A stretch of 64,000 nucleotides of DNA from Candidatus Kerfeldbacteria bacterium (GCA_016214565.1 JACROE010000002.1:408007-472006), one strand, 5' to 3'. Shown: positions 1-64,000, counted from the first letter of the stretch. Numbers and translations are program-made. The notes: generated by a model from the sequence alone, not told the origin.

Positions 1-106
1 CATGGACTTTATTATTGAAGCCCCCTTCAAATTATTAGTGGAAACGACCGAGGACTGGGTAAGCTTTCAGGAGCAGAAGAAAGAGGAAACATTTTAGGGA
101 AAGCTG
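1..106 (+). CDS. possible 3' end of a plus-strand CDS running in from the left edge
   Basis: Frame 2 is open from the window edge to TAG at 104-106 (MDFIIEAPFKLLVETTEDWVSFQEQKKEETF*). It converges on the pilin gene and shares the hairpin terminator. No recognisable domain. Confidence 0.2.
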
Positions 107-117
107 ATATTTTTTAA

Positions 118-155
118 CATAAAAACACTCCTGCGCGAGCAGGAGTGTTTTGCAA
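118..155 (-). terminator. rho-independent terminator downstream of the pilin gene (possibly bidirectional)
   Basis: Perfect 13-bp stem aaaacactcctgc/gcaggagtgtttt with a 4-nt loop (122-151). On the minus strand it is followed by a T-run (plus-strand AAAAA at 117-121). It sits 13 nt beyond the pilin stop. Confidence 0.55.
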
Positions 156-167
156 ATATATCGTATG

Positions 168-617
168 TTATCGGCTAACCGTGATGGTGGTGGTGAGCTC
201 AGCGCTTGGAGCCGTAACCGTAACTCGTCCTGAAGTGGCATTCTGAGAAATCTGATAGCCAGAATTATAGGTGGTACAGTCAGTATAGCTGCCGGTCTGC
301 GGATCAGCCGGAATGGCGGTGACATAAATACCAGTCGTACCAACTAAATCATCGCAGATATCAATTCCGCCATTACTAACGGTGGTAGGAACAGCGGTAA
401 TGGCTGCGGGAACCTCACCATTATTATCAACGGCATATTGATGAACGGCATTCAAAATTGCATTCACATCATTCCAACGCTGGGCATTCCGCGCTTGAGC
501 AAATTGGCGTCCCGGATTGATGGCAATAATGACGATCGCCGCCAAAATACCAATGATTCCAATGACGACCAAAAGCTCTAAAAGGGTAAATCCATGAATT
601 TTTTTGCCTTTGTTCAT
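168..617 (-). CDS. pilA: type IVa major pilin / pseudopilin (prepilin with class III leader)
   Basis: N-terminus MNKGKKIHG|FTLLELLVVIGIIGILAAIV has a G-1/F+1/E+5 prepilin peptidase site and a hydrophobic N-terminal helix. The Thr/Ser-rich C-terminal half contains a Cys pair. Confidence 0.85.
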   Translation of the reverse strand: MNKGKKIHGFTLLELLVVIGIIGILAAIVIIAINPGRQFAQARNAQRWNDVNAILNAVHQYAVDNNGEVPAAITAVPTTVSNGGIDICDDLVGTTGIYVTAIPADPQTGSYTDCTTYNSGYQISQNATSGRVTVTAPSAELTTTITVSR

Positions 618-688
618 ACGTACCTTAATAAATTATTAATTGAATAGCTATAGTATACCATAACAAAAATTCTGGGCAATCGGTCAAT

Positions 689-1954
689 CTATCCGTTTGG
701 TCGTATCATTAATACAATCAAAAATACAATAATCAGACCAAAGAAAATCATCAATAATAATTTCGTTCGTTTTGATGTGCTGGGGGGTCCTGCATGCATC
801 GCACGCTGGGGAGCCGGCGTGGCCACGGGTAGATGAGTTGCCGTGCCCCGATGAAACCAGTGACCAACAGCTAGCCGACGGTGCGTCTCTTCATGCCGCA
901 ATAGATTAAGCCCCTGATGCAATCGAGTGTGAGTTGCCCCACGCAGGGCTAAGCCGGCAACCGTCGCATAGAGCACACGACGATTATCATCGGGAAATTG
1001 AGCTCGATTATAATTCAGACCGTGTAAGGGATTGCCGATGATGACGGGTAAACGAAGCTGATCATGAACATACCGATCCAACCCCGGCAATAAACTACTT
1101 CCGCCAACAAGGATTGCTTGGCTCACGGCGAAACCAGTCTTATGTTCATAATACAATATGGAGGTGCTAATACGTTCAATAATTTGATGTAACGGCTCGG
1201 CGAGCTCAGCAGCAGTTTGGATATTTACCAATCGTTCTCGTTTTAAACGCACCGCTTCCTCAGTGCTGATATTGCGACCGCGCATCAATGCCTGAGTAAA
1301 AGCATGCCCAGCCACCGGAACCGTATATGAATAGCGAATGCCATGACGGTCAAATATAGTTATGGTGCTCGCTCGCGACCCAATGTCAAGTATAAGCGTA
1401 GGTGGGACTGGCCCAGCAGGTATGATGGCGCGTGCCAAAGCCGCCGACTCAGGTTCGATGACAATCGGAGTAATCCCAGCCGCTAACAAAGAAGTGCGTA
1501 ATGTATCAACAATATCTCGAGCACACGCCACATAGACAACGTCAATACCCTCAGGTCCACGCGATAAAATCTGATAATCATGATATACCTGGTCGAACGC
1601 TAAGGGGAGCGTTTCCTCAGCCATAAATTGGACGGATTCGCCAATCCGATCTTCAGGAACAGCACCAGGAACGGTAAAAACATATAAATATAATTGTGTT
1701 TCCGGAATGGCAATAATGGCACGGTGTCCGCCATGGTGATCAACATTTGCCGACATAAGCAGCCGATGCACGGCACTCACGAATTTGTCCTTCATGTCCA
1801 CCCGGCCGTTTACCACCGTGCCGGACTCAAGCTCCACCCGGCCAGCGGTACGGATCAGAGGGCGCCCAAACCGACTACCAATTTCCATCAATTCAATGGA
1901 ATGATCGGAAAGATCGATGCCAAACGTACGTTGGGAAAAAGAAAATCGTGCCAT
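689..1954 (-). CDS. pilM: type IV pilus assembly protein PilM (actin-like ATPase) with a C-terminal transmembrane tail
   Basis: Begins FGIDLSDHSIELMEI, typical of PilM, and has an actin/HSP70-like fold signature throughout. The last ~25 aa, LLLMIFFGLIIVFLIVLMI, form a TM helix resembling a PilN N-terminus. Confidence 0.75.
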   Translation of the reverse strand: MARFSFSQRTFGIDLSDHSIELMEIGSRFGRPLIRTAGRVELESGTVVNGRVDMKDKFVSAVHRLLMSANVDHHGGHRAIIAIPETQLYLYVFTVPGAVPEDRIGESVQFMAEETLPLAFDQVYHDYQILSRGPEGIDVVYVACARDIVDTLRTSLLAAGITPIVIEPESAALARAIIPAGPVPPTLILDIGSRASTITIFDRHGIRYSYTVPVAGHAFTQALMRGRNISTEEAVRLKRERLVNIQTAAELAEPLHQIIERISTSILYYEHKTGFAVSQAILVGGSSLLPGLDRYVHDQLRLPVIIGNPLHGLNYNRAQFPDDNRRVLYATVAGLALRGATHTRLHQGLNLLRHEETHRRLAVGHWFHRGTATHLPVATPAPQRAMHAGPPSTSKRTKLLLMIFFGLIIVFLIVLMIRPNG

Positions 1955-1955
1955 A

Positions 1956-3167
1956 CTATTGCTGTAATGATCCGGTGAATTGATAAATAGGGGAAATAAT
2001 TGCCACTGCTAAAAATCCAAGTACTAACCCGATGATAATCAATAAGGTAGGCTCCAAAACAGTTGATAAATTTTTTGTAGCCGCATCAACTTCTTCTTCA
2101 TAAAAAGAAGCTAAGTAACCCAGGCTTGAATCAAGCTTACCCGTGCGCTCACCAACACCAATCATGCGAGTGGCCATGTCAGGAATATACTGGCTGGTGG
2201 CAAAAATTGAAGAAAGTGTCTGCCCCTTCTGTACACCGACCTGCGCCGACATCAGCAAATCACGATACACCGTATTTTCAATAGCCTGCGCCGTAATGCC
2301 CAGACTCTCATTTATCGTGATACCGCTCTTCAATAAAATGGAAACAATCCGGGTCAGTCGAGCAATATTTGCATTACGGATCAGTCGCTGCACGACTGGC
2401 ATCCGCAGGTACAAACGATGCATGACGCGGCGTACTGGAGGGGCAACCAGCGCCACGCGTAAACCAATGATGCATACGGCTGCTCCAGCCAACACATACC
2501 ATCCATAATCAACTAAAAATGTTGCAATGCTGAGAAAGACAACCGTGGTAGGCGGCAACGCAATCCTAAATGTATCAAATAATTGTACTAATTTAGGCAA
2601 TATGAAAATACTCAAACCAATCCCCAAGACAACCGTGGCCGAGAGGACAATACCAGGATATAGCAATGCTGATTTTACCTTCCGCTTAAGTTCATAATCT
2701 TTTTCTAATTCCGAAGCAATGTACTCGAGATTCTCCTCTAAAGTGCCACTCGCTTCACCGATACGAATCATGCCAACCATAATCGAGGTAAAGACGCGGG
2801 GATACCGGCTCATCGCGTCACCTAAACTTTTTCCATTTGATACGTCGCGAATGAGCTCTGCCACCACGCGCTGCATGGTTTGGCTGGCATTTTGTCCCTG
2901 AATAGTATCAAGTGATTCAACCAATGAAAGGCCGGCTCGAAGCATAATCGCTAAATGGCGGGCAAAAATCACTTTATCCAGCGCGCCAACCCGCCCACCC
3001 AATCCACTAGTATTAGTCAATGAAAAGCCGCCGGTCGCTGGAGCAATCGAAAGTATAGATAAATTTCTCTGGCGTAATTGTTGCGCCACATCGGTAGCCG
3101 TGTCTGCGGCCAGCGTTCCCCGCTGAACAATGCCTCGTGGCGTAGTTGCGATATAGCGATAGTCCAT
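1956..3167 (-). CDS. pilC: type IV pilus inner-membrane platform protein PilC (GspF family)
   Basis: Two GspF-type repeats and three TM blocks, in the expected position between pilB and pilM. The stop overlaps the pilM start region. Confidence 0.85.
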   Translation of the reverse strand: MDYRYIATTPRGIVQRGTLAADTATDVAQQLRQRNLSILSIAPATGGFSLTNTSGLGGRVGALDKVIFARHLAIMLRAGLSLVESLDTIQGQNASQTMQRVVAELIRDVSNGKSLGDAMSRYPRVFTSIMVGMIRIGEASGTLEENLEYIASELEKDYELKRKVKSALLYPGIVLSATVVLGIGLSIFILPKLVQLFDTFRIALPPTTVVFLSIATFLVDYGWYVLAGAAVCIIGLRVALVAPPVRRVMHRLYLRMPVVQRLIRNANIARLTRIVSILLKSGITINESLGITAQAIENTVYRDLLMSAQVGVQKGQTLSSIFATSQYIPDMATRMIGVGERTGKLDSSLGYLASFYEEEVDAATKNLSTVLEPTLLIIIGLVLGFLAVAIISPIYQFTGSLQQ

Positions 3168-3195
3168 AATAAAAACCCTCCCAAAAACTTCTTCG

Positions 3196-4887
3196 TTAGG
3201 TATTGGCCGCCCTTAAAACCTCGTCAACCGTGGTAATACCTCGTTTTGCCTTTTCCAGACCATCATCAAGCATAGTGCTCATCCCCTCGGCTATCGCCGC
3301 CTGGCGGATCACGTCGCTGTTTGCCCGTTGCATAATTAATTGCCGTATACGCTCCGTCATTTCGAGGACTTCAAAAATACCGACGCGCCCCTCAAAGCCA
3401 GTGTTATTGCACAACGCACATCCCTTGCCCCGATACAAACGAAATCCTTTTTCAGAAAAGCCAATTGCCTGCGCACGCGCCTCCCCAAGCAAGCTGGCAT
3501 AGCGCGACAATTCGACTGAATCTGGCGTATAGCTCTCAATGCACCCACGATGAATCTTGCGTACCAAGCGCTGAGCTAAAGCAACGTTTACCGTTGACGC
3601 AATCAAAAAAGGTTCGATTTTCATATCCAGCAGTCGGGGCAAGGTAGTCGGCGCGTCATTAGTGTGCAGCGTAGACAACACGAGGTGACCGGTCATAGCC
3701 GCATTGATGGCGATGCTGGCAGTCTCTTCATCTCGAATTTCACCCACCATAACAATATCAGGGTCTTGGCGGAGAATTGACCGCAAGCCAAGCGCAAACG
3801 TGAGATTGGTTTTTGAATCAACCTGTATCTGATTAACGCCATCAATATCATATTCGACCGGGTCTTCAATGGTAGAAATATTTACTTCACGCGTATTCAA
3901 AATTTTTAATAACGCATACAGGGTGGTGGTTTTACCGCTACCCGTGGGCCCGGTAGCTAAAATCATTCCGTGCGGCCGACGCACCGTCAGTTCAAGCTTA
4001 CGCATATCCGATTCGTTCATCCCCAGCTCTACCAGACTGAACTGACGGGATTTCTCGGTTAAGAGCCGCATCACAACTTTTTCTCCATCAGAAACAGGGA
4101 TGACTGAGACGCGGACGTCTACCTGCTCATCTTCGGTCGGGAAATCAAGGCGACCATCCTGAGCGGCCCGATGTTCATCCGTCCGCAGTTTGGCCATGAT
4201 TTTTATGCGAGTGATGATAAACGCATGCAATTCCTTGGGCAGCGTCACCACATCATGGAGAATGCCATCGATACGAAATCGGATGACCACTGATTCCTCG
4301 TGCGGTTCAATGTGCACATCGGAAGCCTTATTTTCATAGGCATAATGCAGAATTGTATCAACAATTCGCGTGATCGGCAGTTCGCGATTGGCCGCTGGCG
4401 TACCTTGCGCCGCCGCGACATTATGTTGAATAATATCATCAAAAGCCTCGGTCAACTCCTTGCGATAAAACTTCAACGCGTCATTAATATTGCGCACCGT
4501 AGTATAGTGCGGGATGACGCGATGGCCTGTTTTTTTCTCAATAAAATATTTCAGCTCCTCATTAGTTGGATCAACCATGGCGACCTTGAGGCCGTCACCG
4601 GTTTGCTCAAATGCGAGGAGGCGTTGGCGTTTTGCCACCAGCTCAGGAATGACCCGCAAAACCGAATCAGGAATCTGTTTGGTCGTCACGTTGACGTACG
4701 GTACGCTATATAGATCCGCGATAATTTGGCCGAGGTTTTCATCGCTGACTAATTCAGCTTCAACCAATTCCTGCTCAACCGAAGTATGGTGTTCACGCGC
4801 ACGCGCCACAGCCGAACTAAACTGATCCTCAGTAATAAGTTCAGCGGCAAGTAATTCACGCTTCAGCTGTTCCTGATCAAGCGCCAT
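3196..4887 (-). CDS. pilB: type IV pilus assembly ATPase PilB (GspE family)
   Basis: Walker A GPTGSGKTT, Asp/His boxes and a C-terminal CxxC...CxxC tetracysteine, plus an N-terminal GSPII_E_N-like domain. Likely start is MALDQEQ (4887); the track ORF extends to 4920. Confidence 0.9.
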   Translation of the reverse strand: MALDQEQLKRELLAAELITEDQFSSAVARAREHHTSVEQELVEAELVSDENLGQIIADLYSVPYVNVTTKQIPDSVLRVIPELVAKRQRLLAFEQTGDGLKVAMVDPTNEELKYFIEKKTGHRVIPHYTTVRNINDALKFYRKELTEAFDDIIQHNVAAAQGTPAANRELPITRIVDTILHYAYENKASDVHIEPHEESVVIRFRIDGILHDVVTLPKELHAFIITRIKIMAKLRTDEHRAAQDGRLDFPTEDEQVDVRVSVIPVSDGEKVVMRLLTEKSRQFSLVELGMNESDMRKLELTVRRPHGMILATGPTGSGKTTTLYALLKILNTREVNISTIEDPVEYDIDGVNQIQVDSKTNLTFALGLRSILRQDPDIVMVGEIRDEETASIAINAAMTGHLVLSTLHTNDAPTTLPRLLDMKIEPFLIASTVNVALAQRLVRKIHRGCIESYTPDSVELSRYASLLGEARAQAIGFSEKGFRLYRGKGCALCNNTGFEGRVGIFEVLEMTERIRQLIMQRANSDVIRQAAIAEGMSTMLDDGLEKAKRGITTVDEVLRAANT

Positions 4888-5284
4888 TCGGGTCAGCCAG
4901 GTAGTGATTAACCTTATCAACGAGGTCCATGAGCCCTACGTCTGATTTCACTAAATAATCAACGGCGCCAAGAGCCGTACCGCGCGCCCGATCTGATTCT
5001 TGGCCGAGGTTAGACAGAATAACGACGGGGATATCTTTGGTTCCATCTTTGAGCTTCAGTTCCTCAAGTACAGCAAACCCGTCTTTTCCGGGAAGCATAA
5101 GATCAAGCAAGATAATATCCGGGCGTTCCGTCTCGGCCTTGCGGAGCGCTTCATCACCAGAAATAGCTACCGACACATTGAAACCACTATTGCGAAGCTT
5201 ATTACTGTAAATCTTCAGTAATGATTGCTCATCTTCGACCAATAAGATATTCTTTGTAATTGGCATATGTTTAATCCTGTTCAA
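4877..5284 (-). CDS. stand-alone response-regulator receiver (CheY-like; PilH/PilG-like)
   Basis: ILLVEDEQ...DIILLDLMLPGKDG...K pattern (acid pocket, phospho-Asp, conserved Lys). No output domain. 135 aa. Confidence 0.85.
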   Translation of the reverse strand: MNRIKHMPITKNILLVEDEQSLLKIYSNKLRNSGFNVSVAISGDEALRKAETERPDIILLDLMLPGKDGFAVLEELKLKDGTKDIPVVILSNLGQESDRARGTALGAVDYLVKSDVGLMDLVDKVNHYLADPNGA

Positions 5285-6110
5285 TGGGTAAGGTGAAATA
5301 TACTGTGGTACCCTTATTTTCCTTAGAGTCTAGCCAGATTTCTCCGCCGTGAGCAGTGACAATCATACGCGCGAGAAAAAGGCCAATACCTGAACCCTGG
5401 GTGTTTTTTTGAATCACATTTTTCCCCCGAGTAAACTTAGTAAACACCTCATCCAATTGATCCTGCGGTACACCTACGCCGTTGTCTGCAACAGAAAAAC
5501 GAATGGCACCATCGCGCTGCTCAAGCGTGATAACCGCTCGGCCCTTACCATTAGTATATTTTATCGCGTTAGTTAAAATATTCTCAATGACTTGTCGCAG
5601 TTTAATCCGATCAGCCTGCACCGACGGCAAAGCCGAGGCGGGCGGCGTATAGACCAGCTCGCAATTTGAAGCTCGTGCCAATGGGGTTAATTTGCTAACC
5701 TCCTCGGCAACTAATTCCTCGAGTTGTATCCGTTCTAAATGAATAATCAGTTTATCGATGTCGAGACGAACGACCTCAAGATAATCATTCACTAATTTAA
5801 TGGTGTCATGATTGATATCAAGGGCTTCCTGCAGATACTCCTTTTGTCCGTCATTGAGAGGTCCCTGATCGCCCGTTAAAACACCTTCAAGATACCCCTT
5901 AATCACAGAAAGCGGGGTTCGCAATTGATGGCTGATGATCGAAATAAATGCCGAACGGCGATTGTCAGCCTTTTGTCGCTCAATTTGACGGATGCGGTAC
6001 ATCCGTCTGTAGAAGTACCCGGCACACCCAATCGCACCAACCAACAGTATCAATAAAACAATAGTTAACGACGACATACTTTTATATAAAAAGTAGGTTA
6101 AAAATAACAC
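5271..6110 (-). CDS. minimal sensor histidine kinase (one N-terminal TM helix, HisKA + HATPase_c, no sensor domain)
   Basis: H-box ISHQLRTPL, N-box LTNAIKYT and G-boxes DNGVGVP/GSGIGL. A single TM helix at the N-terminus. It overlaps the receiver gene by 14 nt, suggesting translational coupling. Confidence 0.85.
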   Translation of the reverse strand: MLFLTYFLYKSMSSLTIVLLILLVGAIGCAGYFYRRMYRIRQIERQKADNRRSAFISIISHQLRTPLSVIKGYLEGVLTGDQGPLNDGQKEYLQEALDINHDTIKLVNDYLEVVRLDIDKLIIHLERIQLEELVAEEVSKLTPLARASNCELVYTPPASALPSVQADRIKLRQVIENILTNAIKYTNGKGRAVITLEQRDGAIRFSVADNGVGVPQDQLDEVFTKFTRGKNVIQKNTQGSGIGLFLARMIVTAHGGEIWLDSKENKGTTVYFTLPIEQD

Positions 6111-6189
6111 GAAAAAGTGTTTTTGTCAACGAACATCATAACCTGTCCCTCAAGAATATTCTTTTCCAATCGCTGTATGATTCTGGATA

Positions 6190-6218
6190 TTGACGAAATG
6201 GCGTTTCCATGCTACAAT
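6190..6218 (+). promoter_or_regulatory. sigma70-type promoter upstream of pilT
   Basis: TTGACG (6190-6195), 17-nt spacer, TACAAT (6213-6218). It lies in the divergent intergenic region between the kinase operon and pilT. Confidence 0.5.
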
Positions 6219-6391
6219 GATGATAGTTAAAACAAAAATAAAAACTATGTCATATCATTTAACCGAACGTTTTTCGTTTACGACTCCTGTTTTTTCAAAA
6301 AACCTCGGCCATGACATCTACTATGCACGTAAAGACAATCGTCCGCTGCTCATCATGCTTGTGCTGAAGCGGCTTTTAACCACACCTTTGT

Positions 6392-7447
6392 ATGGCAAAA
6401 ATCGACGACATATTTAATAAAGCAATCGGGCGCGGCGCCTCAGACATCCACCTGACGGTTGATCGAAAACCAATTTTTCGGGTTGACGGAGAATTAGCCG
6501 AAATGAACGGTGACGTCAAACCGCTAACCGCCAAAGCGCTGCAAGAGATGATTTTTGAAATCCTCACTGACAAGCAGCAACAAATTTTGTTACATGAGCG
6601 TGAGCTCGATTTTTCATACGAAATTAATAACCACGGACGGTTCCGGGTCAATTGTTTCTGGGAACGAGATAACATTGCTCTGGCGGCGCGTATTATTTCG
6701 GGAGTCATCCCAGCTATGCAAGATCTGTTAATGCCAGAAATCGTGTACGACTTGATGCGTATGAAACAAGGTCTCGTGCTGGTAACAGGCCCAACCGGCA
6801 GCGGTAAGTCAACCACGCTGGCGGCTATGATTAATCTGATAAACCAGGAGCGAGCGGCGCACATCGTCACCCTCGAGGATCCAATTGAATTTGTCTACCC
6901 ACCTAATTCGGGGAAAAGCCTGATTGTCCAACGCCAATTATCATCAGACATGCTGTCGTTTGCCAGCGCCCTGAAGCACGTACTGCGCCAAGACCCCAAT
7001 GTCATTCTGGTCGGTGAAATGCGTGATTTGGAAACGATTGGCACAACGATTACGCTAGCCGAAACAGGGCATTTGGTGCTAGCCACCCTCCACACCTATA
7101 ATGCCGGCCAAACCGTTGATCGTATCATCGACGTATTCCCACCCCACCAACAGCCTCAAGTTCGACTTCAATTATCCCTCTTCCTCAAAGGCATCATTTC
7201 TCAACAGCTTTTGCCCAAAATCGGCGGAGGGCGTATTGCTGCCAGAGAAATTCTTATCAATAATCACGCGATTGGAAACCTCATCCGGGAAAACAAGATT
7301 CCCCAGATTAAAACAGTTATCCAGACCAGTGCTGACGAGGGAATGTTTACGATGGACCAAGATCTGAAACGATTATACGAGGACGGATTTATTGAAAAAG
7401 ACATCGCCAAAAGCTACATGGCCACGCCTCAAGCTCTCGACGCTTGA
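6392..7447 (+). CDS. pilT: twitching-motility / pilus retraction ATPase PilT
   Basis: N-terminus ASDIHL...PIFRVDGEL, Walker A GPTGSGKST, and the length and organisation of PilT/PilU. Confidence 0.9.
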   Translation: MAKIDDIFNKAIGRGASDIHLTVDRKPIFRVDGELAEMNGDVKPLTAKALQEMIFEILTDKQQQILLHERELDFSYEINNHGRFRVNCFWERDNIALAARIISGVIPAMQDLLMPEIVYDLMRMKQGLVLVTGPTGSGKSTTLAAMINLINQERAAHIVTLEDPIEFVYPPNSGKSLIVQRQLSSDMLSFASALKHVLRQDPNVILVGEMRDLETIGTTITLAETGHLVLATLHTYNAGQTVDRIIDVFPPHQQPQVRLQLSLFLKGIISQQLLPKIGGGRIAAREILINNHAIGNLIRENKIPQIKTVIQTSADEGMFTMDQDLKRLYEDGFIEKDIAKSYMATPQALDA

Positions 7448-7550
7448 AATCAAAGTAATTACGCGCTACTATTGACCATACCAATCATCTCGATAGGGTA
7501 AGGTTGCTTTTATACGCCGCGCGTGCTAGAGTTGCCTGATTCTATTCACC

Positions 7551-7567
7551 CGCGCCCGTAGCTCAAC
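7551..7567 (+). repeat. 17-nt direct repeat copying the 5' end of tRNA-Arg (upstream copy)
   Basis: cgcgcccgtagctcaac at 7551-7567 is identical to 7888-7904, the start of the intact tRNA. It is followed by nested hairpins (ccccgac..gtcgggg; ctccgac..gtcggag) rather than a cloverleaf. Confidence 0.8.
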
Positions 7568-7625
7568 CCCGACGCTTCAGTCGGGGCTCCGACCTCCTAC
7601 GGGAGCGTCGGAGCGGATAAAAATT

Positions 7626-7898
7626 ATGCGTGGCTACGTCTACATATTGCGAGATAATAAAGGTAAACTATACATCGGCAGTACGATTGATCTCAACCGA
7701 CGTTTGACTCAACATCAGGTAGGCCACACGAAAACAACCCACCGAATGATTGAGCCAAAACTTGTATTCAAACAACTGTTCTCTACAATTGCTGAAGCCC
7801 GACGCACCGAACGAAAACTGAAAGCGTGGAAGCGTAAAGATTATATTGAAAAAATAATTGAAGACGGATATATTAGGATTACTCTTGCGCGCCCGTAG
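7626..7898 (+). CDS. small GIY-YIG nuclease-domain protein (UPF0213/YhbQ-like)
   Basis: MRGYVYILRDNKGKLYIGSTIDLNRRLTQHQ matches the GIY-YIG core (GIY, YIG, Arg, later Glu). 90 aa. Its last codons and stop (gcg cgc ccg tag) are the 5' acceptor stem of tRNA-Arg. Confidence 0.75.
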   Translation: MRGYVYILRDNKGKLYIGSTIDLNRRLTQHQVGHTKTTHRMIEPKLVFKQLFSTIAEARRTERKLKAWKRKDYIEKIIEDGYIRITLARP

Positions 7899-7963
7899 CT
7901 CAACGGATAGAGTGCTGGTCTTCGGAACCAGTGATGGGGGTTCGATTCCCTCCGGGCGCACCA
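7889..7963 (+). tRNA. tRNA-Arg (anticodon TCG)
   Basis: Cloverleaf by eye: acceptor GCGCCCG/CGGGCGC, D-arm GCTCAACGGATAGAGT, anticodon stem CTGGT/ACCAG with loop CTTCGGA (U33, TCG, G37), T-arm GGGGGTTCGATTCCCTC, encoded CCA. Confidence 0.85.
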
Positions 7964-7989
7964 AGCGACCGAGCGAACAGATTACTATC

Positions 7990-8066
7990 GGACGATTAGC
8001 TCAGTTGGTTAGAGCGCCTCGTTTACACCGAGGAGGTCGTAGGTTCGACTCCTACATCGTCCACCA
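7990..8066 (+). tRNA. tRNA-Val (anticodon TAC)
   Basis: Acceptor GGACGAT/ATCGTCC, D-arm GCTCAGTTGGTTAGAGC, anticodon stem CCTCG/CGAGG with loop TTTACAC, T-arm GTAGGTTCGACTCCTAC, encoded CCA. Confidence 0.85.
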
Positions 8067-8096
8067 CGAACGACAACTAACGGTTATCAATAACTT

Positions 8097-8348
8097 ATGC
8101 AATACGTCCTTGGCTTTATCATGATCGGTATCGGCTTCGTCATCACCTGGAAGGCTGACTGGCTGGTCAATAATTTTGGCAGAGTCGCCTGGGCCGAAGA
8201 ACATCTGGGTATGGACGGTGGCACCCGTCTATTCTGGAAATTAATTGGCATTATTGTTATTATCGGTTCATTCTTGTATATGACTGGTGCGCTGCAGGCA
8301 ATCATCCGTGGCATATTTGGCAGCTCATTTTCTTCGGTCAGCAGCTAG
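8097..8348 (+). CDS. small hypothetical membrane protein (2 TM)
   Basis: 83-aa ORF between tRNA-Val and tRNA-Ala with two clear hydrophobic helices. No recognisable motif. Confidence 0.4.
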   Translation: MQYVLGFIMIGIGFVITWKADWLVNNFGRVAWAEEHLGMDGGTRLFWKLIGIIVIIGSFLYMTGALQAIIRGIFGSSFSSVSS

Positions 8349-8514
8349 AAAACGAGACGCGTAGCAATACGGCCAATCAATAAATTTGAAAGGTCAATGG
8401 CAACACTCAATACCCGAGCCTGACCATAGGGCGGGCGAGGGAGAGGGGCAATGATGCCAAGGGTGCAGTGGACAGCGTCAGCTGTACGCGAAACCCGCAG
8501 CATCATTGAGACGA

Positions 8515-8590
8515 GGGCCCTTAGCTCATTTGGTAGAGCGCCGCGTTTGCAACGCGGAGGTGACCGGTTCGAGCCCGGTAGGGTCCACCA
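8515..8590 (+). tRNA. tRNA-Ala (anticodon TGC)
   Basis: Acceptor GGGCCCT/AGGGTCC including a G3:U70 wobble, the alanine identity element. D-arm GCTCATTTGGTAGAGC, anticodon stem CCGCG/CGCGG with loop TTTGCAA, T-arm ACCGGTTCGAGCCCGGT, encoded CCA. Confidence 0.85.
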
Positions 8591-8630
8591 AAAAACTCCT
8601 CAACATTTCGTGAAGGAGTTTTTTGTTTTT
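8591..8630 (+). terminator. rho-independent terminator after tRNA-Ala
   Basis: Stem aactcct/aggagtt with loop caacatttcgtga, followed by TTTTTTGTTTTT. Confidence 0.6.
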
Positions 8631-8637
8631 CTAATTG

Positions 8638-8781
8638 TTAGACGGTTTCGTCTTCCAATTCCTCAGGATTTTCCTCGTCTTCTCCGGTGAAGGTTGGCTC
8701 GGCGCCCATTCCATCTCCTTCCCCTTCGCCATAAAAATCACGATTGATATCGTCAGACGTAGGTCGCACGGGAATTCCCAT
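8638..8781 (-). CDS. possible small, highly acidic peptide (47 aa)
   Basis: Minus-strand ORF MGIPVRPTSDDINRDFYGEGEGDGMGAEPTFTGEDEENPEELEDETV*, found by manual translation and below the ORF-track cutoff. It lies just upstream of the Wzy-like gene. No other support. Confidence 0.2.
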   Translation of the reverse strand: MGIPVRPTSDDINRDFYGEGEGDGMGAEPTFTGEDEENPEELEDETV

Positions 8782-8787
8782 AAAGCA

Positions 8788-10110
8788 TTATGAATTAATT
8801 ATTTTCTCTTGTGGAGCTGGCAAGCCCCGAAGGGTAACCGCCAACCCAATTAAAGTCCAAAATTGAATGGCTAAATCATTTTTAAAATAAGGGGTATCAA
8901 GCAGTCCATGCACAAGCAGTACAATCATCGCCGCCATCAGCCCAATCGCCAGTGACCGTACCTCAGCATCTGCTTGCCGCAGTGCTCGCCGTATCATTTG
9001 GAAAAAACGTACCATCATAATACAAAATATTACGACACCCGCCAACCCCATCTCAATCCACAAGGATAACCATAGGTGATCGGGGTTGGGGAAAAACTCT
9101 GTGTGTGACGCTTCTTTATAATCACCGTAGACCACTGGGAAACTCGCTAAACCAGTACCCAATACCGGATGATCCTGAATAATGCGAGTCGCTCCTTTCC
9201 ACATCACGAGCCGCACGTCAGTGGACACGTCAGACGCCTGAACGACATCCATAATATTACTTCGAATCGCCGGAATCATTAAGGCAGCGACGGCCATCAC
9301 TAACAAGCCCGCCCAAAGCGCGCGGCGATAGCGGGAAAAAAAACTAACTACCACCAAACTGACGAGCACCCCTGCTATCGCGCCGCGGGAAACAGAAAAC
9401 AATAGTGCCACCAAACTAAACGTCAGCACGCCAATGACAAATCCGTGCTCACGGACTGTTTCCCAGAGCGTCCCCCGCCATAGGCGCGCTGCGCCAAAGA
9501 GTAAACCGAGAAACAACCCCATAATCGGACCAATGATTTTCCCGACTGCGGTAGGGAATGGAAACATGCCGGTAGCTCGAGCCGGGGATTCGAGGCCATA
9601 CCCACCCGGAATGCTCAAAATATTCGTATATTGCAAAAGCGTCACAAAACCAATCACCACGGCGAGCACCCCGAGCGCCCACACAACTCCGCGCACCTGC
9701 TGACGCGTTTTAATGGTATTAACAAATACTATGAAAAACAACGCTGGTTCGATGATATATGCTTTCCATAAACCTAGCGCCGCACGCACATCAGGTGAAA
9801 TAGCCACAGCCAGAACTCCGGCTACCACCCAGGCAATGAGTAGCCAACGCCAAGGGGAAAATACGGAAGACGCGTGGGTGCGACTACGTTCTTGAATAGC
9901 GCGCCAGCTCCACGTCACCACAACAATGATAACCATAAGCTCAAGCAGCGTCATGGGTAACGGCCCGACATTAAAACGAATCAAGTATACCGGTAAAAAC
10001 AAAATCACGAGCGTCACTGCCCAATCAAGCATGCGCCAGGCAAGATATGCCCAGATGAAAGCAAATATAATTACTATAACGGCATCAAGCATATCCATAG
10101 TGTACATCAT
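8788..10110 (-). CDS. O-antigen ligase / Wzy-type polymerase family membrane protein
   Basis: About 10-12 TM helices and a Wzy_C-like motif H-x3-L-x4-E-x-G-x2-G (DHLWLSLWIEMGLAGV) in a late loop. Confidence 0.65.
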   Translation of the reverse strand: MMYTMDMLDAVIVIIFAFIWAYLAWRMLDWAVTLVILFLPVYLIRFNVGPLPMTLLELMVIIVVVTWSWRAIQERSRTHASSVFSPWRWLLIAWVVAGVLAVAISPDVRAALGLWKAYIIEPALFFIVFVNTIKTRQQVRGVVWALGVLAVVIGFVTLLQYTNILSIPGGYGLESPARATGMFPFPTAVGKIIGPIMGLFLGLLFGAARLWRGTLWETVREHGFVIGVLTFSLVALLFSVSRGAIAGVLVSLVVVSFFSRYRRALWAGLLVMAVAALMIPAIRSNIMDVVQASDVSTDVRLVMWKGATRIIQDHPVLGTGLASFPVVYGDYKEASHTEFFPNPDHLWLSLWIEMGLAGVVIFCIMMVRFFQMIRRALRQADAEVRSLAIGLMAAMIVLLVHGLLDTPYFKNDLAIQFWTLIGLAVTLRGLPAPQEKIINS

Positions 10111-10130
10111 TTACTCAGCCAGCTCCACCA

Positions 10131-11627
10131 CTAATCAGTAGGGGGCGCCACACGCAGCACCCTCAGGGGGCCTGACTGCCAGGCTGATTGTACATCACCG
10201 AATGCACTCCATTGATCAATCGGATACTGAGGACTCACCACTATACGATAATCAAGGCCTGCCGAAACCACCGAGGGCGCTATGCCAGCCCTCATAAAAA
10301 GATACGAAAAGCTTCGGTCATACGAACCCAGGGGATATGACTGCACGGTGAATGATACACCGTTCGCATCATCAGTAATCAATTGAACCGCTGCCTGCAT
10401 TTCATCTAAACGCAATGGATACGAACTAGCGCGCGAACCAGTTGGCGCTAGGTCATGCACGAGCTGTACAGAAAACCAAGCCTGTACAAAACAAAGGAAG
10501 ATGACGATCGACCCGCAAACCAATTGTGCCAATCGGTGTTTCCCAACAACATACATCAGCCAGCCAACGAACAGAAAAGGCACGGGAAATAATATGGCAA
10601 AATAATGTGTTGGGATTGCTTCCTGGTATTGAGCAAAAATTAATAATGGTACCAAGAACCAGAGTGTCATGATGATCAGGCGCTCTTTCTGCTGTGGCGA
10701 TTTCCAGGCGCGCACTGTATGAACGCCAATACCCAGAACCAATATCACCAGAAGCGACTGCCACCATCGCGAGGGGACTCCATGAGTGAGACAGTCCTGA
10801 AAAAAGTTCTCCACCAAATGATACAAGCGATCAAGGCGTTGCCCAATCGATAGCGTGTGTGGACTATCTGACTGTGTCATCACGCGGATAAAACCTCGTG
10901 CGTTAGCCAATCGATTCGTAATATCGTAAATAATTGTTGGGAGATTCATGGCGGCAACCAGTAGCAAGCCCAAAAAATATTGCCACCAGCGAAATCGCGG
11001 CCGATAGTAAACCCCGAGTATTCCTAACATTACAGGTACCACAAGCAGCGCCGTACCATGAAGCTGAATGATCGCGCCTACAGCGATACCAAGAACATAG
11101 AGATGCCACGCGACTGGTTGCATTTTCTTCTGAATAATCTGAATAGCGCACCACATGATCACCAGCATAAAGAATGGAACCACATTCGGATTCCAGGCCC
11201 ATCGGCCATAGTACACCATCAAAAAACTGGTGCTATAGAGTGCAGCGGCAGCCAGGCCGGCACGCCAATCCCAGAGTGCACGACCAATCGCGTAGATGAA
11301 TATGATACTCAGTGACGAAAAAATCGCAATTGTTACCGCACCAGCCGTGGGCGAACTATTCGACACAAGATAACCAGGAGCAAGTAGATAATAAAAGAAT
11401 GCTCCGAGATGAAAATCGGGCCGATTATTAGGGGCGGCTGGTCCGAGCAGTGGGATTGATTCGCCAGTTACCAGCTGATTCACGACAAATGCATCCCGTC
11501 CTTCGTCTGTCCCGAAATGCATGCTGGGGCCAACGTCAACTAGGCGCAACAATGACCCGACAACCACTACCACGGCCAGGAGCGCCATTTCAAACGCGTG
11601 TCGTCGTAGCCAATTACGTATGCGCAT
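10131..11627 (-). CDS. GT-C fold glycosyltransferase (GT39/ArnT/PMT-like)
   Basis: N-terminal HFGTDEGRDAFVVNQL resembles the first-loop acidic motif of ArnT/PMT GT-C enzymes. Polytopic, 498 aa. Confidence 0.6.
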   Translation of the reverse strand: MRIRNWLRRHAFEMALLAVVVVVGSLLRLVDVGPSMHFGTDEGRDAFVVNQLVTGESIPLLGPAAPNNRPDFHLGAFFYYLLAPGYLVSNSSPTAGAVTIAIFSSLSIIFIYAIGRALWDWRAGLAAAALYSTSFLMVYYGRWAWNPNVVPFFMLVIMWCAIQIIQKKMQPVAWHLYVLGIAVGAIIQLHGTALLVVPVMLGILGVYYRPRFRWWQYFLGLLLVAAMNLPTIIYDITNRLANARGFIRVMTQSDSPHTLSIGQRLDRLYHLVENFFQDCLTHGVPSRWWQSLLVILVLGIGVHTVRAWKSPQQKERLIIMTLWFLVPLLIFAQYQEAIPTHYFAILFPVPFLFVGWLMYVVGKHRLAQLVCGSIVIFLCFVQAWFSVQLVHDLAPTGSRASSYPLRLDEMQAAVQLITDDANGVSFTVQSYPLGSYDRSFSYLFMRAGIAPSVVSAGLDYRIVVSPQYPIDQWSAFGDVQSAWQSGPLRVLRVAPPTD

Positions 11628-13062
11628 CGCTCATGGAAATATTTTGTGCTGCTACTAAAAAAGCTATGGCAAACCAAACGTGCATTATATACAGCGTTGA
11701 AAATGTCTGATACTGGATAATTATGCCGATCACCGCGGCTAATGATGCGACGAGTACCGCCCGAAGATACCCATCACGGGTAATGCGGATAGCCCGAAAC
11801 GTGCGTATAAGCAGTAGCACCAGCAAGCTCAAAAAACTAATCAGCCCGAGTAATCCGGTCTCCGCCAAAATTTCGATAAACTCATTATTAACAATCTTCC
11901 AGCCGTCATCAGGCATATACGCAGGGTGAGGGGCCACCCAGGGACCGAACGCCCCCACACCTACACCGAGCAACCGGTCTTCCTGCCAGGCGAGCGAGGC
12001 TTGCTCAAACGTGTACACCCGCTCATTAAATGAAGCCCCGTAAAAAACATTGATGACATGCTCCTGAAATTTTTCTAGTGTAAATAATCCGCCGCCTGCC
12101 CCCAATGCGCGGAGCACAATCCAGCCGACGATCACTCCCACCAACACGAACGACACGATTAACCGCGGTCGCAACACGCGCTTGAGATAAAATAGCGCAA
12201 TCACCATGAGCATCCCGGCAATGGCGATATATGCGCCACGCGATACCGTAAGGATAAAAGCTACCATTCCCAGACCAAAGAGAACAAGCGCGACTGTCCC
12301 GGTCATGGCGCTTCGTTGTGATAAAAAGAAAGTAAAGACAATTGCAATCGGCAATAATAAATAATTAGCAAAGTACAGTGGCTCGTATGCAGTTGACTGA
12401 ACTCGAGTGAAGCCAAGCACGTCCTGGGTGTACAAATCGCGCAGGCCGGTAATTTCGGGAGGGAGTCCCAACATATCACCGGCAAACTGGAACAGGCCAA
12501 ATGCACTGACTAAAACGTAACTGATCAGCATAACCGCAATCAATCGTTTGATTTGAGCGGTATTGGTTATCAGATTTGGAATCCAAAATACTAAGCTGGC
12601 AGTAAATGTAATATATGCTAAAACGATAATGGAGCGCGGCAAATTTGGAGTATTAATGAGCGACATAACGTTTACCGCAAGAAAAATACTGAGTGGCAGT
12701 AACAGTGGATTGCGAACCAAACGCGCCGGGCGATCCATGACTTGATGAATTAACCACGCTACGGCGGTAGCAAACAACATAATTTGGCTTAAACGAATGG
12801 TCACCCCGCCAAGCTCATATGCCCCCAATCGCTCAAACGGCAACGCCGCGGCAATAACATATACCCCGAACGACGGCCGACGCACTATCAAGAGCACCAC
12901 GGCGATAAACACCACCGCAGCACACCCAAAATACCACGGCGCCATCGTTAGTCCCAGGCTAAGCCCGAGCACGCCGCACAGCATGACCACTAATAAGAGG
13001 CGATCGATTAGAGACATTTCGTCGAGCCAGGCGATACGCATATTAGTGGACCAAAAGCGCAT
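11614..13062 (-). CDS. O-antigen ligase / Wzy-type polymerase family membrane protein (paralog)
   Basis: Polytopic, with an EFIEILAETGLLGLISF motif (E-x-G-x2-G) after a large loop. Overlaps its neighbour by 14 nt. Confidence 0.6.
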   Translation of the reverse strand: MRFWSTNMRIAWLDEMSLIDRLLLVVMLCGVLGLSLGLTMAPWYFGCAAVVFIAVVLLIVRRPSFGVYVIAAALPFERLGAYELGGVTIRLSQIMLFATAVAWLIHQVMDRPARLVRNPLLLPLSIFLAVNVMSLINTPNLPRSIIVLAYITFTASLVFWIPNLITNTAQIKRLIAVMLISYVLVSAFGLFQFAGDMLGLPPEITGLRDLYTQDVLGFTRVQSTAYEPLYFANYLLLPIAIVFTFFLSQRSAMTGTVALVLFGLGMVAFILTVSRGAYIAIAGMLMVIALFYLKRVLRPRLIVSFVLVGVIVGWIVLRALGAGGGLFTLEKFQEHVINVFYGASFNERVYTFEQASLAWQEDRLLGVGVGAFGPWVAPHPAYMPDDGWKIVNNEFIEILAETGLLGLISFLSLLVLLLIRTFRAIRITRDGYLRAVLVASLAAVIGIIIQYQTFSTLYIMHVWFAIAFLVAAQNISMSDAHT

Positions 13063-14167
13063 AAAATTGCTGCATCATGCGCACCTCACTGAAATCGTGC
13101 GCGACTCGATCATAGGCCGCGTCAACCATGGTACGAACGGCTGATCGATTGTTATACAACCATAATAATTGATCGGCTAAATCCTGGCTATTGCCCGGTT
13201 GCGCCAAACGACCGTTCACCCCATGCGTAATGATTTCACCAGTACCGCCGATCCGCGAAGCAATCACGGGAATGCCGCTGGCCATTGCTTCCAGGATGGT
13301 GATGCCGAATGATTCTCGGGTAACGGACGGTAAGACATACGCATCAAAATAATGGTACCAGGGCGCTACATCGCGCTGGCGGCCAATCCATTGCACGTGC
13401 TCTTTCAGATCAAGCCGTTCCGTCAACCAAGTTAATTTTTTCCGCTCACTCCCTTCACCAACAATAATCAATCGAGCAAATGGAACAAACTCGCGAACAA
13501 TTTTCAAAGCATGCAATAAATATTCAATTCCCTTTTCTTTCTCAAGCCGTGCTACACAACCAATATTATAGCGTGCCGATTTCTCCCAATCATAATCCTT
13601 ACGCACGAACTGCTTCAAATTAATCCCCGTATAAATCACCTGAATCCGCTCAGCGGGGACATGAATATCGTCTTGGAGTTGGGTGGCGATGACATGAGAT
13701 ACGGGAACGATGTTAACCAAGCGAGCCATTCGAGCGTACCACCAACGCAAGGGATTTTGCGATAGCCAGCGCTCGCAGGTCACGTGTTCGATCCAAATAA
13801 CGCGCATACCACACAATCGGGCAGGAATGGTGCCTAATATTTTTTCAGTAAGCGACAAACAATACAAAGTCCGTACTCCATGACGCAATCGATACCACAG
13901 CAACAATCCAAGCAATGAAAGTCCGGCCAACGGCGCGGTAAAAGGCCACAGTAAGAGTGTCCAACGAGAAACTGGTTCTGGGCCCGCCCACCAGCGCATA
14001 GCCAGCCATCGTCGAGCGCGGAACTCCTTCAGGAGTACTCGGCAGGAGCCGGCAAAGAAAAAAGACAGTCCCTTCTTTTGCATCGCTTCCACAATCATAA
14101 GCGTATGGCGCTCACCACCGCCAAAAAGTGAAGAATAGGGAAATTTTAATATGAGAATTGGCCGCAT
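13043..14167 (-). CDS. glycosyltransferase family 4 (GT-B, 'group 1')
   Basis: C-terminal EX7E region SVTRESFGITILEAMASGIPVIASRIGGTGEII and a GT-B architecture. Confidence 0.8.
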   Translation of the reverse strand: MRPILILKFPYSSLFGGGERHTLMIVEAMQKKGLSFFFAGSCRVLLKEFRARRWLAMRWWAGPEPVSRWTLLLWPFTAPLAGLSLLGLLLWYRLRHGVRTLYCLSLTEKILGTIPARLCGMRVIWIEHVTCERWLSQNPLRWWYARMARLVNIVPVSHVIATQLQDDIHVPAERIQVIYTGINLKQFVRKDYDWEKSARYNIGCVARLEKEKGIEYLLHALKIVREFVPFARLIIVGEGSERKKLTWLTERLDLKEHVQWIGRQRDVAPWYHYFDAYVLPSVTRESFGITILEAMASGIPVIASRIGGTGEIITHGVNGRLAQPGNSQDLADQLLWLYNNRSAVRTMVDAAYDRVAHDFSEVRMMQQFYALLVH

Positions 14168-14170
14168 ACG

Positions 14171-15589
14171 CTATCGACGAATACTAATAATTTCTCGAAT
14201 GGTGTCAGTCGTGACGGCTCGCATAACTAATAACCCCACACCATAGGCAATCACCCCGCCGATGATCGCCAGCAGCACATGCGCGTCGCGCAATATGAAA
14301 ATTACCGCTCCCATCGCCGCGCACGCCACGACAACTTTAGCCATGGTGCCAAAGCGTGGCCACACTTTGCTGGTAATGCCCACGATGCTGATCATCGAAA
14401 GTGTAATCAAAAACTCGGCCACAATGCGTACCACCGCCGCTCCATAATATGAATGCGCGGGGATGGCGACCATATATCCTACTAACGCTATCCCTGCAAT
14501 CGCTCCGTACAACCAAAGCGTAGCACGCTGACGATTAAGCGCTACCACCGTATTGCCAAACAAATTACCAACAAAAATGATTCCCGTAGCAACTATTAAT
14601 AAACGTAAAATATCCGGCGAAGCCGAGAATTCAGGGGCAACTAAATGCATAATGGGGTCAGCTAACAGCATCGTGCCCACAATCAAGGGGAGCGCTACCA
14701 TCAGCATCGCATCATATGATTTTTGTAATATGCCGCGAAAACGTTCCCGGTCACCGCTCACCCATGCCGCGGTTAACAACGGCAACACCAAGCCGGCAAA
14801 CATGGCGGGGAATGTCACGAGTACTTCTAACACCTTATTAGCTGCACCATACAAGCCAACGGCCGCATCACCCTGATAATGGGAGAGAAAAAGTACGTCA
14901 GTTTTGAAATACAATAAATTAAATCCGATCGATAGGGCGATTGGCCACGCGTCTCGAATCACCGACCGCCAGACTTCCCAATCAAATCGTAAACGGAGCC
15001 GAATAAACTGCCGGCTGAAGACGTACGTCATCATGAAATTCACGAGACTGCTGACACTCACTACCGCCAATATCCAGAGTAAATTCAAATCAAGCACGAC
15101 ACACCCGTATGTTCCGGCTACCAGTACGATTCGACCTACCACTTCAGCGATGACCACTTTATCCATGCGCATGTGCTTCTGAAATATCCCGGATAACACT
15201 TGGTTGAGCGTAATGCCAAAAAAGGACAGCGTGGTGATCAGCACGCCCATCTTAACTATACTCGGGTAATCAAAAAATAAAATGACCAGCGGCGCTAAGC
15301 CTAGAAACACTACCGCTGAAATTAACCGCAAGGTTAAAATATTACTCGCGACTGCGTCAGCATCAATGCCCGGCTCTGATATGCGCTTCACCAAAATAAC
15401 ATACAGCCCCATATCCACCAGAATGCCAAAGAGTTGCAGATACGCCATCACAATGGTGTACTGTCCAAATCCTGCTTCGCCCAAATACCGCGTCAACAGT
15501 CCCACCACAACAACGCCGATGATGGTGCTGATTCCTTTGCCGATTATTTGAACGATAGTATTATGCGCAATGGCGCGAGTATTTGACAT
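14171..15589 (-). CDS. Wzx-type oligosaccharide flippase (MOP superfamily)
   Basis: About 12-14 TM helices, polysaccharide-biosynthesis-protein-like. Probable start is MSNTRAIAHNTIVQIIGKG; the track ORF extends to 15661. Confidence 0.7.
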   Translation of the reverse strand: MSNTRAIAHNTIVQIIGKGISTIIGVVVVGLLTRYLGEAGFGQYTIVMAYLQLFGILVDMGLYVILVKRISEPGIDADAVASNILTLRLISAVVFLGLAPLVILFFDYPSIVKMGVLITTLSFFGITLNQVLSGIFQKHMRMDKVVIAEVVGRIVLVAGTYGCVVLDLNLLWILAVVSVSSLVNFMMTYVFSRQFIRLRLRFDWEVWRSVIRDAWPIALSIGFNLLYFKTDVLFLSHYQGDAAVGLYGAANKVLEVLVTFPAMFAGLVLPLLTAAWVSGDRERFRGILQKSYDAMLMVALPLIVGTMLLADPIMHLVAPEFSASPDILRLLIVATGIIFVGNLFGNTVVALNRQRATLWLYGAIAGIALVGYMVAIPAHSYYGAAVVRIVAEFLITLSMISIVGITSKVWPRFGTMAKVVVACAAMGAVIFILRDAHVLLAIIGGVIAYGVGLLVMRAVTTDTIREIISIRR

Positions 15590-15667
15590 ACGATATTGGC
15601 TGAGCAAAAAATGTGTACAGTAACAAAGTTCTCTGGAATTAATATAGCTTAGCATGCACATCGCTCA

Positions 15668-15696
15668 TTGACAATTGAGTTTTTTTATGCTATCAT
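15668..15696 (+). promoter_or_regulatory. sigma70-type promoter ahead of the SpoIID/LytB-repeat operon
   Basis: TTGACA (15668-15673), 17-nt spacer, TATCAT (15691-15696). About 175-nt leader containing a palindrome gcttgaaattcaagc. Confidence 0.45.
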
Positions 15697-15871
15697 ATAG
15701 AGGTACAGAAAAAAATAAACGCTTGTCGCTTAGCTGAGTGCTCGGCAAAAAATAAAAAAATTGGCGCTGATGTAAAAATACCATTGACGCCAACCATCTG
15801 ACACTCATACTGAGCGGCTTGAAATTCAAGCGGCGATATTATCGTCGCACAAAACAAAAACAAACATCATT

Positions 15872-17779
15872 ATGTACCAGCGCCATACCACCGCGCTCTT
15901 CGGAGCGTTGATGCTATTGCTCATCATCCCCTTTATACCCGGCTACCTCCAACAGGTTATGGCCGAGAATATTATGATACCAGTGGTTGCCCCGGATGCC
16001 GTCCAACCCAGCGTAACGGCCTACCTGACCAGCGGATATGTAGGGTCGCTTGGCTATCTCGACATGCCCGTTTCTCGGGCGCCACAAGTATTAGGTGTAA
16101 GCTATGAGCGAGCCCCCGCATATCGCGCACAGGAAGTAGATCGTTCTCACGGCGTGATCCGCATGAACCCGGAGCAAGCAGTGACCATTTGGATTGATTT
16201 TGAAAATACCGGCACCACTACCTGGTACAATGACGGCCCAAATTTTGTCGCACTCAATTTAACCAATCCCACCAACCGCACCAGTCAATTCCATCACGCA
16301 TTTTGGCCAGCCTCCTATCGACCGGCGAAACTGCTTCAGCGAGAAGTTCGGCCTGGTGAAATAGGTCGATTCCGCATTGCCCTTCAGGCTCCAGCCACGC
16401 CTGGTCTGTACCAGGAGCACTTCCACCTAGTCGCAGAAAACCTCGCCTGGATTGATGGTGGTTATGCCACCATCGATATCGGTGTTGGCCAAAGCGTGGC
16501 ACAGCGCCCCGATTATCGTGCCCGCGAGACGGAGCGAAGCCAGGGCGGCACGATCGCTCTACCGCCAGGCAAAGCGTTTACCTTTTGGATTGATTTTGAG
16601 AATACGGGGCTGAAAAATTGGTACAATACTGGCAATAATTTTATCGCAGTCAACGTGGACAAGCCAATTGGCCGAGTCAGCGCCTTCCAGCATCCCTTTT
16701 GGAGCGAATATTATTACCGACCCGGACGGCTGGCACAGAGCCGAATATACTCGGGGGAGCGCGGACGATTCTACTTCGCCCTCAAAGCCCCGGCTACCCC
16801 GGGTTATTACACTGAATCGTTTGCCCTGGTTGCTGAACATAAAATGTTTATCCCGGGTGGAACATTCACTATTACCTTTAAGGTAGGAAATCAAGAGGTC
16901 GGAGTAGCGGGGAGCGCCCCGGGCGAGCCGACCGTACGCATTGGTATCTATGAAGCAACTCAGCCAGTCACCATCGTGCCCAGTGGAGAGTACACGATGG
17001 CCAATGTGCTCACGGGCACCAGCGAACGGAAAAGTGGCGGCACGCCAGTCACCATCGCTACCAACATATCTACCCATTGGCGCATTGAGCCAATTGATCC
17101 CGTCGGAGTGAGCACGATAAGTAGTTATGAAAACCGCCCTGCCTGGAAACCATCGCTCAATGACAATACATTCCGCGGCGCTATTGAGGTGCGCAGTAAA
17201 CCAAATGCCAGCAGCGCCTGGGTCATTAATGAACTCCCGGTAGAATCATACCTGAAAGGTTTAGCCGAGGTTTCAAATGGACAACCCTCCGAATATCTCA
17301 AATCATTGATCGTGGCAGCGCGCTCCTACGTTCTCTGGCACCATAATCGAGGTGGGAAATATCCTGAACTTGGTTTTGATATCAACGCAATAACCGATCA
17401 AGTATACCGAGGCTACGGATTTGAGCAACGCTCGACCGATCCGCTGGGCGCCATCCAGGCAACCGCCGGCACGGTGATTACCCATCCAAAAGCAATCAGC
17501 GAGATGAATCCTTCAGGCATCGCTGTAGCGGCATACTCATCGGGTACTGACGGACGCACCCGGAGTTACCAGGAAGTTTGGGGAGGCACTCAATTCCCCT
17601 GGCTGGTTTCGGTGGCTGATCCCTATGGCATCATCAGCAACCCCACAACGCTATCCGGCAATCACATGGTGGGCATGTCGGCGAATGGTGCCCGTGGCTA
17701 TGCGCTCAACGAACAAAAAACATTTGACTGGATTCTCCAGCACTATTACACCGGTACAGCCACGAAAAAAATATATTAG
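15872..17779 (+). CDS. secreted SpoIID/LytB-domain protein with two tandem ~125-aa N-terminal repeat domains
   Basis: N-terminal signal/TM segment. Repeat A (aa 84-207) and repeat B (aa 215-339) share WIDFENTG..WYN..NF.A.N....R.S.F.H.FW..YRP..L.......GE.GRF..AL.AP.TPG.Y.E.F.LVAE. The C-terminal block YVLWHHNRGGKYPELGFDINAITDQVYRGYGFE...SSGTDGRTRSYQEVWGGT matches SpoIID/LytB. Confidence 0.7.
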   Translation: MYQRHTTALFGALMLLLIIPFIPGYLQQVMAENIMIPVVAPDAVQPSVTAYLTSGYVGSLGYLDMPVSRAPQVLGVSYERAPAYRAQEVDRSHGVIRMNPEQAVTIWIDFENTGTTTWYNDGPNFVALNLTNPTNRTSQFHHAFWPASYRPAKLLQREVRPGEIGRFRIALQAPATPGLYQEHFHLVAENLAWIDGGYATIDIGVGQSVAQRPDYRARETERSQGGTIALPPGKAFTFWIDFENTGLKNWYNTGNNFIAVNVDKPIGRVSAFQHPFWSEYYYRPGRLAQSRIYSGERGRFYFALKAPATPGYYTESFALVAEHKMFIPGGTFTITFKVGNQEVGVAGSAPGEPTVRIGIYEATQPVTIVPSGEYTMANVLTGTSERKSGGTPVTIATNISTHWRIEPIDPVGVSTISSYENRPAWKPSLNDNTFRGAIEVRSKPNASSAWVINELPVESYLKGLAEVSNGQPSEYLKSLIVAARSYVLWHHNRGGKYPELGFDINAITDQVYRGYGFEQRSTDPLGAIQATAGTVITHPKAISEMNPSGIAVAAYSSGTDGRTRSYQEVWGGTQFPWLVSVADPYGIISNPTTLSGNHMVGMSANGARGYALNEQKTFDWILQHYYTGTATKKIY

Positions 17780-17805
17780 CCAATCTCTGCTATAATGACT
17801 GCGGT

Positions 17806-18474
17806 ATGTCTATTATTGGTCCAAACATAGAAATTACTGAGTCAGATTGGCGCAATATGACCGACGAGCTACAGAATTACGCCCGCGGTCATTTTTGGCG
17901 CGACTATACCTGGCACGCCGCCCGCATGTCGGTGATTGACCCCGAACAATTTAAAAGTGTCCTCATCACTGATAATGAGTGGATAGGCATGCTGCGGGAA
18001 TTAGAAAACTACCGCCGCCAAGAAAATTGGGACGCTTTTGCCGCGCGCCTTGCGCGCATGAAGCTTATTGACGCCGAACGATCACGCAATATCGAAATCT
18101 CAGATGCGCAGTGGGCAAACATCCTCAACATACTGAAAAAAACTGTCATGCAAAACAATTGGATCCTCTTTGCCTCCCACGCGCACCACATGAAAACAAT
18201 TGATCCGGAGCGGTTCGCTAAAATTTCCATTGAAGACAAGGCGTGGCAAGGCATGCTAAAAAAACTTGATGAATTTCGAGGCAATGATATTGCAGGAAAA
18301 TTTACCAAGCACGCCTCATACCTGAAAAGTATTAATCCAGAACGATTCAAAGCAATTCGTATTTCTGCCTCTGATTGGCAAGTAATTGCCCAGGAGCTTC
18401 AACTCAAGCGACAAAAAAACTATTGGGCGGCATTTGCCGCACAAGCCAGCAGAATAAAAACGTTATTTGATTAA
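17806..18474 (+). CDS. unrecognised protein made of five tandem ~44-aa repeats
   Basis: Repeats at nt 17827-17964, 17965-18096, 18097-18228, 18229-18360 and 18361-18471. Consensus I-[STE]-[DE]-x-x-W-x-x-[MI]-L-x-x-L-x-x-[YF]-x4-NW-x2-FA-x4-[MI]-K-x-I-[DN]-PERF-K. I recognise no family. Confidence 0.55.
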   Translation: MSIIGPNIEITESDWRNMTDELQNYARGHFWRDYTWHAARMSVIDPEQFKSVLITDNEWIGMLRELENYRRQENWDAFAARLARMKLIDAERSRNIEISDAQWANILNILKKTVMQNNWILFASHAHHMKTIDPERFAKISIEDKAWQGMLKKLDEFRGNDIAGKFTKHASYLKSINPERFKAIRISASDWQVIAQELQLKRQKNYWAAFAAQASRIKTLFD

Positions 18475-18476
18475 CT

Positions 18477-19205
18477 ATGAATCAACTTCCTGTGAACCTT
18501 CGTATGTGGCGCAGCGCAATACTGCTTGCGTTCGGCATCTTGGTGGTGCTGGTGGGTTATGTGTACCTCTATAACGACGGATTAACGGCGCTCGCCTGGA
18601 GCCAGGCCGTGGCGGGCACTGCCGCACTCATGATTGGTATTTCTTTTGCCCTCTCTGGCATCGGCTACTGGTGGGATTTCCTGGATGCCCGCGTCGGCTA
18701 CCGTAAATATTACGGTCTAGTCGGGTACTATTTTGCCCTGCTACACTCGGTCATGCTGCTCTTCATCTTTCCCAATCGATATTGGTATGGATTTTTTGAA
18801 AACTTTTTTACACCAAACATCATCCTTGGCCTGATCGCCATGACCATTCTAACGATGATGGCAATTGTCTCAAATAATTGGGCAATGCGGCGCCTGGGGC
18901 CAATTCACTGGCGGCAACTCTTGCGCCTTGGATACCTCGCTTATGCGCTCTTAATTGTTCGAGCGCTATATATAGAAGGGGGGAATTGGCTTGCCTGGCT
19001 TCGATCATTTGATGGATTGCCGCCGCCTCGATTAATAGTCTCCATTTGTGCTGCCGCGGTTATTATCTTCCGTGGATCGGTATTTATTTCGAAAAAAGCG
19101 CGAGCGGCTCGAGCCCAGACGCTCGCCAGCCAGCCGGCACCGGCGTCAGCGGAAAATAAAACCCCCGCCGCTGATATGCACCAGGGCGGGGAGAGCAATC
19201 AATAA
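18477..19205 (+). CDS. polytopic membrane protein with spaced His residues (possibly ferric-reductase/MsrQ-like)
   Basis: About 6 TM helices with conserved-looking His in TM2 (ALLHSV) and at PIHW. The start is 3 nt after the repeat gene's stop, so it is in an operon. The heme-binding call is tentative. Confidence 0.4.
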   Translation: MNQLPVNLRMWRSAILLAFGILVVLVGYVYLYNDGLTALAWSQAVAGTAALMIGISFALSGIGYWWDFLDARVGYRKYYGLVGYYFALLHSVMLLFIFPNRYWYGFFENFFTPNIILGLIAMTILTMMAIVSNNWAMRRLGPIHWRQLLRLGYLAYALLIVRALYIEGGNWLAWLRSFDGLPPPRLIVSICAAAVIIFRGSVFISKKARAARAQTLASQPAPASAENKTPAADMHQGGESNQ

Positions 19206-19213
19206 CTGATTGC

Positions 19214-19741
19214 TTATTTGACGAGGCCGAGCCGGCCGATACGAGCCGCCACCGAGCCCAGGGGTCGCTGCATCAGTGCCGCAATTTCACGCCCGGTATG
19301 ACGGGGATAGAGCCGCCGCAACCGGCGATCTGCCTGTTTTGTCCAGGGCAATTCGACTCTCCCGTTACGGTGAATCGTTTTTTTGGTCAGGCCCAGTAAC
19401 TGCGCCTGATGGTAAATCGAGTCCCGGGTTCGCCGAAGCGAAATGCACAATTTCGCCATCGGAGTAGTCGCATACTGGCGACGAAGTTTGCGTTTTTCCG
19501 CGGCTGACCACGGTGTGCCTGATTTCACATGGATACGGGCCGAAACTTTCGGACGGCTGACCTGAGAGATTGGCTGTTTGTCGCCGAATACTGCCAGGAG
19601 CAGCCCGCGATATCGAAGGCAAATCGTCGGTTTGCCATTCATCGTGGTTGGCACCATTGACCGAGCGAATCTCAAACGCTGACCGAGCTGCTGCAGATTC
19701 CCCACCTGAACCGACGGTACCAAGGTTCCCTGTCGAGCCAT
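19214..19741 (-). CDS. DNA-binding protein with two tandem GcrA-like HTH repeats
   Basis: Repeats WSAAEKRKLRRQY....MAKLCISLRRTRDSIYHQAQLLGL and WTKQADRRLRRLY.RHTGREIAALMQRPLGSVAARIGRLGL match the GcrA N-terminal domain pattern W-[ST]-x2-E-R-x2-L-x2-L-[WY]...[IV]A..LG...[TN]AV..[KQ]..RLGL. Basic. The start may be an internal Met (MVPTT or MNGKP). Confidence 0.6.
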   Translation of the reverse strand: MARQGTLVPSVQVGNLQQLGQRLRFARSMVPTTMNGKPTICLRYRGLLLAVFGDKQPISQVSRPKVSARIHVKSGTPWSAAEKRKLRRQYATTPMAKLCISLRRTRDSIYHQAQLLGLTKKTIHRNGRVELPWTKQADRRLRRLYPRHTGREIAALMQRPLGSVAARIGRLGLVK

Positions 19742-19823
19742 ACTATCCTCCTTGATGCTGTGTAAGAGCTATTCTTCGTTTATATTCAGCAAACCTATCA
19801 CACGATTCAAACGAACGTCAAGT

Positions 19824-19862
19824 CATCAACATGACGTCTCCAAAGCTATGAAATAGATAACC
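19824..19862 (-). repeat. orphan copy of the queA 3' coding end (39 nt, 36/39 identical to 20604-20642)
   Basis: The reverse complement reads GYLFHSFGDVMLMT*, against the queA C-terminus YRFHSFGDAMLMV*. It lies about 85 nt upstream of the first GcrA-like gene. Confidence 0.75.
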
Positions 19863-20048
19863 ACACAGTACGATCGTCAACGACAGTACATTCCTTATGC
19901 ATATGATTTCCGTGTCTCAATATGTATCCCGAAGAAATGCCATAAGCTGCATTAAACTATCGTGTCGCCCAAATCCGCAATCCTAAGTAATATAAATAAA
20001 AAGAGAGCCCTTCATAGGACTCCCTTAACAGTATGACTTCCAGATAAC

Positions 20049-20480
20049 CTACCAGGCCACCAGCAGTCGCGGCCGCTTAAACCGTTTCGGCTCTCTGAGC
20101 TGACGCGGTGGCAGCTTATTGATGCTGAAGTAAGCTGCCTGCTTCCGTATGGCACTGGGAGTCCGTTTGAGCTGTGTGGCCATCCACCGGGTGATAGAGA
20201 ACGGATAGTATCGGCGCAAAAAGTTCAGTTCTGAACGAAGCCACGGCCGTTTGACATACTGCTTTTTGCTCCGCCATGTCCTTGATGCGGGCAACTCAAG
20301 CGCGCTATCTAACGCCATAAACCGGATTCTGATTCCGCACAATGCAGCCTGCTTACGCACGGCATTCATTGACCGACCAAGTCTCTCTGCTACCCATTCG
20401 GTGGGATACTCACCATAGAGCTCGAACAAAAGAAACCTTTCATTTTCGCTCCAACGATTGCCGGCTCGCTGTTGAGACAT
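20049..20480 (-). CDS. DNA-binding protein with two tandem GcrA-like HTH repeats (paralog)
   Basis: Repeats WSENERFLLFELYGEYPTEWVAERLGRSMNAVRKQAALCGI and WLRSELNFLRRYYPFSITRWMATQLKRTPSAIRKQAAYFSI, with the same architecture as 19214-19741 but diverged. A plausible minus-strand promoter lies about 60-95 nt upstream (TTGACA at 20571-20576 on the minus strand). Confidence 0.6.
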   Translation of the reverse strand: MSQQRAGNRWSENERFLLFELYGEYPTEWVAERLGRSMNAVRKQAALCGIRIRFMALDSALELPASRTWRSKKQYVKRPWLRSELNFLRRYYPFSITRWMATQLKRTPSAIRKQAAYFSINKLPPRQLREPKRFKRPRLLVAW

Positions 20481-20597
20481 GCGATATCCTCCTTCTGTTT
20501 TTCTATTTCAATATATCGAAGAACTATTATTTATCACGTGAATAGATTATATTAGCCCCCTATTAATTTGATTGTCAATAGGCGCTCATAGAGCGGC

Positions 20598-21632
20598 CTA
20601 CACCATCAACATAGCGTCTCCAAAGCTATGAAATCGATAACCGCGCCGCAGTCCACTGCGATAAGCGCGGAGAATCTTCTCTCGTCCAGCAAAAGCCGAT
20701 ACCAATAATAAAAGGCTTGATTGCGGTACATGAAAATTAGTAATCATGGCGTCCGTCATCCGGAACCCGTACCCGGGATAAATATAAGTATTGATCCAAC
20801 CCTGAAAAGCGCCGATGTGTTTTCGTGCCAGCGCGGTTTCTAACACTCGAACAGATGTGGTGCCCACCGCGATCACGCGCCGGCCTTCTTTCTTTGCTTG
20901 GTGAATCCGCCGCGCCGTTCCACCATCGACAACAGCATGTTCCCGATGCATACGATGCTTGGTAATATCATCGGTGGTAATCGGTTGAAACGTACCAAAA
21001 CCCACATGCAATGTCACATACTCCAGTTGCACACCCATACGTTTCAGTTTAAGCAACAACCGCTTGGTAAAATGAAACCCCGCTGTGGGCGCCGCCACGG
21101 AGCCGATCGGACCAGCATACACGGTTTGATAATCGGGCAATCGGGCAGCGCGTTTAATGTAGGGCGGGGTGGGGGTCGAACCAATCAACTCGGCAATACG
21201 CCGAACCCGATCGGGCAAAGCGGAAAATCGCACCTGCCAAACGCCGGCACTGCCTTGTTTGCTGATCACCCCCGATAACCCACGGCCAAACCGCAGCCGC
21301 ATTCCGATACGCCGAATTTTTCCGCCGATGAGCACCTCCCAAGTTTTGCCGTGCCTAGGACGCAATAAAAATACTTCGAGCTTACCGCCGGTTTCTTTCC
21401 GCGCCATTAATCGGGCGGGGAAGACTTTGCTGTTGTTGAAGACGAGGACGTCGCCCGGCTGAAGAAATTGGGGCAGATCAAAAAAATGGCGGTGCTGCAA
21501 AACGCCGGTCTGCCGATCCATCACCAACAACCGCGAGTGATCCCGCGGTCGGATTGGCTTCTGGGCAATTGCCTGCGACGGCACACGATAATCAAACTGT
21601 GCCAGGCGGAGTCGGGGGTAGCGTTTGGGCAT
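20598..21632 (-). CDS. queA: S-adenosylmethionine:tRNA ribosyltransferase-isomerase
   Basis: QueA-typical N-terminus (L.DFDY.VP...IAQ.P...RD.S.LLV) and C-terminus (GYRF.SFGDAMLM), about 340 aa. Confidence 0.85.
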   Translation of the reverse strand: MPKRYPRLRLAQFDYRVPSQAIAQKPIRPRDHSRLLVMDRQTGVLQHRHFFDLPQFLQPGDVLVFNNSKVFPARLMARKETGGKLEVFLLRPRHGKTWEVLIGGKIRRIGMRLRFGRGLSGVISKQGSAGVWQVRFSALPDRVRRIAELIGSTPTPPYIKRAARLPDYQTVYAGPIGSVAAPTAGFHFTKRLLLKLKRMGVQLEYVTLHVGFGTFQPITTDDITKHRMHREHAVVDGGTARRIHQAKKEGRRVIAVGTTSVRVLETALARKHIGAFQGWINTYIYPGYGFRMTDAMITNFHVPQSSLLLLVSAFAGREKILRAYRSGLRRGYRFHSFGDAMLMV

Positions 21633-22218
21633 TAGAAGTTGGTTGAGCAGCGCCGGGAGTAGTTATCGACGCCGCTGGTTGATAGGCATTATGTAAATCA
21701 AGGATGTGTTTGGCGACCAGGTCGGCATTCGGCACATCGGCAAACATGAACCGATCCTGCTCTGAAGCGGTTTGCACACTGATGCTACCATAACGGAAAA
21801 TAGTGGGAAGAAAACCCTTGGTCTCGCTACTCACATCTTGGATTTGATTGAGCAGTAATTCAGAGGTTGTGCGATGAAATAATCCATGCTGCTCCGTCGC
21901 AATAATCCGCTTATTAGTAATAAACCAAACGTCTAAATAATAATCAACCCAGGCATGGTAGATAAATAAAGTAATATACAGATAAAAAATACTGCCCAAT
22001 AACACCAGTAATAAATAAGCGAGACTAGCCTGATCGTCGAGTAGTATGGTGAATCGGTACAAGAGGAACACAATCACTACCGGCAGTATCCCGCCGATGA
22101 GAAACATGAAGATGCGGCTACCTAAGGCAACCTTATGCCGACGCAATACTTGATCAACCCGCTCGTCAGCCGATAATCCTGGCAGATAATAGTTACTCCA
22201 GTCCTTCATTGGCGTCAT
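21592..22218 (-). CDS. membrane protein with a bacterial PH (YdbT/YdbS-like) domain
   Basis: Two N-terminal TM helices, then a bPH_2-like block (WFITNKRIIATEQHGLFHRTTSELLLNQIQDV...). Overlaps queA by 41 nt. Confidence 0.5.
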   Translation of the reverse strand: MTPMKDWSNYYLPGLSADERVDQVLRRHKVALGSRIFMFLIGGILPVVIVFLLYRFTILLDDQASLAYLLLVLLGSIFYLYITLFIYHAWVDYYLDVWFITNKRIIATEQHGLFHRTTSELLLNQIQDVSSETKGFLPTIFRYGSISVQTASEQDRFMFADVPNADLVAKHILDLHNAYQPAASITTPGAAQPTSNAQTLPPTPPGTV

Positions 22219-22453
22219 TTATAAATGGTAGGGAAATCGAAATCGGCTCATTCCAGGGGAAATCTTTCAGGACGGCAAAGGTACCCAAGATAATACCGAC
22301 GGTAAAAACTAAGAAAAGAAGTGACATAATAATGCTAGGTGCTCGCAAATGCGAAAAACGAATCACATGGTAAATATTGAGCAGGCCCATGAAAACAAAC
22401 GCGCTGATTATCAACACATATACAATCACGATGTAGACGGGTGTAAATTCCAT
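22193..22453 (-). CDS. small 2-TM membrane protein (YdbS-like partner)
   Basis: 86 aa, two hydrophobic helices. Overlaps the downstream PH-domain gene by 26 nt, resembling the ydbS-ydbT pairing. Confidence 0.4.
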   Translation of the reverse strand: MEFTPVYIVIVYVLIISAFVFMGLLNIYHVIRFSHLRAPSIIMSLLFLVFTVGIILGTFAVLKDFPWNEPISISLPFINDANEGLE

Positions 22454-22497
22454 ATGAAAATAGTATACCCTGTTTGTCCGCTGCCATCTAGGTCAGC

Positions 22498-23184
22498 TTG
22501 ACCGAGCCGAAGGGAATCCGTACAATGAAGCCCACTATGACAAAACGAACAATGCACATCAGCATAACCGTACTCCTGGTAGTTGCCACGGTGACTGTTG
22601 GCTATTTGGTATTCCAAAAATGGCGGGGGAACACCAATGTCGTGGCAGGTGACATCACGGTGATACCTGGAACACGAACGAATACCAACGTGGTCCCGGT
22701 TCATCGGGTGCCACTCGAACGAGGCGAGCCGAATCGCATCCACATCCCTGATCGAGATATACAAGCGCCCGTCGTATACGTCGAAGAGGCCAATGAAGAA
22801 CGATTTCAGGAAGCACTAGCAAGCGGCGTGGTACACTATCCAGGAACAGCGGCGGTTGGTGAGCTCGGCAATCCCTACATCTTTGGACATTCATCTGACT
22901 ACGCCTGGAAACCGGGCAGCTACAAAAAAGTGTTTGCCCCGCTGGTAGATATCCCGATAGGTACGGCGGTGCGCATTACTAATGACGCGGGAGAACTATA
23001 CATCTATACAGTGATTGAAACAAAAGTGGTGGGCCCGAAGGACGTTTCTGTACTAGATCAATACAATAATGAGCGATATATGCTCACCCTGCAGACATCC
23101 TATCCAATCGGAACCGCGCTCAAACGGTTTATCGCCGTGTGTGAGCTGGATAGTGAAGCAACGTTTGGCCCGGCCACTAACTAG
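22498..23184 (+). CDS. sortase-family protein whose TLXTC catalytic Cys reads as Ser (TLQTS)
   Basis: Aligns by eye to SrtA: FGHSSD (His loop), LTLQTSYP (for LTLITCDD) and KRFIAVCEL (for RKIFVATEV, the Arg). N-terminal TM anchor. The Ser is codon tcc. Confidence 0.6.
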
Positions 23185-24206
23185 ACCAGTTTGCTCTGCA
23201 AATTCTTTGGCTCTTCTTTGCCTAAATGGCGATAAGCGGCTGCCGTAGCTACCCGTCCCCGCGGCGTCCGCGCCAGGAATCCAATCTGCATCAAGAATGG
23301 CTCGTAGACATCTTCGAGCGTGCTTTGATCTTCGGCAATCGCCGCCGCAATCGTATTCAGGCCGACCGGCCCGCCGGAATAATGATCAATAATATAATGA
23401 AGAATCTTCCGATCAGTTTCGTCTAGGCCAAAAGCGTCAATTGCCAGGCGCTCCAATGCTTCATTGGCCATGGCTACCGTGATCGCTCCATCGCCTTTGA
23501 CCTGTGCGTAATCACGGACACGTTTTAAAAGCCGATTGGCGATGCGCGGCGTTCGTCGTGCCCGCTTAGCAACTTCTGCCAGTGCTTCGGGTTCTGCTGA
23601 AACGCCTAAAATCTTGGCAGATCGTTTAATAATCTGCTCAATGTCTTTCTGCTCATAAAAATCCAAGCGATACACATTGCCAAACCGATCCCGGAGCGGG
23701 GAGGAGAGGAGATGCACCCGCGTCGTCGCGCCGACTAAGGTAAAGCGAGGCAAATCCAAACGTAAAGTTTTTGCTGATGGGCCTTTACCCACTACGATAT
23801 CAAGTGCGTACTCCTCCATAGCCGGATAGAGCACTTCCTCGATCAAGCGATTCAATCGATGAATTTCATCAATAAATAAAATATCTCCATCGTTAAGATT
23901 GGTAATGATGGCGCCGAGGTCTCCCGCTTTCTCAATGGCTGGACCGGAGGTAACGCGAATATTAACCCCCATCTCGGCCGCGATAATATGGGCAAGAGTA
24001 GTTTTGCCAATGCCGGGCGGACCATGGAGCAGGACGTGCTCAATCGGCTCGTCGCGCTTTTTAGCCGCCTGCATAAAAATTGTCAGGTTGTCTTTTACTT
24101 TCTCCTGACCAATAAATTCATTAAGTGTCTTTGGCCGCAAACTCAAATCAAAACCGTCATCCTCGGCTTGTTCCTCCTGAGCTACAATGCGATCAGTCGT
24201 CACCAT
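23181..24206 (-). CDS. ruvB: Holliday junction branch-migration helicase RuvB
   Basis: Walker [10 protein letters not shown], Walker B DEIHRL, sensor motifs, and a RuvB N-terminus ([19 protein letters not shown]). Confidence 0.9.
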
Positions 24207-24218
24207 GGCACTCTATAA

Positions 24219-25268
24219 TTATTTTTTCTTGCGGTGGGCGGGCTTGCGTTTACCGGGTTTGCTTGATGTGGCTAAGCGTTTTGCTGCGGCACCGCGTCGA
24301 ACGCGAATCAACCCTGCGACAGGCACTATTTCCACGCCGCGTGACTCAATTTCGTCCAGAAATAAATTCATCCCGAGCGAATCCGATGACATATGCCCAG
24401 CAATAATCACATTCAAATGGTGTTGCTCTGCTTGCTTCTTGTGCTCTTCCTGCATATGCATACCAATGATGGTGCCGACGCCGGCATGAGCCAAGCGTTC
24501 ATACATGTCTTTTGAACCAGAGGTGCCGCCCGTCACTTCCGTTACCGCAATTTTACCCACAAACCGATCCTCGGTACCCGCATAAAGCACGGGGCCGGCT
24601 TTTAATTTCGTGGCTGCCTGGTATTCTGGGATTTCTTTGAGTAGGCGCATAATATCACCAACCGTATCAATCTCTTTGCTCTTACGTTCAAAGAGTCGCA
24701 TCAGGAAGGTGGCCACCATATTGTCGGTAGTCGTATGCGTGCACAGGAGCGGATAGCCCAGCAGCCGAGCAGCATCAACCACGCGATTATGATTAATCGG
24801 ACTCACTGATCGGGACACCTCGCTCATGCGGAGATGAATCAATGATTCTGCAACGGTAATAGGAACGCCATAGGTTTCCATAATTTCCGCCTGCATATGC
24901 ATGACTTCATGCAGACCAGCTAACGCGGCGCCAATCGGATGGTGCGCCCAAACCAGATCAATAGGTTTGCCCATATCTGATAATTCCTTGGCAAGCAATA
25001 CCTCTTCAGTACCAATATCAATGCCAACCATAGCTCGACGGATCGGACGATCAGGGGACGCATTGAAATAGCGCGTATCAGAATACGGATTCGTCAACGA
25101 TTCTCGATCGTATTCTTTCTTCTCGTCGGCTGTCATGTGTGCAAATCGCTTTGCTTCGCGTGCCAATTTACGAGATAACGCAGCGCGACCGCGCAAATCG
25201 TTTTCAATGCCGCGACGGATGGCTAAATCGTAAATTTGTTTGATGGTCATCATAGTGATAGTAATCAA
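24219..25268 (-). CDS. Nif3/YqfO-family dinuclear-metal protein
   Basis: Conserved His clusters (WAHHP, MHMQ, AGHMSSD) and the overall Nif3-like pattern. Lys-rich C-terminal tail. Confidence 0.5.
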   Translation of the reverse strand: MITITMMTIKQIYDLAIRRGIENDLRGRAALSRKLAREAKRFAHMTADEKKEYDRESLTNPYSDTRYFNASPDRPIRRAMVGIDIGTEEVLLAKELSDMGKPIDLVWAHHPIGAALAGLHEVMHMQAEIMETYGVPITVAESLIHLRMSEVSRSVSPINHNRVVDAARLLGYPLLCTHTTTDNMVATFLMRLFERKSKEIDTVGDIMRLLKEIPEYQAATKLKAGPVLYAGTEDRFVGKIAVTEVTGGTSGSKDMYERLAHAGVGTIIGMHMQEEHKKQAEQHHLNVIIAGHMSSDSLGMNLFLDEIESRGVEIVPVAGLIRVRRGAAAKRLATSSKPGKRKPAHRKKK

Positions 25269-25345
25269 TCAGAAAATTAGCCTACTCATAGTACCACCTG
25301 CCCGCACCCCTTGACAAGGTTCAGTAGGCATGCTATCATGGCCTG

Positions 25346-25520
25346 TTCATTAATAAATCTCTCATTTTCGGTACCTCCAGAAAGGTGCGAAAATCAAAGG
25401 AGTACGCCAGCCTGCAGTCACGACAAGCATGGAGGTTGTTCATATTCGGATGATCGGGGATTCGTCCTTGGCCATACCAGGGAACAACCTTCTTGACTGC
25501 AGACTAGTGTACTTTTTTTG
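25346..25520 (+). ncRNA. candidate small structured RNA (unrecognised) with its own promoter
   Basis: Promoter TTGACA (25311-25316), 17-nt spacer, TATCAT (25334-25339). The transcript would contain long-range pairing ctgcagtca (25412-25420)/tgactgcag (25494-25502) and aggttgttc (25433-25441)/gaacaacct (25482-25490), and end at a T7 run (25514-25520). No plus-strand ORF follows. Confidence 0.25.
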
Positions 25521-25551
25521 TACCAAAAAACAGCCTCGCCGGCCGAGGCGG
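25521..25551 (-). terminator. rho-independent terminator of the VanW-like gene
   Basis: Stem gcctcg/cgaggc (25534-25549) directly after the stop at 25552. On the minus strand it is followed by a T-run (plus-strand AAAAAA at 25525-25530). Confidence 0.5.
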
Positions 25552-27417
25552 CTACAGCGCCTCTTCGGTTGCCGCGGGTTCAGCCGGAGTCGGCTCAACT
25601 CCAATCAGACACACTTCCTGCCACGGTTTATAATGACTGCGAAACGTTTCCTCCATCACCTCCCCATTAGCATAGGTTACCGTCCGATTAAACTCAGCGT
25701 CAGCGCCGGTGTGGGCTTTTTCTGTACACTTTTTGACCCCGGGAGCGAGGTCGGTAGTTTCGATCAGCTTGGTTGGCCCCGGCGGTGCTAAATTATAAAT
25801 CCGCGGATTGGTCAGAGATACTGTTCGACCATCGTCGGTGCCATATAATCGAAAAACAAGTTCATCGCCATTGATTTCTGTAGTTAGTAAGACGTGATGT
25901 CCAGTGTCATTGATAAATTTGAAATCCGGTGCCGGATCATAGATGGTTGCATCAGTCCCCGCGGGTTCGTAATACGAGACGCGGTACGAATGATTCTTCC
26001 GTTCAGTTATTTTCAAACCCGCATCAAGTACTGAGCGGAAGGTGGTGGTGCCAATCTGGCACAGCCCTCCGCCATATTCAGGCACGGTCTTATTGCCTTT
26101 GATAACCAACTCTTGTTTGTAACCGTGCTCACCATCTATTTCTCCCAGTGCATTGATCAGAGAAAACTCTTCTCCAGGTTTGATCATCAAACCATTCAGC
26201 GCACTAGCCCCAACGCCGATATTATGTCGACGATTAGCGGGACTTCCTTTAAAATTGGAGCGGCCTTCACCAATTAATTCTTTGATGCCATAGCTCAGGG
26301 CGCTCCCCTCGGTTGCTTCGGGTGCAATAATATCAACGACGAGTTGTGCTGATTGAGCGTCGCTCTGAATCATGGCATTTAACTCAACTACAGAAGCTGC
26401 GATATCGACGGTTCTACCTTCTTCCGCTGGCTGAAATTCAGTCACTCGACCATTGCTTACCTGAAATTTTGATTCTTTGACGGCAACGTCAACTCCAGTT
26501 GCAACCTCTTCTAAAAAAGCCACGGCCTGATCATTGTCTAAAACAACGGTGAATACGCCATCAACCGCTGCTGGCCGTATCCATGCCGCAATCTGATCAC
26601 GGGTTATCTCCCATTTTTTTTCATCAAACTGCAACTGATATGGTGCCCGGGCTAATACATCACCAACGGTAGAAATAAGCGTGGTAGCTTCCGCGGCGTC
26701 TACGTCGGGTTGGTCGGGCTGCAAACTAATCGGAATCGACGCGGTCTGCATTGATAACAATTGGGAAGTAATGGAGCTCATAATATCCGTATAGGAAAAA
26801 GCGGTGCCCGCTTCTGCCGGAGCTACGGTAATCGAGTCATCCGCAATGACAAATACTGCATCATGCGCGGGTGCTTCATAGGCGCTCAACAATGCCTTCA
26901 GCGCTTTTGACATGGCCACCGCATCAATGCTCAAGCTGGGACGGTATGTTTTTCCCCGAAGAGCATAGTAGGCGCGCTCAGGGTAACTCATACTTCGCTG
27001 ATCAGCGATAATATCATTCAAAGACTCGTCAATGTGGTACGACGCAAGTGGTGTAGCCAATTCTGGGTTGGCCGCATCGCCATACACCATTTCCAAACCA
27101 ACCGCGTGTGCGTCATACACCAAGGTGATCCCCGTATCTAATAACTCATTAGTATGGCGTACGAGGGCGTCGCGGGCAGCATCATATGATCGATCTCCAA
27201 TATCATATGTGCCCACACGGGTATGAGGCAACAATCGAGCATCAAATTGCGCGCCATAGGCAAATGTTCCGAGCAAAACTGAACCCCCCACCACGATAGA
27301 GATCCCGAGCACTAACAGTGGGGCCCGATATGTTCGAAAAGAAAAACGTGGCGCCGTAGAACTAGGAGCTTTCGTGCTGTTACTCTTTTTTGTCGTTTGT
27401 TTTTTTGCCATACACAA
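25552..27417 (-). CDS. VanW-family protein (secreted/anchored, G5-like N-terminal region)
   Basis: N-terminal TM anchor. The C-terminal half carries the VanW signature around EYGGGLCQIGTTTFRSVLDAGL. Confidence 0.7.
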   Translation of the reverse strand: MCMAKKQTTKKSNSTKAPSSTAPRFSFRTYRAPLLVLGISIVVGGSVLLGTFAYGAQFDARLLPHTRVGTYDIGDRSYDAARDALVRHTNELLDTGITLVYDAHAVGLEMVYGDAANPELATPLASYHIDESLNDIIADQRSMSYPERAYYALRGKTYRPSLSIDAVAMSKALKALLSAYEAPAHDAVFVIADDSITVAPAEAGTAFSYTDIMSSITSQLLSMQTASIPISLQPDQPDVDAAEATTLISTVGDVLARAPYQLQFDEKKWEITRDQIAAWIRPAAVDGVFTVVLDNDQAVAFLEEVATGVDVAVKESKFQVSNGRVTEFQPAEEGRTVDIAASVVELNAMIQSDAQSAQLVVDIIAPEATEGSALSYGIKELIGEGRSNFKGSPANRRHNIGVGASALNGLMIKPGEEFSLINALGEIDGEHGYKQELVIKGNKTVPEYGGGLCQIGTTTFRSVLDAGLKITERKNHSYRVSYYEPAGTDATIYDPAPDFKFINDTGHHVLLTTEINGDELVFRLYGTDDGRTVSLTNPRIYNLAPPGPTKLIETTDLAPGVKKCTEKAHTGADAEFNRTVTYANGEVMEETFRSHYKPWQEVCLIGVEPTPAEPAATEEAL

Positions 27418-27651
27418 CTACGAGCGCAATAGCGTATTTAATACGGCACGTGCCAGCTCCTCACGATGCTGCTCTTCAGAGAGCGGAGTGGAGAGGACAA
27501 GCTGAAAAACAGCCCCCTGAGTCAGCGCTTCAGGCAAGTCCTTGATGGGCCAGCGGACAATTTGATGATCTGCCAATTCTAAAAGCGCCTGCGTTCCTTC
27601 AAACCCTTTGACGGTAACCGTGGTTTGGTACGCGGCCGGTGTCATCATCAT
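27418..27651 (-). CDS. DUF3006-like small protein
   Basis: 77-aa pattern G.EG.QALLEL.D.QIVRWP...LPE....GAV matches my recollection of DUF3006. It is 3 nt downstream of the Hsp20 gene. Confidence 0.4.
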   Translation of the reverse strand: MMMTPAAYQTTVTVKGFEGTQALLELADHQIVRWPIKDLPEALTQGAVFQLVLSTPLSEEQHREELARAVLNTLLRS

Positions 27652-27655
27652 GGGA

Positions 27656-28162
27656 TTATTCCTCGTGGACGCGAACGACCGTTACTTTGTTTACTTTTTC
27701 AGCTTTGGGTAATGTCACGCTCAGGACCCCATTACGAATGGTGGCCTTGATCTGGTCAATCTTCACATCGCAGGGGAGAATAATGGATCGAGAAAACCCG
27801 CCCCAATAACATTCACGGTAAAAATAATCCTGATCAGATACTTCATGATCCTTTTCGCGTTTGCCGCGAATGGTAATCATGTCATTATTAACTGAGATAT
27901 CAATGTCTTCCGGTTTAACGCCGGCAATGGTGGATTTGATGACAATCTCGTCAGTAGTCTGATAGACGTCGACCGCCAATTGCCCGGCAAAATCATCGTC
28001 GTCCAGCCAATTCTGATCAATAGCGCGTGGAGTCGAAGCAGACACTGCTTTGCCATTCGACGCAGCCAAATCACGAGTAAAGTCATACTCGTATTCGTCT
28101 TTTCGCTTTTCCTTGGTGTTTGTGGTATTTTTTGAAGCTGATGCCATATCAATATCGCTCAA
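27656..28162 (-). CDS. Hsp20/alpha-crystallin small heat-shock protein
   Basis: ACD core AVDVYQTTDEIVIKSTIAGVKPEDIDISVNNDMITIRGKRE...GGFSRSIILP...GVLSVTLPK. Confidence 0.85.
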   Translation of the reverse strand: MSDIDMASASKNTTNTKEKRKDEYEYDFTRDLAASNGKAVSASTPRAIDQNWLDDDDFAGQLAVDVYQTTDEIVIKSTIAGVKPEDIDISVNNDMITIRGKREKDHEVSDQDYFYRECYWGGFSRSIILPCDVKIDQIKATIRNGVLSVTLPKAEKVNKVTVVRVHEE

Positions 28163-28262
28163 AGATGCAATTAGTATACAATATTAATACAAGAAGTGCT
28201 AGTATAATGGGCATGCATTGACGCGCGCCAATAAGTACGCTACGATTGGCGATACTACATTT

Positions 28263-28276
28263 ATGGCCCCATCGTC
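28263..28276 (+). repeat. 14-nt direct repeat copying the 5' end of tRNA-Glu (upstream copy)
   Basis: atggccccatcgtc at 28263-28276 and again at 28309-28322, the last 2 nt before tRNA-Glu plus its first 12 nt. The copies are 32 nt apart. Confidence 0.7.
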
Positions 28277-28310
28277 CCTGCCACTGGCCATAAACGAACT
28301 ATTCAACCAT

Positions 28311-28385
28311 GGCCCCATCGTCTAACGGTTAGGACACCACGCTTTCAATGTGGTAACCGGGGTTCGATTCCCCGTGGGGCTACCA
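28311..28385 (+). tRNA. tRNA-Glu (anticodon TTC)
   Basis: Acceptor GGCCCCA/TGGGGCT, D-arm GTCTAACGGTTAGGAC, anticodon stem CCACG/TGTGG with loop CTTTCAA, T-arm CGGGGTTCGATTCCCCG, encoded CCA. Confidence 0.8.
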
Positions 28386-28436
28386 TAATCATACAAAAAA
28401 AGCCCAGTCACCGTTGAGCGCATCATCGTACAATGC

Positions 28437-28799
28437 CTATGCGGTTTTTTTGTGTCGCGTCATCATCCACACCACCGCACCACCGAGTAAGAGCACCGCG
28501 GCAATAATGATAACCATGGCGTCAGTGGATGAAATTTCGCCGCGACTCTGAGCCGTGGCGCTGGTATTTGATGCTGTGCTGGCCGGCTGGGCAATTCGAT
28601 TATTCAAAACGCTCGAAGGCATTGTCTTGACTTCATTAATCGGAGCGCTATCACCCTGAGTGATTACGTCGGGGGTTTCACTGAAGAGGCCAGCGGCATC
28701 GGGCTCGCTCGTAAGTGCAAAGGCGGGCGTAGCGACTGAAACGAAACACCAGGCGATAACGAATGTACATACTAGAGTGCGAAAACGCATAAACTGCAA
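28437..28799 (-). CDS. secreted protein with signal peptide and C-terminal TM anchor plus basic tail
   Basis: N-terminal signal sequence (..VATPAFA|LTSE), Ser/Thr-rich middle, C-terminal hydrophobic helix followed by TRHKKTA. No clear LPXTG/LAXTG. Confidence 0.45.
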   Translation of the reverse strand: MQFMRFRTLVCTFVIAWCFVSVATPAFALTSEPDAAGLFSETPDVITQGDSAPINEVKTMPSSVLNNRIAQPASTASNTSATAQSRGEISSTDAMVIIIAAVLLLGGAVVWMMTRHKKTA

Positions 28800-28922
28800 T
28801 ATGGCCTTAAAAATTCAATACATTGAATAATAAAAACCTTGAATTATTATTAGTATAGCATAGGTACGCCAAGCGTGCCTCCACCAAGTGACGGAGCCAG
28901 GTGTGGTACAATACACCTAACT

Positions 28923-29942
28923 ATGCGTATCTTAGGGATAGAAACAAGTTGCGACGAAACGGCTGTCAGCATTATCACGGGCAATCGCGGACGACTAAAA
29001 ATCGAAGCGCACGTCGTCTCCAGCCAAATCGCCACCCACCGGAAATACGGCGGCGTGGTGCCTGAAGTTGCCGCGCGACATCATGTGCACAACATGATCC
29101 CGGTCATCATGGAAGCCCTGCGCACGACGCACCGAACACCGGATGATATTGATGCCATTGCGGTGACGCGCGGTCCAGGTTTGATTACCTCCTTGCGGGT
29201 CGGCGTGCAAACCGCCAAGACCCTGAGCTATGTCTGGAATAAACCGCTGATCGGGGTCAATCATATGGAGGGGCACGTCTATGCAAACTGGTTAGACCAA
29301 TCAAACATTACTTTCCCCGTGCTCTGTCTGGTAGTATCAGGCGGACATACCCAGCTAATCCTGATGACCGACCATGGTCAATACCGATTGCTCGGACAAA
29401 CCAGAGATGATGCGGCCGGAGAAGCATTTGATAAAGTCGCTAAGATGCTCAAGCTGCCGTACCCCGGTGGGCCACGCATACAGAAACTCGCTGTTAAAGG
29501 GAATGCGCAGCGCTTCAACTTCCCTCGGCCGATGCTCAATCAAAACAATGATGACTTCAGTTTTGCCGGATTAAAGACTGCTGTGCTCACCGTGCTCACC
29601 AACCACTATCAATCAAAAAAACCGCCGCTGGCTGACATCTGCGCTTCATTTCAGCAGGCGGTCATCGATGTTCTGGTGCAAAAAACAATCCGCGCTGCCA
29701 ACCAATACCACACCAAAAGCGTCATCCTCGCTGGTGGAGTGGCGGCCAACCAACCGCTGCGCGAACAACTCAAACAAGCCGTCCGCACCCTGAACCCCCG
29801 TATCAAGTATGGCACTCCGCCGCTCTCACTCTGTACTGATAACGCGACAATGATTGCCATGGCCGGATATGCCCAGGCGCGTAAAAAACGGTTTGATGAC
29901 TGGCATACCATGGAAGCCGACCCCAATTGGGAACTCGTCTAA
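28923..29942 (+). CDS. tsaD: tRNA N6-adenosine threonylcarbamoyltransferase TsaD (Kae1/YgjD family)
   Basis: MRILGIETSCDETAVSI start, His pair HMEGH...H, and a GGVAAN motif. Likely start is 28923; the track ORF begins at 28875. Confidence 0.9.
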   Translation: MRILGIETSCDETAVSIITGNRGRLKIEAHVVSSQIATHRKYGGVVPEVAARHHVHNMIPVIMEALRTTHRTPDDIDAIAVTRGPGLITSLRVGVQTAKTLSYVWNKPLIGVNHMEGHVYANWLDQSNITFPVLCLVVSGGHTQLILMTDHGQYRLLGQTRDDAAGEAFDKVAKMLKLPYPGGPRIQKLAVKGNAQRFNFPRPMLNQNNDDFSFAGLKTAVLTVLTNHYQSKKPPLADICASFQQAVIDVLVQKTIRAANQYHTKSVILAGGVAANQPLREQLKQAVRTLNPRIKYGTPPLSLCTDNATMIAMAGYAQARKKRFDDWHTMEADPNWELV

Positions 29943-29969
29943 TGGCTGATTTTCGGGTACACTGTATAC

Positions 29970-32492
29970 ATGAAACCCCTGGAAAAAGCCTACGAACCAC
30001 AATCAATTGAACAAGCCATCTATCAGCGCTGGGAGCGGTCAGGATTTTTTAATCCTGACAAATTGCCGGGTAAACGCACCAAGACATTTAGCGTAGCCAT
30101 GCCCCCGCCAAACGTGACTGGGGAATTGCATCTGGGGCATGCTACCGGCATCACCATCCAGGACATTTTGACGCGATTCTACCGGATGCGTGGGTACAAA
30201 GCGCTCTATCTGCCGGGCACTGACCACGCTGGTATCTCTACGCAGGTAATGGTAGAACGTCTCATCGCAGAGTCAGGGCTTGACCGACACACCCTGGGGC
30301 GTGAGGCATTCCTGAAGCACGTCTGGGATTGGAAGAAAAAATACGGCAGCCGCATTACCGAGCAAATCCGCCAGCTCGGCGCCTCGTGCGATTGGTCACG
30401 CGAACATTTCACCATGGATCCTAAGCTTACCGAGGCAGTTCAGCATGCCTTTATCACCATGTATAAGGACGGACTTATCTATCGCGGAAATCGAATTGTG
30501 AACTGGGATCCAAAAAGCCGAACCGCGCTGTCCGATCTGGAAGTAAAACACGTCGAAACAACCAGTAAGCTCTACTACATCAAATATCCTCTCTTTGGCA
30601 GTACCAAATATGTAACCGTCGCCACGACTCGTCCTGAAACTATGCTTGGCGATACCGCGGTCGCCGTTAATCCCGATGATGCGCGATACAAAGAGTACAT
30701 CGGTAAAAGTGTGCTGATCCCTATCGTTAATCGCGAAGTGCCGATCATCACCGACAAACGCGTTGACCCAGCTTTTGGCACTGGCGCGGTCAAAGTTACT
30801 CCCGCCCATGACCCGCTGGATTATGAAATCGGCCAGGACCATCATCTCCCCATCATCAATATTATTGGCATGGATGGCATGCTCACAAAAGAAGCGGGGG
30901 AATATTATGGCAAAAGCGTTCAGCAAGCACGCCAACTTATTATTCAACGTTTAGACGAGGAAGAATTGCTGGAAAAAACTATTGATTACCTGCACAATCA
31001 AGCCCGATCCGAACGAACCAGCGCTCCGATTGAACCGCTCATCTCTCGCCAATGGTTTGTCAAAATGGATAAACTCGCCGCAGCTGGACTGCGCGCAGTC
31101 AAACAGAAAAAAATCGCCATCATCCCTGACCGATTTGATAAAGTCTACACGCACTGGCTGGAAAATATCAAAGACTGGTGTATTTCCCGACAATTATGGT
31201 GGGGTCATCAAATCCCGATTTGGTACAAAGGCGACGAGGTGCGTGCTTCAATCAAAAAACCAGGAAATGGCTGGGTGCAAGACGAGGACACATTGGACAC
31301 CTGGTTCTCTTCGGGACTCTGGACCTTTGCCACCTTAGGCTGGCCGAAGCGCGGGACGGCTGACCTCAAGCGCTATCATCCCACCACGGTCATGGAAACC
31401 GGCTGGGATCTAATTTTCTTCTGGGTAGCACGCATGATTATGCTGAGCCTGTACTTCACTAAATCAATTCCCTTCAAAACAGTGTACCTGCACGGCATGG
31501 TACTGGATAAAGACGGCAAAAAAATGTCCAAGTCAAAAGGTACGGGCGTTGATCCAATCCCCATGACCCAAAAGTACGGCACTGACGCCATTCGCTTATC
31601 ACTCATACTGGGCACGACGCCCGGACAAGACTTCCGTCTCTACGAAGAAAAGATTGCTGGCTACCGAAATTTCATCAATAAGCTGTGGAACGTTGCGCGG
31701 TATGTATTGGCACATCCGAAGACGAAGGAACCACTGCGCCTGACGACCTTAGCTGACCAATGGATTATGAGCCGGCTCCAGGGATTAATCACCACCGTGA
31801 CTACCCACATCGAATCGTACAACTTTTCGGAAGCCGGCACCGCACTCTATGACTTCCTCTGGCGCGAGTTGGCTGATTGGTACATTGAGCTTTCGAAATC
31901 TCATCTAAACGTTCCGCTGCTCTACCATATCCTGGAAACGTTTCTCGCGTTAGCCCACCCCTACATGCCCTATGTGACCGAGGAGGTTTGGTCGAGATTA
32001 TCGGGCACCGAAAAAAAATCTATGCTCATCGTACACGCCTGGCCTCAGGCTCAACGCCGCTACCACAATACTGAAGCAGAAAAAAAATTCACCACCCTTC
32101 AGGACTTCGTCGGCAGCATTAGAAATATTCGCGCTGAAGAGAAAATATCGCCCACCACACTCATTGATGCGGTGATTAGCGGTAAGCGCCAGTCAGTCAT
32201 TATTGAGCATCAGGAAAGTATTATGCGCCTGGCTCGATTAAAATCACTCACGGCCAGCCCCATTACCAAACCAACGGGAACCATCACCGGTCTTGATTTT
32301 GCCTTAGATTATACCCGTGACGACACCTCAATCAACAAAGAACTGCATCAATTATCAGAATACATTCAGCGCTTAGAACAAAAGCTCTCGAATGCTAATT
32401 TCATTGACCATGCCCCGGAAGCGGTCATTGAGGGAGAGCGGGAAAAATTAGCCGAAGCGCGAGAACGGCTTCAGTCTTTGACTCGCGGTTAG
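29970..32492 (+). CDS. valS: valyl-tRNA synthetase
   Basis: PPPNVTGELHLGHA (HIGH), KMSKSKGT (KMSKS), editing domain, and a C-terminal coiled coil, all ValRS-like. Confidence 0.9.
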   Translation: MKPLEKAYEPQSIEQAIYQRWERSGFFNPDKLPGKRTKTFSVAMPPPNVTGELHLGHATGITIQDILTRFYRMRGYKALYLPGTDHAGISTQVMVERLIAESGLDRHTLGREAFLKHVWDWKKKYGSRITEQIRQLGASCDWSREHFTMDPKLTEAVQHAFITMYKDGLIYRGNRIVNWDPKSRTALSDLEVKHVETTSKLYYIKYPLFGSTKYVTVATTRPETMLGDTAVAVNPDDARYKEYIGKSVLIPIVNREVPIITDKRVDPAFGTGAVKVTPAHDPLDYEIGQDHHLPIINIIGMDGMLTKEAGEYYGKSVQQARQLIIQRLDEEELLEKTIDYLHNQARSERTSAPIEPLISRQWFVKMDKLAAAGLRAVKQKKIAIIPDRFDKVYTHWLENIKDWCISRQLWWGHQIPIWYKGDEVRASIKKPGNGWVQDEDTLDTWFSSGLWTFATLGWPKRGTADLKRYHPTTVMETGWDLIFFWVARMIMLSLYFTKSIPFKTVYLHGMVLDKDGKKMSKSKGTGVDPIPMTQKYGTDAIRLSLILGTTPGQDFRLYEEKIAGYRNFINKLWNVARYVLAHPKTKEPLRLTTLADQWIMSRLQGLITTVTTHIESYNFSEAGTALYDFLWRELADWYIELSKSHLNVPLLYHILETFLALAHPYMPYVTEEVWSRLSGTEKKSMLIVHAWPQAQRRYHNTEAEKKFTTLQDFVGSIRNIRAEEKISPTTLIDAVISGKRQSVIIEHQESIMRLARLKSLTASPITKPTGTITGLDFALDYTRDDTSINKELHQLSEYIQRLEQKLSNANFIDHAPEAVIEGEREKLAEARERLQSLTRG

Positions 32493-32502
32493 GGAGCGGC
32501 TC

Positions 32503-32700
32503 CTACTTACGCGCCCGGGCGGACCGACCCAGGTCTTCTTTGCTCATTCCATGATAATCCCGACCCTCATGGAATGCTTGATTATGTTTCCGCTCTTCTT
32601 CCCATCGATCACGCGCTTCATGCTGCTCTCGAACTTTTTCCGAGGCCTGCGCCTGGATTCGATGGATTTCTCGCTCACTGATGGAACCAAATTCGCCCAT
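32503..32700 (-). CDS. possible small highly charged protein (65 aa)
   Basis: ORF between valS and the second PilB-like gene, Lys/Arg/Glu-rich and possibly helical. No known motif. Confidence 0.25.
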   Translation of the reverse strand: MGEFGSISEREIHRIQAQASEKVREQHEARDRWEEERKHNQAFHEGRDYHGMSKEDLGRSARARK

Positions 32701-32720
32701 ATTTTTTTATGGTTAGTTGC

Positions 32721-34532
32721 TTATTTGGTGACTTTGAATACTTCATCGATTGTGGTAATGCCCTGCAAAGCCTTGAGAATGCCATCCTGCTGCATAGTTA
32801 ACATACCCGCCTTGTGACCCTCTTCTTTAAGGGCGTATTCAGAAACCTTGCCTGACAAGATCAGTTGTTCAATATTTGGATTCATAGTCAGCATTTCAAA
32901 TATACCGATACGTCCACGAAACCCGGTTTCATGGTTTTCCGGTGTTGGGATACCCCGATAAAATTTCAGATGCTGTGAATCGACGTTTCTCCGCATCTCC
33001 TGCGGAATGGATTCAAGCACTTGATGCACCAATTCAAGCTGGGCCGCTTCAGGCGTATATTCCTCCTTATGCGCCGGGTCAATCCGACGAACCAGCCGCT
33101 GACCGATTAATAAATTCAAAGCGGGTGCTAAGAGAAATGGTCGGACATTCATCGCCAACAACCGCGGGATGGCTCCGGCGGCGCTATTCGTGTGCAGCGT
33201 TGAAAGCATGAGATGCCCGGTCAAAGCTGCCTGAATGGCAATTTCTGCCGTTTCTTGATCTCGAATTTCACCGACCATCACAATGTCGGGATCTTGGCGT
33301 AAGACCGCCCGCAGTCCAGTGGCAAACGTAAACTGCTGCCGGCCGGTCGTTCCCGACTTCAATAAAGTACGGATGTCTTCTTTTTCGCCCGATTGCTCGC
33401 CGCCCTGCACTTGGCTCTGGGTCACACCCTTCAAACGATATTCAATCGGGTTTTCCAGAGTAATTATTTTTGATTCTGGGCTGTTCAATTTTTTTAATAT
33501 CGCATACAGCGTCGTCGTTTTACCAGAGCCAGTGGGGCCAGTCGTGATAATCATGCCATTCGGTCGGCTCATTTCTCGAATCAATATGTCGTAGGCGGGA
33601 CCAACCAAGCCCATGCCGTCCAGTCCAATGCCGGTGGATGATGACATAAGCAACCGCATCACAATACTTTCGCCATACGCGCTCGGTACTGTCGATACAC
33701 GCACGTCAATAAAATCATTCGTCATGAAGATGGTAAACCGACCGTCTTGGGGGATATCTGAAACGTTTATTTTTAGTTTGGCCAATAATTTCACTCGATT
33801 AATCACCTTGGGCCACATCTTCTTCTGCAACATGGCAGCGTCATACAACACGCCATCAACGCGAAATCGAACCTTGACGTCATCTTGCTCTGCTTCGATA
33901 TGCACATCCGATGCCTGGGACTGGATAGCGGTGGCCATGATGATGGTAAATAGGTCGCTGGTAGAGACATGCTGGATCTTTTCCTGAAGCTCACGGAATG
34001 ATTTTATGTCTCGTTGGTATTTCTTCAAATCCTCCTCCTTAATCTCAATACCAGCCACGTACGTGCGTGGGCGGGGGAGGGCGGCATACAGCTTCAATGC
34101 TGCATCCAAGCTAAGTGCGGACAACGCATATAAATCACCATGACACTGTGTTTCTTCCTGAATGGCATCAAATTTTTTCTGCACTTCGGGATCGAGAGGA
34201 TTAATCGCTCCCAAACGAAATTCGCGGTCAGTCTTAAAAAAACAGACCGCCTGCAACGATCGGGCCACGTCTTCATCTATCAAGATAAGAGCTTCAGGCG
34301 CAATCGGGAACCCTTTCAGGTTAATATATCCGACGCCCATTCGCTGCGCCTCTTCCTGAGTTGCCTCCTCTTTCCTCTTGGCTTCAATTTCATGAATCTT
34401 TGATTTCAATTTTTCTTCAACCTCTTCAGATGAAACCTGTGGGGCGCCATCGTGAGATTGACGAATCAAGTCATCAATACTTCGCTCATGTTTTGAAGTA
34501 ATATCCTGGTTCATACCCACGCAGTATACCAA
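32721..34532 (-). CDS. second GspE/PilB-family secretion/pilus ATPase (orphan)
   Basis: Walker A GPTGSGKTT, Asp and His boxes, an N-terminal GSPII_E_N-like domain. No CxxC tetrad seen at the C-terminus. It is not next to other pilus genes. Confidence 0.85.
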   Translation of the reverse strand: MVYCVGMNQDITSKHERSIDDLIRQSHDGAPQVSSEEVEEKLKSKIHEIEAKRKEEATQEEAQRMGVGYINLKGFPIAPEALILIDEDVARSLQAVCFFKTDREFRLGAINPLDPEVQKKFDAIQEETQCHGDLYALSALSLDAALKLYAALPRPRTYVAGIEIKEEDLKKYQRDIKSFRELQEKIQHVSTSDLFTIIMATAIQSQASDVHIEAEQDDVKVRFRVDGVLYDAAMLQKKMWPKVINRVKLLAKLKINVSDIPQDGRFTIFMTNDFIDVRVSTVPSAYGESIVMRLLMSSSTGIGLDGMGLVGPAYDILIREMSRPNGMIITTGPTGSGKTTTLYAILKKLNSPESKIITLENPIEYRLKGVTQSQVQGGEQSGEKEDIRTLLKSGTTGRQQFTFATGLRAVLRQDPDIVMVGEIRDQETAEIAIQAALTGHLMLSTLHTNSAAGAIPRLLAMNVRPFLLAPALNLLIGQRLVRRIDPAHKEEYTPEAAQLELVHQVLESIPQEMRRNVDSQHLKFYRGIPTPENHETGFRGRIGIFEMLTMNPNIEQLILSGKVSEYALKEEGHKAGMLTMQQDGILKALQGITTIDEVFKVTK

Positions 34533-34577
34533 AAAAGAGTCTCTGGGTAAACGGACACCTATTCGCTTTTCACCACT

Positions 34578-35723
34578 CTATGAGCGGCTCTGTAAGAATT
34601 TTTTTGCAATGTCAACGACGATGCGCTCGCCAGCGAGCAAATCGGGTTGAGGAACTGAAAAACGAGTAAAATTGCGCGTGCCAGTGGGGTGATACTCTTT
34701 GTACATGGTCATCCCATCGATCGCTTTGACCGTGCTCACGATGACGCCGACGCGCTCACCGTCTTCGAAAAGCACGAGAACTATTTCCGCGTCAGGAGTA
34801 TTCACAATCAACTCATCAACCACGCCGTCTAATTCACTCGAACCTGCTCCTGATTTCTCAAAATCTTGTTTATTCAATAATGACCAGACCACCCGGCCGT
34901 TCAAATCGGTTTTGAGGCGAGCTAAAGCGCGACCCCACAAACGGAGGGTATTGATTGATTTCGTTTGGTACAAATTTTTGATAACTGCTTCTCGCCGTGC
35001 GCCATTTTCAATCAAGTGACTGCTGATAGCCAATGATTTTGGCGTGACGGTAGTTGTTTGGAAGCTCTTAGTCTTCGAAATGATACCGGCTAAAAGATTG
35101 GTAGCAATGAACTCGTCTAAAATATTATTTTTCAATTCGCGCAGGAGCTCAAATATAATCTCCGACGTGGAGGTCGCGACGAGATCAACAATATTTATTT
35201 CCCCAAAATATTCATTGGCCGGATTATGATCAATATTAATGATCGGGGTGTGATAAAAGAACTCGGTATTCTGATCGTATAATTTACCTAAACTCTCAAG
35301 CTCCGGCGCGTCAATCACAATGATCAAATCAAATTCATACGATGAGGCTGAAGACGTCACGTCCCGCGCTTCAAAAAAACCGCTCTTCGGCGTAATGAAA
35401 ATATCGAGTCGCTTTTGGTCATTGCTGAAGTCATAACTCAGCTCTTCGACAGGCGTACGAGAAACATCCAATGAAATAATAAACTTTCGCAATGCCGTCA
35501 GATCAGAATGAATCGCCTCGCTTTTCGGTAAAAATTGGTGCGACGCCGGCACGCGAAAATCACTCGCGACAACAACCGAATTCTTTTTCATTTTTTCCAA
35601 AGCTAAATGAAGCCCCAGTCCAGCGGCAACGGCGTCGGTCGACGGATTAATTGGCAAAGCAATAACAATGTTAGTGCTTTTATGTAATACGTCAGCAGCT
35701 TGTTGATGCGTAGATCGTTCCAT
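34578..35723 (-). CDS. DHH-family phosphoesterase (NrnA-like nanoRNase/pAp phosphatase) with a C-terminal extension
   Basis: DHH motif region (IDHNP), a DHHA1-like GGH-type region, and about 70 extra C-terminal aa. Confidence 0.65.
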   Translation of the reverse strand: MERSTHQQAADVLHKSTNIVIALPINPSTDAVAAGLGLHLALEKMKKNSVVVASDFRVPASHQFLPKSEAIHSDLTALRKFIISLDVSRTPVEELSYDFSNDQKRLDIFITPKSGFFEARDVTSSASSYEFDLIIVIDAPELESLGKLYDQNTEFFYHTPIINIDHNPANEYFGEINIVDLVATSTSEIIFELLRELKNNILDEFIATNLLAGIISKTKSFQTTTVTPKSLAISSHLIENGARREAVIKNLYQTKSINTLRLWGRALARLKTDLNGRVVWSLLNKQDFEKSGAGSSELDGVVDELIVNTPDAEIVLVLFEDGERVGVIVSTVKAIDGMTMYKEYHPTGTRNFTRFSVPQPDLLAGERIVVDIAKKFLQSRS

Positions 35724-35901
35724 ACTATCAATACAATAGATAACCCATCCTCAATCAGGATGTGTTCTGTAGCGCGCAAATGATACCCTGTCCAACTGGG
35801 AAAAAGTCTCAGATGTGCATCACAGAAATCAATTGAGTATACTGGGCAGGCAGTTGCCTGTCAAGCTTGGCGGGCAGTATATTCTACCGTACAATACGAC
35901 T

Positions 35902-36348
35902 ATGCAAAAAATTACAAAATCGGTAGCCGAAACGAAGAAATTTGCTGAAACCTTAGCAAAAAAATGTCGTGGGGGAGAGATCTATGCGCTGATCGGCACC
36001 CTGGGGAGCGGCAAAACCGCCTTTACCCAAGGTTTTGCCCGTGGCCTTGGGATACGACGACATATCCCCAGTCCAACCTTTACCTTGCTAAATCTTTACC
36101 CGATTGCCCGACGGGGGCGGCTGGCCTATTTTTGCCATGTCGACCTATACCGGCTGCGTCATATCACCGAGCTATCAGAAATCGGCCTCAGCGAATGGTT
36201 GGGGAGGGCTGACACCGTCACCGTGATCGAATGGGCGGATCGGATGAGTCAATCACTTCGCCATGCGTCCCATATCAGCATCCAATTCCGGGTACGGAGC
36301 GAATCATCTCGAACGCTGCTCCTCCAGCGCCACCACGCCCGTGCCTAA
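35902..36348 (+). CDS. tsaE: tRNA threonylcarbamoyladenosine biosynthesis ATPase TsaE (YjeE)
   Basis: P-loop GTLGSGKTAFTQG, SPTFTL motif, about 150 aa. Start MQKITK is at 35902; the track ORF begins at 35815. Confidence 0.85.
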   Translation: MQKITKSVAETKKFAETLAKKCRGGEIYALIGTLGSGKTAFTQGFARGLGIRRHIPSPTFTLLNLYPIARRGRLAYFCHVDLYRLRHITELSEIGLSEWLGRADTVTVIEWADRMSQSLRHASHISIQFRVRSESSRTLLLQRHHARA

Positions 36349-36650
36349 ATAGGGGCCGAGGCCTCGGTGGCAGCGCGCACCGGCGTCGTCGTATCATCAA
36401 CGACCATCTTTTTTTTCGTAACTGAAATTACCTGGCTCGGTGCGACTAATAACTCGGTGTTGTCCAGCAAGCTGCCGAGTAAATCTGTGCGCCGCACCAC
36501 ATAATGCTGAACCTGATGCGCATTCATATCAAGCTGCACATCGACTACAGTGCCGAGGTGCGTGCCTGATTTAGTATACACCGGCAAATCACGAAGTTGT
36601 TTTGTGCTCCAGCGTTGTTCCATTGGTTTGGTCTCCGGACGGGGATGCAT
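36345..36650 (-). CDS. PRC-barrel-like small protein
   Basis: LRDLPVYTKSGTHLGTVVDVQLD resembles the PRC/RimM-like barrel. It overlaps the yidC 3' end, so the true start is probably internal. Confidence 0.35.
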   Translation of the reverse strand: MHPRPETKPMEQRWSTKQLRDLPVYTKSGTHLGTVVDVQLDMNAHQVQHYVVRRTDLLGSLLDNTELLVAPSQVISVTKKKMVVDDTTTPVRAATEASAPI

Positions 36651-37389
36651 GATGCCGCTTTAAAACAAAATACTGTTGCGCGATAGTGAAGAGAGTGGAT
36701 ACGAGCCAATAGAGCGTCAGTCCGGCGGGGAACTGGATGCCGAAGAAAACTGTCACGGCGGGGAGAACGTAGCGCATTTGCTTATTCATACTGGCCGTCA
36801 TGCTTTCATCCTTCGCACCAGGCACGGCAGGCGGCTGTTTGCGGCTTAACATATTTGATTGGAAGAAGGTGGCCAAGCCCGCAATTATAGCGAGAGCCCA
36901 ATTTTTCGTCTGCGACAAATCAATAAAACCAAGAAATTGAGAATTGATTGCCTTGCTGGTAAAGATATCGCGCATCGGCCCGTATAAATGTTCTAATTGC
37001 TCTGCCATCAAGATATGCGTCGTCGGATCAGTCTGGGACACGGCGAGAAACGCTCGATACAAAGCAATAAGTATGGGTAATTGAATCAACAACGGCAAAC
37101 ATGAAGAAAGGGGGTTAACCTTGTTCTCCTTATAAAACTTCATGGTTTGTCGGCCCAGCTCTTCTCGATCATTTTTATACTTTTGCTGTAGCGCCTGTAA
37201 TTGCGGCTGGGTTTCTTGCAATCGCTTTTGGGCTACAATCGACGAACGGGAAGGGAAATACAGGATGCCTTTGATCAGTAGGGTCAATAAAATAATTGCC
37301 GCCCCCAGATTAGGGATGTAATGATAAATAAAAACAAGGGCGTTCAGTATCGGTTCGAGTAAAATGAGATTAAATATGTCTCCAATCAT
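36589..37389 (-). CDS. yidC: membrane protein insertase YidC/Oxa1 (short form)
   Basis: Conserved TM2 region LLIKGILYFP...Q.LQ.KYK.D...........YKE.KVNP...CLPLLIQLPI.IALY. Confidence 0.85.
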   Translation of the reverse strand: MIGDIFNLILLEPILNALVFIYHYIPNLGAAIILLTLLIKGILYFPSRSSIVAQKRLQETQPQLQALQQKYKNDREELGRQTMKFYKENKVNPLSSCLPLLIQLPILIALYRAFLAVSQTDPTTHILMAEQLEHLYGPMRDIFTSKAINSQFLGFIDLSQTKNWALAIIAGLATFFQSNMLSRKQPPAVPGAKDESMTASMNKQMRYVLPAVTVFFGIQFPAGLTLYWLVSTLFTIAQQYFVLKRHHASPSGDQTNGTTLEHKTTS

Positions 37390-37409
37390 GAAGGTAGCAA
37401 ATAAATTAA

Positions 37410-37652
37410 TTATCGGTCGGGGACGGGGTCATGGCCTGGTTCGTGCCAGGGGTTGCATCGCAAAATTCGCCGCATACCCAGCCAACTGCCGCGCCACAGG
37501 CCATGGCGGGAAATAGACCGGTGGGTATATTCCGAGCAGCTCGGATACAGTCGGCAATACCCGTACGGATGCCGGTAGGAAAACCACCCATGATCGGGTG
37601 AGATCGTGCGCTGATACAAGCGAATTAATGATAAGACAAGGGTAGACATCAT
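37410..37652 (-). CDS. yidD: membrane protein insertion efficiency factor YidD
   Basis: LIRLYQRTISP......CR..PSCSEY...I..HG...G..L...RILRC.PWH.GG.D.V. Confidence 0.85.
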   Translation of the reverse strand: MMSTLVLSLIRLYQRTISPDHGWFSYRHPYGYCRLYPSCSEYTHRSISRHGLWRGSWLGMRRILRCNPWHEPGHDPVPDR

Positions 37653-37655
37653 AGA

Positions 37656-38000
37656 TTAACGATTGAGCAGGCGGCCGCGATGGAGCAGGGTACGAACGGT
37701 TTGCTGCAACAGCGAGGCGGACATTGTCGCGCTCGGTGTACGCGCAATAAAGATAATATCATACCCGCTTTTCACGGTTGGGCGTTCAGCAGCCACAAAA
37801 GCTCGGAGCCGGCGCTTCACTTGATTGCGCACGGTGGCCTGCTTGCTTACCTTGACGCCAACAATAAACCCAAAACGTGTGTGGGGTCGATGGGTCTCCT
37901 GAAATTTCATTACCAGTGCTCGGCTATGAACGGCGACACCGCGTCGGTGTAAGCGATCCCAGTCAGCACGACGGGCAATGCGCAGTGGACGCGGCAACAT
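37656..38000 (-). CDS. rnpA: RNase P protein component
   Basis: Basic 114-aa protein, FG..V.KK.....RN..KR..RE motif, between rpmH and yidD. Confidence 0.8.
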   Translation of the reverse strand: MLPRPLRIARRADWDRLHRRGVAVHSRALVMKFQETHRPHTRFGFIVGVKVSKQATVRNQVKRRLRAFVAAERPTVKSGYDIIFIARTPSATMSASLLQQTVRTLLHRGRLLNR

Positions 38001-38021
38001 AGAGGCGCGAGTAGCTAGTAA

Positions 38022-38159
38022 TTAGCTGGACAACACCCGCCGACCGCGGCGGCGGCGGCGAACTAATATTTTCCGTCCGCCCACTCGTCGAGAACGATTG
38101 CGAAATCCATGAACACGGCTGTGGCGACGTTTTTTGGGTTGATAGGTACGTTTAGACAT
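38022..38159 (-). CDS. rpmH: 50S ribosomal protein L34
   Basis: Manual translation of the minus strand gives [45 protein letters not shown], a canonical L34. Too short for the ORF track. Classic rpmH-rnpA-yidD-yidC synteny. Confidence 0.85.
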
Positions 38160-38341
38160 AAACAAAATATTCCTAAAGGGACAATAAGCTAGTCCTCAGT
38201 ATACCAGGGCACACTGCCTGGGTCAACGGAAAACCGCTATCCACTATTCATGCACAGGTTATGCACTTTATCCTCGTGGGAGCGGGTTCTGCCAATCAAC
38301 GAACTATGGTACCATGAGTAAACATTTAGGAAGTTTTTTCT

Positions 38342-39706
38342 ATGGACACCAAACAACTGTGGGATGCCGTCTTGGGAGAGCTCGAGCTATCACTTAGCAA
38401 GGCAAATTTCACCACCTGGTTTAAAAATACATACGTCGACACCTTTGCGGATGGTTCGGTGATTATTGCGGTGCCCAATGCATTCACCAAAACGTGGTTA
38501 GAAAATAAATACCACAAGGAGATCGTTAAGGCAATTCAGAACGCCACCGACAATTCAGTAAAATCAATCACCTACGCTGTCAAAAGCGGCCGCCCCGGTG
38601 GCACGGTTGGTCCAAGTATAGATGCGGCTCGCACGAGCGACGCGGCCGTAGCCGAACCCGTTCCCGCGGCACGCAACGGCTTTGGCCTCAACGCACGATA
38701 TACATTCGATAGTTTTATTGTTGGTAAAAGCAATGAATTAGCTCATGCCGCCTGCCTGGCGGTTAGCCAGCGCCCCGGCGAAGTATACAACCCCCTCTTC
38801 CTCTATGGCGGAGCTGGCTTGGGTAAAACGCACTTGATGCAAGCGATCGCCCACGAAGTCCTTAAGCGGTGGCCGGATAAGTCAATTATTTATGTTAGTT
38901 GCGAAAAGTTCACCAATGAATTTATCCAATCAATCAGTAGCGGTGAAGCCGATCGATTTAAAAATCACTATCGCTCCGCGGATTTATTGCTGATTGATGA
39001 TATTCAATTTCTCGCTGGCAAAGAGGGCACCCAGGAAGAGTTTTTTCATACGTTCAACGCCTTACACCAGCAAAACAAACAAATTGTCGTTAGCTCTGAC
39101 CGCCCTCCCAAGGCCATCCCAGCGCTCGAAAGTCGCCTGGTATCGCGCTTCGAGTGGGGTATGATTGCGGATATTTCGCAGCCAGATTTTGAAAACCGCG
39201 TAGCTATTTTAAAGGCTAAGGTTAGAGAAAAATCAGCCACCTTACCCGATGACGTCATCACCGCAATCGCCACAACCGTACAGAGTAATGTCCGAGAGCT
39301 TGAGGGTGCTCTCAATCGGATCATCGCCTATCACCAGCTGGATAATTCCACGCCAAGCGCCCAATCCGTCAAATCAATTCTCTCCAGCATGTCCGAGCAC
39401 CAAAAGCGCGACGGGGCAATCACCGTCAAACAGATTATCACCACCGTTGCTGATTTTTTTGATGTCGGTGTCGATGACGTGCTGGGTAGCAGCCGTAAAA
39501 AAGAACTGGTTAACCCACGGCAAATCTGCATGTTCCTTATGCGCGAAGAGGCTAAGTGCTCCTATCCGACCATTGGACACGAGTTGGGCGGCCGTGACCA
39601 CACCACTGCTATGCACGCATACGAAAAGATTAAAAAAGCGGTTAATGATGATGAAAAAATCCGTCATGATATTAATTTAATCCGACAACGATTGTTCAAC
39701 GAATAG
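38342..39706 (+). CDS. dnaA: chromosomal replication initiator DnaA
   Basis: Domain I start, AAA+ Walker A GGAGLGKTHL, Walker B LLLIDDIQF, sensor motifs, and a C-terminal DNA-binding domain. Confidence 0.95.
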   Translation: MDTKQLWDAVLGELELSLSKANFTTWFKNTYVDTFADGSVIIAVPNAFTKTWLENKYHKEIVKAIQNATDNSVKSITYAVKSGRPGGTVGPSIDAARTSDAAVAEPVPAARNGFGLNARYTFDSFIVGKSNELAHAACLAVSQRPGEVYNPLFLYGGAGLGKTHLMQAIAHEVLKRWPDKSIIYVSCEKFTNEFIQSISSGEADRFKNHYRSADLLLIDDIQFLAGKEGTQEEFFHTFNALHQQNKQIVVSSDRPPKAIPALESRLVSRFEWGMIADISQPDFENRVAILKAKVREKSATLPDDVITAIATTVQSNVRELEGALNRIIAYHQLDNSTPSAQSVKSILSSMSEHQKRDGAITVKQIITTVADFFDVGVDDVLGSSRKKELVNPRQICMFLMREEAKCSYPTIGHELGGRDHTTAMHAYEKIKKAVNDDEKIRHDINLIRQRLFNE

Positions 39707-39985
39707 GTTTACATTGTGGATGAGATGCGCATGGACAGTGTATGCACACAGGCTCAACTGAGGACAGACAGCGCTTCATGTCTGTATAAAAAATAAAAAT
39801 AAAGTTGACTTTCCCTTTTTTAAAAACTTGTCCACATATAGTTCTCTTTTCGTTCGCATGCCTATACACATCTTATACCGGCGAAGGATGATGAATCTCT
39901 TTATTCCATCGGTGTAAAAAAACTTATCCACGCTGTCCACTCCCTTATTATCATTATTATCAATATCTTAATCTATTAAATCTCT
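39707..39985. promoter_or_regulatory. probable oriC (DnaA-box cluster plus AT-rich unwinding element)
   Basis: DnaA-box-like 9-mers TTGTGGATG (39714-39722, reverse orientation), TTGTCCACA (39828-39836), TTATCCACG (39924-39932), cTGTCCACt (39933-39941). AT-rich tracts at 39784-39804 and 39945-39985. dnaA-dnaN context. Confidence 0.6.
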
Positions 39986-41086
39986 ATGAAGATAATTTGC
40001 ACACAAGAAAATTTAGCGACTGGCCTCTCCCTGGTCAGCCATGTAGCGAGTAAAAATATTTCCCTACCCATTCTTAACAACGTGCTGATTAAAGCGGAAA
40101 AGGGTAGTGTCACGCTCATGACAACAAACCTTGAAATCGGGATTATTACTCAGGTTCGCGGCAAGGTCGAACAAGAAGGATCCATAACCGTACAGGCAAA
40201 AACACTTAATGATTATGTAGCGCTTTTACCGAAGGAAAACATTGAATTGGAGCTTATTGAACAAACCCTCCATGTGCGTGCTACAAAGGCAAAAACCTCA
40301 ATGAAAGGGGTTGACCCGTCTGAATTCCCATTAATTCCGACAGTTGAGGCTCAGCGAGAAATATCTATCCCCGCTGCCCAACTCAAAGATGCGCTGACGA
40401 GCGTGGCCTTTGCTGCGGCGTATGACGAAACTAGACCAGAGATCAGCGGTGTGTTATTCCAATTCAACGGTACTGCGCTGACGCTGGCCGCAACCGATAG
40501 CTATCGCCTCGCTGAGCGAACGATGACCTTGGCCGAATCAGTACCCGAGTATCACGTCATTATTCCCATGCGTACTGCTCAGGAGTTGATTCGAATAATT
40601 CAGGAGGTAGGCGATTCGGTAAACATTAAGAGCAATGAGAATCAAATAGTTTTCAGCACCGGTGGCGTCTCGCTCACCTCTCGGATCATTGAGGGGCACT
40701 ACCCTGATTATAAACAAATTATTCCTCAGGAATCGGCCACGCGGGCCACGCTGCAGGTGCGCGCTTTTGCGAACACCGTGAAACAGGCTAGTTTATTCTG
40801 CAAGCCGGGGAGCAATGACATCTTGCTTATTTTTGATAAGCCCGCCGGACGCATCACGGTATCGGCAACCAACGTCCAGATTGGAGCCAGTGAATCACAA
40901 TATGAAACAGAAATTGCTGGCGAATCAAATGACATCATTTTTAATCATCGTTTTCTCCAGGAGGGATTGCAAAATATTACAACTGACGAGTGTGTTATAG
41001 AGTTGACGACCAATAGCAGTCCCGCGCTCATTAAGCCGAAAGGAAAGGATGATTACGTGTATATCATCATGCCGATCAAGCAGTAG
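39986..41086 (+). CDS. dnaN: DNA polymerase III beta sliding clamp
   Basis: 366 aa with the three-domain clamp pattern and MKI.C....L N-terminus, directly downstream of dnaA. Confidence 0.9.
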   Translation: MKIICTQENLATGLSLVSHVASKNISLPILNNVLIKAEKGSVTLMTTNLEIGIITQVRGKVEQEGSITVQAKTLNDYVALLPKENIELELIEQTLHVRATKAKTSMKGVDPSEFPLIPTVEAQREISIPAAQLKDALTSVAFAAAYDETRPEISGVLFQFNGTALTLAATDSYRLAERTMTLAESVPEYHVIIPMRTAQELIRIIQEVGDSVNIKSNENQIVFSTGGVSLTSRIIEGHYPDYKQIIPQESATRATLQVRAFANTVKQASLFCKPGSNDILLIFDKPAGRITVSATNVQIGASESQYETEIAGESNDIIFNHRFLQEGLQNITTDECVIELTTNSSPALIKPKGKDDYVYIIMPIKQ

Positions 41087-41105
41087 CCGTTTCGTAACGC
41101 ACCTA

Positions 41106-41147
41106 TCTAAAAACCGCTCTCGGATTCTCCGGGGGCGGTTTTGGTTT
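41106..41147. terminator. bidirectional rho-independent terminator between dnaN and the PBP1A gene
   Basis: aaaaaccgctctcgga...tccgggggcggttttt: a GC-rich hairpin flanked by an A-run on one side and a T-run on the other. Confidence 0.5.
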
Positions 41148-43778
41148 TTATGGAGCGCTATTTACATTCGTGGCAGGAGTGGGGAGATAATTGATAGTGG
41201 TGGTTGTGCTGGCGCTATTACCCACGTCATCATACACGGTTGCGGTAATATCATGGAAACCCACTACCGTCCCTTTGGGAATAGTGTATTCGAGACTAAA
41301 AGGCGACCTAGTTGCCGTTGGCATCGCGGTACCATCAAACGAATATTCAACCTTGGTAATTTTTCGCGGCTTCGGGGCACTCACGGAAACGGTGACGCTC
41401 AGAGCGGCCTGGTCAACCGTGTCGCCGGTGATGGGCGCGGTAATACTGATTTCAGGTGCGCGATCTGGATCATGTATCTTACAATCTTCAAGCGCAGGAA
41501 GTGTCTCAAGGTAATTATTTTTTTCCGCCCAACGGCGAATGGGTTCTTCCCAGCGCTGGTATTGTGGGTCGGCACTCGGGTTATTTGGGACTGGTCCGCG
41601 CGGGTCATCCTTATTGACGTAGTGTAAAATAGTATGGGCAATACGCACAGTTTTTTCCGCGATAAATTTTTTCGGATAGGCGTCTTTGCATTCGTCGGGT
41701 ATGCGGTTACCTGTAATTGAATCAACCAGGATAGTGGTGCCACCCTCGAGTTCGCCGCGTAAGACGGGTTTGCTGACCGGGTCTGCCGCCGGTCTTTGAA
41801 ATGGCTCGGCCGGACCGCCGACCGTTCGTTTCATAAATTCGTGCCAGATTGGCGCCGCGACGATTGAGCCATCAGCGCCGCGCCTCATCTCTGAATTATC
41901 ATTATTGCCTACCCAGACGCCAGTAGCATAGGAAGGCGTGTAGCCCATCGTCCAGGCATCGCGGTAGTCATTGGTCGTTCCGGTCTTTGCGGCGACTGGC
42001 CGGCCGGGTAGCGTGAGGTAGCCTCCGGCACCAAAAATATACGCACGAGAGCTATCATCTGACAGAACGTCATTGAGTAGGCGGAGCGCTTTTGCATCAA
42101 AGACCTCCTCGGAGCGCTCTTCGTATTGTTCTAAAATTTTTCCTTGGGGGTCTTCGACGCGCAAGATGCCGGTCGGTGGGTGGTATATTCCTTCGCGGGC
42201 AAACGTAGCAAAAGCCGCCGTGTGCTCAAGCAGAGTAACCTCTCCGCCGCCCAAGACAAGCGAGAGTCCAAACCGACTGCGATCACCCAAGGTAGTGTAA
42301 CCTAATTTTTGTGCGTTCTCCAAGACCGTATCAATCCCCGCTAGGTATAATGTTTTGACCGCGGGAATGTTAAGTGAGCCTGCCAGCGCCTTCCGCATAG
42401 TCAATGGGCCGCGTTCACCGAGGTCGTAATCTTTTGGCTCGTAATCCGGGCCGTCAGTTTTGAATTTGGTGACTAAATCAAAGAGGATGGTATTATCCGT
42501 ATAGCCCTTGGCAAACGCGCTGGCATACACTAACGGTTTAAATGAGGAACCGGGTTGGCGGGGGCGAAGCGCAACGTTGACCTGACCGTCAATTGATTCG
42601 TCAAAGTAATCTTTGGATCCGACCATAGCGAGGATTTGCCCGGTTTTCGTCTCGATATTTACGAGCGCGGCATTGCTTGCATTATATCGCTCGGCATTTT
42701 TTGGCGCGTATTTTTCAATAACCTCTTCGGCAACCTGCTGCTTATCAATATTGAGCGTGGTGATGACTTTCAGGCCGCCTTGCTCGACGACCGTCTCGCC
42801 ATATTTGTCCGCCAGCTGCTCGCGTACCCAGAGGACGAAGTGGGGTGCGCGAATATTTTCGTATGGGGGGCGAAGTTTTTCTAGAAGATTAATCGTCTTG
42901 GCCTCATCAGCCTGCTCTTTTGTGATATATCCCTGCTCCACCATCGTATCCAGCACCAAATGAATGCGCACGCTTAACGCGTCTACATTGTTGCCATAGG
43001 GTGAGTAGTAGGTGGGCCGATTTGGGATGGCAGCGAGGAACGCCGCTTCGGCAAGGGTCACATCCCGCACTGATTTACCGAAGAAGGACTGCGCTGCCGC
43101 CTCGACTCCGTACCGTGTGGAGCCAAATGGGATTTCATTAAAATACATTTGCAGAATCTGATCCTTGGTGAAATTTTGCTCCAATTGGTAGGCTAAAATT
43201 AACTCTTTCAGCTTACGGGTGTAGGAGCGCTCGTCAGTAAGGATTGCGTTTTTTACAAATTGTTGGGTGATGGTTGAACCGCCTCGCTGTGGACAGAGGC
43301 CGCCGAGATTACCCACTACTTCATGACAGACCGCCTTGGCGATGCCGGGCAAGTCAAACCCTTTATGGTTATAGAAGTCATTATCTTCGATGGCAATAGT
43401 TGCCTGCTTCATGATATCCGGCACGTCCTTTATTTGGATCAGCGTTCGTTGGACGTCGCCGTGGATCTCGTAGAGCAGCGTGGTTTCATCTCGTGCGTAA
43501 ATTTTGGTGCTCTGGGCCACCGATCGATCAATTACTTTATCTGGGTCAGGCAGGTCGCGTGATACCCAAGCAAACGCCGCCACTCCGCCAATTACCGCTA
43601 GCACTATCAAAATGCCGAGACCAGGCAGGCCGTAGCGGGTTAGTTTTTTCTTCCAGCCTTTCGGTCGGGGGCGTTGAGCGGACGACCGTTTTTCATGCGC
43701 AGCGCCAGAAATCTGGCTGACGCGCTGGCCAATCTTGCGAATACGGAAATTTGGTTGTTGCAGCGAAGGGATAGGCAT
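41148..43778 (-). CDS. class A penicillin-binding protein (PBP1A-type transglycosylase/transpeptidase) with a C-terminal extension
   Basis: N-terminal TM helix. GT51 motifs (IAIEDNDFYNHKGFD, GGSTITQQ), transpeptidase SxxK (GSSFKP) and KTGT. About 150 extra C-terminal aa ending in Ig-like TATVYDDVGNS. Confidence 0.9.
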   Translation of the reverse strand: MPIPSLQQPNFRIRKIGQRVSQISGAAHEKRSSAQRPRPKGWKKKLTRYGLPGLGILIVLAVIGGVAAFAWVSRDLPDPDKVIDRSVAQSTKIYARDETTLLYEIHGDVQRTLIQIKDVPDIMKQATIAIEDNDFYNHKGFDLPGIAKAVCHEVVGNLGGLCPQRGGSTITQQFVKNAILTDERSYTRKLKELILAYQLEQNFTKDQILQMYFNEIPFGSTRYGVEAAAQSFFGKSVRDVTLAEAAFLAAIPNRPTYYSPYGNNVDALSVRIHLVLDTMVEQGYITKEQADEAKTINLLEKLRPPYENIRAPHFVLWVREQLADKYGETVVEQGGLKVITTLNIDKQQVAEEVIEKYAPKNAERYNASNAALVNIETKTGQILAMVGSKDYFDESIDGQVNVALRPRQPGSSFKPLVYASAFAKGYTDNTILFDLVTKFKTDGPDYEPKDYDLGERGPLTMRKALAGSLNIPAVKTLYLAGIDTVLENAQKLGYTTLGDRSRFGLSLVLGGGEVTLLEHTAAFATFAREGIYHPPTGILRVEDPQGKILEQYEERSEEVFDAKALRLLNDVLSDDSSRAYIFGAGGYLTLPGRPVAAKTGTTNDYRDAWTMGYTPSYATGVWVGNNDNSEMRRGADGSIVAAPIWHEFMKRTVGGPAEPFQRPAADPVSKPVLRGELEGGTTILVDSITGNRIPDECKDAYPKKFIAEKTVRIAHTILHYVNKDDPRGPVPNNPSADPQYQRWEEPIRRWAEKNNYLETLPALEDCKIHDPDRAPEISITAPITGDTVDQAALSVTVSVSAPKPRKITKVEYSFDGTAMPTATRSPFSLEYTIPKGTVVGFHDITATVYDDVGNSASTTTTINYLPTPATNVNSAP

Positions 43779-43781
43779 AGG

Positions 43782-44681
43782 TTACCGATGGCGAGGAACA
43801 ATAAGTGTAGCACCAATTACTCCGGCATCATAATGTAATTTTGACACGACGATTTTTGTTTTCTTGAGTATTGCCGGCGCGATTAGCGGCCTCATATGTT
43901 TGAGGGCCGGCTTGATGAGCATTGGCAGGTGGGCAAGGCCACCACCGAGCACAATAATTTCTGGAGAGTAAGCGTGGATAGCATTCGCCAGCCCGATTGC
44001 CAGCGAAGTGCTGGCACGAGCCATCACCTGCTTCGCCACCCGTTTTCCCGCTCGCGCCGCAGCCACGATGTCATATGAAGAAAGTTTGGCGCCGGTTTTT
44101 TGGCGGTAGATTGATTGGAGGGCTCGGCCGGAGACCAGCGCTTCGAAATGGCCGTAACGACCACAGCTGCAACGAGCGAGCGAAGGAGATTCAATTATGG
44201 TATGGCCAAATTCAACGGCGTTAAAGCCGCCGTGGTAGATTCTTTTGTTGATGACAAGCCCGGCACCAATGCCCGTGCCGATGGTGATCGAGAGAACAGT
44301 GTTGTATTTTTTCCCTAGGCCAACGGTAGCTTCGGCGAGTGCGATGCAGTTTGCGTCATTATCAATTCTAACCGGGACGCGGTACTTTTTCTCAAGGATT
44401 TTTTGTAGGGGGACCCGGTGCCAATTGTGTGGCAGATTTGGCGATTCGGCTACGATCCCGGTGGCCGTGTCCACGGTGCCGGTAATGCCAACGCCGATAC
44501 CCCCGATGGTCTGGGTACTAAAAAACCGATCAATTGCCTGGGTAATGCTTTTGAGCGTGCGTGCGGTGTCGCGAATGTCATTGGGCAGTTGGTCGCTGGC
44601 GATGACCTGGTGGGCGTCAGTTATGATACCTACTTGGATTTTAGTGCCGCCAATATCGAGGCCAATAGTGCGTCTAGGCAT
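43782..44681 (-). CDS. ROK-family sugar kinase (glucokinase-like)
   Basis: IGLDIGGTK N-terminus and the ROK zinc motif CSCGRYGHFEA. Confidence 0.8.
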   Translation of the reverse strand: MPRRTIGLDIGGTKIQVGIITDAHQVIASDQLPNDIRDTARTLKSITQAIDRFFSTQTIGGIGVGITGTVDTATGIVAESPNLPHNWHRVPLQKILEKKYRVPVRIDNDANCIALAEATVGLGKKYNTVLSITIGTGIGAGLVINKRIYHGGFNAVEFGHTIIESPSLARCSCGRYGHFEALVSGRALQSIYRQKTGAKLSSYDIVAAARAGKRVAKQVMARASTSLAIGLANAIHAYSPEIIVLGGGLAHLPMLIKPALKHMRPLIAPAILKKTKIVVSKLHYDAGVIGATLIVPRHR

Positions 44682-44751
44682 GGGTAATATTTGTTGTGAA
44701 ATCCTTTTTATTATACCAAAGTTACGGTATACTATAAACTACGAATAGGCT

Positions 44752-45939
44752 ATGAAAACTATTTCAAAAGACACAATCCATGAGGTCATGACACGCGGAG
44801 TGGCAGAAGTTGTTGTGGCGGAGAGCCTCTCACAGAAGCTCACATCGGGGAAGCGACTTCGAGTGAAGCTTGGCATTGACCCCACCTCCCCGAAGCTGCA
44901 CCTGGGGCATACCGTTGTATTACGCAAATTGCGCCAGTTTCAGCAGCTGGGGCACCGAGTAATTTTTTTGGTTGGCGATTTTACGGCTCGTATTGGCGAC
45001 CCTAGCGGTAAGCTGTCTGCCCGTCAGCCGCTCACCGAAAAAGAAATCAAGGTGAACATGAAGTCCTATGTGAAACAAGCAGCGCGCATTTTGGACATTA
45101 ATAAAACTGAAGTACGCTATAACTCCGAATGGCTGAAGCCAATGGATTTTGCCGAGCTTTTTCAGCTGACCAGCTACTTCACCGTCAATCAGATGCTGGA
45201 GCGGGATATGTTCCAGGAGCGACTGAAAAAAATGAAGCCACTCTGGGTGCATGAGTTGATGTATCCGATTTTGCAGGGGTATGATTCGGTTGCCCTGCGT
45301 GCCGACCTTGAGCTGGGTGGCACTGACCAGACGTTTAATGTATTAGCCGCCCGTACTATCCAGCCGCGCTATGATCAGGAACCACAGGACATCATGACCG
45401 TGCCATTGATCGAGGGTACGGATGGTGCGCACAAAATGAGTAAGAGTGTAGGCAACACAATAGAGCTGGATGACACCCCCCAGGACATGTTTGGCAAAGT
45501 GATGTCGCTTCCCGATTCGCTCATTATTAAGTATTTTACTTTATTAACCGACGTGTCCTTGAAGCAGATTGGCGAGTATGTACAGGCGATGCGCTCAGGG
45601 GACAACCCGCGCGATTTCAAAGTACTGCTGGCACGCGAACTGGTGACCATGTATCACAGCGCCAACGCGGCGACGAAAGCAGCGGCTGATTTCTCCTCGA
45701 CGTTCACTCACAAGCAAGCGCCAAAAGATATTCCTGAAAAATCTATCAAAGGGAAAGATTTGAAGACTAATGCTGACATGGTGGCCTTCCTTTTTAGCGT
45801 AAGCAAATCCGAAGCGCGTCGATTGATTGGCCAAAACGCGATTGAATGTGATGGCGTACAGGTAGTTGACCCGAATAAGCGCCCGATGCACGGGATGTAT
45901 AAAAAGGGCCGGCATTATATGAAAGCGGTGCTTGTATAG
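44752..45939 (+). CDS. tyrS: tyrosyl-tRNA synthetase
   Basis: PTSPKLHLGH (HIGH), FLVGDFTARIGDPSGK, KMSKS (AHKMSKSVGN), and a C-terminal S4-like domain. Confidence 0.85.
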   Translation: MKTISKDTIHEVMTRGVAEVVVAESLSQKLTSGKRLRVKLGIDPTSPKLHLGHTVVLRKLRQFQQLGHRVIFLVGDFTARIGDPSGKLSARQPLTEKEIKVNMKSYVKQAARILDINKTEVRYNSEWLKPMDFAELFQLTSYFTVNQMLERDMFQERLKKMKPLWVHELMYPILQGYDSVALRADLELGGTDQTFNVLAARTIQPRYDQEPQDIMTVPLIEGTDGAHKMSKSVGNTIELDDTPQDMFGKVMSLPDSLIIKYFTLLTDVSLKQIGEYVQAMRSGDNPRDFKVLLARELVTMYHSANAATKAAADFSSTFTHKQAPKDIPEKSIKGKDLKTNADMVAFLFSVSKSEARRLIGQNAIECDGVQVVDPNKRPMHGMYKKGRHYMKAVLV

Positions 45940-45975
45940 TCCGAGCTTTTTGATGAAGGCCTTTGGCGATAAAAA

Positions 45976-46014
45976 CAAAAAAACAGTCGCAAGCATGGAG
46001 CGGCTGTTTTGATG
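45976..46014. terminator. terminator after tyrS (possibly bidirectional)
   Basis: Stem acagtcgc/gcggctgt (one mismatch) followed by TTTTGATGTTT, preceded by an A-run. Confidence 0.4.
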
Positions 46015-46020
46015 TTTGTG

Positions 46021-46407
46021 TTAGTTGCAATTCTCCAGTGTCGGAGCGGCGTTTTCGAGTGCGCCCAATGGTTGGTTGGTCCATTGGTCAATTTCTATTA
46101 ATCGAGCGGGACGGTGGCATAATTCAAGGAAGACTTGGTTGACTTGGCTGGGCAGGAGTCCGGCATTTGATTCAATTGTATCAGCTGCCAGGGGCAGAAC
46201 TAGCGGCTCCCCTGTTGCAGCTCCCAGCACCGTAGGGTTCGAAATCCGAGCAATTGAGGCGGTCGGAGTGGAAATAGTAGCCTGGTAAGAGATGGCAAAA
46301 CCAGCCCCGAGCGCGGTTACCGCGAGAATTGCGACAATATAGAAGAGGGGTGATTGGTATGTCATATGAATTGACCTGTATCTTACCTCCTGCGAAAAAT
46401 ACGTCAA
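46021..46407 (-). CDS. hypothetical membrane-anchored/secreted protein
   Basis: N-terminal TM/signal segment PLFYIVAILAVTALGAGFAI. No recognisable domain. Confidence 0.35.
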   Translation of the reverse strand: MTYFSQEVRYRSIHMTYQSPLFYIVAILAVTALGAGFAISYQATISTPTASIARISNPTVLGAATGEPLVLPLAADTIESNAGLLPSQVNQVFLELCHRPARLIEIDQWTNQPLGALENAAPTLENCN

Positions 46408-46444
46408 GGTGGATAATTGACTATTCCCCTTCCTATGCTACCGT

Positions 46445-47467
46445 GTGGGTATTCCTATGGATCAGAAAACGCCACTTCATCATAAAGCTCAGCAGATCGC
46501 TCAGGAGCGCGGATTTCATATTCGAAAGAAGATTTACGAAGCGTGGGAGCCGGGCCGCCCAATACCGCGTAACATAATTTACCTGGGCACGTGGCAGGAT
46601 AAACCGGCCGCTTTTAAGATATATGATGAACGGCGGTTGAGTGACGAGCCGCTGGCATTGCAAGCCTGGTTACAGCACAGTACCAGCACCCAGCTGATTG
46701 CCCCGGCATTGTATGATTTTGCCATAGCGTCGCCCCATGCGGGTTGGCTGATCATGGAAGAATTGCCCACGCCAGGCGGCTTCTTCGCTTCCCCACTGTC
46801 AGTTGAGGCGCGGGAGCGTTTTCTTCAATTGTATCAATGGTATCGAGTAGAATTTCCGAAGCAGCCGACTCGTCAGCTCTCACTCGCCGAAAAACTGCCC
46901 GCAGCTGAGTATCACCAGTATCGGATTTATCGTTGGTTCGAACAGGCAGTGCACGCTGAGGAAGCGCGCCGGTTGCGGCATCAGCCGACGCTATTGTCTG
47001 AAACCGAGTTCCCCCTTCTTTTTAGGCGCGCTATGGCCATCATTGGAAAACTTTTTGCGGGCAGGGCGATGGTCTGGTCGCATGGGCATTTCAAGCCCAA
47101 AGAACTTTATCATGATGAAACGCGTGATCGGTATTATTTAACTGATTTTGCCCATGTCAAAATGTACCCGGAGGGGTATGAGCTGGGGTTTATGGTGTGG
47201 GCCGATTATTTAATGTCCGGGGATTGGCGATTGCCGTATGCGGAGTGGGCGCTGCCGGTTCGGTCCTGGCGACGACGATTAGTGCGGGTGGCCATCGGAC
47301 TTGGTCTGCGCGAGCCAGCTGAGCTGATTCGAGGCAGCCTGATTGAGCGGTCGCTGGGCACTATTTTAGCTGACATTGTTGCCCGCGAGCAGCCCATTGA
47401 ACAGCAGAAAAAGCATCTGGCATTATTGATGCAGCTGCTGACTGAGCTTGTGACTGATATTCGCTAG
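46445..47467 (+). CDS. protein-kinase-like (aminoglycoside phosphotransferase/CotS/maltokinase-fold) family protein
   Basis: Brenner-like HGHFKPKEL and DFAHV (DFG-like) motifs. About 340 aa. Similar N-terminal architecture to 50028-51011. Confidence 0.45.
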   Translation: MGIPMDQKTPLHHKAQQIAQERGFHIRKKIYEAWEPGRPIPRNIIYLGTWQDKPAAFKIYDERRLSDEPLALQAWLQHSTSTQLIAPALYDFAIASPHAGWLIMEELPTPGGFFASPLSVEARERFLQLYQWYRVEFPKQPTRQLSLAEKLPAAEYHQYRIYRWFEQAVHAEEARRLRHQPTLLSETEFPLLFRRAMAIIGKLFAGRAMVWSHGHFKPKELYHDETRDRYYLTDFAHVKMYPEGYELGFMVWADYLMSGDWRLPYAEWALPVRSWRRRLVRVAIGLGLREPAELIRGSLIERSLGTILADIVAREQPIEQQKKHLALLMQLLTELVTDIR

Positions 47468-48444
47468 TGTCCTCGGTAGAATTTCGCGGCGTCTTCGGGT
47501 GCGACCGTGTTCACAATAACCTTTGAACCAAGCTCTACGCCGGCCCAGGTGTCACGGCGGGGGCATACCCGTAGATAAAAGTATTCTTGCGCGTCGGTGA
47601 CGGTTTGATGCATGTAGAAATTGTAGGGAAGCTGCAACTCATTCAAACGCTTGATAATTTTTTTGAGCACTTTTGCGAGCGACTTCAATTCGTCTTCCTC
47701 AAGGACGGTGATATTGTCTGCTTGCCGTTTTGGCACAATCCACGCTTCATAATTGTAGGATGAAGCGTAGGGGCAGAAAGCGGTGAGATATTTGTCACTG
47801 TAGATACGGCGCGGCCCGCGGGCTTCGTCCTGGGCTAATTTTTTATAGTAGGAGATGCCATTTTTCGTTTGGTAGGCATTAGCTCGGCTGAGTTTGTTAA
47901 TTATATGGCTCGGCACAAAGCCAGCCGCCATGATTTGAGAGTGGGCGTGTACCAGTGAAGCGCCGGCAACACCACCGTGGTTTTTGAAAATAATAATATA
48001 CTTGATTTTTGGATCTTGCATGAGAGCCAGGGTGCGCGCCACGTATGCTTTCAGCACTCGGTAGACGTGGGCCTCGCCAAATTCTGCAAATTCTTTATTA
48101 TGGTGGGGTGTTTCGATAACCACTTCCTGATGACCGTAGGCTTTAGGGTTGTCTGGACTGACAAAAGGGAAGATATTTTTTATAACCTTAATTTCCCACC
48201 ATTCGTCGGGCCCTTCTTGATACAGAGGCCGTTGCGACATCATTTTTGTTTCCAAGCAGAACGGACAGTCCTTCGATTTGACCGGCACATCCTGGACGCG
48301 TTGTGTATCATGTGGGCGTTTGGCGCGTTTGGGCGCTACGATAATAAAGCGATCGTGGATTTCATCAATCCGGATTTCGCTATTAGTAGGGAATATTTTA
48401 ACCTCGGGGAGAGGCTTCTTATTTGTTTTTTTTGACGTTGGCAT
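47464..48444 (-). CDS. GalT-family (HIT superfamily) hexose-1-phosphate nucleotidyltransferase/phosphorylase-like protein
   Basis: Zinc knuckle DCPFC, HIT-type HAHSQI (H-x-H-x-Q), and GalT-like length and organisation. Confidence 0.6.
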   Translation of the reverse strand: MPTSKKTNKKPLPEVKIFPTNSEIRIDEIHDRFIIVAPKRAKRPHDTQRVQDVPVKSKDCPFCLETKMMSQRPLYQEGPDEWWEIKVIKNIFPFVSPDNPKAYGHQEVVIETPHHNKEFAEFGEAHVYRVLKAYVARTLALMQDPKIKYIIIFKNHGGVAGASLVHAHSQIMAAGFVPSHIINKLSRANAYQTKNGISYYKKLAQDEARGPRRIYSDKYLTAFCPYASSYNYEAWIVPKRQADNITVLEEDELKSLAKVLKKIIKRLNELQLPYNFYMHQTVTDAQEYFYLRVCPRRDTWAGVELGSKVIVNTVAPEDAAKFYRGH

Positions 48445-49921
48445 AGTGTGGTTTGCTCGCTGTAGTAATCAGTTTGTCGTAGAGTGCTTGATAGGCGCGA
48501 GCTGAGGCTTCCCAGGAAAAATCCAGTTCCATATCATGCATGACTACAGTATGCCATGATTTTGGCTGCTGATAAAGGGTGATCGCTCGCTGGATGGCGC
48601 TGCGGAATGCATCGGCGGTTAATTCGGTGAAGACAAAGCCCTCTCCGTCCGTTCCATCAGCTCGAACCTCGTGCACAGTGTCTTTCAGTCCTCCCGTGGC
48701 TCGGACAATTGGCAGGGCGCCATAGCGCATGGCAATCATCTGTCCTAGGCCGCACGGCTCATAGCGGGAGGGCATGAGGAAAGCGTCGCTGCCGGCATAG
48801 ATCTGATGGGCCAGGGCATTATCAAATCCAATGCGTACCGCAATTGATTCGGGGTGACGTAGCGCCGCGTCGGTCATCAGCTTCTCCAATGTTTCAAGCC
48901 CGGTGCCCAAGACAATGAGCTGGGCGCCCATGGCGGCAATATCATCAGCGATGTCGGCCAGGAGATCGACGCCTTTTTGCTGAGCCAGGCGCGTGACAAT
49001 GGCCAAGAGGGGCTTTTCGGGCGCCGGGGGCAGCCCCATTGTTTTTTGCAGGGCCGCTTTGCAGGCAATTTTGCCGGCACGGTCATTGTTTGAGAATTTT
49101 TTTGTAATTAAGGGATCAGTAGCGGGGTCAAATATACTTACATCAATGCCATTTAAAATGCCGGACAAATCAGCGCGGCGAGTCGCAATGTCTCCCTCCA
49201 GTTTGGCGCCGTATTCTGGGGTGAGTATTTCCTCGGCATACGCCTGCGATACCGCGTTCAGAGCATCGGCGGTTAAGATGCCCTGGCGTAGGCTGATTAA
49301 CATCCCATCTTTTGTATTAGCCAGCACGGGATGGTCTGCTATGGAGAAGCCTAAAAGGTTAAGCACGGTTTCTTGGGTGTACCAGCCCTGGTATTCTAAA
49401 TTGTGAATAGTGAGCAGCGTTTTTGCTTTGGCCAGTTTTGGATCTGATTTACCCAGCACATCCTTGATCAAGGGCACCATGCCAACATGCCAGTCCTGGC
49501 AGTGAATGATGTCGGGGTACCATGCTAGCGCGGCAGGAAGCGCCACGGCGGCCCGGGAAAAGAAAAGGAATCGCTCTGCCTCATGCTTGGTTTTCTCAGG
49601 ACCGGTTATTTCATCAAAATAAATACTCCCTGTACCCAAGTAGTGGGGGTTATCGATGAGATACAGTGGCACTTGGCTATCCGGGATCGTAGTTTGAAAG
49701 ATGCTGATATATTCAGTGGTCCCCGCAAATGCAACGGGCACTTTTTCCGCAACCAGCTTCATTGCATTTGGTGGGAGCGTAATAGTGCTGTATTTTGGCA
49801 TGACTGCTCGGATATCAGTGGTGTTGCTGATAAGTGCTTTGGGTAGGGCGCCAGCCACATCGGCAAGACCACCAACTTTTGCTAATGGTGCTAGTTCAGC
49901 AGCAATAAAGAGTACGTTCAT
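48419..49921 (-). CDS. glgA: glycogen/starch synthase (GT5)
   Basis: MNVLFIAAELAPLAKVGGLADVAGALPKAL (the K-x-GGL motif) and a GT-B C-terminal domain. Start at 49921; the track ORF extends to 50083. Confidence 0.85.
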   Translation of the reverse strand: MNVLFIAAELAPLAKVGGLADVAGALPKALISNTTDIRAVMPKYSTITLPPNAMKLVAEKVPVAFAGTTEYISIFQTTIPDSQVPLYLIDNPHYLGTGSIYFDEITGPEKTKHEAERFLFFSRAAVALPAALAWYPDIIHCQDWHVGMVPLIKDVLGKSDPKLAKAKTLLTIHNLEYQGWYTQETVLNLLGFSIADHPVLANTKDGMLISLRQGILTADALNAVSQAYAEEILTPEYGAKLEGDIATRRADLSGILNGIDVSIFDPATDPLITKKFSNNDRAGKIACKAALQKTMGLPPAPEKPLLAIVTRLAQQKGVDLLADIADDIAAMGAQLIVLGTGLETLEKLMTDAALRHPESIAVRIGFDNALAHQIYAGSDAFLMPSRYEPCGLGQMIAMRYGALPIVRATGGLKDTVHEVRADGTDGEGFVFTELTADAFRSAIQRAITLYQQPKSWHTVVMHDMELDFSWEASARAYQALYDKLITTASKPHYANVKKNK

Positions 49922-50027
49922 AGGGTGCGTGGAAATATTTGTTTCTGCTATTAGTGTACCATGAAAATCGTTTCCGCCGGTAATTGGCCGAGTCTGGTTT
50001 GGCGCACAAAGCCCGGTGCAATAATAT

Positions 50028-51011
50028 TTACCGGGAAGGAAATTGTGGGTACTGCCGAAGCTGTTTGGCAGCGGCTCGGGCAAGATGAGAAAAGTGAGCG
50101 CGTCGGGGGTAAAAATGATACCCGACTACATTGAAGAGAGATTGAATAAAGACCGTCATATCCCATAGTCGTTTGGCGTCGGGATAGTGGCGATAGGCGT
50201 GTTCGTAATGTTTTTGCCATGCCGCTTGCCAGCGGGGGCGCTCGTGGGCGCGGAGCCACATCGCTACATAGTCATAGGTAGGAAGGGCCCAGCCAATATT
50301 TTCCCAATCAATGATTTTCCATTGTTTCCCGGCGCGAAGGAAATGCGCCGGATACAGTTCTTGGTGTGCCAGTACGCGCGGGGCACGTTTGAATACTTTG
50401 TCGGCTGCCATAAAATATGGTCGACAGCTGGCAGCAAATCCCGGCTGTTGCATAAAGGTGTCTACTAACTGCGCGTAGGGTGCGATAAATTTCCACAGGA
50501 AGCTCGGCAATTGCGGAGAATAGAGCAGTGATTGAAAAGATTTGGGGAAGACGCTAATTTTTTGTTGCTGCAGTGAGGCGAGTGTTGTTCCTATCTGTCG
50601 TTGTGAAGATTGATTGAAAAATGAGTTTACATATTTTGTTTCATTGTGTGGCTGCAGTGCGCCTGTACCACGTATTTCTTCGCGGATGTACCAGGCATGT
50701 GGACTGATACCCCCATGCCATACGCGTGGCGTGGCGCGTGAAAGTGGTGAGCGTAATTTTTGAATGGTCGATAGGAAGAGGTATTCCCTCCCCAGTTTTT
50801 CATTCGTCAATCGCTCCTGAGCGATCGGTCGTATGGTCATTTTAAATATTGCGGGTCGTCCGTGGTATGTACCGCTCGCCAAAAAATACCGCGGACCACG
50901 GGAACGTATTTGGGTAAGGTGAAACTTTTTTTCTTCCATCAACGCAGTGATGCGTGCCATTAGCCGGCGTTGCGCCGGAGCAGAGAGTGGCGGATGTTTT
51001 CCCATCACCAT
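50028..51011 (-). CDS. protein-kinase-like (APH/CotS-fold) family protein, possibly catalytically degenerate
   Basis: IIDWENIGWALPTYDYVAM (the IDWE motif), but the catalytic-loop position reads AHQELYPAH, with no HGD. Confidence 0.4.
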   Translation of the reverse strand: MVMGKHPPLSAPAQRRLMARITALMEEKKFHLTQIRSRGPRYFLASGTYHGRPAIFKMTIRPIAQERLTNEKLGREYLFLSTIQKLRSPLSRATPRVWHGGISPHAWYIREEIRGTGALQPHNETKYVNSFFNQSSQRQIGTTLASLQQQKISVFPKSFQSLLYSPQLPSFLWKFIAPYAQLVDTFMQQPGFAASCRPYFMAADKVFKRAPRVLAHQELYPAHFLRAGKQWKIIDWENIGWALPTYDYVAMWLRAHERPRWQAAWQKHYEHAYRHYPDAKRLWDMTVFIQSLFNVVGYHFYPRRAHFSHLARAAAKQLRQYPQFPSR

Positions 51012-51013
51012 AG

Positions 51014-52396
51014 TTAGTGTTTGGTGGTCAGCTGATCTTGTTTTTCTTTAAGCTCGTTGACTCGATTGCGGATTTGGGCGGCGCGTTCGTATTCCTGAGC
51101 ATCTGCTGCTTCGTGCATTTGCTTCTCGAGATTGTCCAGCATTTGCTTGAATTCATCAGCCGGAATATAGGGGATGTCAGTGGTGATGCGCTGGGTCACA
51201 TCTTCGTCGGCTGATTTGGCCATAACGTCTACCTTGCCGCTGCGTTGCCATTCAAAAGCAGTGAAGATAATATTTTGATACAGTTCTTGAGCGTGCATTT
51301 TCTCTTGCTCTGAGAGTTGAGAGCGCTGCACTATTTCCTTGAGATCTTTGGCGCCCGCTTCTATCATTTCGATACTCCACCAGGGCATCGCTGACGCCCA
51401 CCAGTACTGGTCAGAGTGTACACCGCGGTCAAGCCGCTCGCGCAATACGGGGTAATCAGGATGGGTGGGACCTAATTTTTCCACGGCGGAAATAGCCATA
51501 TAGGTGAGCTCCCATTGCATGGCATGGATTTCATTATCCTTATCCTGCCAGCGGGAATACGGTGTGTTTTGTTCAATATCCCGTTTCATCAGTGCCCACG
51601 ATGATGGTCGGGGGTCAATGGCTGCTCGTTTAGAAAAATGGCTTGGCAGATCGCTGAGGGTGGCAGCGGTGAGCTCTGGTGTCTCATAGAGGTCAAACAG
51701 GAGCTGCTCAAGACCGGGGCGATGGTGTCCAAACGTTTCCCCATCCATTGCCGTGATGAGGTATTCATTATTATTCACTCGTTCGCCAAGTAGTTTCACT
51801 AGCATGCTTCCGGAAAAGACGCTCATGCCAATTTCTGCGGAAAGGATGCGGAAACTGGCGGCTCGCTCTCGGAAAAAAACAAAGAAGTCATCAAAACCTT
51901 TGAGCGCATAAATAGTTGACCAGTCAACCTGGTTTAGGTCGCCTGAGTGAGCCAACTCATCCAAAATCATCCAGCGATATCCGAGCTTGGCGACTGTTTC
52001 GCCAACCGCACGGCTATAGGCCATTTCGGGCGGGAAAAATCCGGTTGGATTGTAAATGTCACCAAAGAATTTTTTATTAGTGATGGTGTTGAGTTCAATT
52101 TGGCGCTTGATTTCAGATTCTGGCATGAGAGGGAGGAAGGGGTGGTATTTGGCGCTGGCGGTCAATTCAATTTGCCCCTTCTCTGCTAAGAATCTAATAT
52201 CGCGAATAACATCTTTACAATTATATCGATCAAAGAGTTCGGTCAAGCCAGCGTTAATATTAAGTGTTAGTTTGGCGCTGGGGTGTTTTTTGAGGCCGCT
52301 CATGAGTTTGCGGTAGCTCTCATTGGCGATTTTTTTTACCCAATATTCTTTTTGGGTGGGTGGTTGATAGATATGGAGAAAGTTTGCCCAATACAT
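51014..52396 (-). CDS. glycoside hydrolase family 57 protein with a C-terminal UVR-like helix
   Basis: N-terminal WANFLHIYQPP...HPFLPLM...FFPPEMAYS resembles the GH57 (alpha-amylase/branching/4-alpha-glucanotransferase) core. The C-terminus ADAQEYERAAQIRNRVNELKEKQ resembles a UvrB/C UVR motif. Start MYWANF is at 52396. Confidence 0.7.
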   Translation of the reverse strand: MYWANFLHIYQPPTQKEYWVKKIANESYRKLMSGLKKHPSAKLTLNINAGLTELFDRYNCKDVIRDIRFLAEKGQIELTASAKYHPFLPLMPESEIKRQIELNTITNKKFFGDIYNPTGFFPPEMAYSRAVGETVAKLGYRWMILDELAHSGDLNQVDWSTIYALKGFDDFFVFFRERAASFRILSAEIGMSVFSGSMLVKLLGERVNNNEYLITAMDGETFGHHRPGLEQLLFDLYETPELTAATLSDLPSHFSKRAAIDPRPSSWALMKRDIEQNTPYSRWQDKDNEIHAMQWELTYMAISAVEKLGPTHPDYPVLRERLDRGVHSDQYWWASAMPWWSIEMIEAGAKDLKEIVQRSQLSEQEKMHAQELYQNIIFTAFEWQRSGKVDVMAKSADEDVTQRITTDIPYIPADEFKQMLDNLEKQMHEAADAQEYERAAQIRNRVNELKEKQDQLTTKH

Positions 52397-52404
52397 AGGT
52401 GTGG

Positions 52405-53637
52405 TTATGATGAAGTTATTTTTTTGCCCCCAATATAATGAACATAGGTATACGGGCTCGCCGCGAGATACCGATCCGCGATGCGCTTGAATCGATTTTG
52501 TTTTTGCCAGACCTCGGCAGTATGGATAATATGATCGGCGTATGTTTGTGCCCAACGTTGTTTTGGTGCAAGGAGATTGGCTAACTCAACCCATTCGGTT
52601 GCTTTGGACACTATGATTTTTTGGCTCCACCACGGTTTGGCTGAGGCCCACCACCATTGGTCTGACGCACAATATTGATCAAGCAATGTACGTGCTTTGG
52701 AATATTCAGGATGTTTTACGCTTTTTTGTACCAGCGCAATCACTCGACTACATAATTGCCATTGTAACTGGTGGATAGAATTGGTTGCGTCATCCCAAAG
52801 AATATAGGGCTGCCGTCGTCGTAATTCTTCAGGTCGGGAAGACCAACTAGAACGACGTGGGGTGGTTGGTCGCGCGACTGGCGTTTGTTTAATTAATTCT
52901 GAAATAGTAACTGTTTGCACGCGCTTGTTGGTCACCAGTCGTTCCCAAAGCCGTTCGGCGCCGGGGCGATGATGACCCAGGGTTTCGCCGTCCATGGCGG
53001 TAATAAATGCATGACCGGTATAGGCGGTGTGATCAACCTCATCCCAGAATGCGTTTGGTTTATTCAGCGGGATATGAAAGGCGATATAATCACTAAGCCA
53101 TTTATTTCGATAGATGACCGTTTGACCAGTGTGTGTATGTCGGTAGCGAAATGTAGGATCAATGGCACCTAATTCCCCACGCTGGGCAATTTCATCCAAG
53201 ATGAACCAGCGGAATCCCAGCTGTTGAGTGAGCGTAGCGACACGGGGGTCATACGCCATTTCTGGGAAGAAAAATCCTCGTGGTTGGTAGATTGATCCAA
53301 AATAGGCACGATTAACTTTTGTATTACGTTCAATTTGGCGCAACACTTCGTGACTTGGCAATTTAGGCAGTATCGGATGATAGATAGCCGAGCCCACTAG
53401 TTCAACTTGTCCACGCCGGGCAGCGGCAGTAATGAGACGAATGATGTCTCGGTACCCATGGTGGGCAAGCTGTTCAGTCAGCGATGCGCTCACGTTGAGG
53501 GTGATATGAATGTGGGGATGTCGTCGGAGTACCTGTAACAGTGGTCGGTAACTCTCACGAACGACTTTTCGAATAATCTGGAGCGACCACTGGGGTGGTT
53601 GGTAGATATGGAAAAAATTTGCCCAAGTTATTCTCAT
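52405..53637 (-). CDS. glycoside hydrolase family 57 protein (tandem paralog)
   Basis: MRITWANFFHIYQPP...HPILPKL...FFFPEMAYD has the same GH57 signature. 410 aa, no UVR tail. Confidence 0.7.
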   Translation of the reverse strand: MRITWANFFHIYQPPQWSLQIIRKVVRESYRPLLQVLRRHPHIHITLNVSASLTEQLAHHGYRDIIRLITAAARRGQVELVGSAIYHPILPKLPSHEVLRQIERNTKVNRAYFGSIYQPRGFFFPEMAYDPRVATLTQQLGFRWFILDEIAQRGELGAIDPTFRYRHTHTGQTVIYRNKWLSDYIAFHIPLNKPNAFWDEVDHTAYTGHAFITAMDGETLGHHRPGAERLWERLVTNKRVQTVTISELIKQTPVARPTTPRRSSWSSRPEELRRRQPYILWDDATNSIHQLQWQLCSRVIALVQKSVKHPEYSKARTLLDQYCASDQWWWASAKPWWSQKIIVSKATEWVELANLLAPKQRWAQTYADHIIHTAEVWQKQNRFKRIADRYLAASPYTYVHYIGGKKITSS

Positions 53638-55109
53638 GCGCGTTTGCTTTTGTTTTTTTTAGCCAGCGCGTATAGTTGGACGTACTTCTGCGCAGGCAAT
53701 TCCCAGGAATAGGTTTGTTGCATACCGCGGCGCATAAGTTCTTCCCAGGCACTTGGGTATTTATAGTTTTCCATTGCCCGGGCGACGGCGATTAAGAAAT
53801 CGGCCGTGCTGTAATGCTTGAAGACGAAACCATTGCCTTTTCGGGTGCGGGGATTGAAATTAGTTACGGTGTCTGAAAGTCCGCCGGTTTCATGAACGAT
53901 CGGCACGGAGCCGTACCGTAGGCTGATTAATTGCGACAGTCCGCAGGGCTCAAAGCGCGATGGCATCAGGAACATATCAGAACCTGCATACGTTAATGAG
54001 GCTAGCTCCTCGGTAAACGGAGTATAGATGCCAATCTTTTTTGGGTGTTTTTTTGCAATGCGCTTAAAGAAGGCGATGTACTCCCGAAAACCGCTACCCA
54101 CAATGACCATTTGTAGTGGTAGACGGATAAGTACGTCGATTGATTCCATGATTAAGCGAAATCCTTTTTGTTCGGTGAGGCGGTTCACCACGCCGATTAA
54201 GGGGATATCGGGATTTTGGTCGAGCCTAACTTTTTTTTGCAATGCCAGTTTGTTTTTTTTCTTCCGGGAGAGTGAGCTAACGTCGAATGGGTAGGGCAAG
54301 TTATTATCAAAGGCTGGGTTATTGACGGCGTAATCAATGCCATTGATAATGCCGTAGAGGTCGCTTTTGCGTTGGCGTAGCAATCGATCTAGGCCCTGTC
54401 CGAGTTCTGGTGTTGTGATTTCTTCGGCATACCGCTCGCTGACCGTATTGATCAAATCAGCATACACGATGCCACGCTTGGTGAAATTAAGATTGGCGAT
54501 TTGCTGCGACGCAGTTTTCGTTGGGTCGCCTCGTCCGGGGTCTATTTTTTTAATAGGCACTTCCCACCAATTACTCCCCATTTGGTAGGTAAGATTGTGC
54601 AGCGTATAAAGTGTGGCAGTCCGTTTGAGTGAAGGATAGCGATTACGATGTTTAGATAAGAAGTTAGGGATCAGCCCGGTTTGCCAATCATGGCAGTGTA
54701 TGACGTCAGGACGGAGTTTCAAAAGTTCAATCAATTTCAGAGTAGCAATGTTAAATACAAAGAAGCGCAGATTGTCGTTTGGGTAGCCATAAATATGGGA
54801 GCGGCTGCCGAAGAGTTGGTTGTTATGGATAAATAGTATTGTCAGGTGACGATTATACTGTAATTTATTAAAGGTGATACTATACTTTGTTTTACCTACT
54901 GAGACGGTGGCTTTCCCCGGAACCGCCACCATATTAAGATTTTGCTGCTGCATGAATTTATAAAACGGGGTGATCAAATACACCGTGTGTCCATTTTCAG
55001 ACAGGGCTTTGGGCAATGATTTGGCCACATCGGCCAAACCGCCGGTTTTGGAATACGGCGCCACCTCTGAGGCAACACTGACAATGCGTAATTTTTTTGC
55101 TGCAGCCAT
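53634..55109 (-). CDS. glgA: glycogen/starch synthase (GT5), second copy
   Basis: LRIVSVASEVAPYSKTGGLADVAKSLPKAL (K-x-GGL) and a GT-B fold, diverged from the first glgA. Confidence 0.85.
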   Translation of the reverse strand: MAAAKKLRIVSVASEVAPYSKTGGLADVAKSLPKALSENGHTVYLITPFYKFMQQQNLNMVAVPGKATVSVGKTKYSITFNKLQYNRHLTILFIHNNQLFGSRSHIYGYPNDNLRFFVFNIATLKLIELLKLRPDVIHCHDWQTGLIPNFLSKHRNRYPSLKRTATLYTLHNLTYQMGSNWWEVPIKKIDPGRGDPTKTASQQIANLNFTKRGIVYADLINTVSERYAEEITTPELGQGLDRLLRQRKSDLYGIINGIDYAVNNPAFDNNLPYPFDVSSLSRKKKNKLALQKKVRLDQNPDIPLIGVVNRLTEQKGFRLIMESIDVLIRLPLQMVIVGSGFREYIAFFKRIAKKHPKKIGIYTPFTEELASLTYAGSDMFLMPSRFEPCGLSQLISLRYGSVPIVHETGGLSDTVTNFNPRTRKGNGFVFKHYSTADFLIAVARAMENYKYPSAWEELMRRGMQQTYSWELPAQKYVQLYALAKKNKSKRA

Positions 55110-55115
55110 AGAGAT

Positions 55116-55613
55116 TTAGGTGGGGAGATGGGTGTGTGCGCCGCACAGGGCGATAGCTAATGCATCAGCCATATCATCCGGTCGTGGCAGGGAGCGCAAT
55201 TTGAGGATTTGTTTAACCATTTTTTGCATCTGGGATTTATCCGCCTGGCCATAGCCAGTGACTGCTTGTTTGACTTGAAGGGGGGTAAATTCGCAGATGC
55301 GGCAGCCCATCTGGATTGCGGCGAGGTAAGCAACGCCGCGGGCTTGGCCAACCGTAAGTGCGGTCGTAACATTCCGAGCAAAAAATAATTGTTCAATAGC
55401 GACGACGTCGGGGCGGTACCGCTGCATCAGGCCAGTCAGATCGTCATAGATAGTGTGCAGTCGTTTACCGAATGCCATCTGGGCTGGCGTCGTGACCGTA
55501 CCTGCGCTGATGATGTGGTATCCGGTTGCCCGTTCCTGGATAATGCCATATCCGGTTGTGGCGAGGCCCGGATCAATCCCCATGATGATGGGCTTCGGTT
55601 TAGATTTCCGCAT
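55116..55613 (-). CDS. ruvC: Holliday junction resolvase RuvC
   Basis: IMGIDPGLATTGYGII start with the RuvC catalytic Asp/Glu pattern. 165 aa. Confidence 0.85.
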   Translation of the reverse strand: MRKSKPKPIIMGIDPGLATTGYGIIQERATGYHIISAGTVTTPAQMAFGKRLHTIYDDLTGLMQRYRPDVVAIEQLFFARNVTTALTVGQARGVAYLAAIQMGCRICEFTPLQVKQAVTGYGQADKSQMQKMVKQILKLRSLPRPDDMADALAIALCGAHTHLPT

Positions 55614-56322
55614 TGGTAAAGATATTGGTAACGTCTTCGCTTTCCTCTAGCTCTTCAATAAGTTTTTGGATGCCGTTGCGTCCTGCTTCATCCAGGGGCA
55701 CGGTGGATTGGGGGACTGATTCGATTTCGGTACTGGTGAGGCGGAATTGATTTTTTTCAAGATGTTTTTTGAGGCTGGGCAATGATTCTGGCGTGCTGGT
55801 GATCGTGAATCCTTCGGGATCAGTACGAATATCTTCGGCGCCACCTTCGATGGCCGCTAATTCAAATGCTTCAGGATCGCTCACGTCTTCTCGATCAACG
55901 CGGATAATCCCTTTTGACGTAAACATCCAGCGAACGCTATTGGTACTTCCTAAATTAGCATTATTATGTGAGAGTATTCGTTTGATGTCGCTGGCGGTGC
56001 GGTTTTTATTGTCGGTGGCCGCCTCAATAATGACGGCTACACCATGGGGGCCATAGGCTTCATAAACAACCTCTTCGATGATAGCGCCTTCACCAACTCC
56101 GGCGGCACGCTGGATAGCCCGTTCGATGTTATCATTTGGCATATTAGCGGAGCGTGCCGTATCAATCGCCATGCGTAATCGAAAATTCATTTCCGGATCC
56201 GGGCCACCCTGCTTAGCCGCAACGGAAATACCCTTTGCTAATTTGGTAAAAAGGCCACTACGACGTTGGTCGGTGACCGCTTTTTGACGTTTAATTTGTG
56301 CCCATTTCGAGTGACCAGACAT
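55600..56322 (-). CDS. yebC: YebC/PmpR-family DNA-binding regulator
   Basis: MSGHSKWAQIKRQKA...NMPNDNIERAI. Start at 56322; the track ORF extends to 56400. Confidence 0.85.
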   Translation of the reverse strand: MSGHSKWAQIKRQKAVTDQRRSGLFTKLAKGISVAAKQGGPDPEMNFRLRMAIDTARSANMPNDNIERAIQRAAGVGEGAIIEEVVYEAYGPHGVAVIIEAATDNKNRTASDIKRILSHNNANLGSTNSVRWMFTSKGIIRVDREDVSDPEAFELAAIEGGAEDIRTDPEGFTITSTPESLPSLKKHLEKNQFRLTSTEIESVPQSTVPLDEAGRNGIQKLIEELEESEDVTNIFTNAEI

Positions 56323-56423
56323 AGCGCTACCGATGGGTGAAAAATATTCTGATAACCTTTGTACTATACCATATTTTTGTGTTATTATCAATGGTATCAC
56401 GTTAAACTTTCACCGTCTTTTTT

Positions 56424-57497
56424 ATGCGGATTTTAGATAATCGATCGGTCGTAAAACGATATGATCGTTCTGGTATGCTCGGTTCGATTGAATCACTTGC
56501 TTTGCAATGCCAGCAGGCCTGGGATGACACTCGACACATCATTGTTCCTCCAGCATTTCGCAGGGTGCGGCACATTGTGATAAACGCTATGGGCGGTTCG
56601 GCGCTTGGCGCTGATGTTATTCGTACTGTTTTTCAAGATCGGCTACCGTTACCGCTGATACTGACCAATCAGTATACCGTTCCGAAATTTGTTGATCGGG
56701 ATACATTATATATAGTATCGAGTTATTCAGGCACAACCGAGGAAATAACCGCAAGTATCGCGCCAGCCGTTCGTGCTCGAGCAAAGTTAATGATTATATG
56801 CGCCGGAGGAACCCTCGCTCGCTACGCTCGCCAGCATAAAATCCCCGCATATATTTTCACTCCACGATTTAACCCATCCCAACAGCCGCGCATGGCAGTC
56901 GGATATTCAGTGGCTGGGATTCTGGGTTTACTGTGCCAAGCTGGGCTGCTCAAAATTACTCAATCTGAATTTAATCAGGTAATTAGACAGATTGTGATGG
57001 CGCACGCATCGTTGGGCATAGCACGCCCAACCGTGCGTAATGTGGCTAAACAAACGGCTCAGGCGGTGCATGGTCGGGTGCCGGTGATTATTGCAGCCGA
57101 GCATCTATCGGGGATTGCTCACGTTATGGCAAATCAAGTGAACGAAAATAGCAAAGCGTTTTCCAATTTTTTTCTTATTTCGGAAATGAATCACCATTTG
57201 ATGGAGGGTCTGCGTTTCCCGAGGTCTAATAAGCGAAATTTAGGGTTTATTTTTTTGGAATCACGCTCGTATCATCCACGGAATCAGCGGCGCTTTGCCA
57301 TTACTCAGCGCGTGTTGACTCGGGCCGGCATTCCTTTTGTCCGGTATCAGGTGAAGGGGCCCACGGTGTTTGCTGAGGCGATGCAGGCGTTGACATTTTC
57401 TGGGTATGTTGGTTTTTATGGCGCGTTGCTCAATAAGATTGACCCGTCACCGATACCGGTGGTTGATTATTTCAAAAAAGAATTGTCTCGGTCCTGA
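56424..57497 (+). CDS. bifunctional phosphoglucose/phosphomannose isomerase-type SIS-domain protein
   Basis: Two SIS-like halves (INAMGGSALGADV; SYSGTTEE) and an overall archaeal-type PGI/PMI pattern. Confidence 0.6.
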   Translation: MRILDNRSVVKRYDRSGMLGSIESLALQCQQAWDDTRHIIVPPAFRRVRHIVINAMGGSALGADVIRTVFQDRLPLPLILTNQYTVPKFVDRDTLYIVSSYSGTTEEITASIAPAVRARAKLMIICAGGTLARYARQHKIPAYIFTPRFNPSQQPRMAVGYSVAGILGLLCQAGLLKITQSEFNQVIRQIVMAHASLGIARPTVRNVAKQTAQAVHGRVPVIIAAEHLSGIAHVMANQVNENSKAFSNFFLISEMNHHLMEGLRFPRSNKRNLGFIFLESRSYHPRNQRRFAITQRVLTRAGIPFVRYQVKGPTVFAEAMQALTFSGYVGFYGALLNKIDPSPIPVVDYFKKELSRS

Positions 57498-57500
57498 CAA

Positions 57501-59147
57501 TTGGTACCGTCCCGTGCTAAGCTGCTTATGAGCAGTCTCCGCCTCCATGCTTGGTGGGGACTGCTGCGTCTGAATCTACTTACGATGCTTTTCATTTCCC
57601 AAACTACTCGTCGATTCTTCCCCTGGGCATTGCTTCTAGTCGGCAGTCTGGGGATTTTTATATGGATACAATCAATTGATACATTTCCTGATCCGGATTC
57701 GTTTTATCATATCGAAATGTCCAGGCAAATTGCTGCGCAGGGAGTGATGACCACCTTTCCCTGGCTTCAAGTTTCGACGCTGCGGGATGCCTATATTGAT
57801 CAGCATTTTTTGTATCACGTTTTTTTGATTCCTTTTACGCACTTTTTTGATCCCATTCAAGGAACTAAATTCGCCCACGTGCTGTTGAATACCGGCTTTA
57901 TTATGTTGGCGTATGGATTGCTGCGGCGCGAGCGTGTGCCTGGAGCATTTTGGTTCGCCGTGCTTCTCCTTGCTTCTTCTCCATTTATGTTTCGACTGAA
58001 CCTGGTGAAGGCGCCGGTCGTTTCATTATTATTTTTAGTTGGTGGATTGTATTTATTGTTTCGCTATCGGTATGTGCCGTTATTTTTCTTGGCAGCCGGG
58101 TATGTATGGGCGTACGGCGGGTTTAGCATTTTGATCATGGCAAGCGGGTTTTACGCTTTCGTCAGTTTAGTGCTGGATGCGTTTCGGCTCGGCGGGCGTT
58201 TAGCCTGGCCGAACATTTTGCGGGCAAGCAAAGAGCTGCGGATGCTCGGCGTCGTCTTAGCGGGTACCACCGTAGGAATTTTTATTAACCCTCATTTTCC
58301 CGTTAATCTTCAATTTTATTGGCAGCAATTTGTTCAGATCGGAGTGGTAAACTATCAGAAAGTTATTGCGGTAGGTGGTGAATGGTACCCATACCAATGG
58401 CTTAATTTATTGACCAGCACCGCCTTGATCACCGTTTTAGTATTATCTTCTCTGGTTCTGGGTGCTGCTTTTTGGCGGAGACTGGGGCGCAAACAATTGA
58501 CACTCGCCCTTCTGTTTATTGTATTTTTGGTGTTCACTCTCAAGTCAAAACGTTACGTGGAATATTACGTCCCCGTCGCCGTTATTTTTAGTGCGATGAT
58601 GTTCCGGGCTGTCGCTGGGGATCATTGGAAACAAGAGTGGTTGCCCCTGCTGCGTCGTTGGACCCGACAGTATTTGATCGTGACTATTATTGTAAGCCTT
58701 TATTTAGTCATTGGCAGTGTGGCGATTATGACCAAAGACGTCAAACGACTGCATCAAGATTATCTGAGTGGTATTTCGACTGAACGATTCGCCGGTGTAG
58801 GGGCGTGGATGCGTGATCATATCACCACTGGCGCCATCGTTTTCCATTCAAGCTGGGATGAGTTCCCCATTTTATTTTATCGCAGTCCCCAGGCGTATTA
58901 CATCGCCGGCCTTGATCCGACCTTTTCCTACACGTATAATGTCGATTTGTGGAATAGTATCGTCGATATTACGACGGGAAAGCAAAAGGAGGGCATCTAT
59001 CAGACGATTCGCGATACGTTTCACGCGCAATATGTTTTTGTGGAATCCAATCATGCAGCGTTCAACTCTGCGGTGAAGCGGACGGACGGGTTTCGCCAAG
59101 TGTATCGCGACGGTGAGGCGATTATTTATGAAGTGGTGTCTGAATAA
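57501..59147 (+). CDS. GT-C-fold glycosyltransferase-like polytopic membrane protein
   Basis: About 12+ TM helices. The first-loop acidic motif DPDSFYHIEMSRQIAAQG resembles the ArnT/PMT signature, and there is a large C-terminal soluble domain. Confidence 0.5.
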   Translation: MVPSRAKLLMSSLRLHAWWGLLRLNLLTMLFISQTTRRFFPWALLLVGSLGIFIWIQSIDTFPDPDSFYHIEMSRQIAAQGVMTTFPWLQVSTLRDAYIDQHFLYHVFLIPFTHFFDPIQGTKFAHVLLNTGFIMLAYGLLRRERVPGAFWFAVLLLASSPFMFRLNLVKAPVVSLLFLVGGLYLLFRYRYVPLFFLAAGYVWAYGGFSILIMASGFYAFVSLVLDAFRLGGRLAWPNILRASKELRMLGVVLAGTTVGIFINPHFPVNLQFYWQQFVQIGVVNYQKVIAVGGEWYPYQWLNLLTSTALITVLVLSSLVLGAAFWRRLGRKQLTLALLFIVFLVFTLKSKRYVEYYVPVAVIFSAMMFRAVAGDHWKQEWLPLLRRWTRQYLIVTIIVSLYLVIGSVAIMTKDVKRLHQDYLSGISTERFAGVGAWMRDHITTGAIVFHSSWDEFPILFYRSPQAYYIAGLDPTFSYTYNVDLWNSIVDITTGKQKEGIYQTIRDTFHAQYVFVESNHAAFNSAVKRTDGFRQVYRDGEAIIYEVVSE

Positions 59148-59149
59148 AT

Positions 59150-60346
59150 ATGCGAATACGGCTTATTACCTGGGGAGTATTGGTAATCGTTAGTTGCTGC
59201 GCCATGGTAGTACTATGGGCGCCTGATTTCATTCAGGTGCCATTTGGGAGCGAGGGAGCGAAAGCGCGATTGATCCGGGATGATCACGAGCTTGATATTT
59301 TTTATCAGCGGGGTTCATGGGTGACGCGCGGTATAACACCGTATGATGCCAGTATTTTTCAGGAATATCCGCAGGCAGGTTTAGCCTATATTACGCTACC
59401 CTATTTGTTTGGCAACGAGTATGAGACGTATCGTTGGGTATTGGTTGTCATGAATACGGTGACGCTGGTTAGCCTGGTCGTCATCAGCCTGCGCCTCTTA
59501 AAAAAACTTAATCGTTCCCCTTGGTATATTTTTTTACTACTCCTGCCCTCGATGCTGTATTTTGGGTTGAGTCGGTTTGATGTGCTGGTCGCATTAGCAG
59601 TTCAGATTGGATTATTATTGATATTGAGTCATCGATGGCGTTGGGCCGCGATTTTGTTTGCCGTCGCTTTTTTAATTAAATGGTATCCCATTATTTTTCT
59701 CCCGTTGTTGTATGCATATATCAAGCAGACCGAGGGAGAGCGAGCCAGCCGAGTGATACGAGAATTTTATTTGATTGGGGTGAGTATCGTGGCGAGCGTG
59801 TTGGTCGCCAGCTTTGTTGTTGATGGATTCGTTTCATTGCGTCCGTATTTGTTTCATGGAGCTCGAGCTGGCGGTGTTGGCAGTTTATATTTTATGCTGT
59901 TGCAAGGCCCCCTGCTGTCTACTGGCATCCCACCATTGAATTATTTAGGGCTCACTGTTTTTCTGCTGCTGCAGGTCAGTCTTCCGTTGTATGCACTCGT
60001 ACAATGGCGGGTGGTTGCTCAGTGGCTCATAACACCACGTCAGCTGATTCTCTGGATGAGTTTGGCGACGGTTTTGTTTACTTTATTTTCTCGATTTTAT
60101 TCACCACAGTGGATCGTCTGGTTTGTGCCACTCTTGTTGCTGGTGGCCGACAAACGGCTTGCCGGGTTGATCATCGGGTACGATATTTTAAATTATGTAA
60201 GTTTTCCTTTGATTTGGCAGGTGTGGGGCCCATTTTCAACTGGATATTTATGTATATCCCTCGTGATCATAGTTTGTTTAGTGCTGATTGTGAGACGAGT
60301 TTTTTTGCTAATATTAGATAAAAAAGAACTTGCTCCATCTGAATGA
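59150..60346 (+). CDS. polytopic membrane protein (putative GT-C/DUF2029-like glycosyltransferase)
   Basis: About 10 TM helices. Start is 3 nt after the preceding stop. No soluble domain. Confidence 0.4.
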   Translation: MRIRLITWGVLVIVSCCAMVVLWAPDFIQVPFGSEGAKARLIRDDHELDIFYQRGSWVTRGITPYDASIFQEYPQAGLAYITLPYLFGNEYETYRWVLVVMNTVTLVSLVVISLRLLKKLNRSPWYIFLLLLPSMLYFGLSRFDVLVALAVQIGLLLILSHRWRWAAILFAVAFLIKWYPIIFLPLLYAYIKQTEGERASRVIREFYLIGVSIVASVLVASFVVDGFVSLRPYLFHGARAGGVGSLYFMLLQGPLLSTGIPPLNYLGLTVFLLLQVSLPLYALVQWRVVAQWLITPRQLILWMSLATVLFTLFSRFYSPQWIVWFVPLLLLVADKRLAGLIIGYDILNYVSFPLIWQVWGPFSTGYLCISLVIIVCLVLIVRRVFLLILDKKELAPSE

Positions 60347-60428
60347 ATGGCGTATACTTTTGGCAGATTGTGAGTTCTGTGTGATTTGGCCAGCTACCCG
60401 ATAAGATAGAAGAAAGTGACCGCACCCT

Positions 60429-61892
60429 ATGCTCAATCGCGCTTTCGCCGCAGACATTCAAAAAAAACCGGCTCGTCAAAATGTCGTGATGAGGTTTGCC
60501 ATTACCTTGTCCATTATTTTTTTTCTATTCACGTTATTGGCGCTCTTTACTGCCCAGCGTCATGTGAGTGAACTCACGGTGACGACTGGCTTCATGGTAG
60601 TCAACACCCGGGCCGTCAGTTTGTTGTTGGCCGCTATTTTTTTGGTGTACGCATTATTTTTTTGGAAATGCAGGCGCTCTGTTCAGGAAAAAAATGGATG
60701 GCGCTGGATATGTATTGGTGCCGTGCTATTTATTGCCATTCTCTTGGTAAGCCCGCCATTTCTCTCCGCTGATGTATACGGATATGTCGTGCGTAGTATT
60801 ATAACCACCAACCACGAGATTAATCCCTACCAGATCGCACCTGCTGAATTAGGGTACAGCTCAATCGTCATCTGGCCTGAGCAAGTGATGCGATATGGCC
60901 CCGTGTATGTGCTCTATAGCCTTGGTCTAACTCGAGTAGCAGGCGATTCAATTGCCCTCAATGTAATAATCTATCGTCTAGCAAATATAGGTTGGTTAGT
61001 TCTCTCAAGCTGGTTGATATATAAAATTTTACTGGTTCGTTCTCGTGAGGCCGCTCGAATTGGCACTGCATTTTTTTTATGGAACCCTTTTATATTATTT
61101 GAAGTAGTTCACTCCGCGCATAATGATATTATGCTATTGGTTGCCGTATTGGGCGCACTTTTTTTGATTCAACGCCAACGGTACCTGTATGCAATTTGGG
61201 TATTGTTGGTTGGTGCTTTAATCAAATATAGCTTAATCGTTTTGATTCCCTTCGTTGTTGTCTTGATTTTTCGGCAGACGGCGATATGGTGGAAAAAGAT
61301 TGTGACTATCATTGGCGCAATTTTGGGCGCCACTATTTTTACCGCTGTTGCGTATTGGCCGTTTGGCGGCTGGTCGTCAAATGTAGAAAATTTGCGAGGG
61401 GCATTTTATAGCCTTGAATTTATCACGCTGCCAAAAGCAGTGGTGTTAAGCTTGGTGCACCTGTTGGGCGATTGGTTTTCGCTTGATCCCGCGCAGCTTG
61501 GTTGGATGACGCGGAATGCCTATGTTGGCGTTTTTGTTCTCATTTTGCTGGCTGCCCTGTGTCTGCCTGGCCGTTCCTGGCGATTTGAAAGTTTAGTTAA
61601 GCGTTTTTTTTGGGTACTGCTGATGCTTGTGATGCTTCTCAGTATCAAGCTTAATATTTGGTATCTCGTTTGGATACTGCCATTAGCCCTACTGGTTGAT
61701 AGCACAATCTATATTTGGAATTTTGTGCTCCTAACCGCTTTTGGGCTATTATTTTATAATGAAATGGGCGTGTTCGTTGTAACAGTTCTGCTCTGGATTT
61801 CGATGGTATTGGTTAAGCTATTTGATTTTTCTCAATTTCGCTTAGGTCTAATGCCGAAAAAATTGTCAGAAATTAAACATGATATCAAATAA
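60429..61892 (+). CDS. polytopic membrane protein (putative GT-C-like glycosyltransferase)
   Basis: About 12 TM helices with aromatic-rich loops. Overlaps the downstream GT2 gene by 14 nt. Confidence 0.4.
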   Translation: MLNRAFAADIQKKPARQNVVMRFAITLSIIFFLFTLLALFTAQRHVSELTVTTGFMVVNTRAVSLLLAAIFLVYALFFWKCRRSVQEKNGWRWICIGAVLFIAILLVSPPFLSADVYGYVVRSIITTNHEINPYQIAPAELGYSSIVIWPEQVMRYGPVYVLYSLGLTRVAGDSIALNVIIYRLANIGWLVLSSWLIYKILLVRSREAARIGTAFFLWNPFILFEVVHSAHNDIMLLVAVLGALFLIQRQRYLYAIWVLLVGALIKYSLIVLIPFVVVLIFRQTAIWWKKIVTIIGAILGATIFTAVAYWPFGGWSSNVENLRGAFYSLEFITLPKAVVLSLVHLLGDWFSLDPAQLGWMTRNAYVGVFVLILLAALCLPGRSWRFESLVKRFFWVLLMLVMLLSIKLNIWYLVWILPLALLVDSTIYIWNFVLLTAFGLLFYNEMGVFVVTVLLWISMVLVKLFDFSQFRLGLMPKKLSEIKHDIK

Positions 61893-62850
61893 AAAAATTG
61901 CAGTTGTTGTTCCGGCCCATAATGAGGCAGATCATATCGCCGAGGTAATACGATCAATGCCGTCATTTGTGGATCATATTGTTATTGTGGATGATTACAG
62001 CAGTGATCAGACAGTGAATATCGTTACATCCATGCAAGCAAGCGATGCGGGAGATCGCTGTATTATCTTACGGCATACGTATAATCAAGGAGTTGGCGCG
62101 GCGATCGCGACCGGCTATCGGTGGGCGAACGAACATCAGGTGCCGGTGACGACAGTGATGGCGGGTGATGGGCAAATGGATCCGGCTGAATTAGCACATA
62201 TTATTGCCCCGGTGGTGGATGGTCAAGCGGAATATGTGAAAGGCAACCGGTTGATTTACGCTGATGTGTGGAATGTGATGCCGAAATATCGTTTTTTGGG
62301 GAATTCTTTTTTATCATTATTGACTAAAATTGCTTCCGGATATTGGAAAATGGTCGATTCACAAACCGGCTATACTGCGATTAGTCTTCAGACGTTGCAG
62401 CGGATTGACCTGAAGGCGCTGTATCCATCCTATGGGTTTCCTAATGATCTACTCGTTAAATTGAATGTCATTAATGCCCGCGTGGTTGAGATACCAATTC
62501 GACCTATTTATGCCGGACAAAAATCGGGCATACGCTTGAGCAGTGTCATCCCGAGAATATCGTGGTTGCTATTACGGGGTTTTGTGTGGCGGTTATGGGT
62601 GAAATATGTCGTGCGTGATTTCCACCCGCTTGTCTTTTTTTACAGCTTTGGCATTTTGTTTTTCAGCATTGGATCACTTTTCGGCTTATATCTGGTTGTG
62701 TATCGTTTAGCCGCCGGGCCCGTCTCCACCACCAGCGCATTATTTGCTTCATTATTTTTTATTTCGGGACTTCAGTCATTATTCTTTGCCATGTGGTTTG
62801 ACATGGAGGATAATAAGGAATTATTTATCAAGCGAGACGATCGGCGATGA
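61879..62850 (+). CDS. GT2 polyprenyl-phosphate sugar synthase (Dpm1/GtrB/ArnC-like) with C-terminal TM helices
   Basis: IAVVVPAHNEADHI, DD..SDQT (DxD-type), and two C-terminal TM helices. Confidence 0.8.
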   Translation: MISNKKIAVVVPAHNEADHIAEVIRSMPSFVDHIVIVDDYSSDQTVNIVTSMQASDAGDRCIILRHTYNQGVGAAIATGYRWANEHQVPVTTVMAGDGQMDPAELAHIIAPVVDGQAEYVKGNRLIYADVWNVMPKYRFLGNSFLSLLTKIASGYWKMVDSQTGYTAISLQTLQRIDLKALYPSYGFPNDLLVKLNVINARVVEIPIRPIYAGQKSGIRLSSVIPRISWLLLRGFVWRLWVKYVVRDFHPLVFFYSFGILFFSIGSLFGLYLVVYRLAAGPVSTTSALFASLFFISGLQSLFFAMWFDMEDNKELFIKRDDRR

Positions 62851-62897
62851 TGAAGCGTGGACACATGATATTTGAGTACATAACGATTTAATCCAAT

Positions 62898-63821
62898 ATG
62901 CCGGTAACTCATTTAGTGAAGCGCGCGCTGCGGATTCTGATGGGAGTTATTGTGGCCGCTTCAATATGTGTACCACTATTTTCATATTGGACGGACGTAC
63001 GTGCGGCATTTGTTCATTTGAAATTTGGCCATTTGTCCGTCGCGTTCATCAGTATGGTTGCTAGTTTTTTGTGGTTGGCGTGGTGCTGGCACCGTTTGGC
63101 CAAGCCGGGTGGATTTCAACCGGGTATGCGTCAGGCGCTGTTTTTATATTCTCAAACCGCGCTGATACGGTATATCCCGGGCAATATTTTTGGGCTGGCA
63201 GCAAAAGCTCTGATGATGCGTCGTTGGGGGGTTCGTCCGCAACAAGCCATGTATTTGATGGTGTATGAATCGGGGGTGCTCTTGTGGTCGGGTATGATTA
63301 CTTTTTTTCTCGTATCATTTCTGATTCCAGAAACAGCATTATTGCGTTGGCTCATTGGCATTTTGTGTTTCGTGGCCGCTTTATTTCTTTTTTACCCGAT
63401 GCGCTTTGTTCAATTATTATACTGGATTAAACCATCACTCTCAGTGCAAATCGTTCCCGATCAATCTCGAGTAACAACGGTACTCACCTATCTGGGGTAC
63501 TGGGCATTAACGGGCCTGAGCTTTGCGTATGGTATTACCGCCGCAGGGGAAAGCATTCCTCATCACCTTCTGCAATCCATTGGCATTTTTGCCGTGAGCT
63601 GGGTAATTGGTTTTTTAGTGCTCATTACCCCTTCGGGCGTTGGCATTCGAGAATGGTGTATGGTACTGTTACTTCAGCAGTCAATTCCGATCGCCATCGC
63701 GATTACTATTGCGTTTGTAGCCCGCATTATTTTCATTTTCAGCGAACTGGTGGCATATGGACTGACTTATTTAATTGTATTTATTTCATCTTCTGATGTC
63801 AGAGCGCATGACAACATATGA
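62898..63821 (+). CDS. flippase-like / lysylphosphatidylglycerol-synthase-TM-like (UPF0104) membrane protein
   Basis: About 8 TM helices and the YIPGNIFGLAAKALMMRRWGV motif typical of this flippase-like domain, next to a GT2. Confidence 0.6.
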   Translation: MPVTHLVKRALRILMGVIVAASICVPLFSYWTDVRAAFVHLKFGHLSVAFISMVASFLWLAWCWHRLAKPGGFQPGMRQALFLYSQTALIRYIPGNIFGLAAKALMMRRWGVRPQQAMYLMVYESGVLLWSGMITFFLVSFLIPETALLRWLIGILCFVAALFLFYPMRFVQLLYWIKPSLSVQIVPDQSRVTTVLTYLGYWALTGLSFAYGITAAGESIPHHLLQSIGIFAVSWVIGFLVLITPSGVGIREWCMVLLLQQSIPIAIAITIAFVARIIFIFSELVAYGLTYLIVFISSSDVRAHDNI

Positions 63822-64000
63822 ACGCTATACCGTGTGGGCCGTTTCAATCGTGCTCGTGGTCGTAACCGCACTCCCATTTATTTTTGGCTATCTTCAGCGC
63901 CCGGTGGGCATGGTTTTTACCGGCCTGCATCATCTCGCGCCGGGGGATACCAATGTATTTCTTTCCATGATTGAACAAGTGCGACAGGGGGAAGGCGTTT
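63808..64000 (+). CDS. 5' part of a membrane protein gene running off the right edge
   Basis: MTTYERYTVWAVSIVLVVVTALPFIFGYLQRPVGMVFTGLHHLAPGDTNVFLSMIEQVRQGEGV..., one TM helix and then an open frame to the window end. Overlaps the preceding gene by 14 nt. Confidence 0.4.
   Translation, partial: MTTYERYTVWAVSIVLVVVTALPFIFGYLQRPVGMVFTGLHHLAPGDTNVFLSMIEQVRQGEGV

Follow-up and report, generated by a model that had tools for sequence, protein, structure and literature searches.

How does a cluster that encodes two glycogen synthases, and no recognizable ADP-glucose pyrophosphorylase beside them, obtain the activated sugar that its synthases need? The question arises from a 64,000-nucleotide stretch of DNA (the window, at its full length) of a 1.1-Mb contig from Candidatus Kerfeldbacteria (Patescibacteria), with dnaA and dnaN, both identified in the window from sequence and position, lying adjacent. 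We put the chances at about even that the locus is a conserved origin-proximal Patescibacteria operon for intracellular α-1,4-glucan turnover, in which a GalT-like enzyme would link ADP-glucose to glucose-1-phosphate without GlgC. If true, Patescibacteria may feed glycogen synthesis by an unusual, cheaper route.

Gene content and conservation of the cluster

Open reading frame (ORF) calling combined with Pfam and NCBIfam models recovered all the cluster genes that a preliminary description of this DNA had named, in the places where it had put them; the GT5, GH57, APH (for K2) and GalT/HIT families were all found by these models. The features are as follows.

43782–44681, minus strand: ROK-family glucokinase-like gene (Pfam ROK, 1.6e-66)
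46457–47467, plus strand: K1, divergent APH-fold kinase-like protein with an HGHFK loop (hhalign to the K2 family)
47464–48444, minus strand: HIT/GalT-family enzyme, Pfam DUF4931, ADP-glucose-phosphorylase-like (Pfam, NCBIfam, structure-database homologs)
48419–49921, minus strand: glgA1, GT5 glycogen/starch synthase of 500 aa, counted from the Met of MNVLFIAAE (Pfam, TIGR02095)
50028–51011, minus strand: K2, APH-fold kinase-like protein (Pfam APH, 2e-8)
51014–52396, minus strand: 460-aa GH57 protein carrying a UVR helical hairpin at its C-terminus (Pfam GH57 and UVR)
52405–53637, minus strand: short GH57 protein, 410 aa (Pfam GH57, 4.5e-38)
53634–55109, minus strand: glgA2, GT5 glycogen/starch synthase, 491 aa (Pfam Glyco_transf_5, TIGR02095)
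55116–55613, minus strand: ruvC (ORF and synteny)
55600–56322, minus strand: yebC; the ORF extends to 56400 and the probable start is the Met of MSGHSKW
56424–57497, plus strand: PGI/PMI-type sugar-phosphate isomerase, bifunctional (Pfam bact-PGI_C, 3.5e-33)

The minus-strand genes yebC, ruvC, glgA2, GH57, GH57-UVR, K2, glgA1 and the GalT-like gene form a tightly packed operon, the junctions of which are overlaps or gaps of a few nucleotides (6 nt from the ruvC stop codon to the glgA2 start), with the exception of the 106 nt that separate K2 from glgA1. The first gene of this co-directional block is yebC, and a promoter-like site lies closely upstream of it (56391–56363). The PGI/PMI gene, whose product is matched by the NCBIfam PGI/PMI models below their own cut-offs, diverges from yebC and is a conserved neighbour in related loci, as is the ROK gene within a syntenic TyrRS-ROK-PBP1A block.

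Dozens of species-level Patescibacteria genomes share this core gene order, indicating that the arrangement is not due to chance. Among the 47 related species-level loci whose upstream DNA covers 8 kb or more, GlgA is encoded in 34 (twice in 27), GH57 in 32, and an APH kinase orthologous to K2, at the equivalent position, also in 32. Most related loci have YebC-RuvC upstream of the glg genes, and in 37 of 66 loci the gene immediately upstream of the GalT-like one encodes GlgA. Related clusters also hold genes for GH15 glucoamylase-like, GDE_C-like, PHP, HAD and TrmB proteins, which fit with α-glucan metabolism. Part of this synteny may reflect a conserved origin-proximal gene order. Judging from gene content and its recurrence, this is a real, widely conserved α-glucan cluster of the ultra-small CPR/Patescibacteria, predicted to make and remodel an internal glycogen-like store.

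The synthases and the GH57 pair

GlgA1 and GlgA2 share 36% identity, and both consist of a Glyco_transf_5 N-domain (Pfam 2.5e-64 and 3.3e-65, respectively) and a GT1 C-domain; they reach 521 and 505 bits against TIGR02095, the cut-off of which is 328. The KxGGL donor motif ascribed to both synthases is indeed present, as AKVGGL in GlgA1 and SKTGGL in GlgA2, together with the EPCGL catalytic motif (YEPCGL and FEPCGL, respectively). Since the family models align only from residue 55 (TIGR02095) of the GlgA1 ORF (48419–50083), the ATG at 49921 is the most likely start, and the 54-residue N-terminal extension is most likely an artefact of ORF calling. TIGR02095 is named "ADP-glucose type", yet some GT5 enzymes also accept UDP-glucose; we consider ADP-glucose the most likely donor of GlgA1 and GlgA2.

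The two GH57 proteins are paralogs (38% identity) that score 104.8 and 131.7 bits against Pfam PF03065, for a cut-off of 21.2. For GH57-UVR (Pfam GH57 6.7e-30, UVR motif 3.2e-10), the ORF spans 51014–52555, but the real start is at 52396, which gives a product identical to database protein P0257. Both proteins contain the motifs HIYQP, GQ(I/V)EL, PEMAY, DGET(F/L)GHH and SDQ(Y/W)WWAS, with the catalytic residues at Glu124 and Asp218 in GH57-UVR and at Glu126 and Asp216 in the short GH57; these catalytic and motif residues are invariant in 30 homologs. Both N-termini open directly with the first conserved region (HIYQPP), leaving no room for a signal peptide, which points to cytoplasmic enzymes.

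The GH57 fold is confirmed at the level of a predicted structure: the AF2 model of GH57-UVR has a pLDDT of 84.5 and the 25 PDB entries ranked best by Foldseek all belong to GH57. The model is equally distant from branching enzymes, glucanotransferase and amylopullulanases. The branching activity that had been suggested for this pair was not borne out by these even matches, nor by the curated NCBIfam branching models, which reach only 25–34 bits over the N-terminal part, against cut-offs of 920–1000. We also rejected assignment to the branching subfamily on the spacing of the catalytic residues, since the Glu and Asp are separated by 90–94 residues, as in the Aquifex amylopullulanase (E256/D352), with no long insertion between them. 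The pair could be placed neither among the branching enzymes nor in another subtype, and we propose that it belongs to a so far uncharacterised GH57 subgroup. The UVR tail is an appendage, as previously noted, but not an unusual one, since it is conserved family-wide; this architecture occurs in more than 120 Patescibacteria protein clusters.

The GalT-like enzyme and a possible source of ADP-glucose

Pfam scans of the window (the 40 largest ORFs together with dnaA and dnaN) revealed no GlgC/NTP_transferase, GH13, GT35 or PGM gene, and neither GlgE nor TreS was found at the cluster, where no GH13 gene occurs. GT35 phosphorylase is likewise missing among the recurrent neighbour genes, and NTP_transferase from about 1.2 Mb of related loci; neither the window nor any of 80 related loci gave a match in phmmer searches with E. 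coli GlgC and GalU. The earlier picture of an α-glucan cluster without GlgC, GlgB or GlgP nearby is thus supported by the scans of the window. The classical GlgC-GlgA pathway of glgBXCAP-type operons also clusters GT5 synthases of the ADP-glucose type with glucan-processing enzymes, whereas the window and the 80 loci are devoid of GlgC, a GH13 branching enzyme, GlgX and GT35 phosphorylase; in their stead the window encodes a pair of synthase paralogs and a pair of GH57 enzymes, along with an APH-fold kinase and an enzyme of the HIT family. The glycogen gene sets of Methanococcales and Thermococcales combine glycogen synthase with a GH57 amylase/glucanotransferase and a GH15 glucoamylase, resembling the window in the use of GH57 instead of GH13, and its relatives in the presence of GH15. 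These archaea possess NTP-dependent sugar-1-phosphate nucleotidyltransferases and a GT35 phosphorylase, and their clusters are not known to include a HIT-family enzyme or an APH-fold kinase.

The HIT enzyme of the window is encoded at the end of the operon, where its ATG overlaps the glgA1 stop codon by 26 nt, an arrangement indicative of translational coupling to glgA1. The protein has CPFC at residues 60–63 and HAHSQ at residues 166–170, providing a Zn site (C60, C63, H115, H166), the nucleophile H168 and Q170, all of which are invariant in 20 homologs. It scores 47.4 bits against Pfam DUF4931_N (cut-off 24.1), a family described there as functionally uncharacterised, and bears the NCBI name "DUF4931 domain-containing protein". 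Its closest solved relative is the ADP-glucose phosphorylase At5g18200 of Arabidopsis (E 3.4e-39, 138 bits), which aligns over the full length (residues 21–324 versus 22–346), followed by a GalT at 7e-21. The parallel with the plant enzyme that had been drawn earlier is supported, given that E. coli GalT reaches 62 bits (4.5e-16), in an alignment that ends at residue 284, and Pyrobaculum GalT 78 bits.

At5g18200 (PDB 1Z84/2H39) belongs to the GalT branch of the HIT superfamily, and shares with the window protein the CxxC...H...HxHxQ zinc and nucleophile site as well as the active-site stretch AGASxxHxHSQxMA. Nevertheless, their identity is only roughly a third, and the plant enzyme has no defined physiological role or known link to a synthase operon, while the window protein is an uncharacterised DUF4931 member. 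ADP-glucose phosphorylase is the most likely activity predicted from this relationship. The protein also carries the motifs of class I GalT (EC 2.7.7.12), namely HxHxQ and a CxxC/His zinc site, and is matched by Pfam and NCBIfam GalT models. Its assignment as a Leloir GalT was not supported: the protein does not reach the cut-offs of the GalT equivalog models (87 versus 102.1 bits for TIGR00209, 106 versus 448 bits for NF008724) and galK/galE partners are absent, since searches of the window and 80 loci with E. coli queries detected neither GalK nor GalU and just a single, distant GalE-like ORF. The grouping with genuine Leloir GalTs against which the enzyme's proposed role had been set was not seen.

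These GalT features could also be read in another way, with an ordinary glycogen cluster whose synthases would draw on a GlgC or GalU from another part of the genome, and an unrelated GalT-like hexose-1-phosphate nucleotidyltransferase of sugar salvage (e.g. for envelope glycans), placed there only by the syntenic origin-proximal block yebC-ruvC ... tyrS-ROK-PBP1A-dnaN-dnaA. The flanking housekeeping genes are indeed syntenic as well. The GalT-like gene persists without GlgA or GH57 within 10 kb in 13 of the 47 loci and directly follows ruvC in 6, suggesting a function that does not strictly depend on adjoining glg genes; in others its neighbours are GT4 arrays or a gene for a PfkB sugar kinase. 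Moreover, a UDP-glucose-based set (UGP2, a K16150 synthase and glgB) has been reported in some Saccharimonadia (bioRxiv 10.64898/2026.09.16.751625). That set likewise represents a capacity for glycogen synthesis within the Patescibacteria, alongside GH57-type amylase and glucoamylase genes, but it belongs to another class and differs from the window in its UDP-glucose pyrophosphorylase, synthase type and GH13 branching enzyme, with no HIT enzyme reported. We regard this ordinary-cluster reading as unlikely, since ADP-glucose phosphorylase is a much closer relative of the enzyme than is any GalT, the gene of the enzyme lies immediately downstream of glgA1, overlapping it, wherever glgA1 occurs, and the related loci hold neither Leloir partners nor an NTP_transferase.

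We therefore return to the phosphorylase. According to this reading, the two paralogous GT5 synthases would elongate a glycogen- or amylose-like reserve from NDP-glucose, most likely ADP-glucose, which the two paralogous cytoplasmic GH57 enzymes would cut or rearrange. The GalT-like enzyme would most likely interconvert ADP-glucose + Pi and glucose-1-phosphate + ADP via an adenylyl-histidine intermediate, tying the donor pool of the synthases directly to glucose-1-phosphate with no GlgC-type pyrophosphorylase. The equilibrium of the plant enzyme favours ADP-glucose breakdown, so that net synthesis would need a high glucose-1-phosphate/Pi ratio or the pull of the synthases. Replacement of GlgC by the GalT-like enzyme is plausible, and depends on glgC being absent genome-wide; the absence observed covers the 64-kb window of this 1.116-Mb genome and 80 related loci, and would have to extend to the other ~1.05 Mb of the genome.

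The same equilibrium could suggest the opposite direction of flux, with GlgA running in reverse (glucan + ADP to ADP-glucose) and the HIT phosphorylase releasing glucose-1-phosphate + ADP, the pair replacing glycogen phosphorylase. This would conserve the energy of the glycosidic bond for an ATP-short fermenter, and one GlgA paralog could be specialised for it. The lack of GT35, the phylum-wide conservation of two divergent GlgA paralogs and the coupling of the HIT gene to one particular paralog, glgA1, are consistent with such a pair. Nevertheless, reversal of a GT5 synthase is thermodynamically uphill, a hydrolytic route is already available via GH57, GH15 (in relatives) and the ROK glucokinase, and the source of ADP-glucose for synthesis would be left unexplained, making this degradative scheme quite improbable.

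The kinase-like proteins

The preliminary description counted two APH-fold proteins as cluster members, and related them to maltokinase. K1, for which the ORF spans 46445–47467 on the plus strand and the ATG at 46457 is the start codon of the database protein, has no Pfam match, but aligns to the K2 family in hhalign (97.4% probability, E 1.3e-11). Its family comprises about 120 clusters with a conserved HGHFK motif (HGHFKPKE family-wide). The gene is convergent with the GalT-like gene, no homolog occurs in any of the 80 related loci, and the homolog in another Kerfeldbacteria genome sits on an unrelated contig. Its membership was thus not confirmed, and this distribution suggests that K1 is probably not a functional part of the cluster.

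K2 matches Pfam APH with 34.7 bits (cut-off 23.2), and its AF2 model (pLDDT 91) resembles APH, choline kinase, NahK and MTR kinase in Foldseek. The APH fold, and with it the superfamily of maltokinase, is thereby supported for both proteins, whereas a specific link to maltokinase is not: the fold matches of K2 are evenly distributed across a wide range of small-molecule kinases (10–16% identity), maltokinase is absent among its best 60 profile matches and best 50 fold matches, and neither GlgE nor TreS accompanies it. The loss of the HGD catalytic loop that had been noted in one of the two is real but affects both, K1 having HGH and K2 having HQE..H (HQELYPAH) in place of HGD..N. K2 retains the ATP-binding Lys57 and Glu76 as well as Asp235 of the DWE motif. 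Neither the altered loop nor these residues vary within the K2 clade, suggesting selection for a non-standard function.

This conservation raises the possibility that the kinase-like proteins are regulators, with K2 as a pseudokinase or protein kinase controlling the synthases or GH57 enzymes, paired in close relatives with the adjacent PHP-family phosphoesterase, and K1 outside the pathway. In 11 related loci the gene after K2 encodes a PHP domain, and all K1 family members have HGH rather than HGD and show no synteny with the cluster. We consider a regulatory role somewhat doubtful, because the structural neighbours of K2 are small-molecule kinases rather than protein kinases, and because more distant orthologs at its position have the canonical HGDxxxxN and DxE motifs. 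In the metabolic reading that we prefer, the APH-fold kinase would probably phosphorylate a sugar released from the glucan, while K2 itself, with its Asp replaced, may still bind ATP or substrate but not perform the usual chemistry of a kinase. A comparable logic (sugar to sugar-1-phosphate to NDP-sugar) is found in the bifidobacterial GNB/LNB module, which also encodes an APH-fold anomeric kinase, NahK, together with a GalT-family transferase, GalT2. However, K2 and NahK are only 14% identical in structural alignment, and GalT2 is a monomeric class II enzyme with an auxiliary domain, partnered by GalE and a phosphorylase, whereas the window transferase is class I-like and partnered by glycogen synthases and GH57.

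The association of the kinase with α-glucan enzymes, which had also been proposed, is supported by gene order and by GH57-APH fusion proteins with the canonical HGD loop in three species (loci L042, L047 and L060). These fusions resemble the enzyme-enzyme fusion TreS-Pep2 (GH13-maltokinase) of the GlgE pathway, in that a glycoside hydrolase-family enzyme is joined to an APH-fold kinase, which also argues against regulation; they differ from it in having GH57 instead of GH13, no GlgE or TreS, and a kinase with no specific similarity to maltokinase.

Gene organization and conservation of the α-glucan cluster

All of the genes that the preliminary description had assigned to an α-glucan cluster were found again by ORF listing and Pfam and NCBIfam annotation. 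Three of the encoded proteins (GalT-like, K2, and GH57-UVR) show 100% identity to database proteins of a Candidatus Kerfeldbacteria metagenome-assembled genome, encoded on a contig of 1,116,013 bp. Between 56322 and 47464, the minus strand carries, in order, yebC, ruvC, glgA2, GH57, GH57-UVR, K2, glgA1, and the GalT-like gene. This cluster and its neighbours comprise the following features:

36589-37389, yidC
38342-39706, dnaA
39986-41086, dnaN
43782-44681, ROK glucokinase-like gene
46457-47467 (+), K1, kinase-like, convergent with the GalT-like gene
47464-48444 (-), GalT-like (HIT) enzyme, 326 aa; GalP_UDP_transf 1.5e-12, DUF4931_N 2.6e-12
48419-49921 (-), glgA1, synthase; TIGR02095 521 bits (cut-off 328)
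50028-51011 (-), K2, kinase-like; Pfam APH 2e-8
51014-52396 (-), GH57-UVR, 460 aa; C-terminal UVR motif 3.2e-10
52405-53637 (-), GH57, 410 aa
53634-55109 (-), glgA2, GT5 synthase; TIGR02095 505 bits (cut-off 328)
56424-57497, PGI/PMI, divergent from yebC

Adjacent genes of the minus-strand block overlap or lie 2-8 nt apart, the sole exception being the 106-nt gap between K2 and glgA1, and the ATG of the GalT-like gene is located within glgA1, 26 nt from its end. The start of glgA1 is most likely 49921, because the family models align from residue 55, and that of GH57-UVR was set at 52396 because a database protein of 460 aa matches exactly. There is a promoter-like site upstream of yebC, and the frequency of terminator-like sites in the region does not exceed that in shuffled sequence, as chance predicts; both results are consistent with a single operon. 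No RNA elements were detected in the cluster region, the only ones in the window being tRNAs located elsewhere. The operon thus combines two synthases, two cytoplasmic GH57 proteins, a kinase-family protein, and an ADP-glucose-phosphorylase-like enzyme. The presence of dnaA and dnaN, together with a switch in the sign of the GC skew at about 36-40 kb, identifies 36000-41100 as the replication-origin region and places the cluster just beside it; in related genomes, a dnaN-dnaA-yidC block likewise flanks the cluster.

In order to evaluate conservation, one genome per GTDB species was scanned with an alignment of the GalT-like family, which yielded at least 594 stretches encoding relatives; six-frame ORFs from the best 80 of these loci were then searched with the proteins of the window. 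The titles of these 80 loci nearly all name Patescibacteria or its candidate groups; three name other phyla, and the remaining ones are generic or evidently wrong (e.g. "uncultured Gammaproteobacteria"). Patescibacteria-type synteny is seen in the loci whose titles name Omnitrophota or Pirellulales (L012, L026) and in many of the Gammaproteobacteria-titled ones, while the locus titled Vicinamibacterales (L061) is too short for synteny to be judged; all of these are probably mis-binned or mislabelled.

The order that recurs among the best 80 loci is YebC, RuvC, (GH15), GlgA2, GH57, GH57-UVR, APH kinase, (PHP), GlgA1, GalT-like, TyrRS, ROK, PBP1A, dnaN, dnaA. Counting only the 47 loci in which the GalT-like gene is preceded by 8 kb or more of sequence, GlgA is present in 34 (two copies in 27), GH57 in 32, and an APH-family gene in 32. 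In 37 of the 66 loci having sufficient upstream DNA, no more than 300 bp separate the end of a GlgA gene from the GalT-like ORF. The two GH57 paralogs share 38% identity and the two GlgA paralogs 36%, and the duplications are ancient, as both pairs occur throughout the group. The operon is conserved across a large part of Patescibacteria, with the ROK glucokinase and PGI/PMI as conserved neighbours.

Some relatives have an extended cluster, with GH15 glucoamylase-like genes in the ruvC/glgA2 interval (L004:786-1928 and 15 other loci) or a GDE_C/GH100-like gene (L072:7358-8503), both of which are absent from the window. In the closest relatives, a PHP-domain phosphoesterase gene lies between K2 and glgA1 (L002:6302-7183 and 10 other loci), whose product might be a phosphatase that works opposite the kinase; this gene is missing in the window, where K2 and glgA1 are separated only by the short gap.

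A GalT-like enzyme related to ADP-glucose phosphorylase

The closest relative of known structure to the GalT-like protein is Arabidopsis At5g18200, an ADP-glucose phosphorylase, which aligns over residues 21-324 (E 3.4e-39, 138 bits), compared to 78 bits for Pyrobaculum GalT and 62 bits for E. coli GalT, whose alignment ends at residue 284. The active-site stretch of the GalT-like protein is AGASLVHAHSQIMA, where At5g18200 has AGASMSHSHSQMMA and E. coli GalT has MGCSNPHPHGQIWA. Among 20 homologs, the most distant at 50% identity, C60, C63, H115, H166, H168, and Q170 do not vary; following the class I GalT-type pattern, C60, C63, H115, and H166 are predicted to form a zinc site and H168 to be the nucleophile.

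An alternative is that this protein is a genuine galactose-1-phosphate uridylyltransferase of the Leloir pathway, as its JGI name (UDPglucose--hexose-1-phosphate uridylyltransferase) would imply; NCBI names it only "DUF4931 domain-containing protein". The protein scores under both NCBIfam GalT equivalog cut-offs. The window and the 80 loci were also searched with E. coli GlgC, GalU, GalE, and GalK queries. For GalK, GalE, and GalU, these queries returned a single distant GalE-like ORF among the 80 loci and nothing in the window. The sub-cut-off scores, the closeness to At5g18200, and the search for Leloir partners all argue against the Leloir alternative, and by the tests available the protein is not a Leloir GalT. 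The most economical reading is that of a putative ADP-glucose:phosphate adenylyltransferase. The overlap with glgA1 ties the GalT-like enzyme to the substrate of the synthase.

Evidence from other loci speaks against a strict functional link: the GalT-like gene is retained without GlgA or GH57 within 10 kb in 13 of the 47 loci, directly follows ruvC in 6 loci, and elsewhere adjoins GT4 arrays or a PfkB kinase. The PfkB-family sugar kinase gene lies directly upstream of the GalT-like gene, with no glg genes there, at L017:8964-9899 and in three similar loci, and this adjacency is a further kinase-plus-HIT pairing. A DUF4931 structure from Bacillus cereus was still termed functionally uncharacterised in a 2026 preprint.

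The GH57 and kinase-like proteins

Both GH57 proteins possess the five conserved regions of the family in complete form, with catalytic residues Glu124/Asp218 in GH57-UVR and Glu126/Asp216 in the 410-aa protein, and both are cytoplasmic, given that they begin directly at the first conserved region. The preliminary description had proposed branching or glucanotransferase activity for this pair, an assignment that our comparisons do not bear out. NCBIfam branching-enzyme models give 25-34 bits (cut-offs 920-1000), and PDB sequences match weakly, over the N-terminal ~140 residues only. Foldseek with the AlphaFold2 model of GH57-UVR (pLDDT 84.5) confirms the fold, and the model is about equally near to branching enzymes, Thermococcus 4-α-glucanotransferase, and the Staphylothermus and Aquifex amylopullulanases (E 5e-16 to 1e-13, TM about 0.6, 14-18% identity). 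As this comparison does not separate the three activities, we rejected any specific GH57 subtype. The Glu-Asp spacing of 90-94 residues is like that of the Aquifex enzyme (E256/D352, from PDB entry titles). The pair is a distinct GH57 subgroup. Its spacing also resembles that of the Thermococcus glucanotransferase, rather than that of branching enzymes; should both proteins lack branching activity, a linear glucan would be made.

Of the 120 best database homologs, only one lacks the UVR appendage. It is modelled as a helical hairpin with moderate confidence, and we would guess that it serves in oligomerisation or partner binding. The NCBI name of GH57-UVR is only "UvrB/UvrC motif-containing protein", and with the GalT-like enzyme named as a uridylyltransferase, automated surveys miss or misread this pathway.

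The K2 family occupies the same operon position in 41 of the best 80 loci. Its distant members show canonical HGDxxxxN and D(W/F/Y)x motifs, and the clade of the window (L001-L010, L023, and L027) shows an H-Q/Y-E loop with His replacing Asn. Within this clade K57, E76, H216-Q217-E218, H223, and D235-W-E-N are invariant; the site is under selection yet is not a standard kinase site. The preliminary description had one kinase-like protein without the HGD loop, whereas both are altered, with HGHFK in K1 and HQE in K2.

The confident AlphaFold2 model of K2 (pLDDT 91) confirms the APH fold, and its similarity to macrolide and aminoglycoside kinases, choline kinase, homoserine kinase II, NahK, and methylthioribose kinase is much the same throughout (TM 0.5-0.6, 10-16% identity). 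Since profile and fold searches give matches at the superfamily level only, the proposed kinship with maltokinase was not substantiated, and neither "maltokinase" nor "antibiotic kinase" was retained as a specific name. The solved structures closest to K2 include antibiotic kinases, which would fit an unrelated resistance kinase. Nevertheless, three species encode GH57-APH fusions of ~745 aa (L042:6746-8989, L047:6628-8868, and L060:6745-8973), with an N-terminal GH57 and a C-terminal APH-fold kinase bearing a canonical HGD loop. A role of the kinase family in α-glucan metabolism is best supported by these fusions, which lead us to reject the resistance-kinase alternative. In these three loci, a polysaccharide pyruvyl transferase gene replaces glgA1 upstream of the GalT-like gene. 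Double-APH proteins of ~700 aa are found at the K2 position in several Kerfeldbacteria-like genomes (L014:6457-8550, L018:6263-8389, and similar loci).

K1 has no Pfam match but is homologous to the K2 family by profile comparison (97.4% probability, E 1.3e-11). Its own family, with a conserved HGHFK loop, comprises ~120 clusters among 1.84 billion representatives. No K1 homolog occurs in the 80 related loci, and one in another Kerfeldbacteria genome lies on a contig with unrelated genes. K1, which had been counted within the cluster, is therefore a mere neighbour, and we rejected it as a part of the system.

A possible GlgC-independent route

Pfam scans of the large ORFs in the window revealed no NTP_transferase, GH13, GT35, or PGM, the remaining ones being pilus, envelope-glycan, tRNA-modification, and replication genes, and the E. 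coli GlgC query found no GlgC-like ORF in the window or the 80 related loci. The reported absence of GlgC, GlgB, and GlgP thus stands for the window, beyond which the genome has a further ~1.05 Mb, and for ~1.2 Mb of related loci.

Cytoplasmic GH57s encoded between two glycogen synthases in a phylum-wide operon point to an internal glucan reserve. The GT5 synthases would elongate an internal α-1,4-glucan from ADP-glucose, and the HIT enzyme would equilibrate ADP-glucose and Pi with glucose-1-P and ADP. Sugars released by the GH57 enzymes, and in relatives also by GH15 or GDE-like enzymes, may enter glycolysis via glucokinase and PGI or be re-activated by the kinase. Added up, the reactions of HIT enzyme and synthase equal that of glycogen phosphorylase, so either direction would be possible, set by the glucose-1-P/Pi ratio. 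The published equilibrium of plant ADP-glucose phosphorylase reportedly favours phosphorolysis, in which case synthesis would depend on the pull of the synthase or on sugar-1-phosphate being supplied locally. An anomeric kinase might be such a source, and a comparable coupling of a kinase to a HIT transferase is known from the NahK-GalT2 pair of bifidobacteria. In this genome, K2 lacks the catalytic Asp, and the kinase branch may thus be inactive or altered.

Much of bacterial diversity falls within Patescibacteria, whose genomes are tiny and whose cells are believed to subsist on scant ATP. It is conceivable, if rather unlikely, that many of them build a glucan reserve by a GlgC-independent, ATP-sparing route without an NTP-consuming pyrophosphorylase, in which the APH-fold kinase would turn GH57-released sugars into sugar-1-phosphate, the HIT ADP-glucose phosphorylase would run in reverse, making ADP-glucose and Pi from glucose-1-P and ADP, and the GT5 synthases would draw this reaction forward. 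Were this so, it would be a fourth bacterial α-glucan route, besides the GlgC, GlgE, and amylosucrase-type routes, and the first physiological role for the plant ADP-glucose phosphorylase family and DUF4931. In some Saccharimonadia, glgB has been reported along with genes for a UDP-glucose pyrophosphorylase and another type of glycogen synthase (bioRxiv 10.64898/2026.09.16.751625), indicating that Patescibacteria are not uniformly devoid of conventional glycogen parts.

The families of all parts are already known, as is their overall function in α-glucan metabolism; what is new is the composition of the cluster and the probable link to ADP-glucose. Full-text searches found no paper linking HIT/GalT-like proteins, DUF4931, or ADP-glucose phosphorylase to bacterial glycogen or CPR, a comprehensive 2024 review of prokaryotic α-glucan enzymes mentions neither ADP-glucose phosphorylase nor Patescibacteria, and CPR papers have read GH57 and GH15 genes as degrading environmental starch. 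If the HIT enzyme supplies or recycles ADP-glucose, it would provide an entry point to bacterial glycogen metabolism that is not in that review, give DUF4931 and the orphan ADP-glucose phosphorylase family of plants a function, and account for cheap carbon storage by energy-limited symbionts.

Beyond PGI/PMI, 57501-63821 encodes a run of large multi-pass membrane proteins (57501-59147 and 60429-61892, Pfam matches being mostly absent in the run), followed by a GT87-like gene and a GT2 gene; many Patescibacteria loci conserve the first membrane protein next to PGI, and the run is probably an envelope-glycan assembly system. An envelope polysaccharide block at 8788-15661, in which no sugar-nucleotide synthesis gene was found, includes two Wzy_C/O-antigen-ligase-like proteins, a PMT_2-like protein, a GT4, and a Wzx-type flippase. 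Type IV pilus genes at 689-7447 and 32721-34532 encode PilM, PilC/T2SSF, two PilB-type T2SSE ATPases, and one shorter T2SSE ATPase, along with a histidine kinase, a pilus gene set that is usual for CPR.
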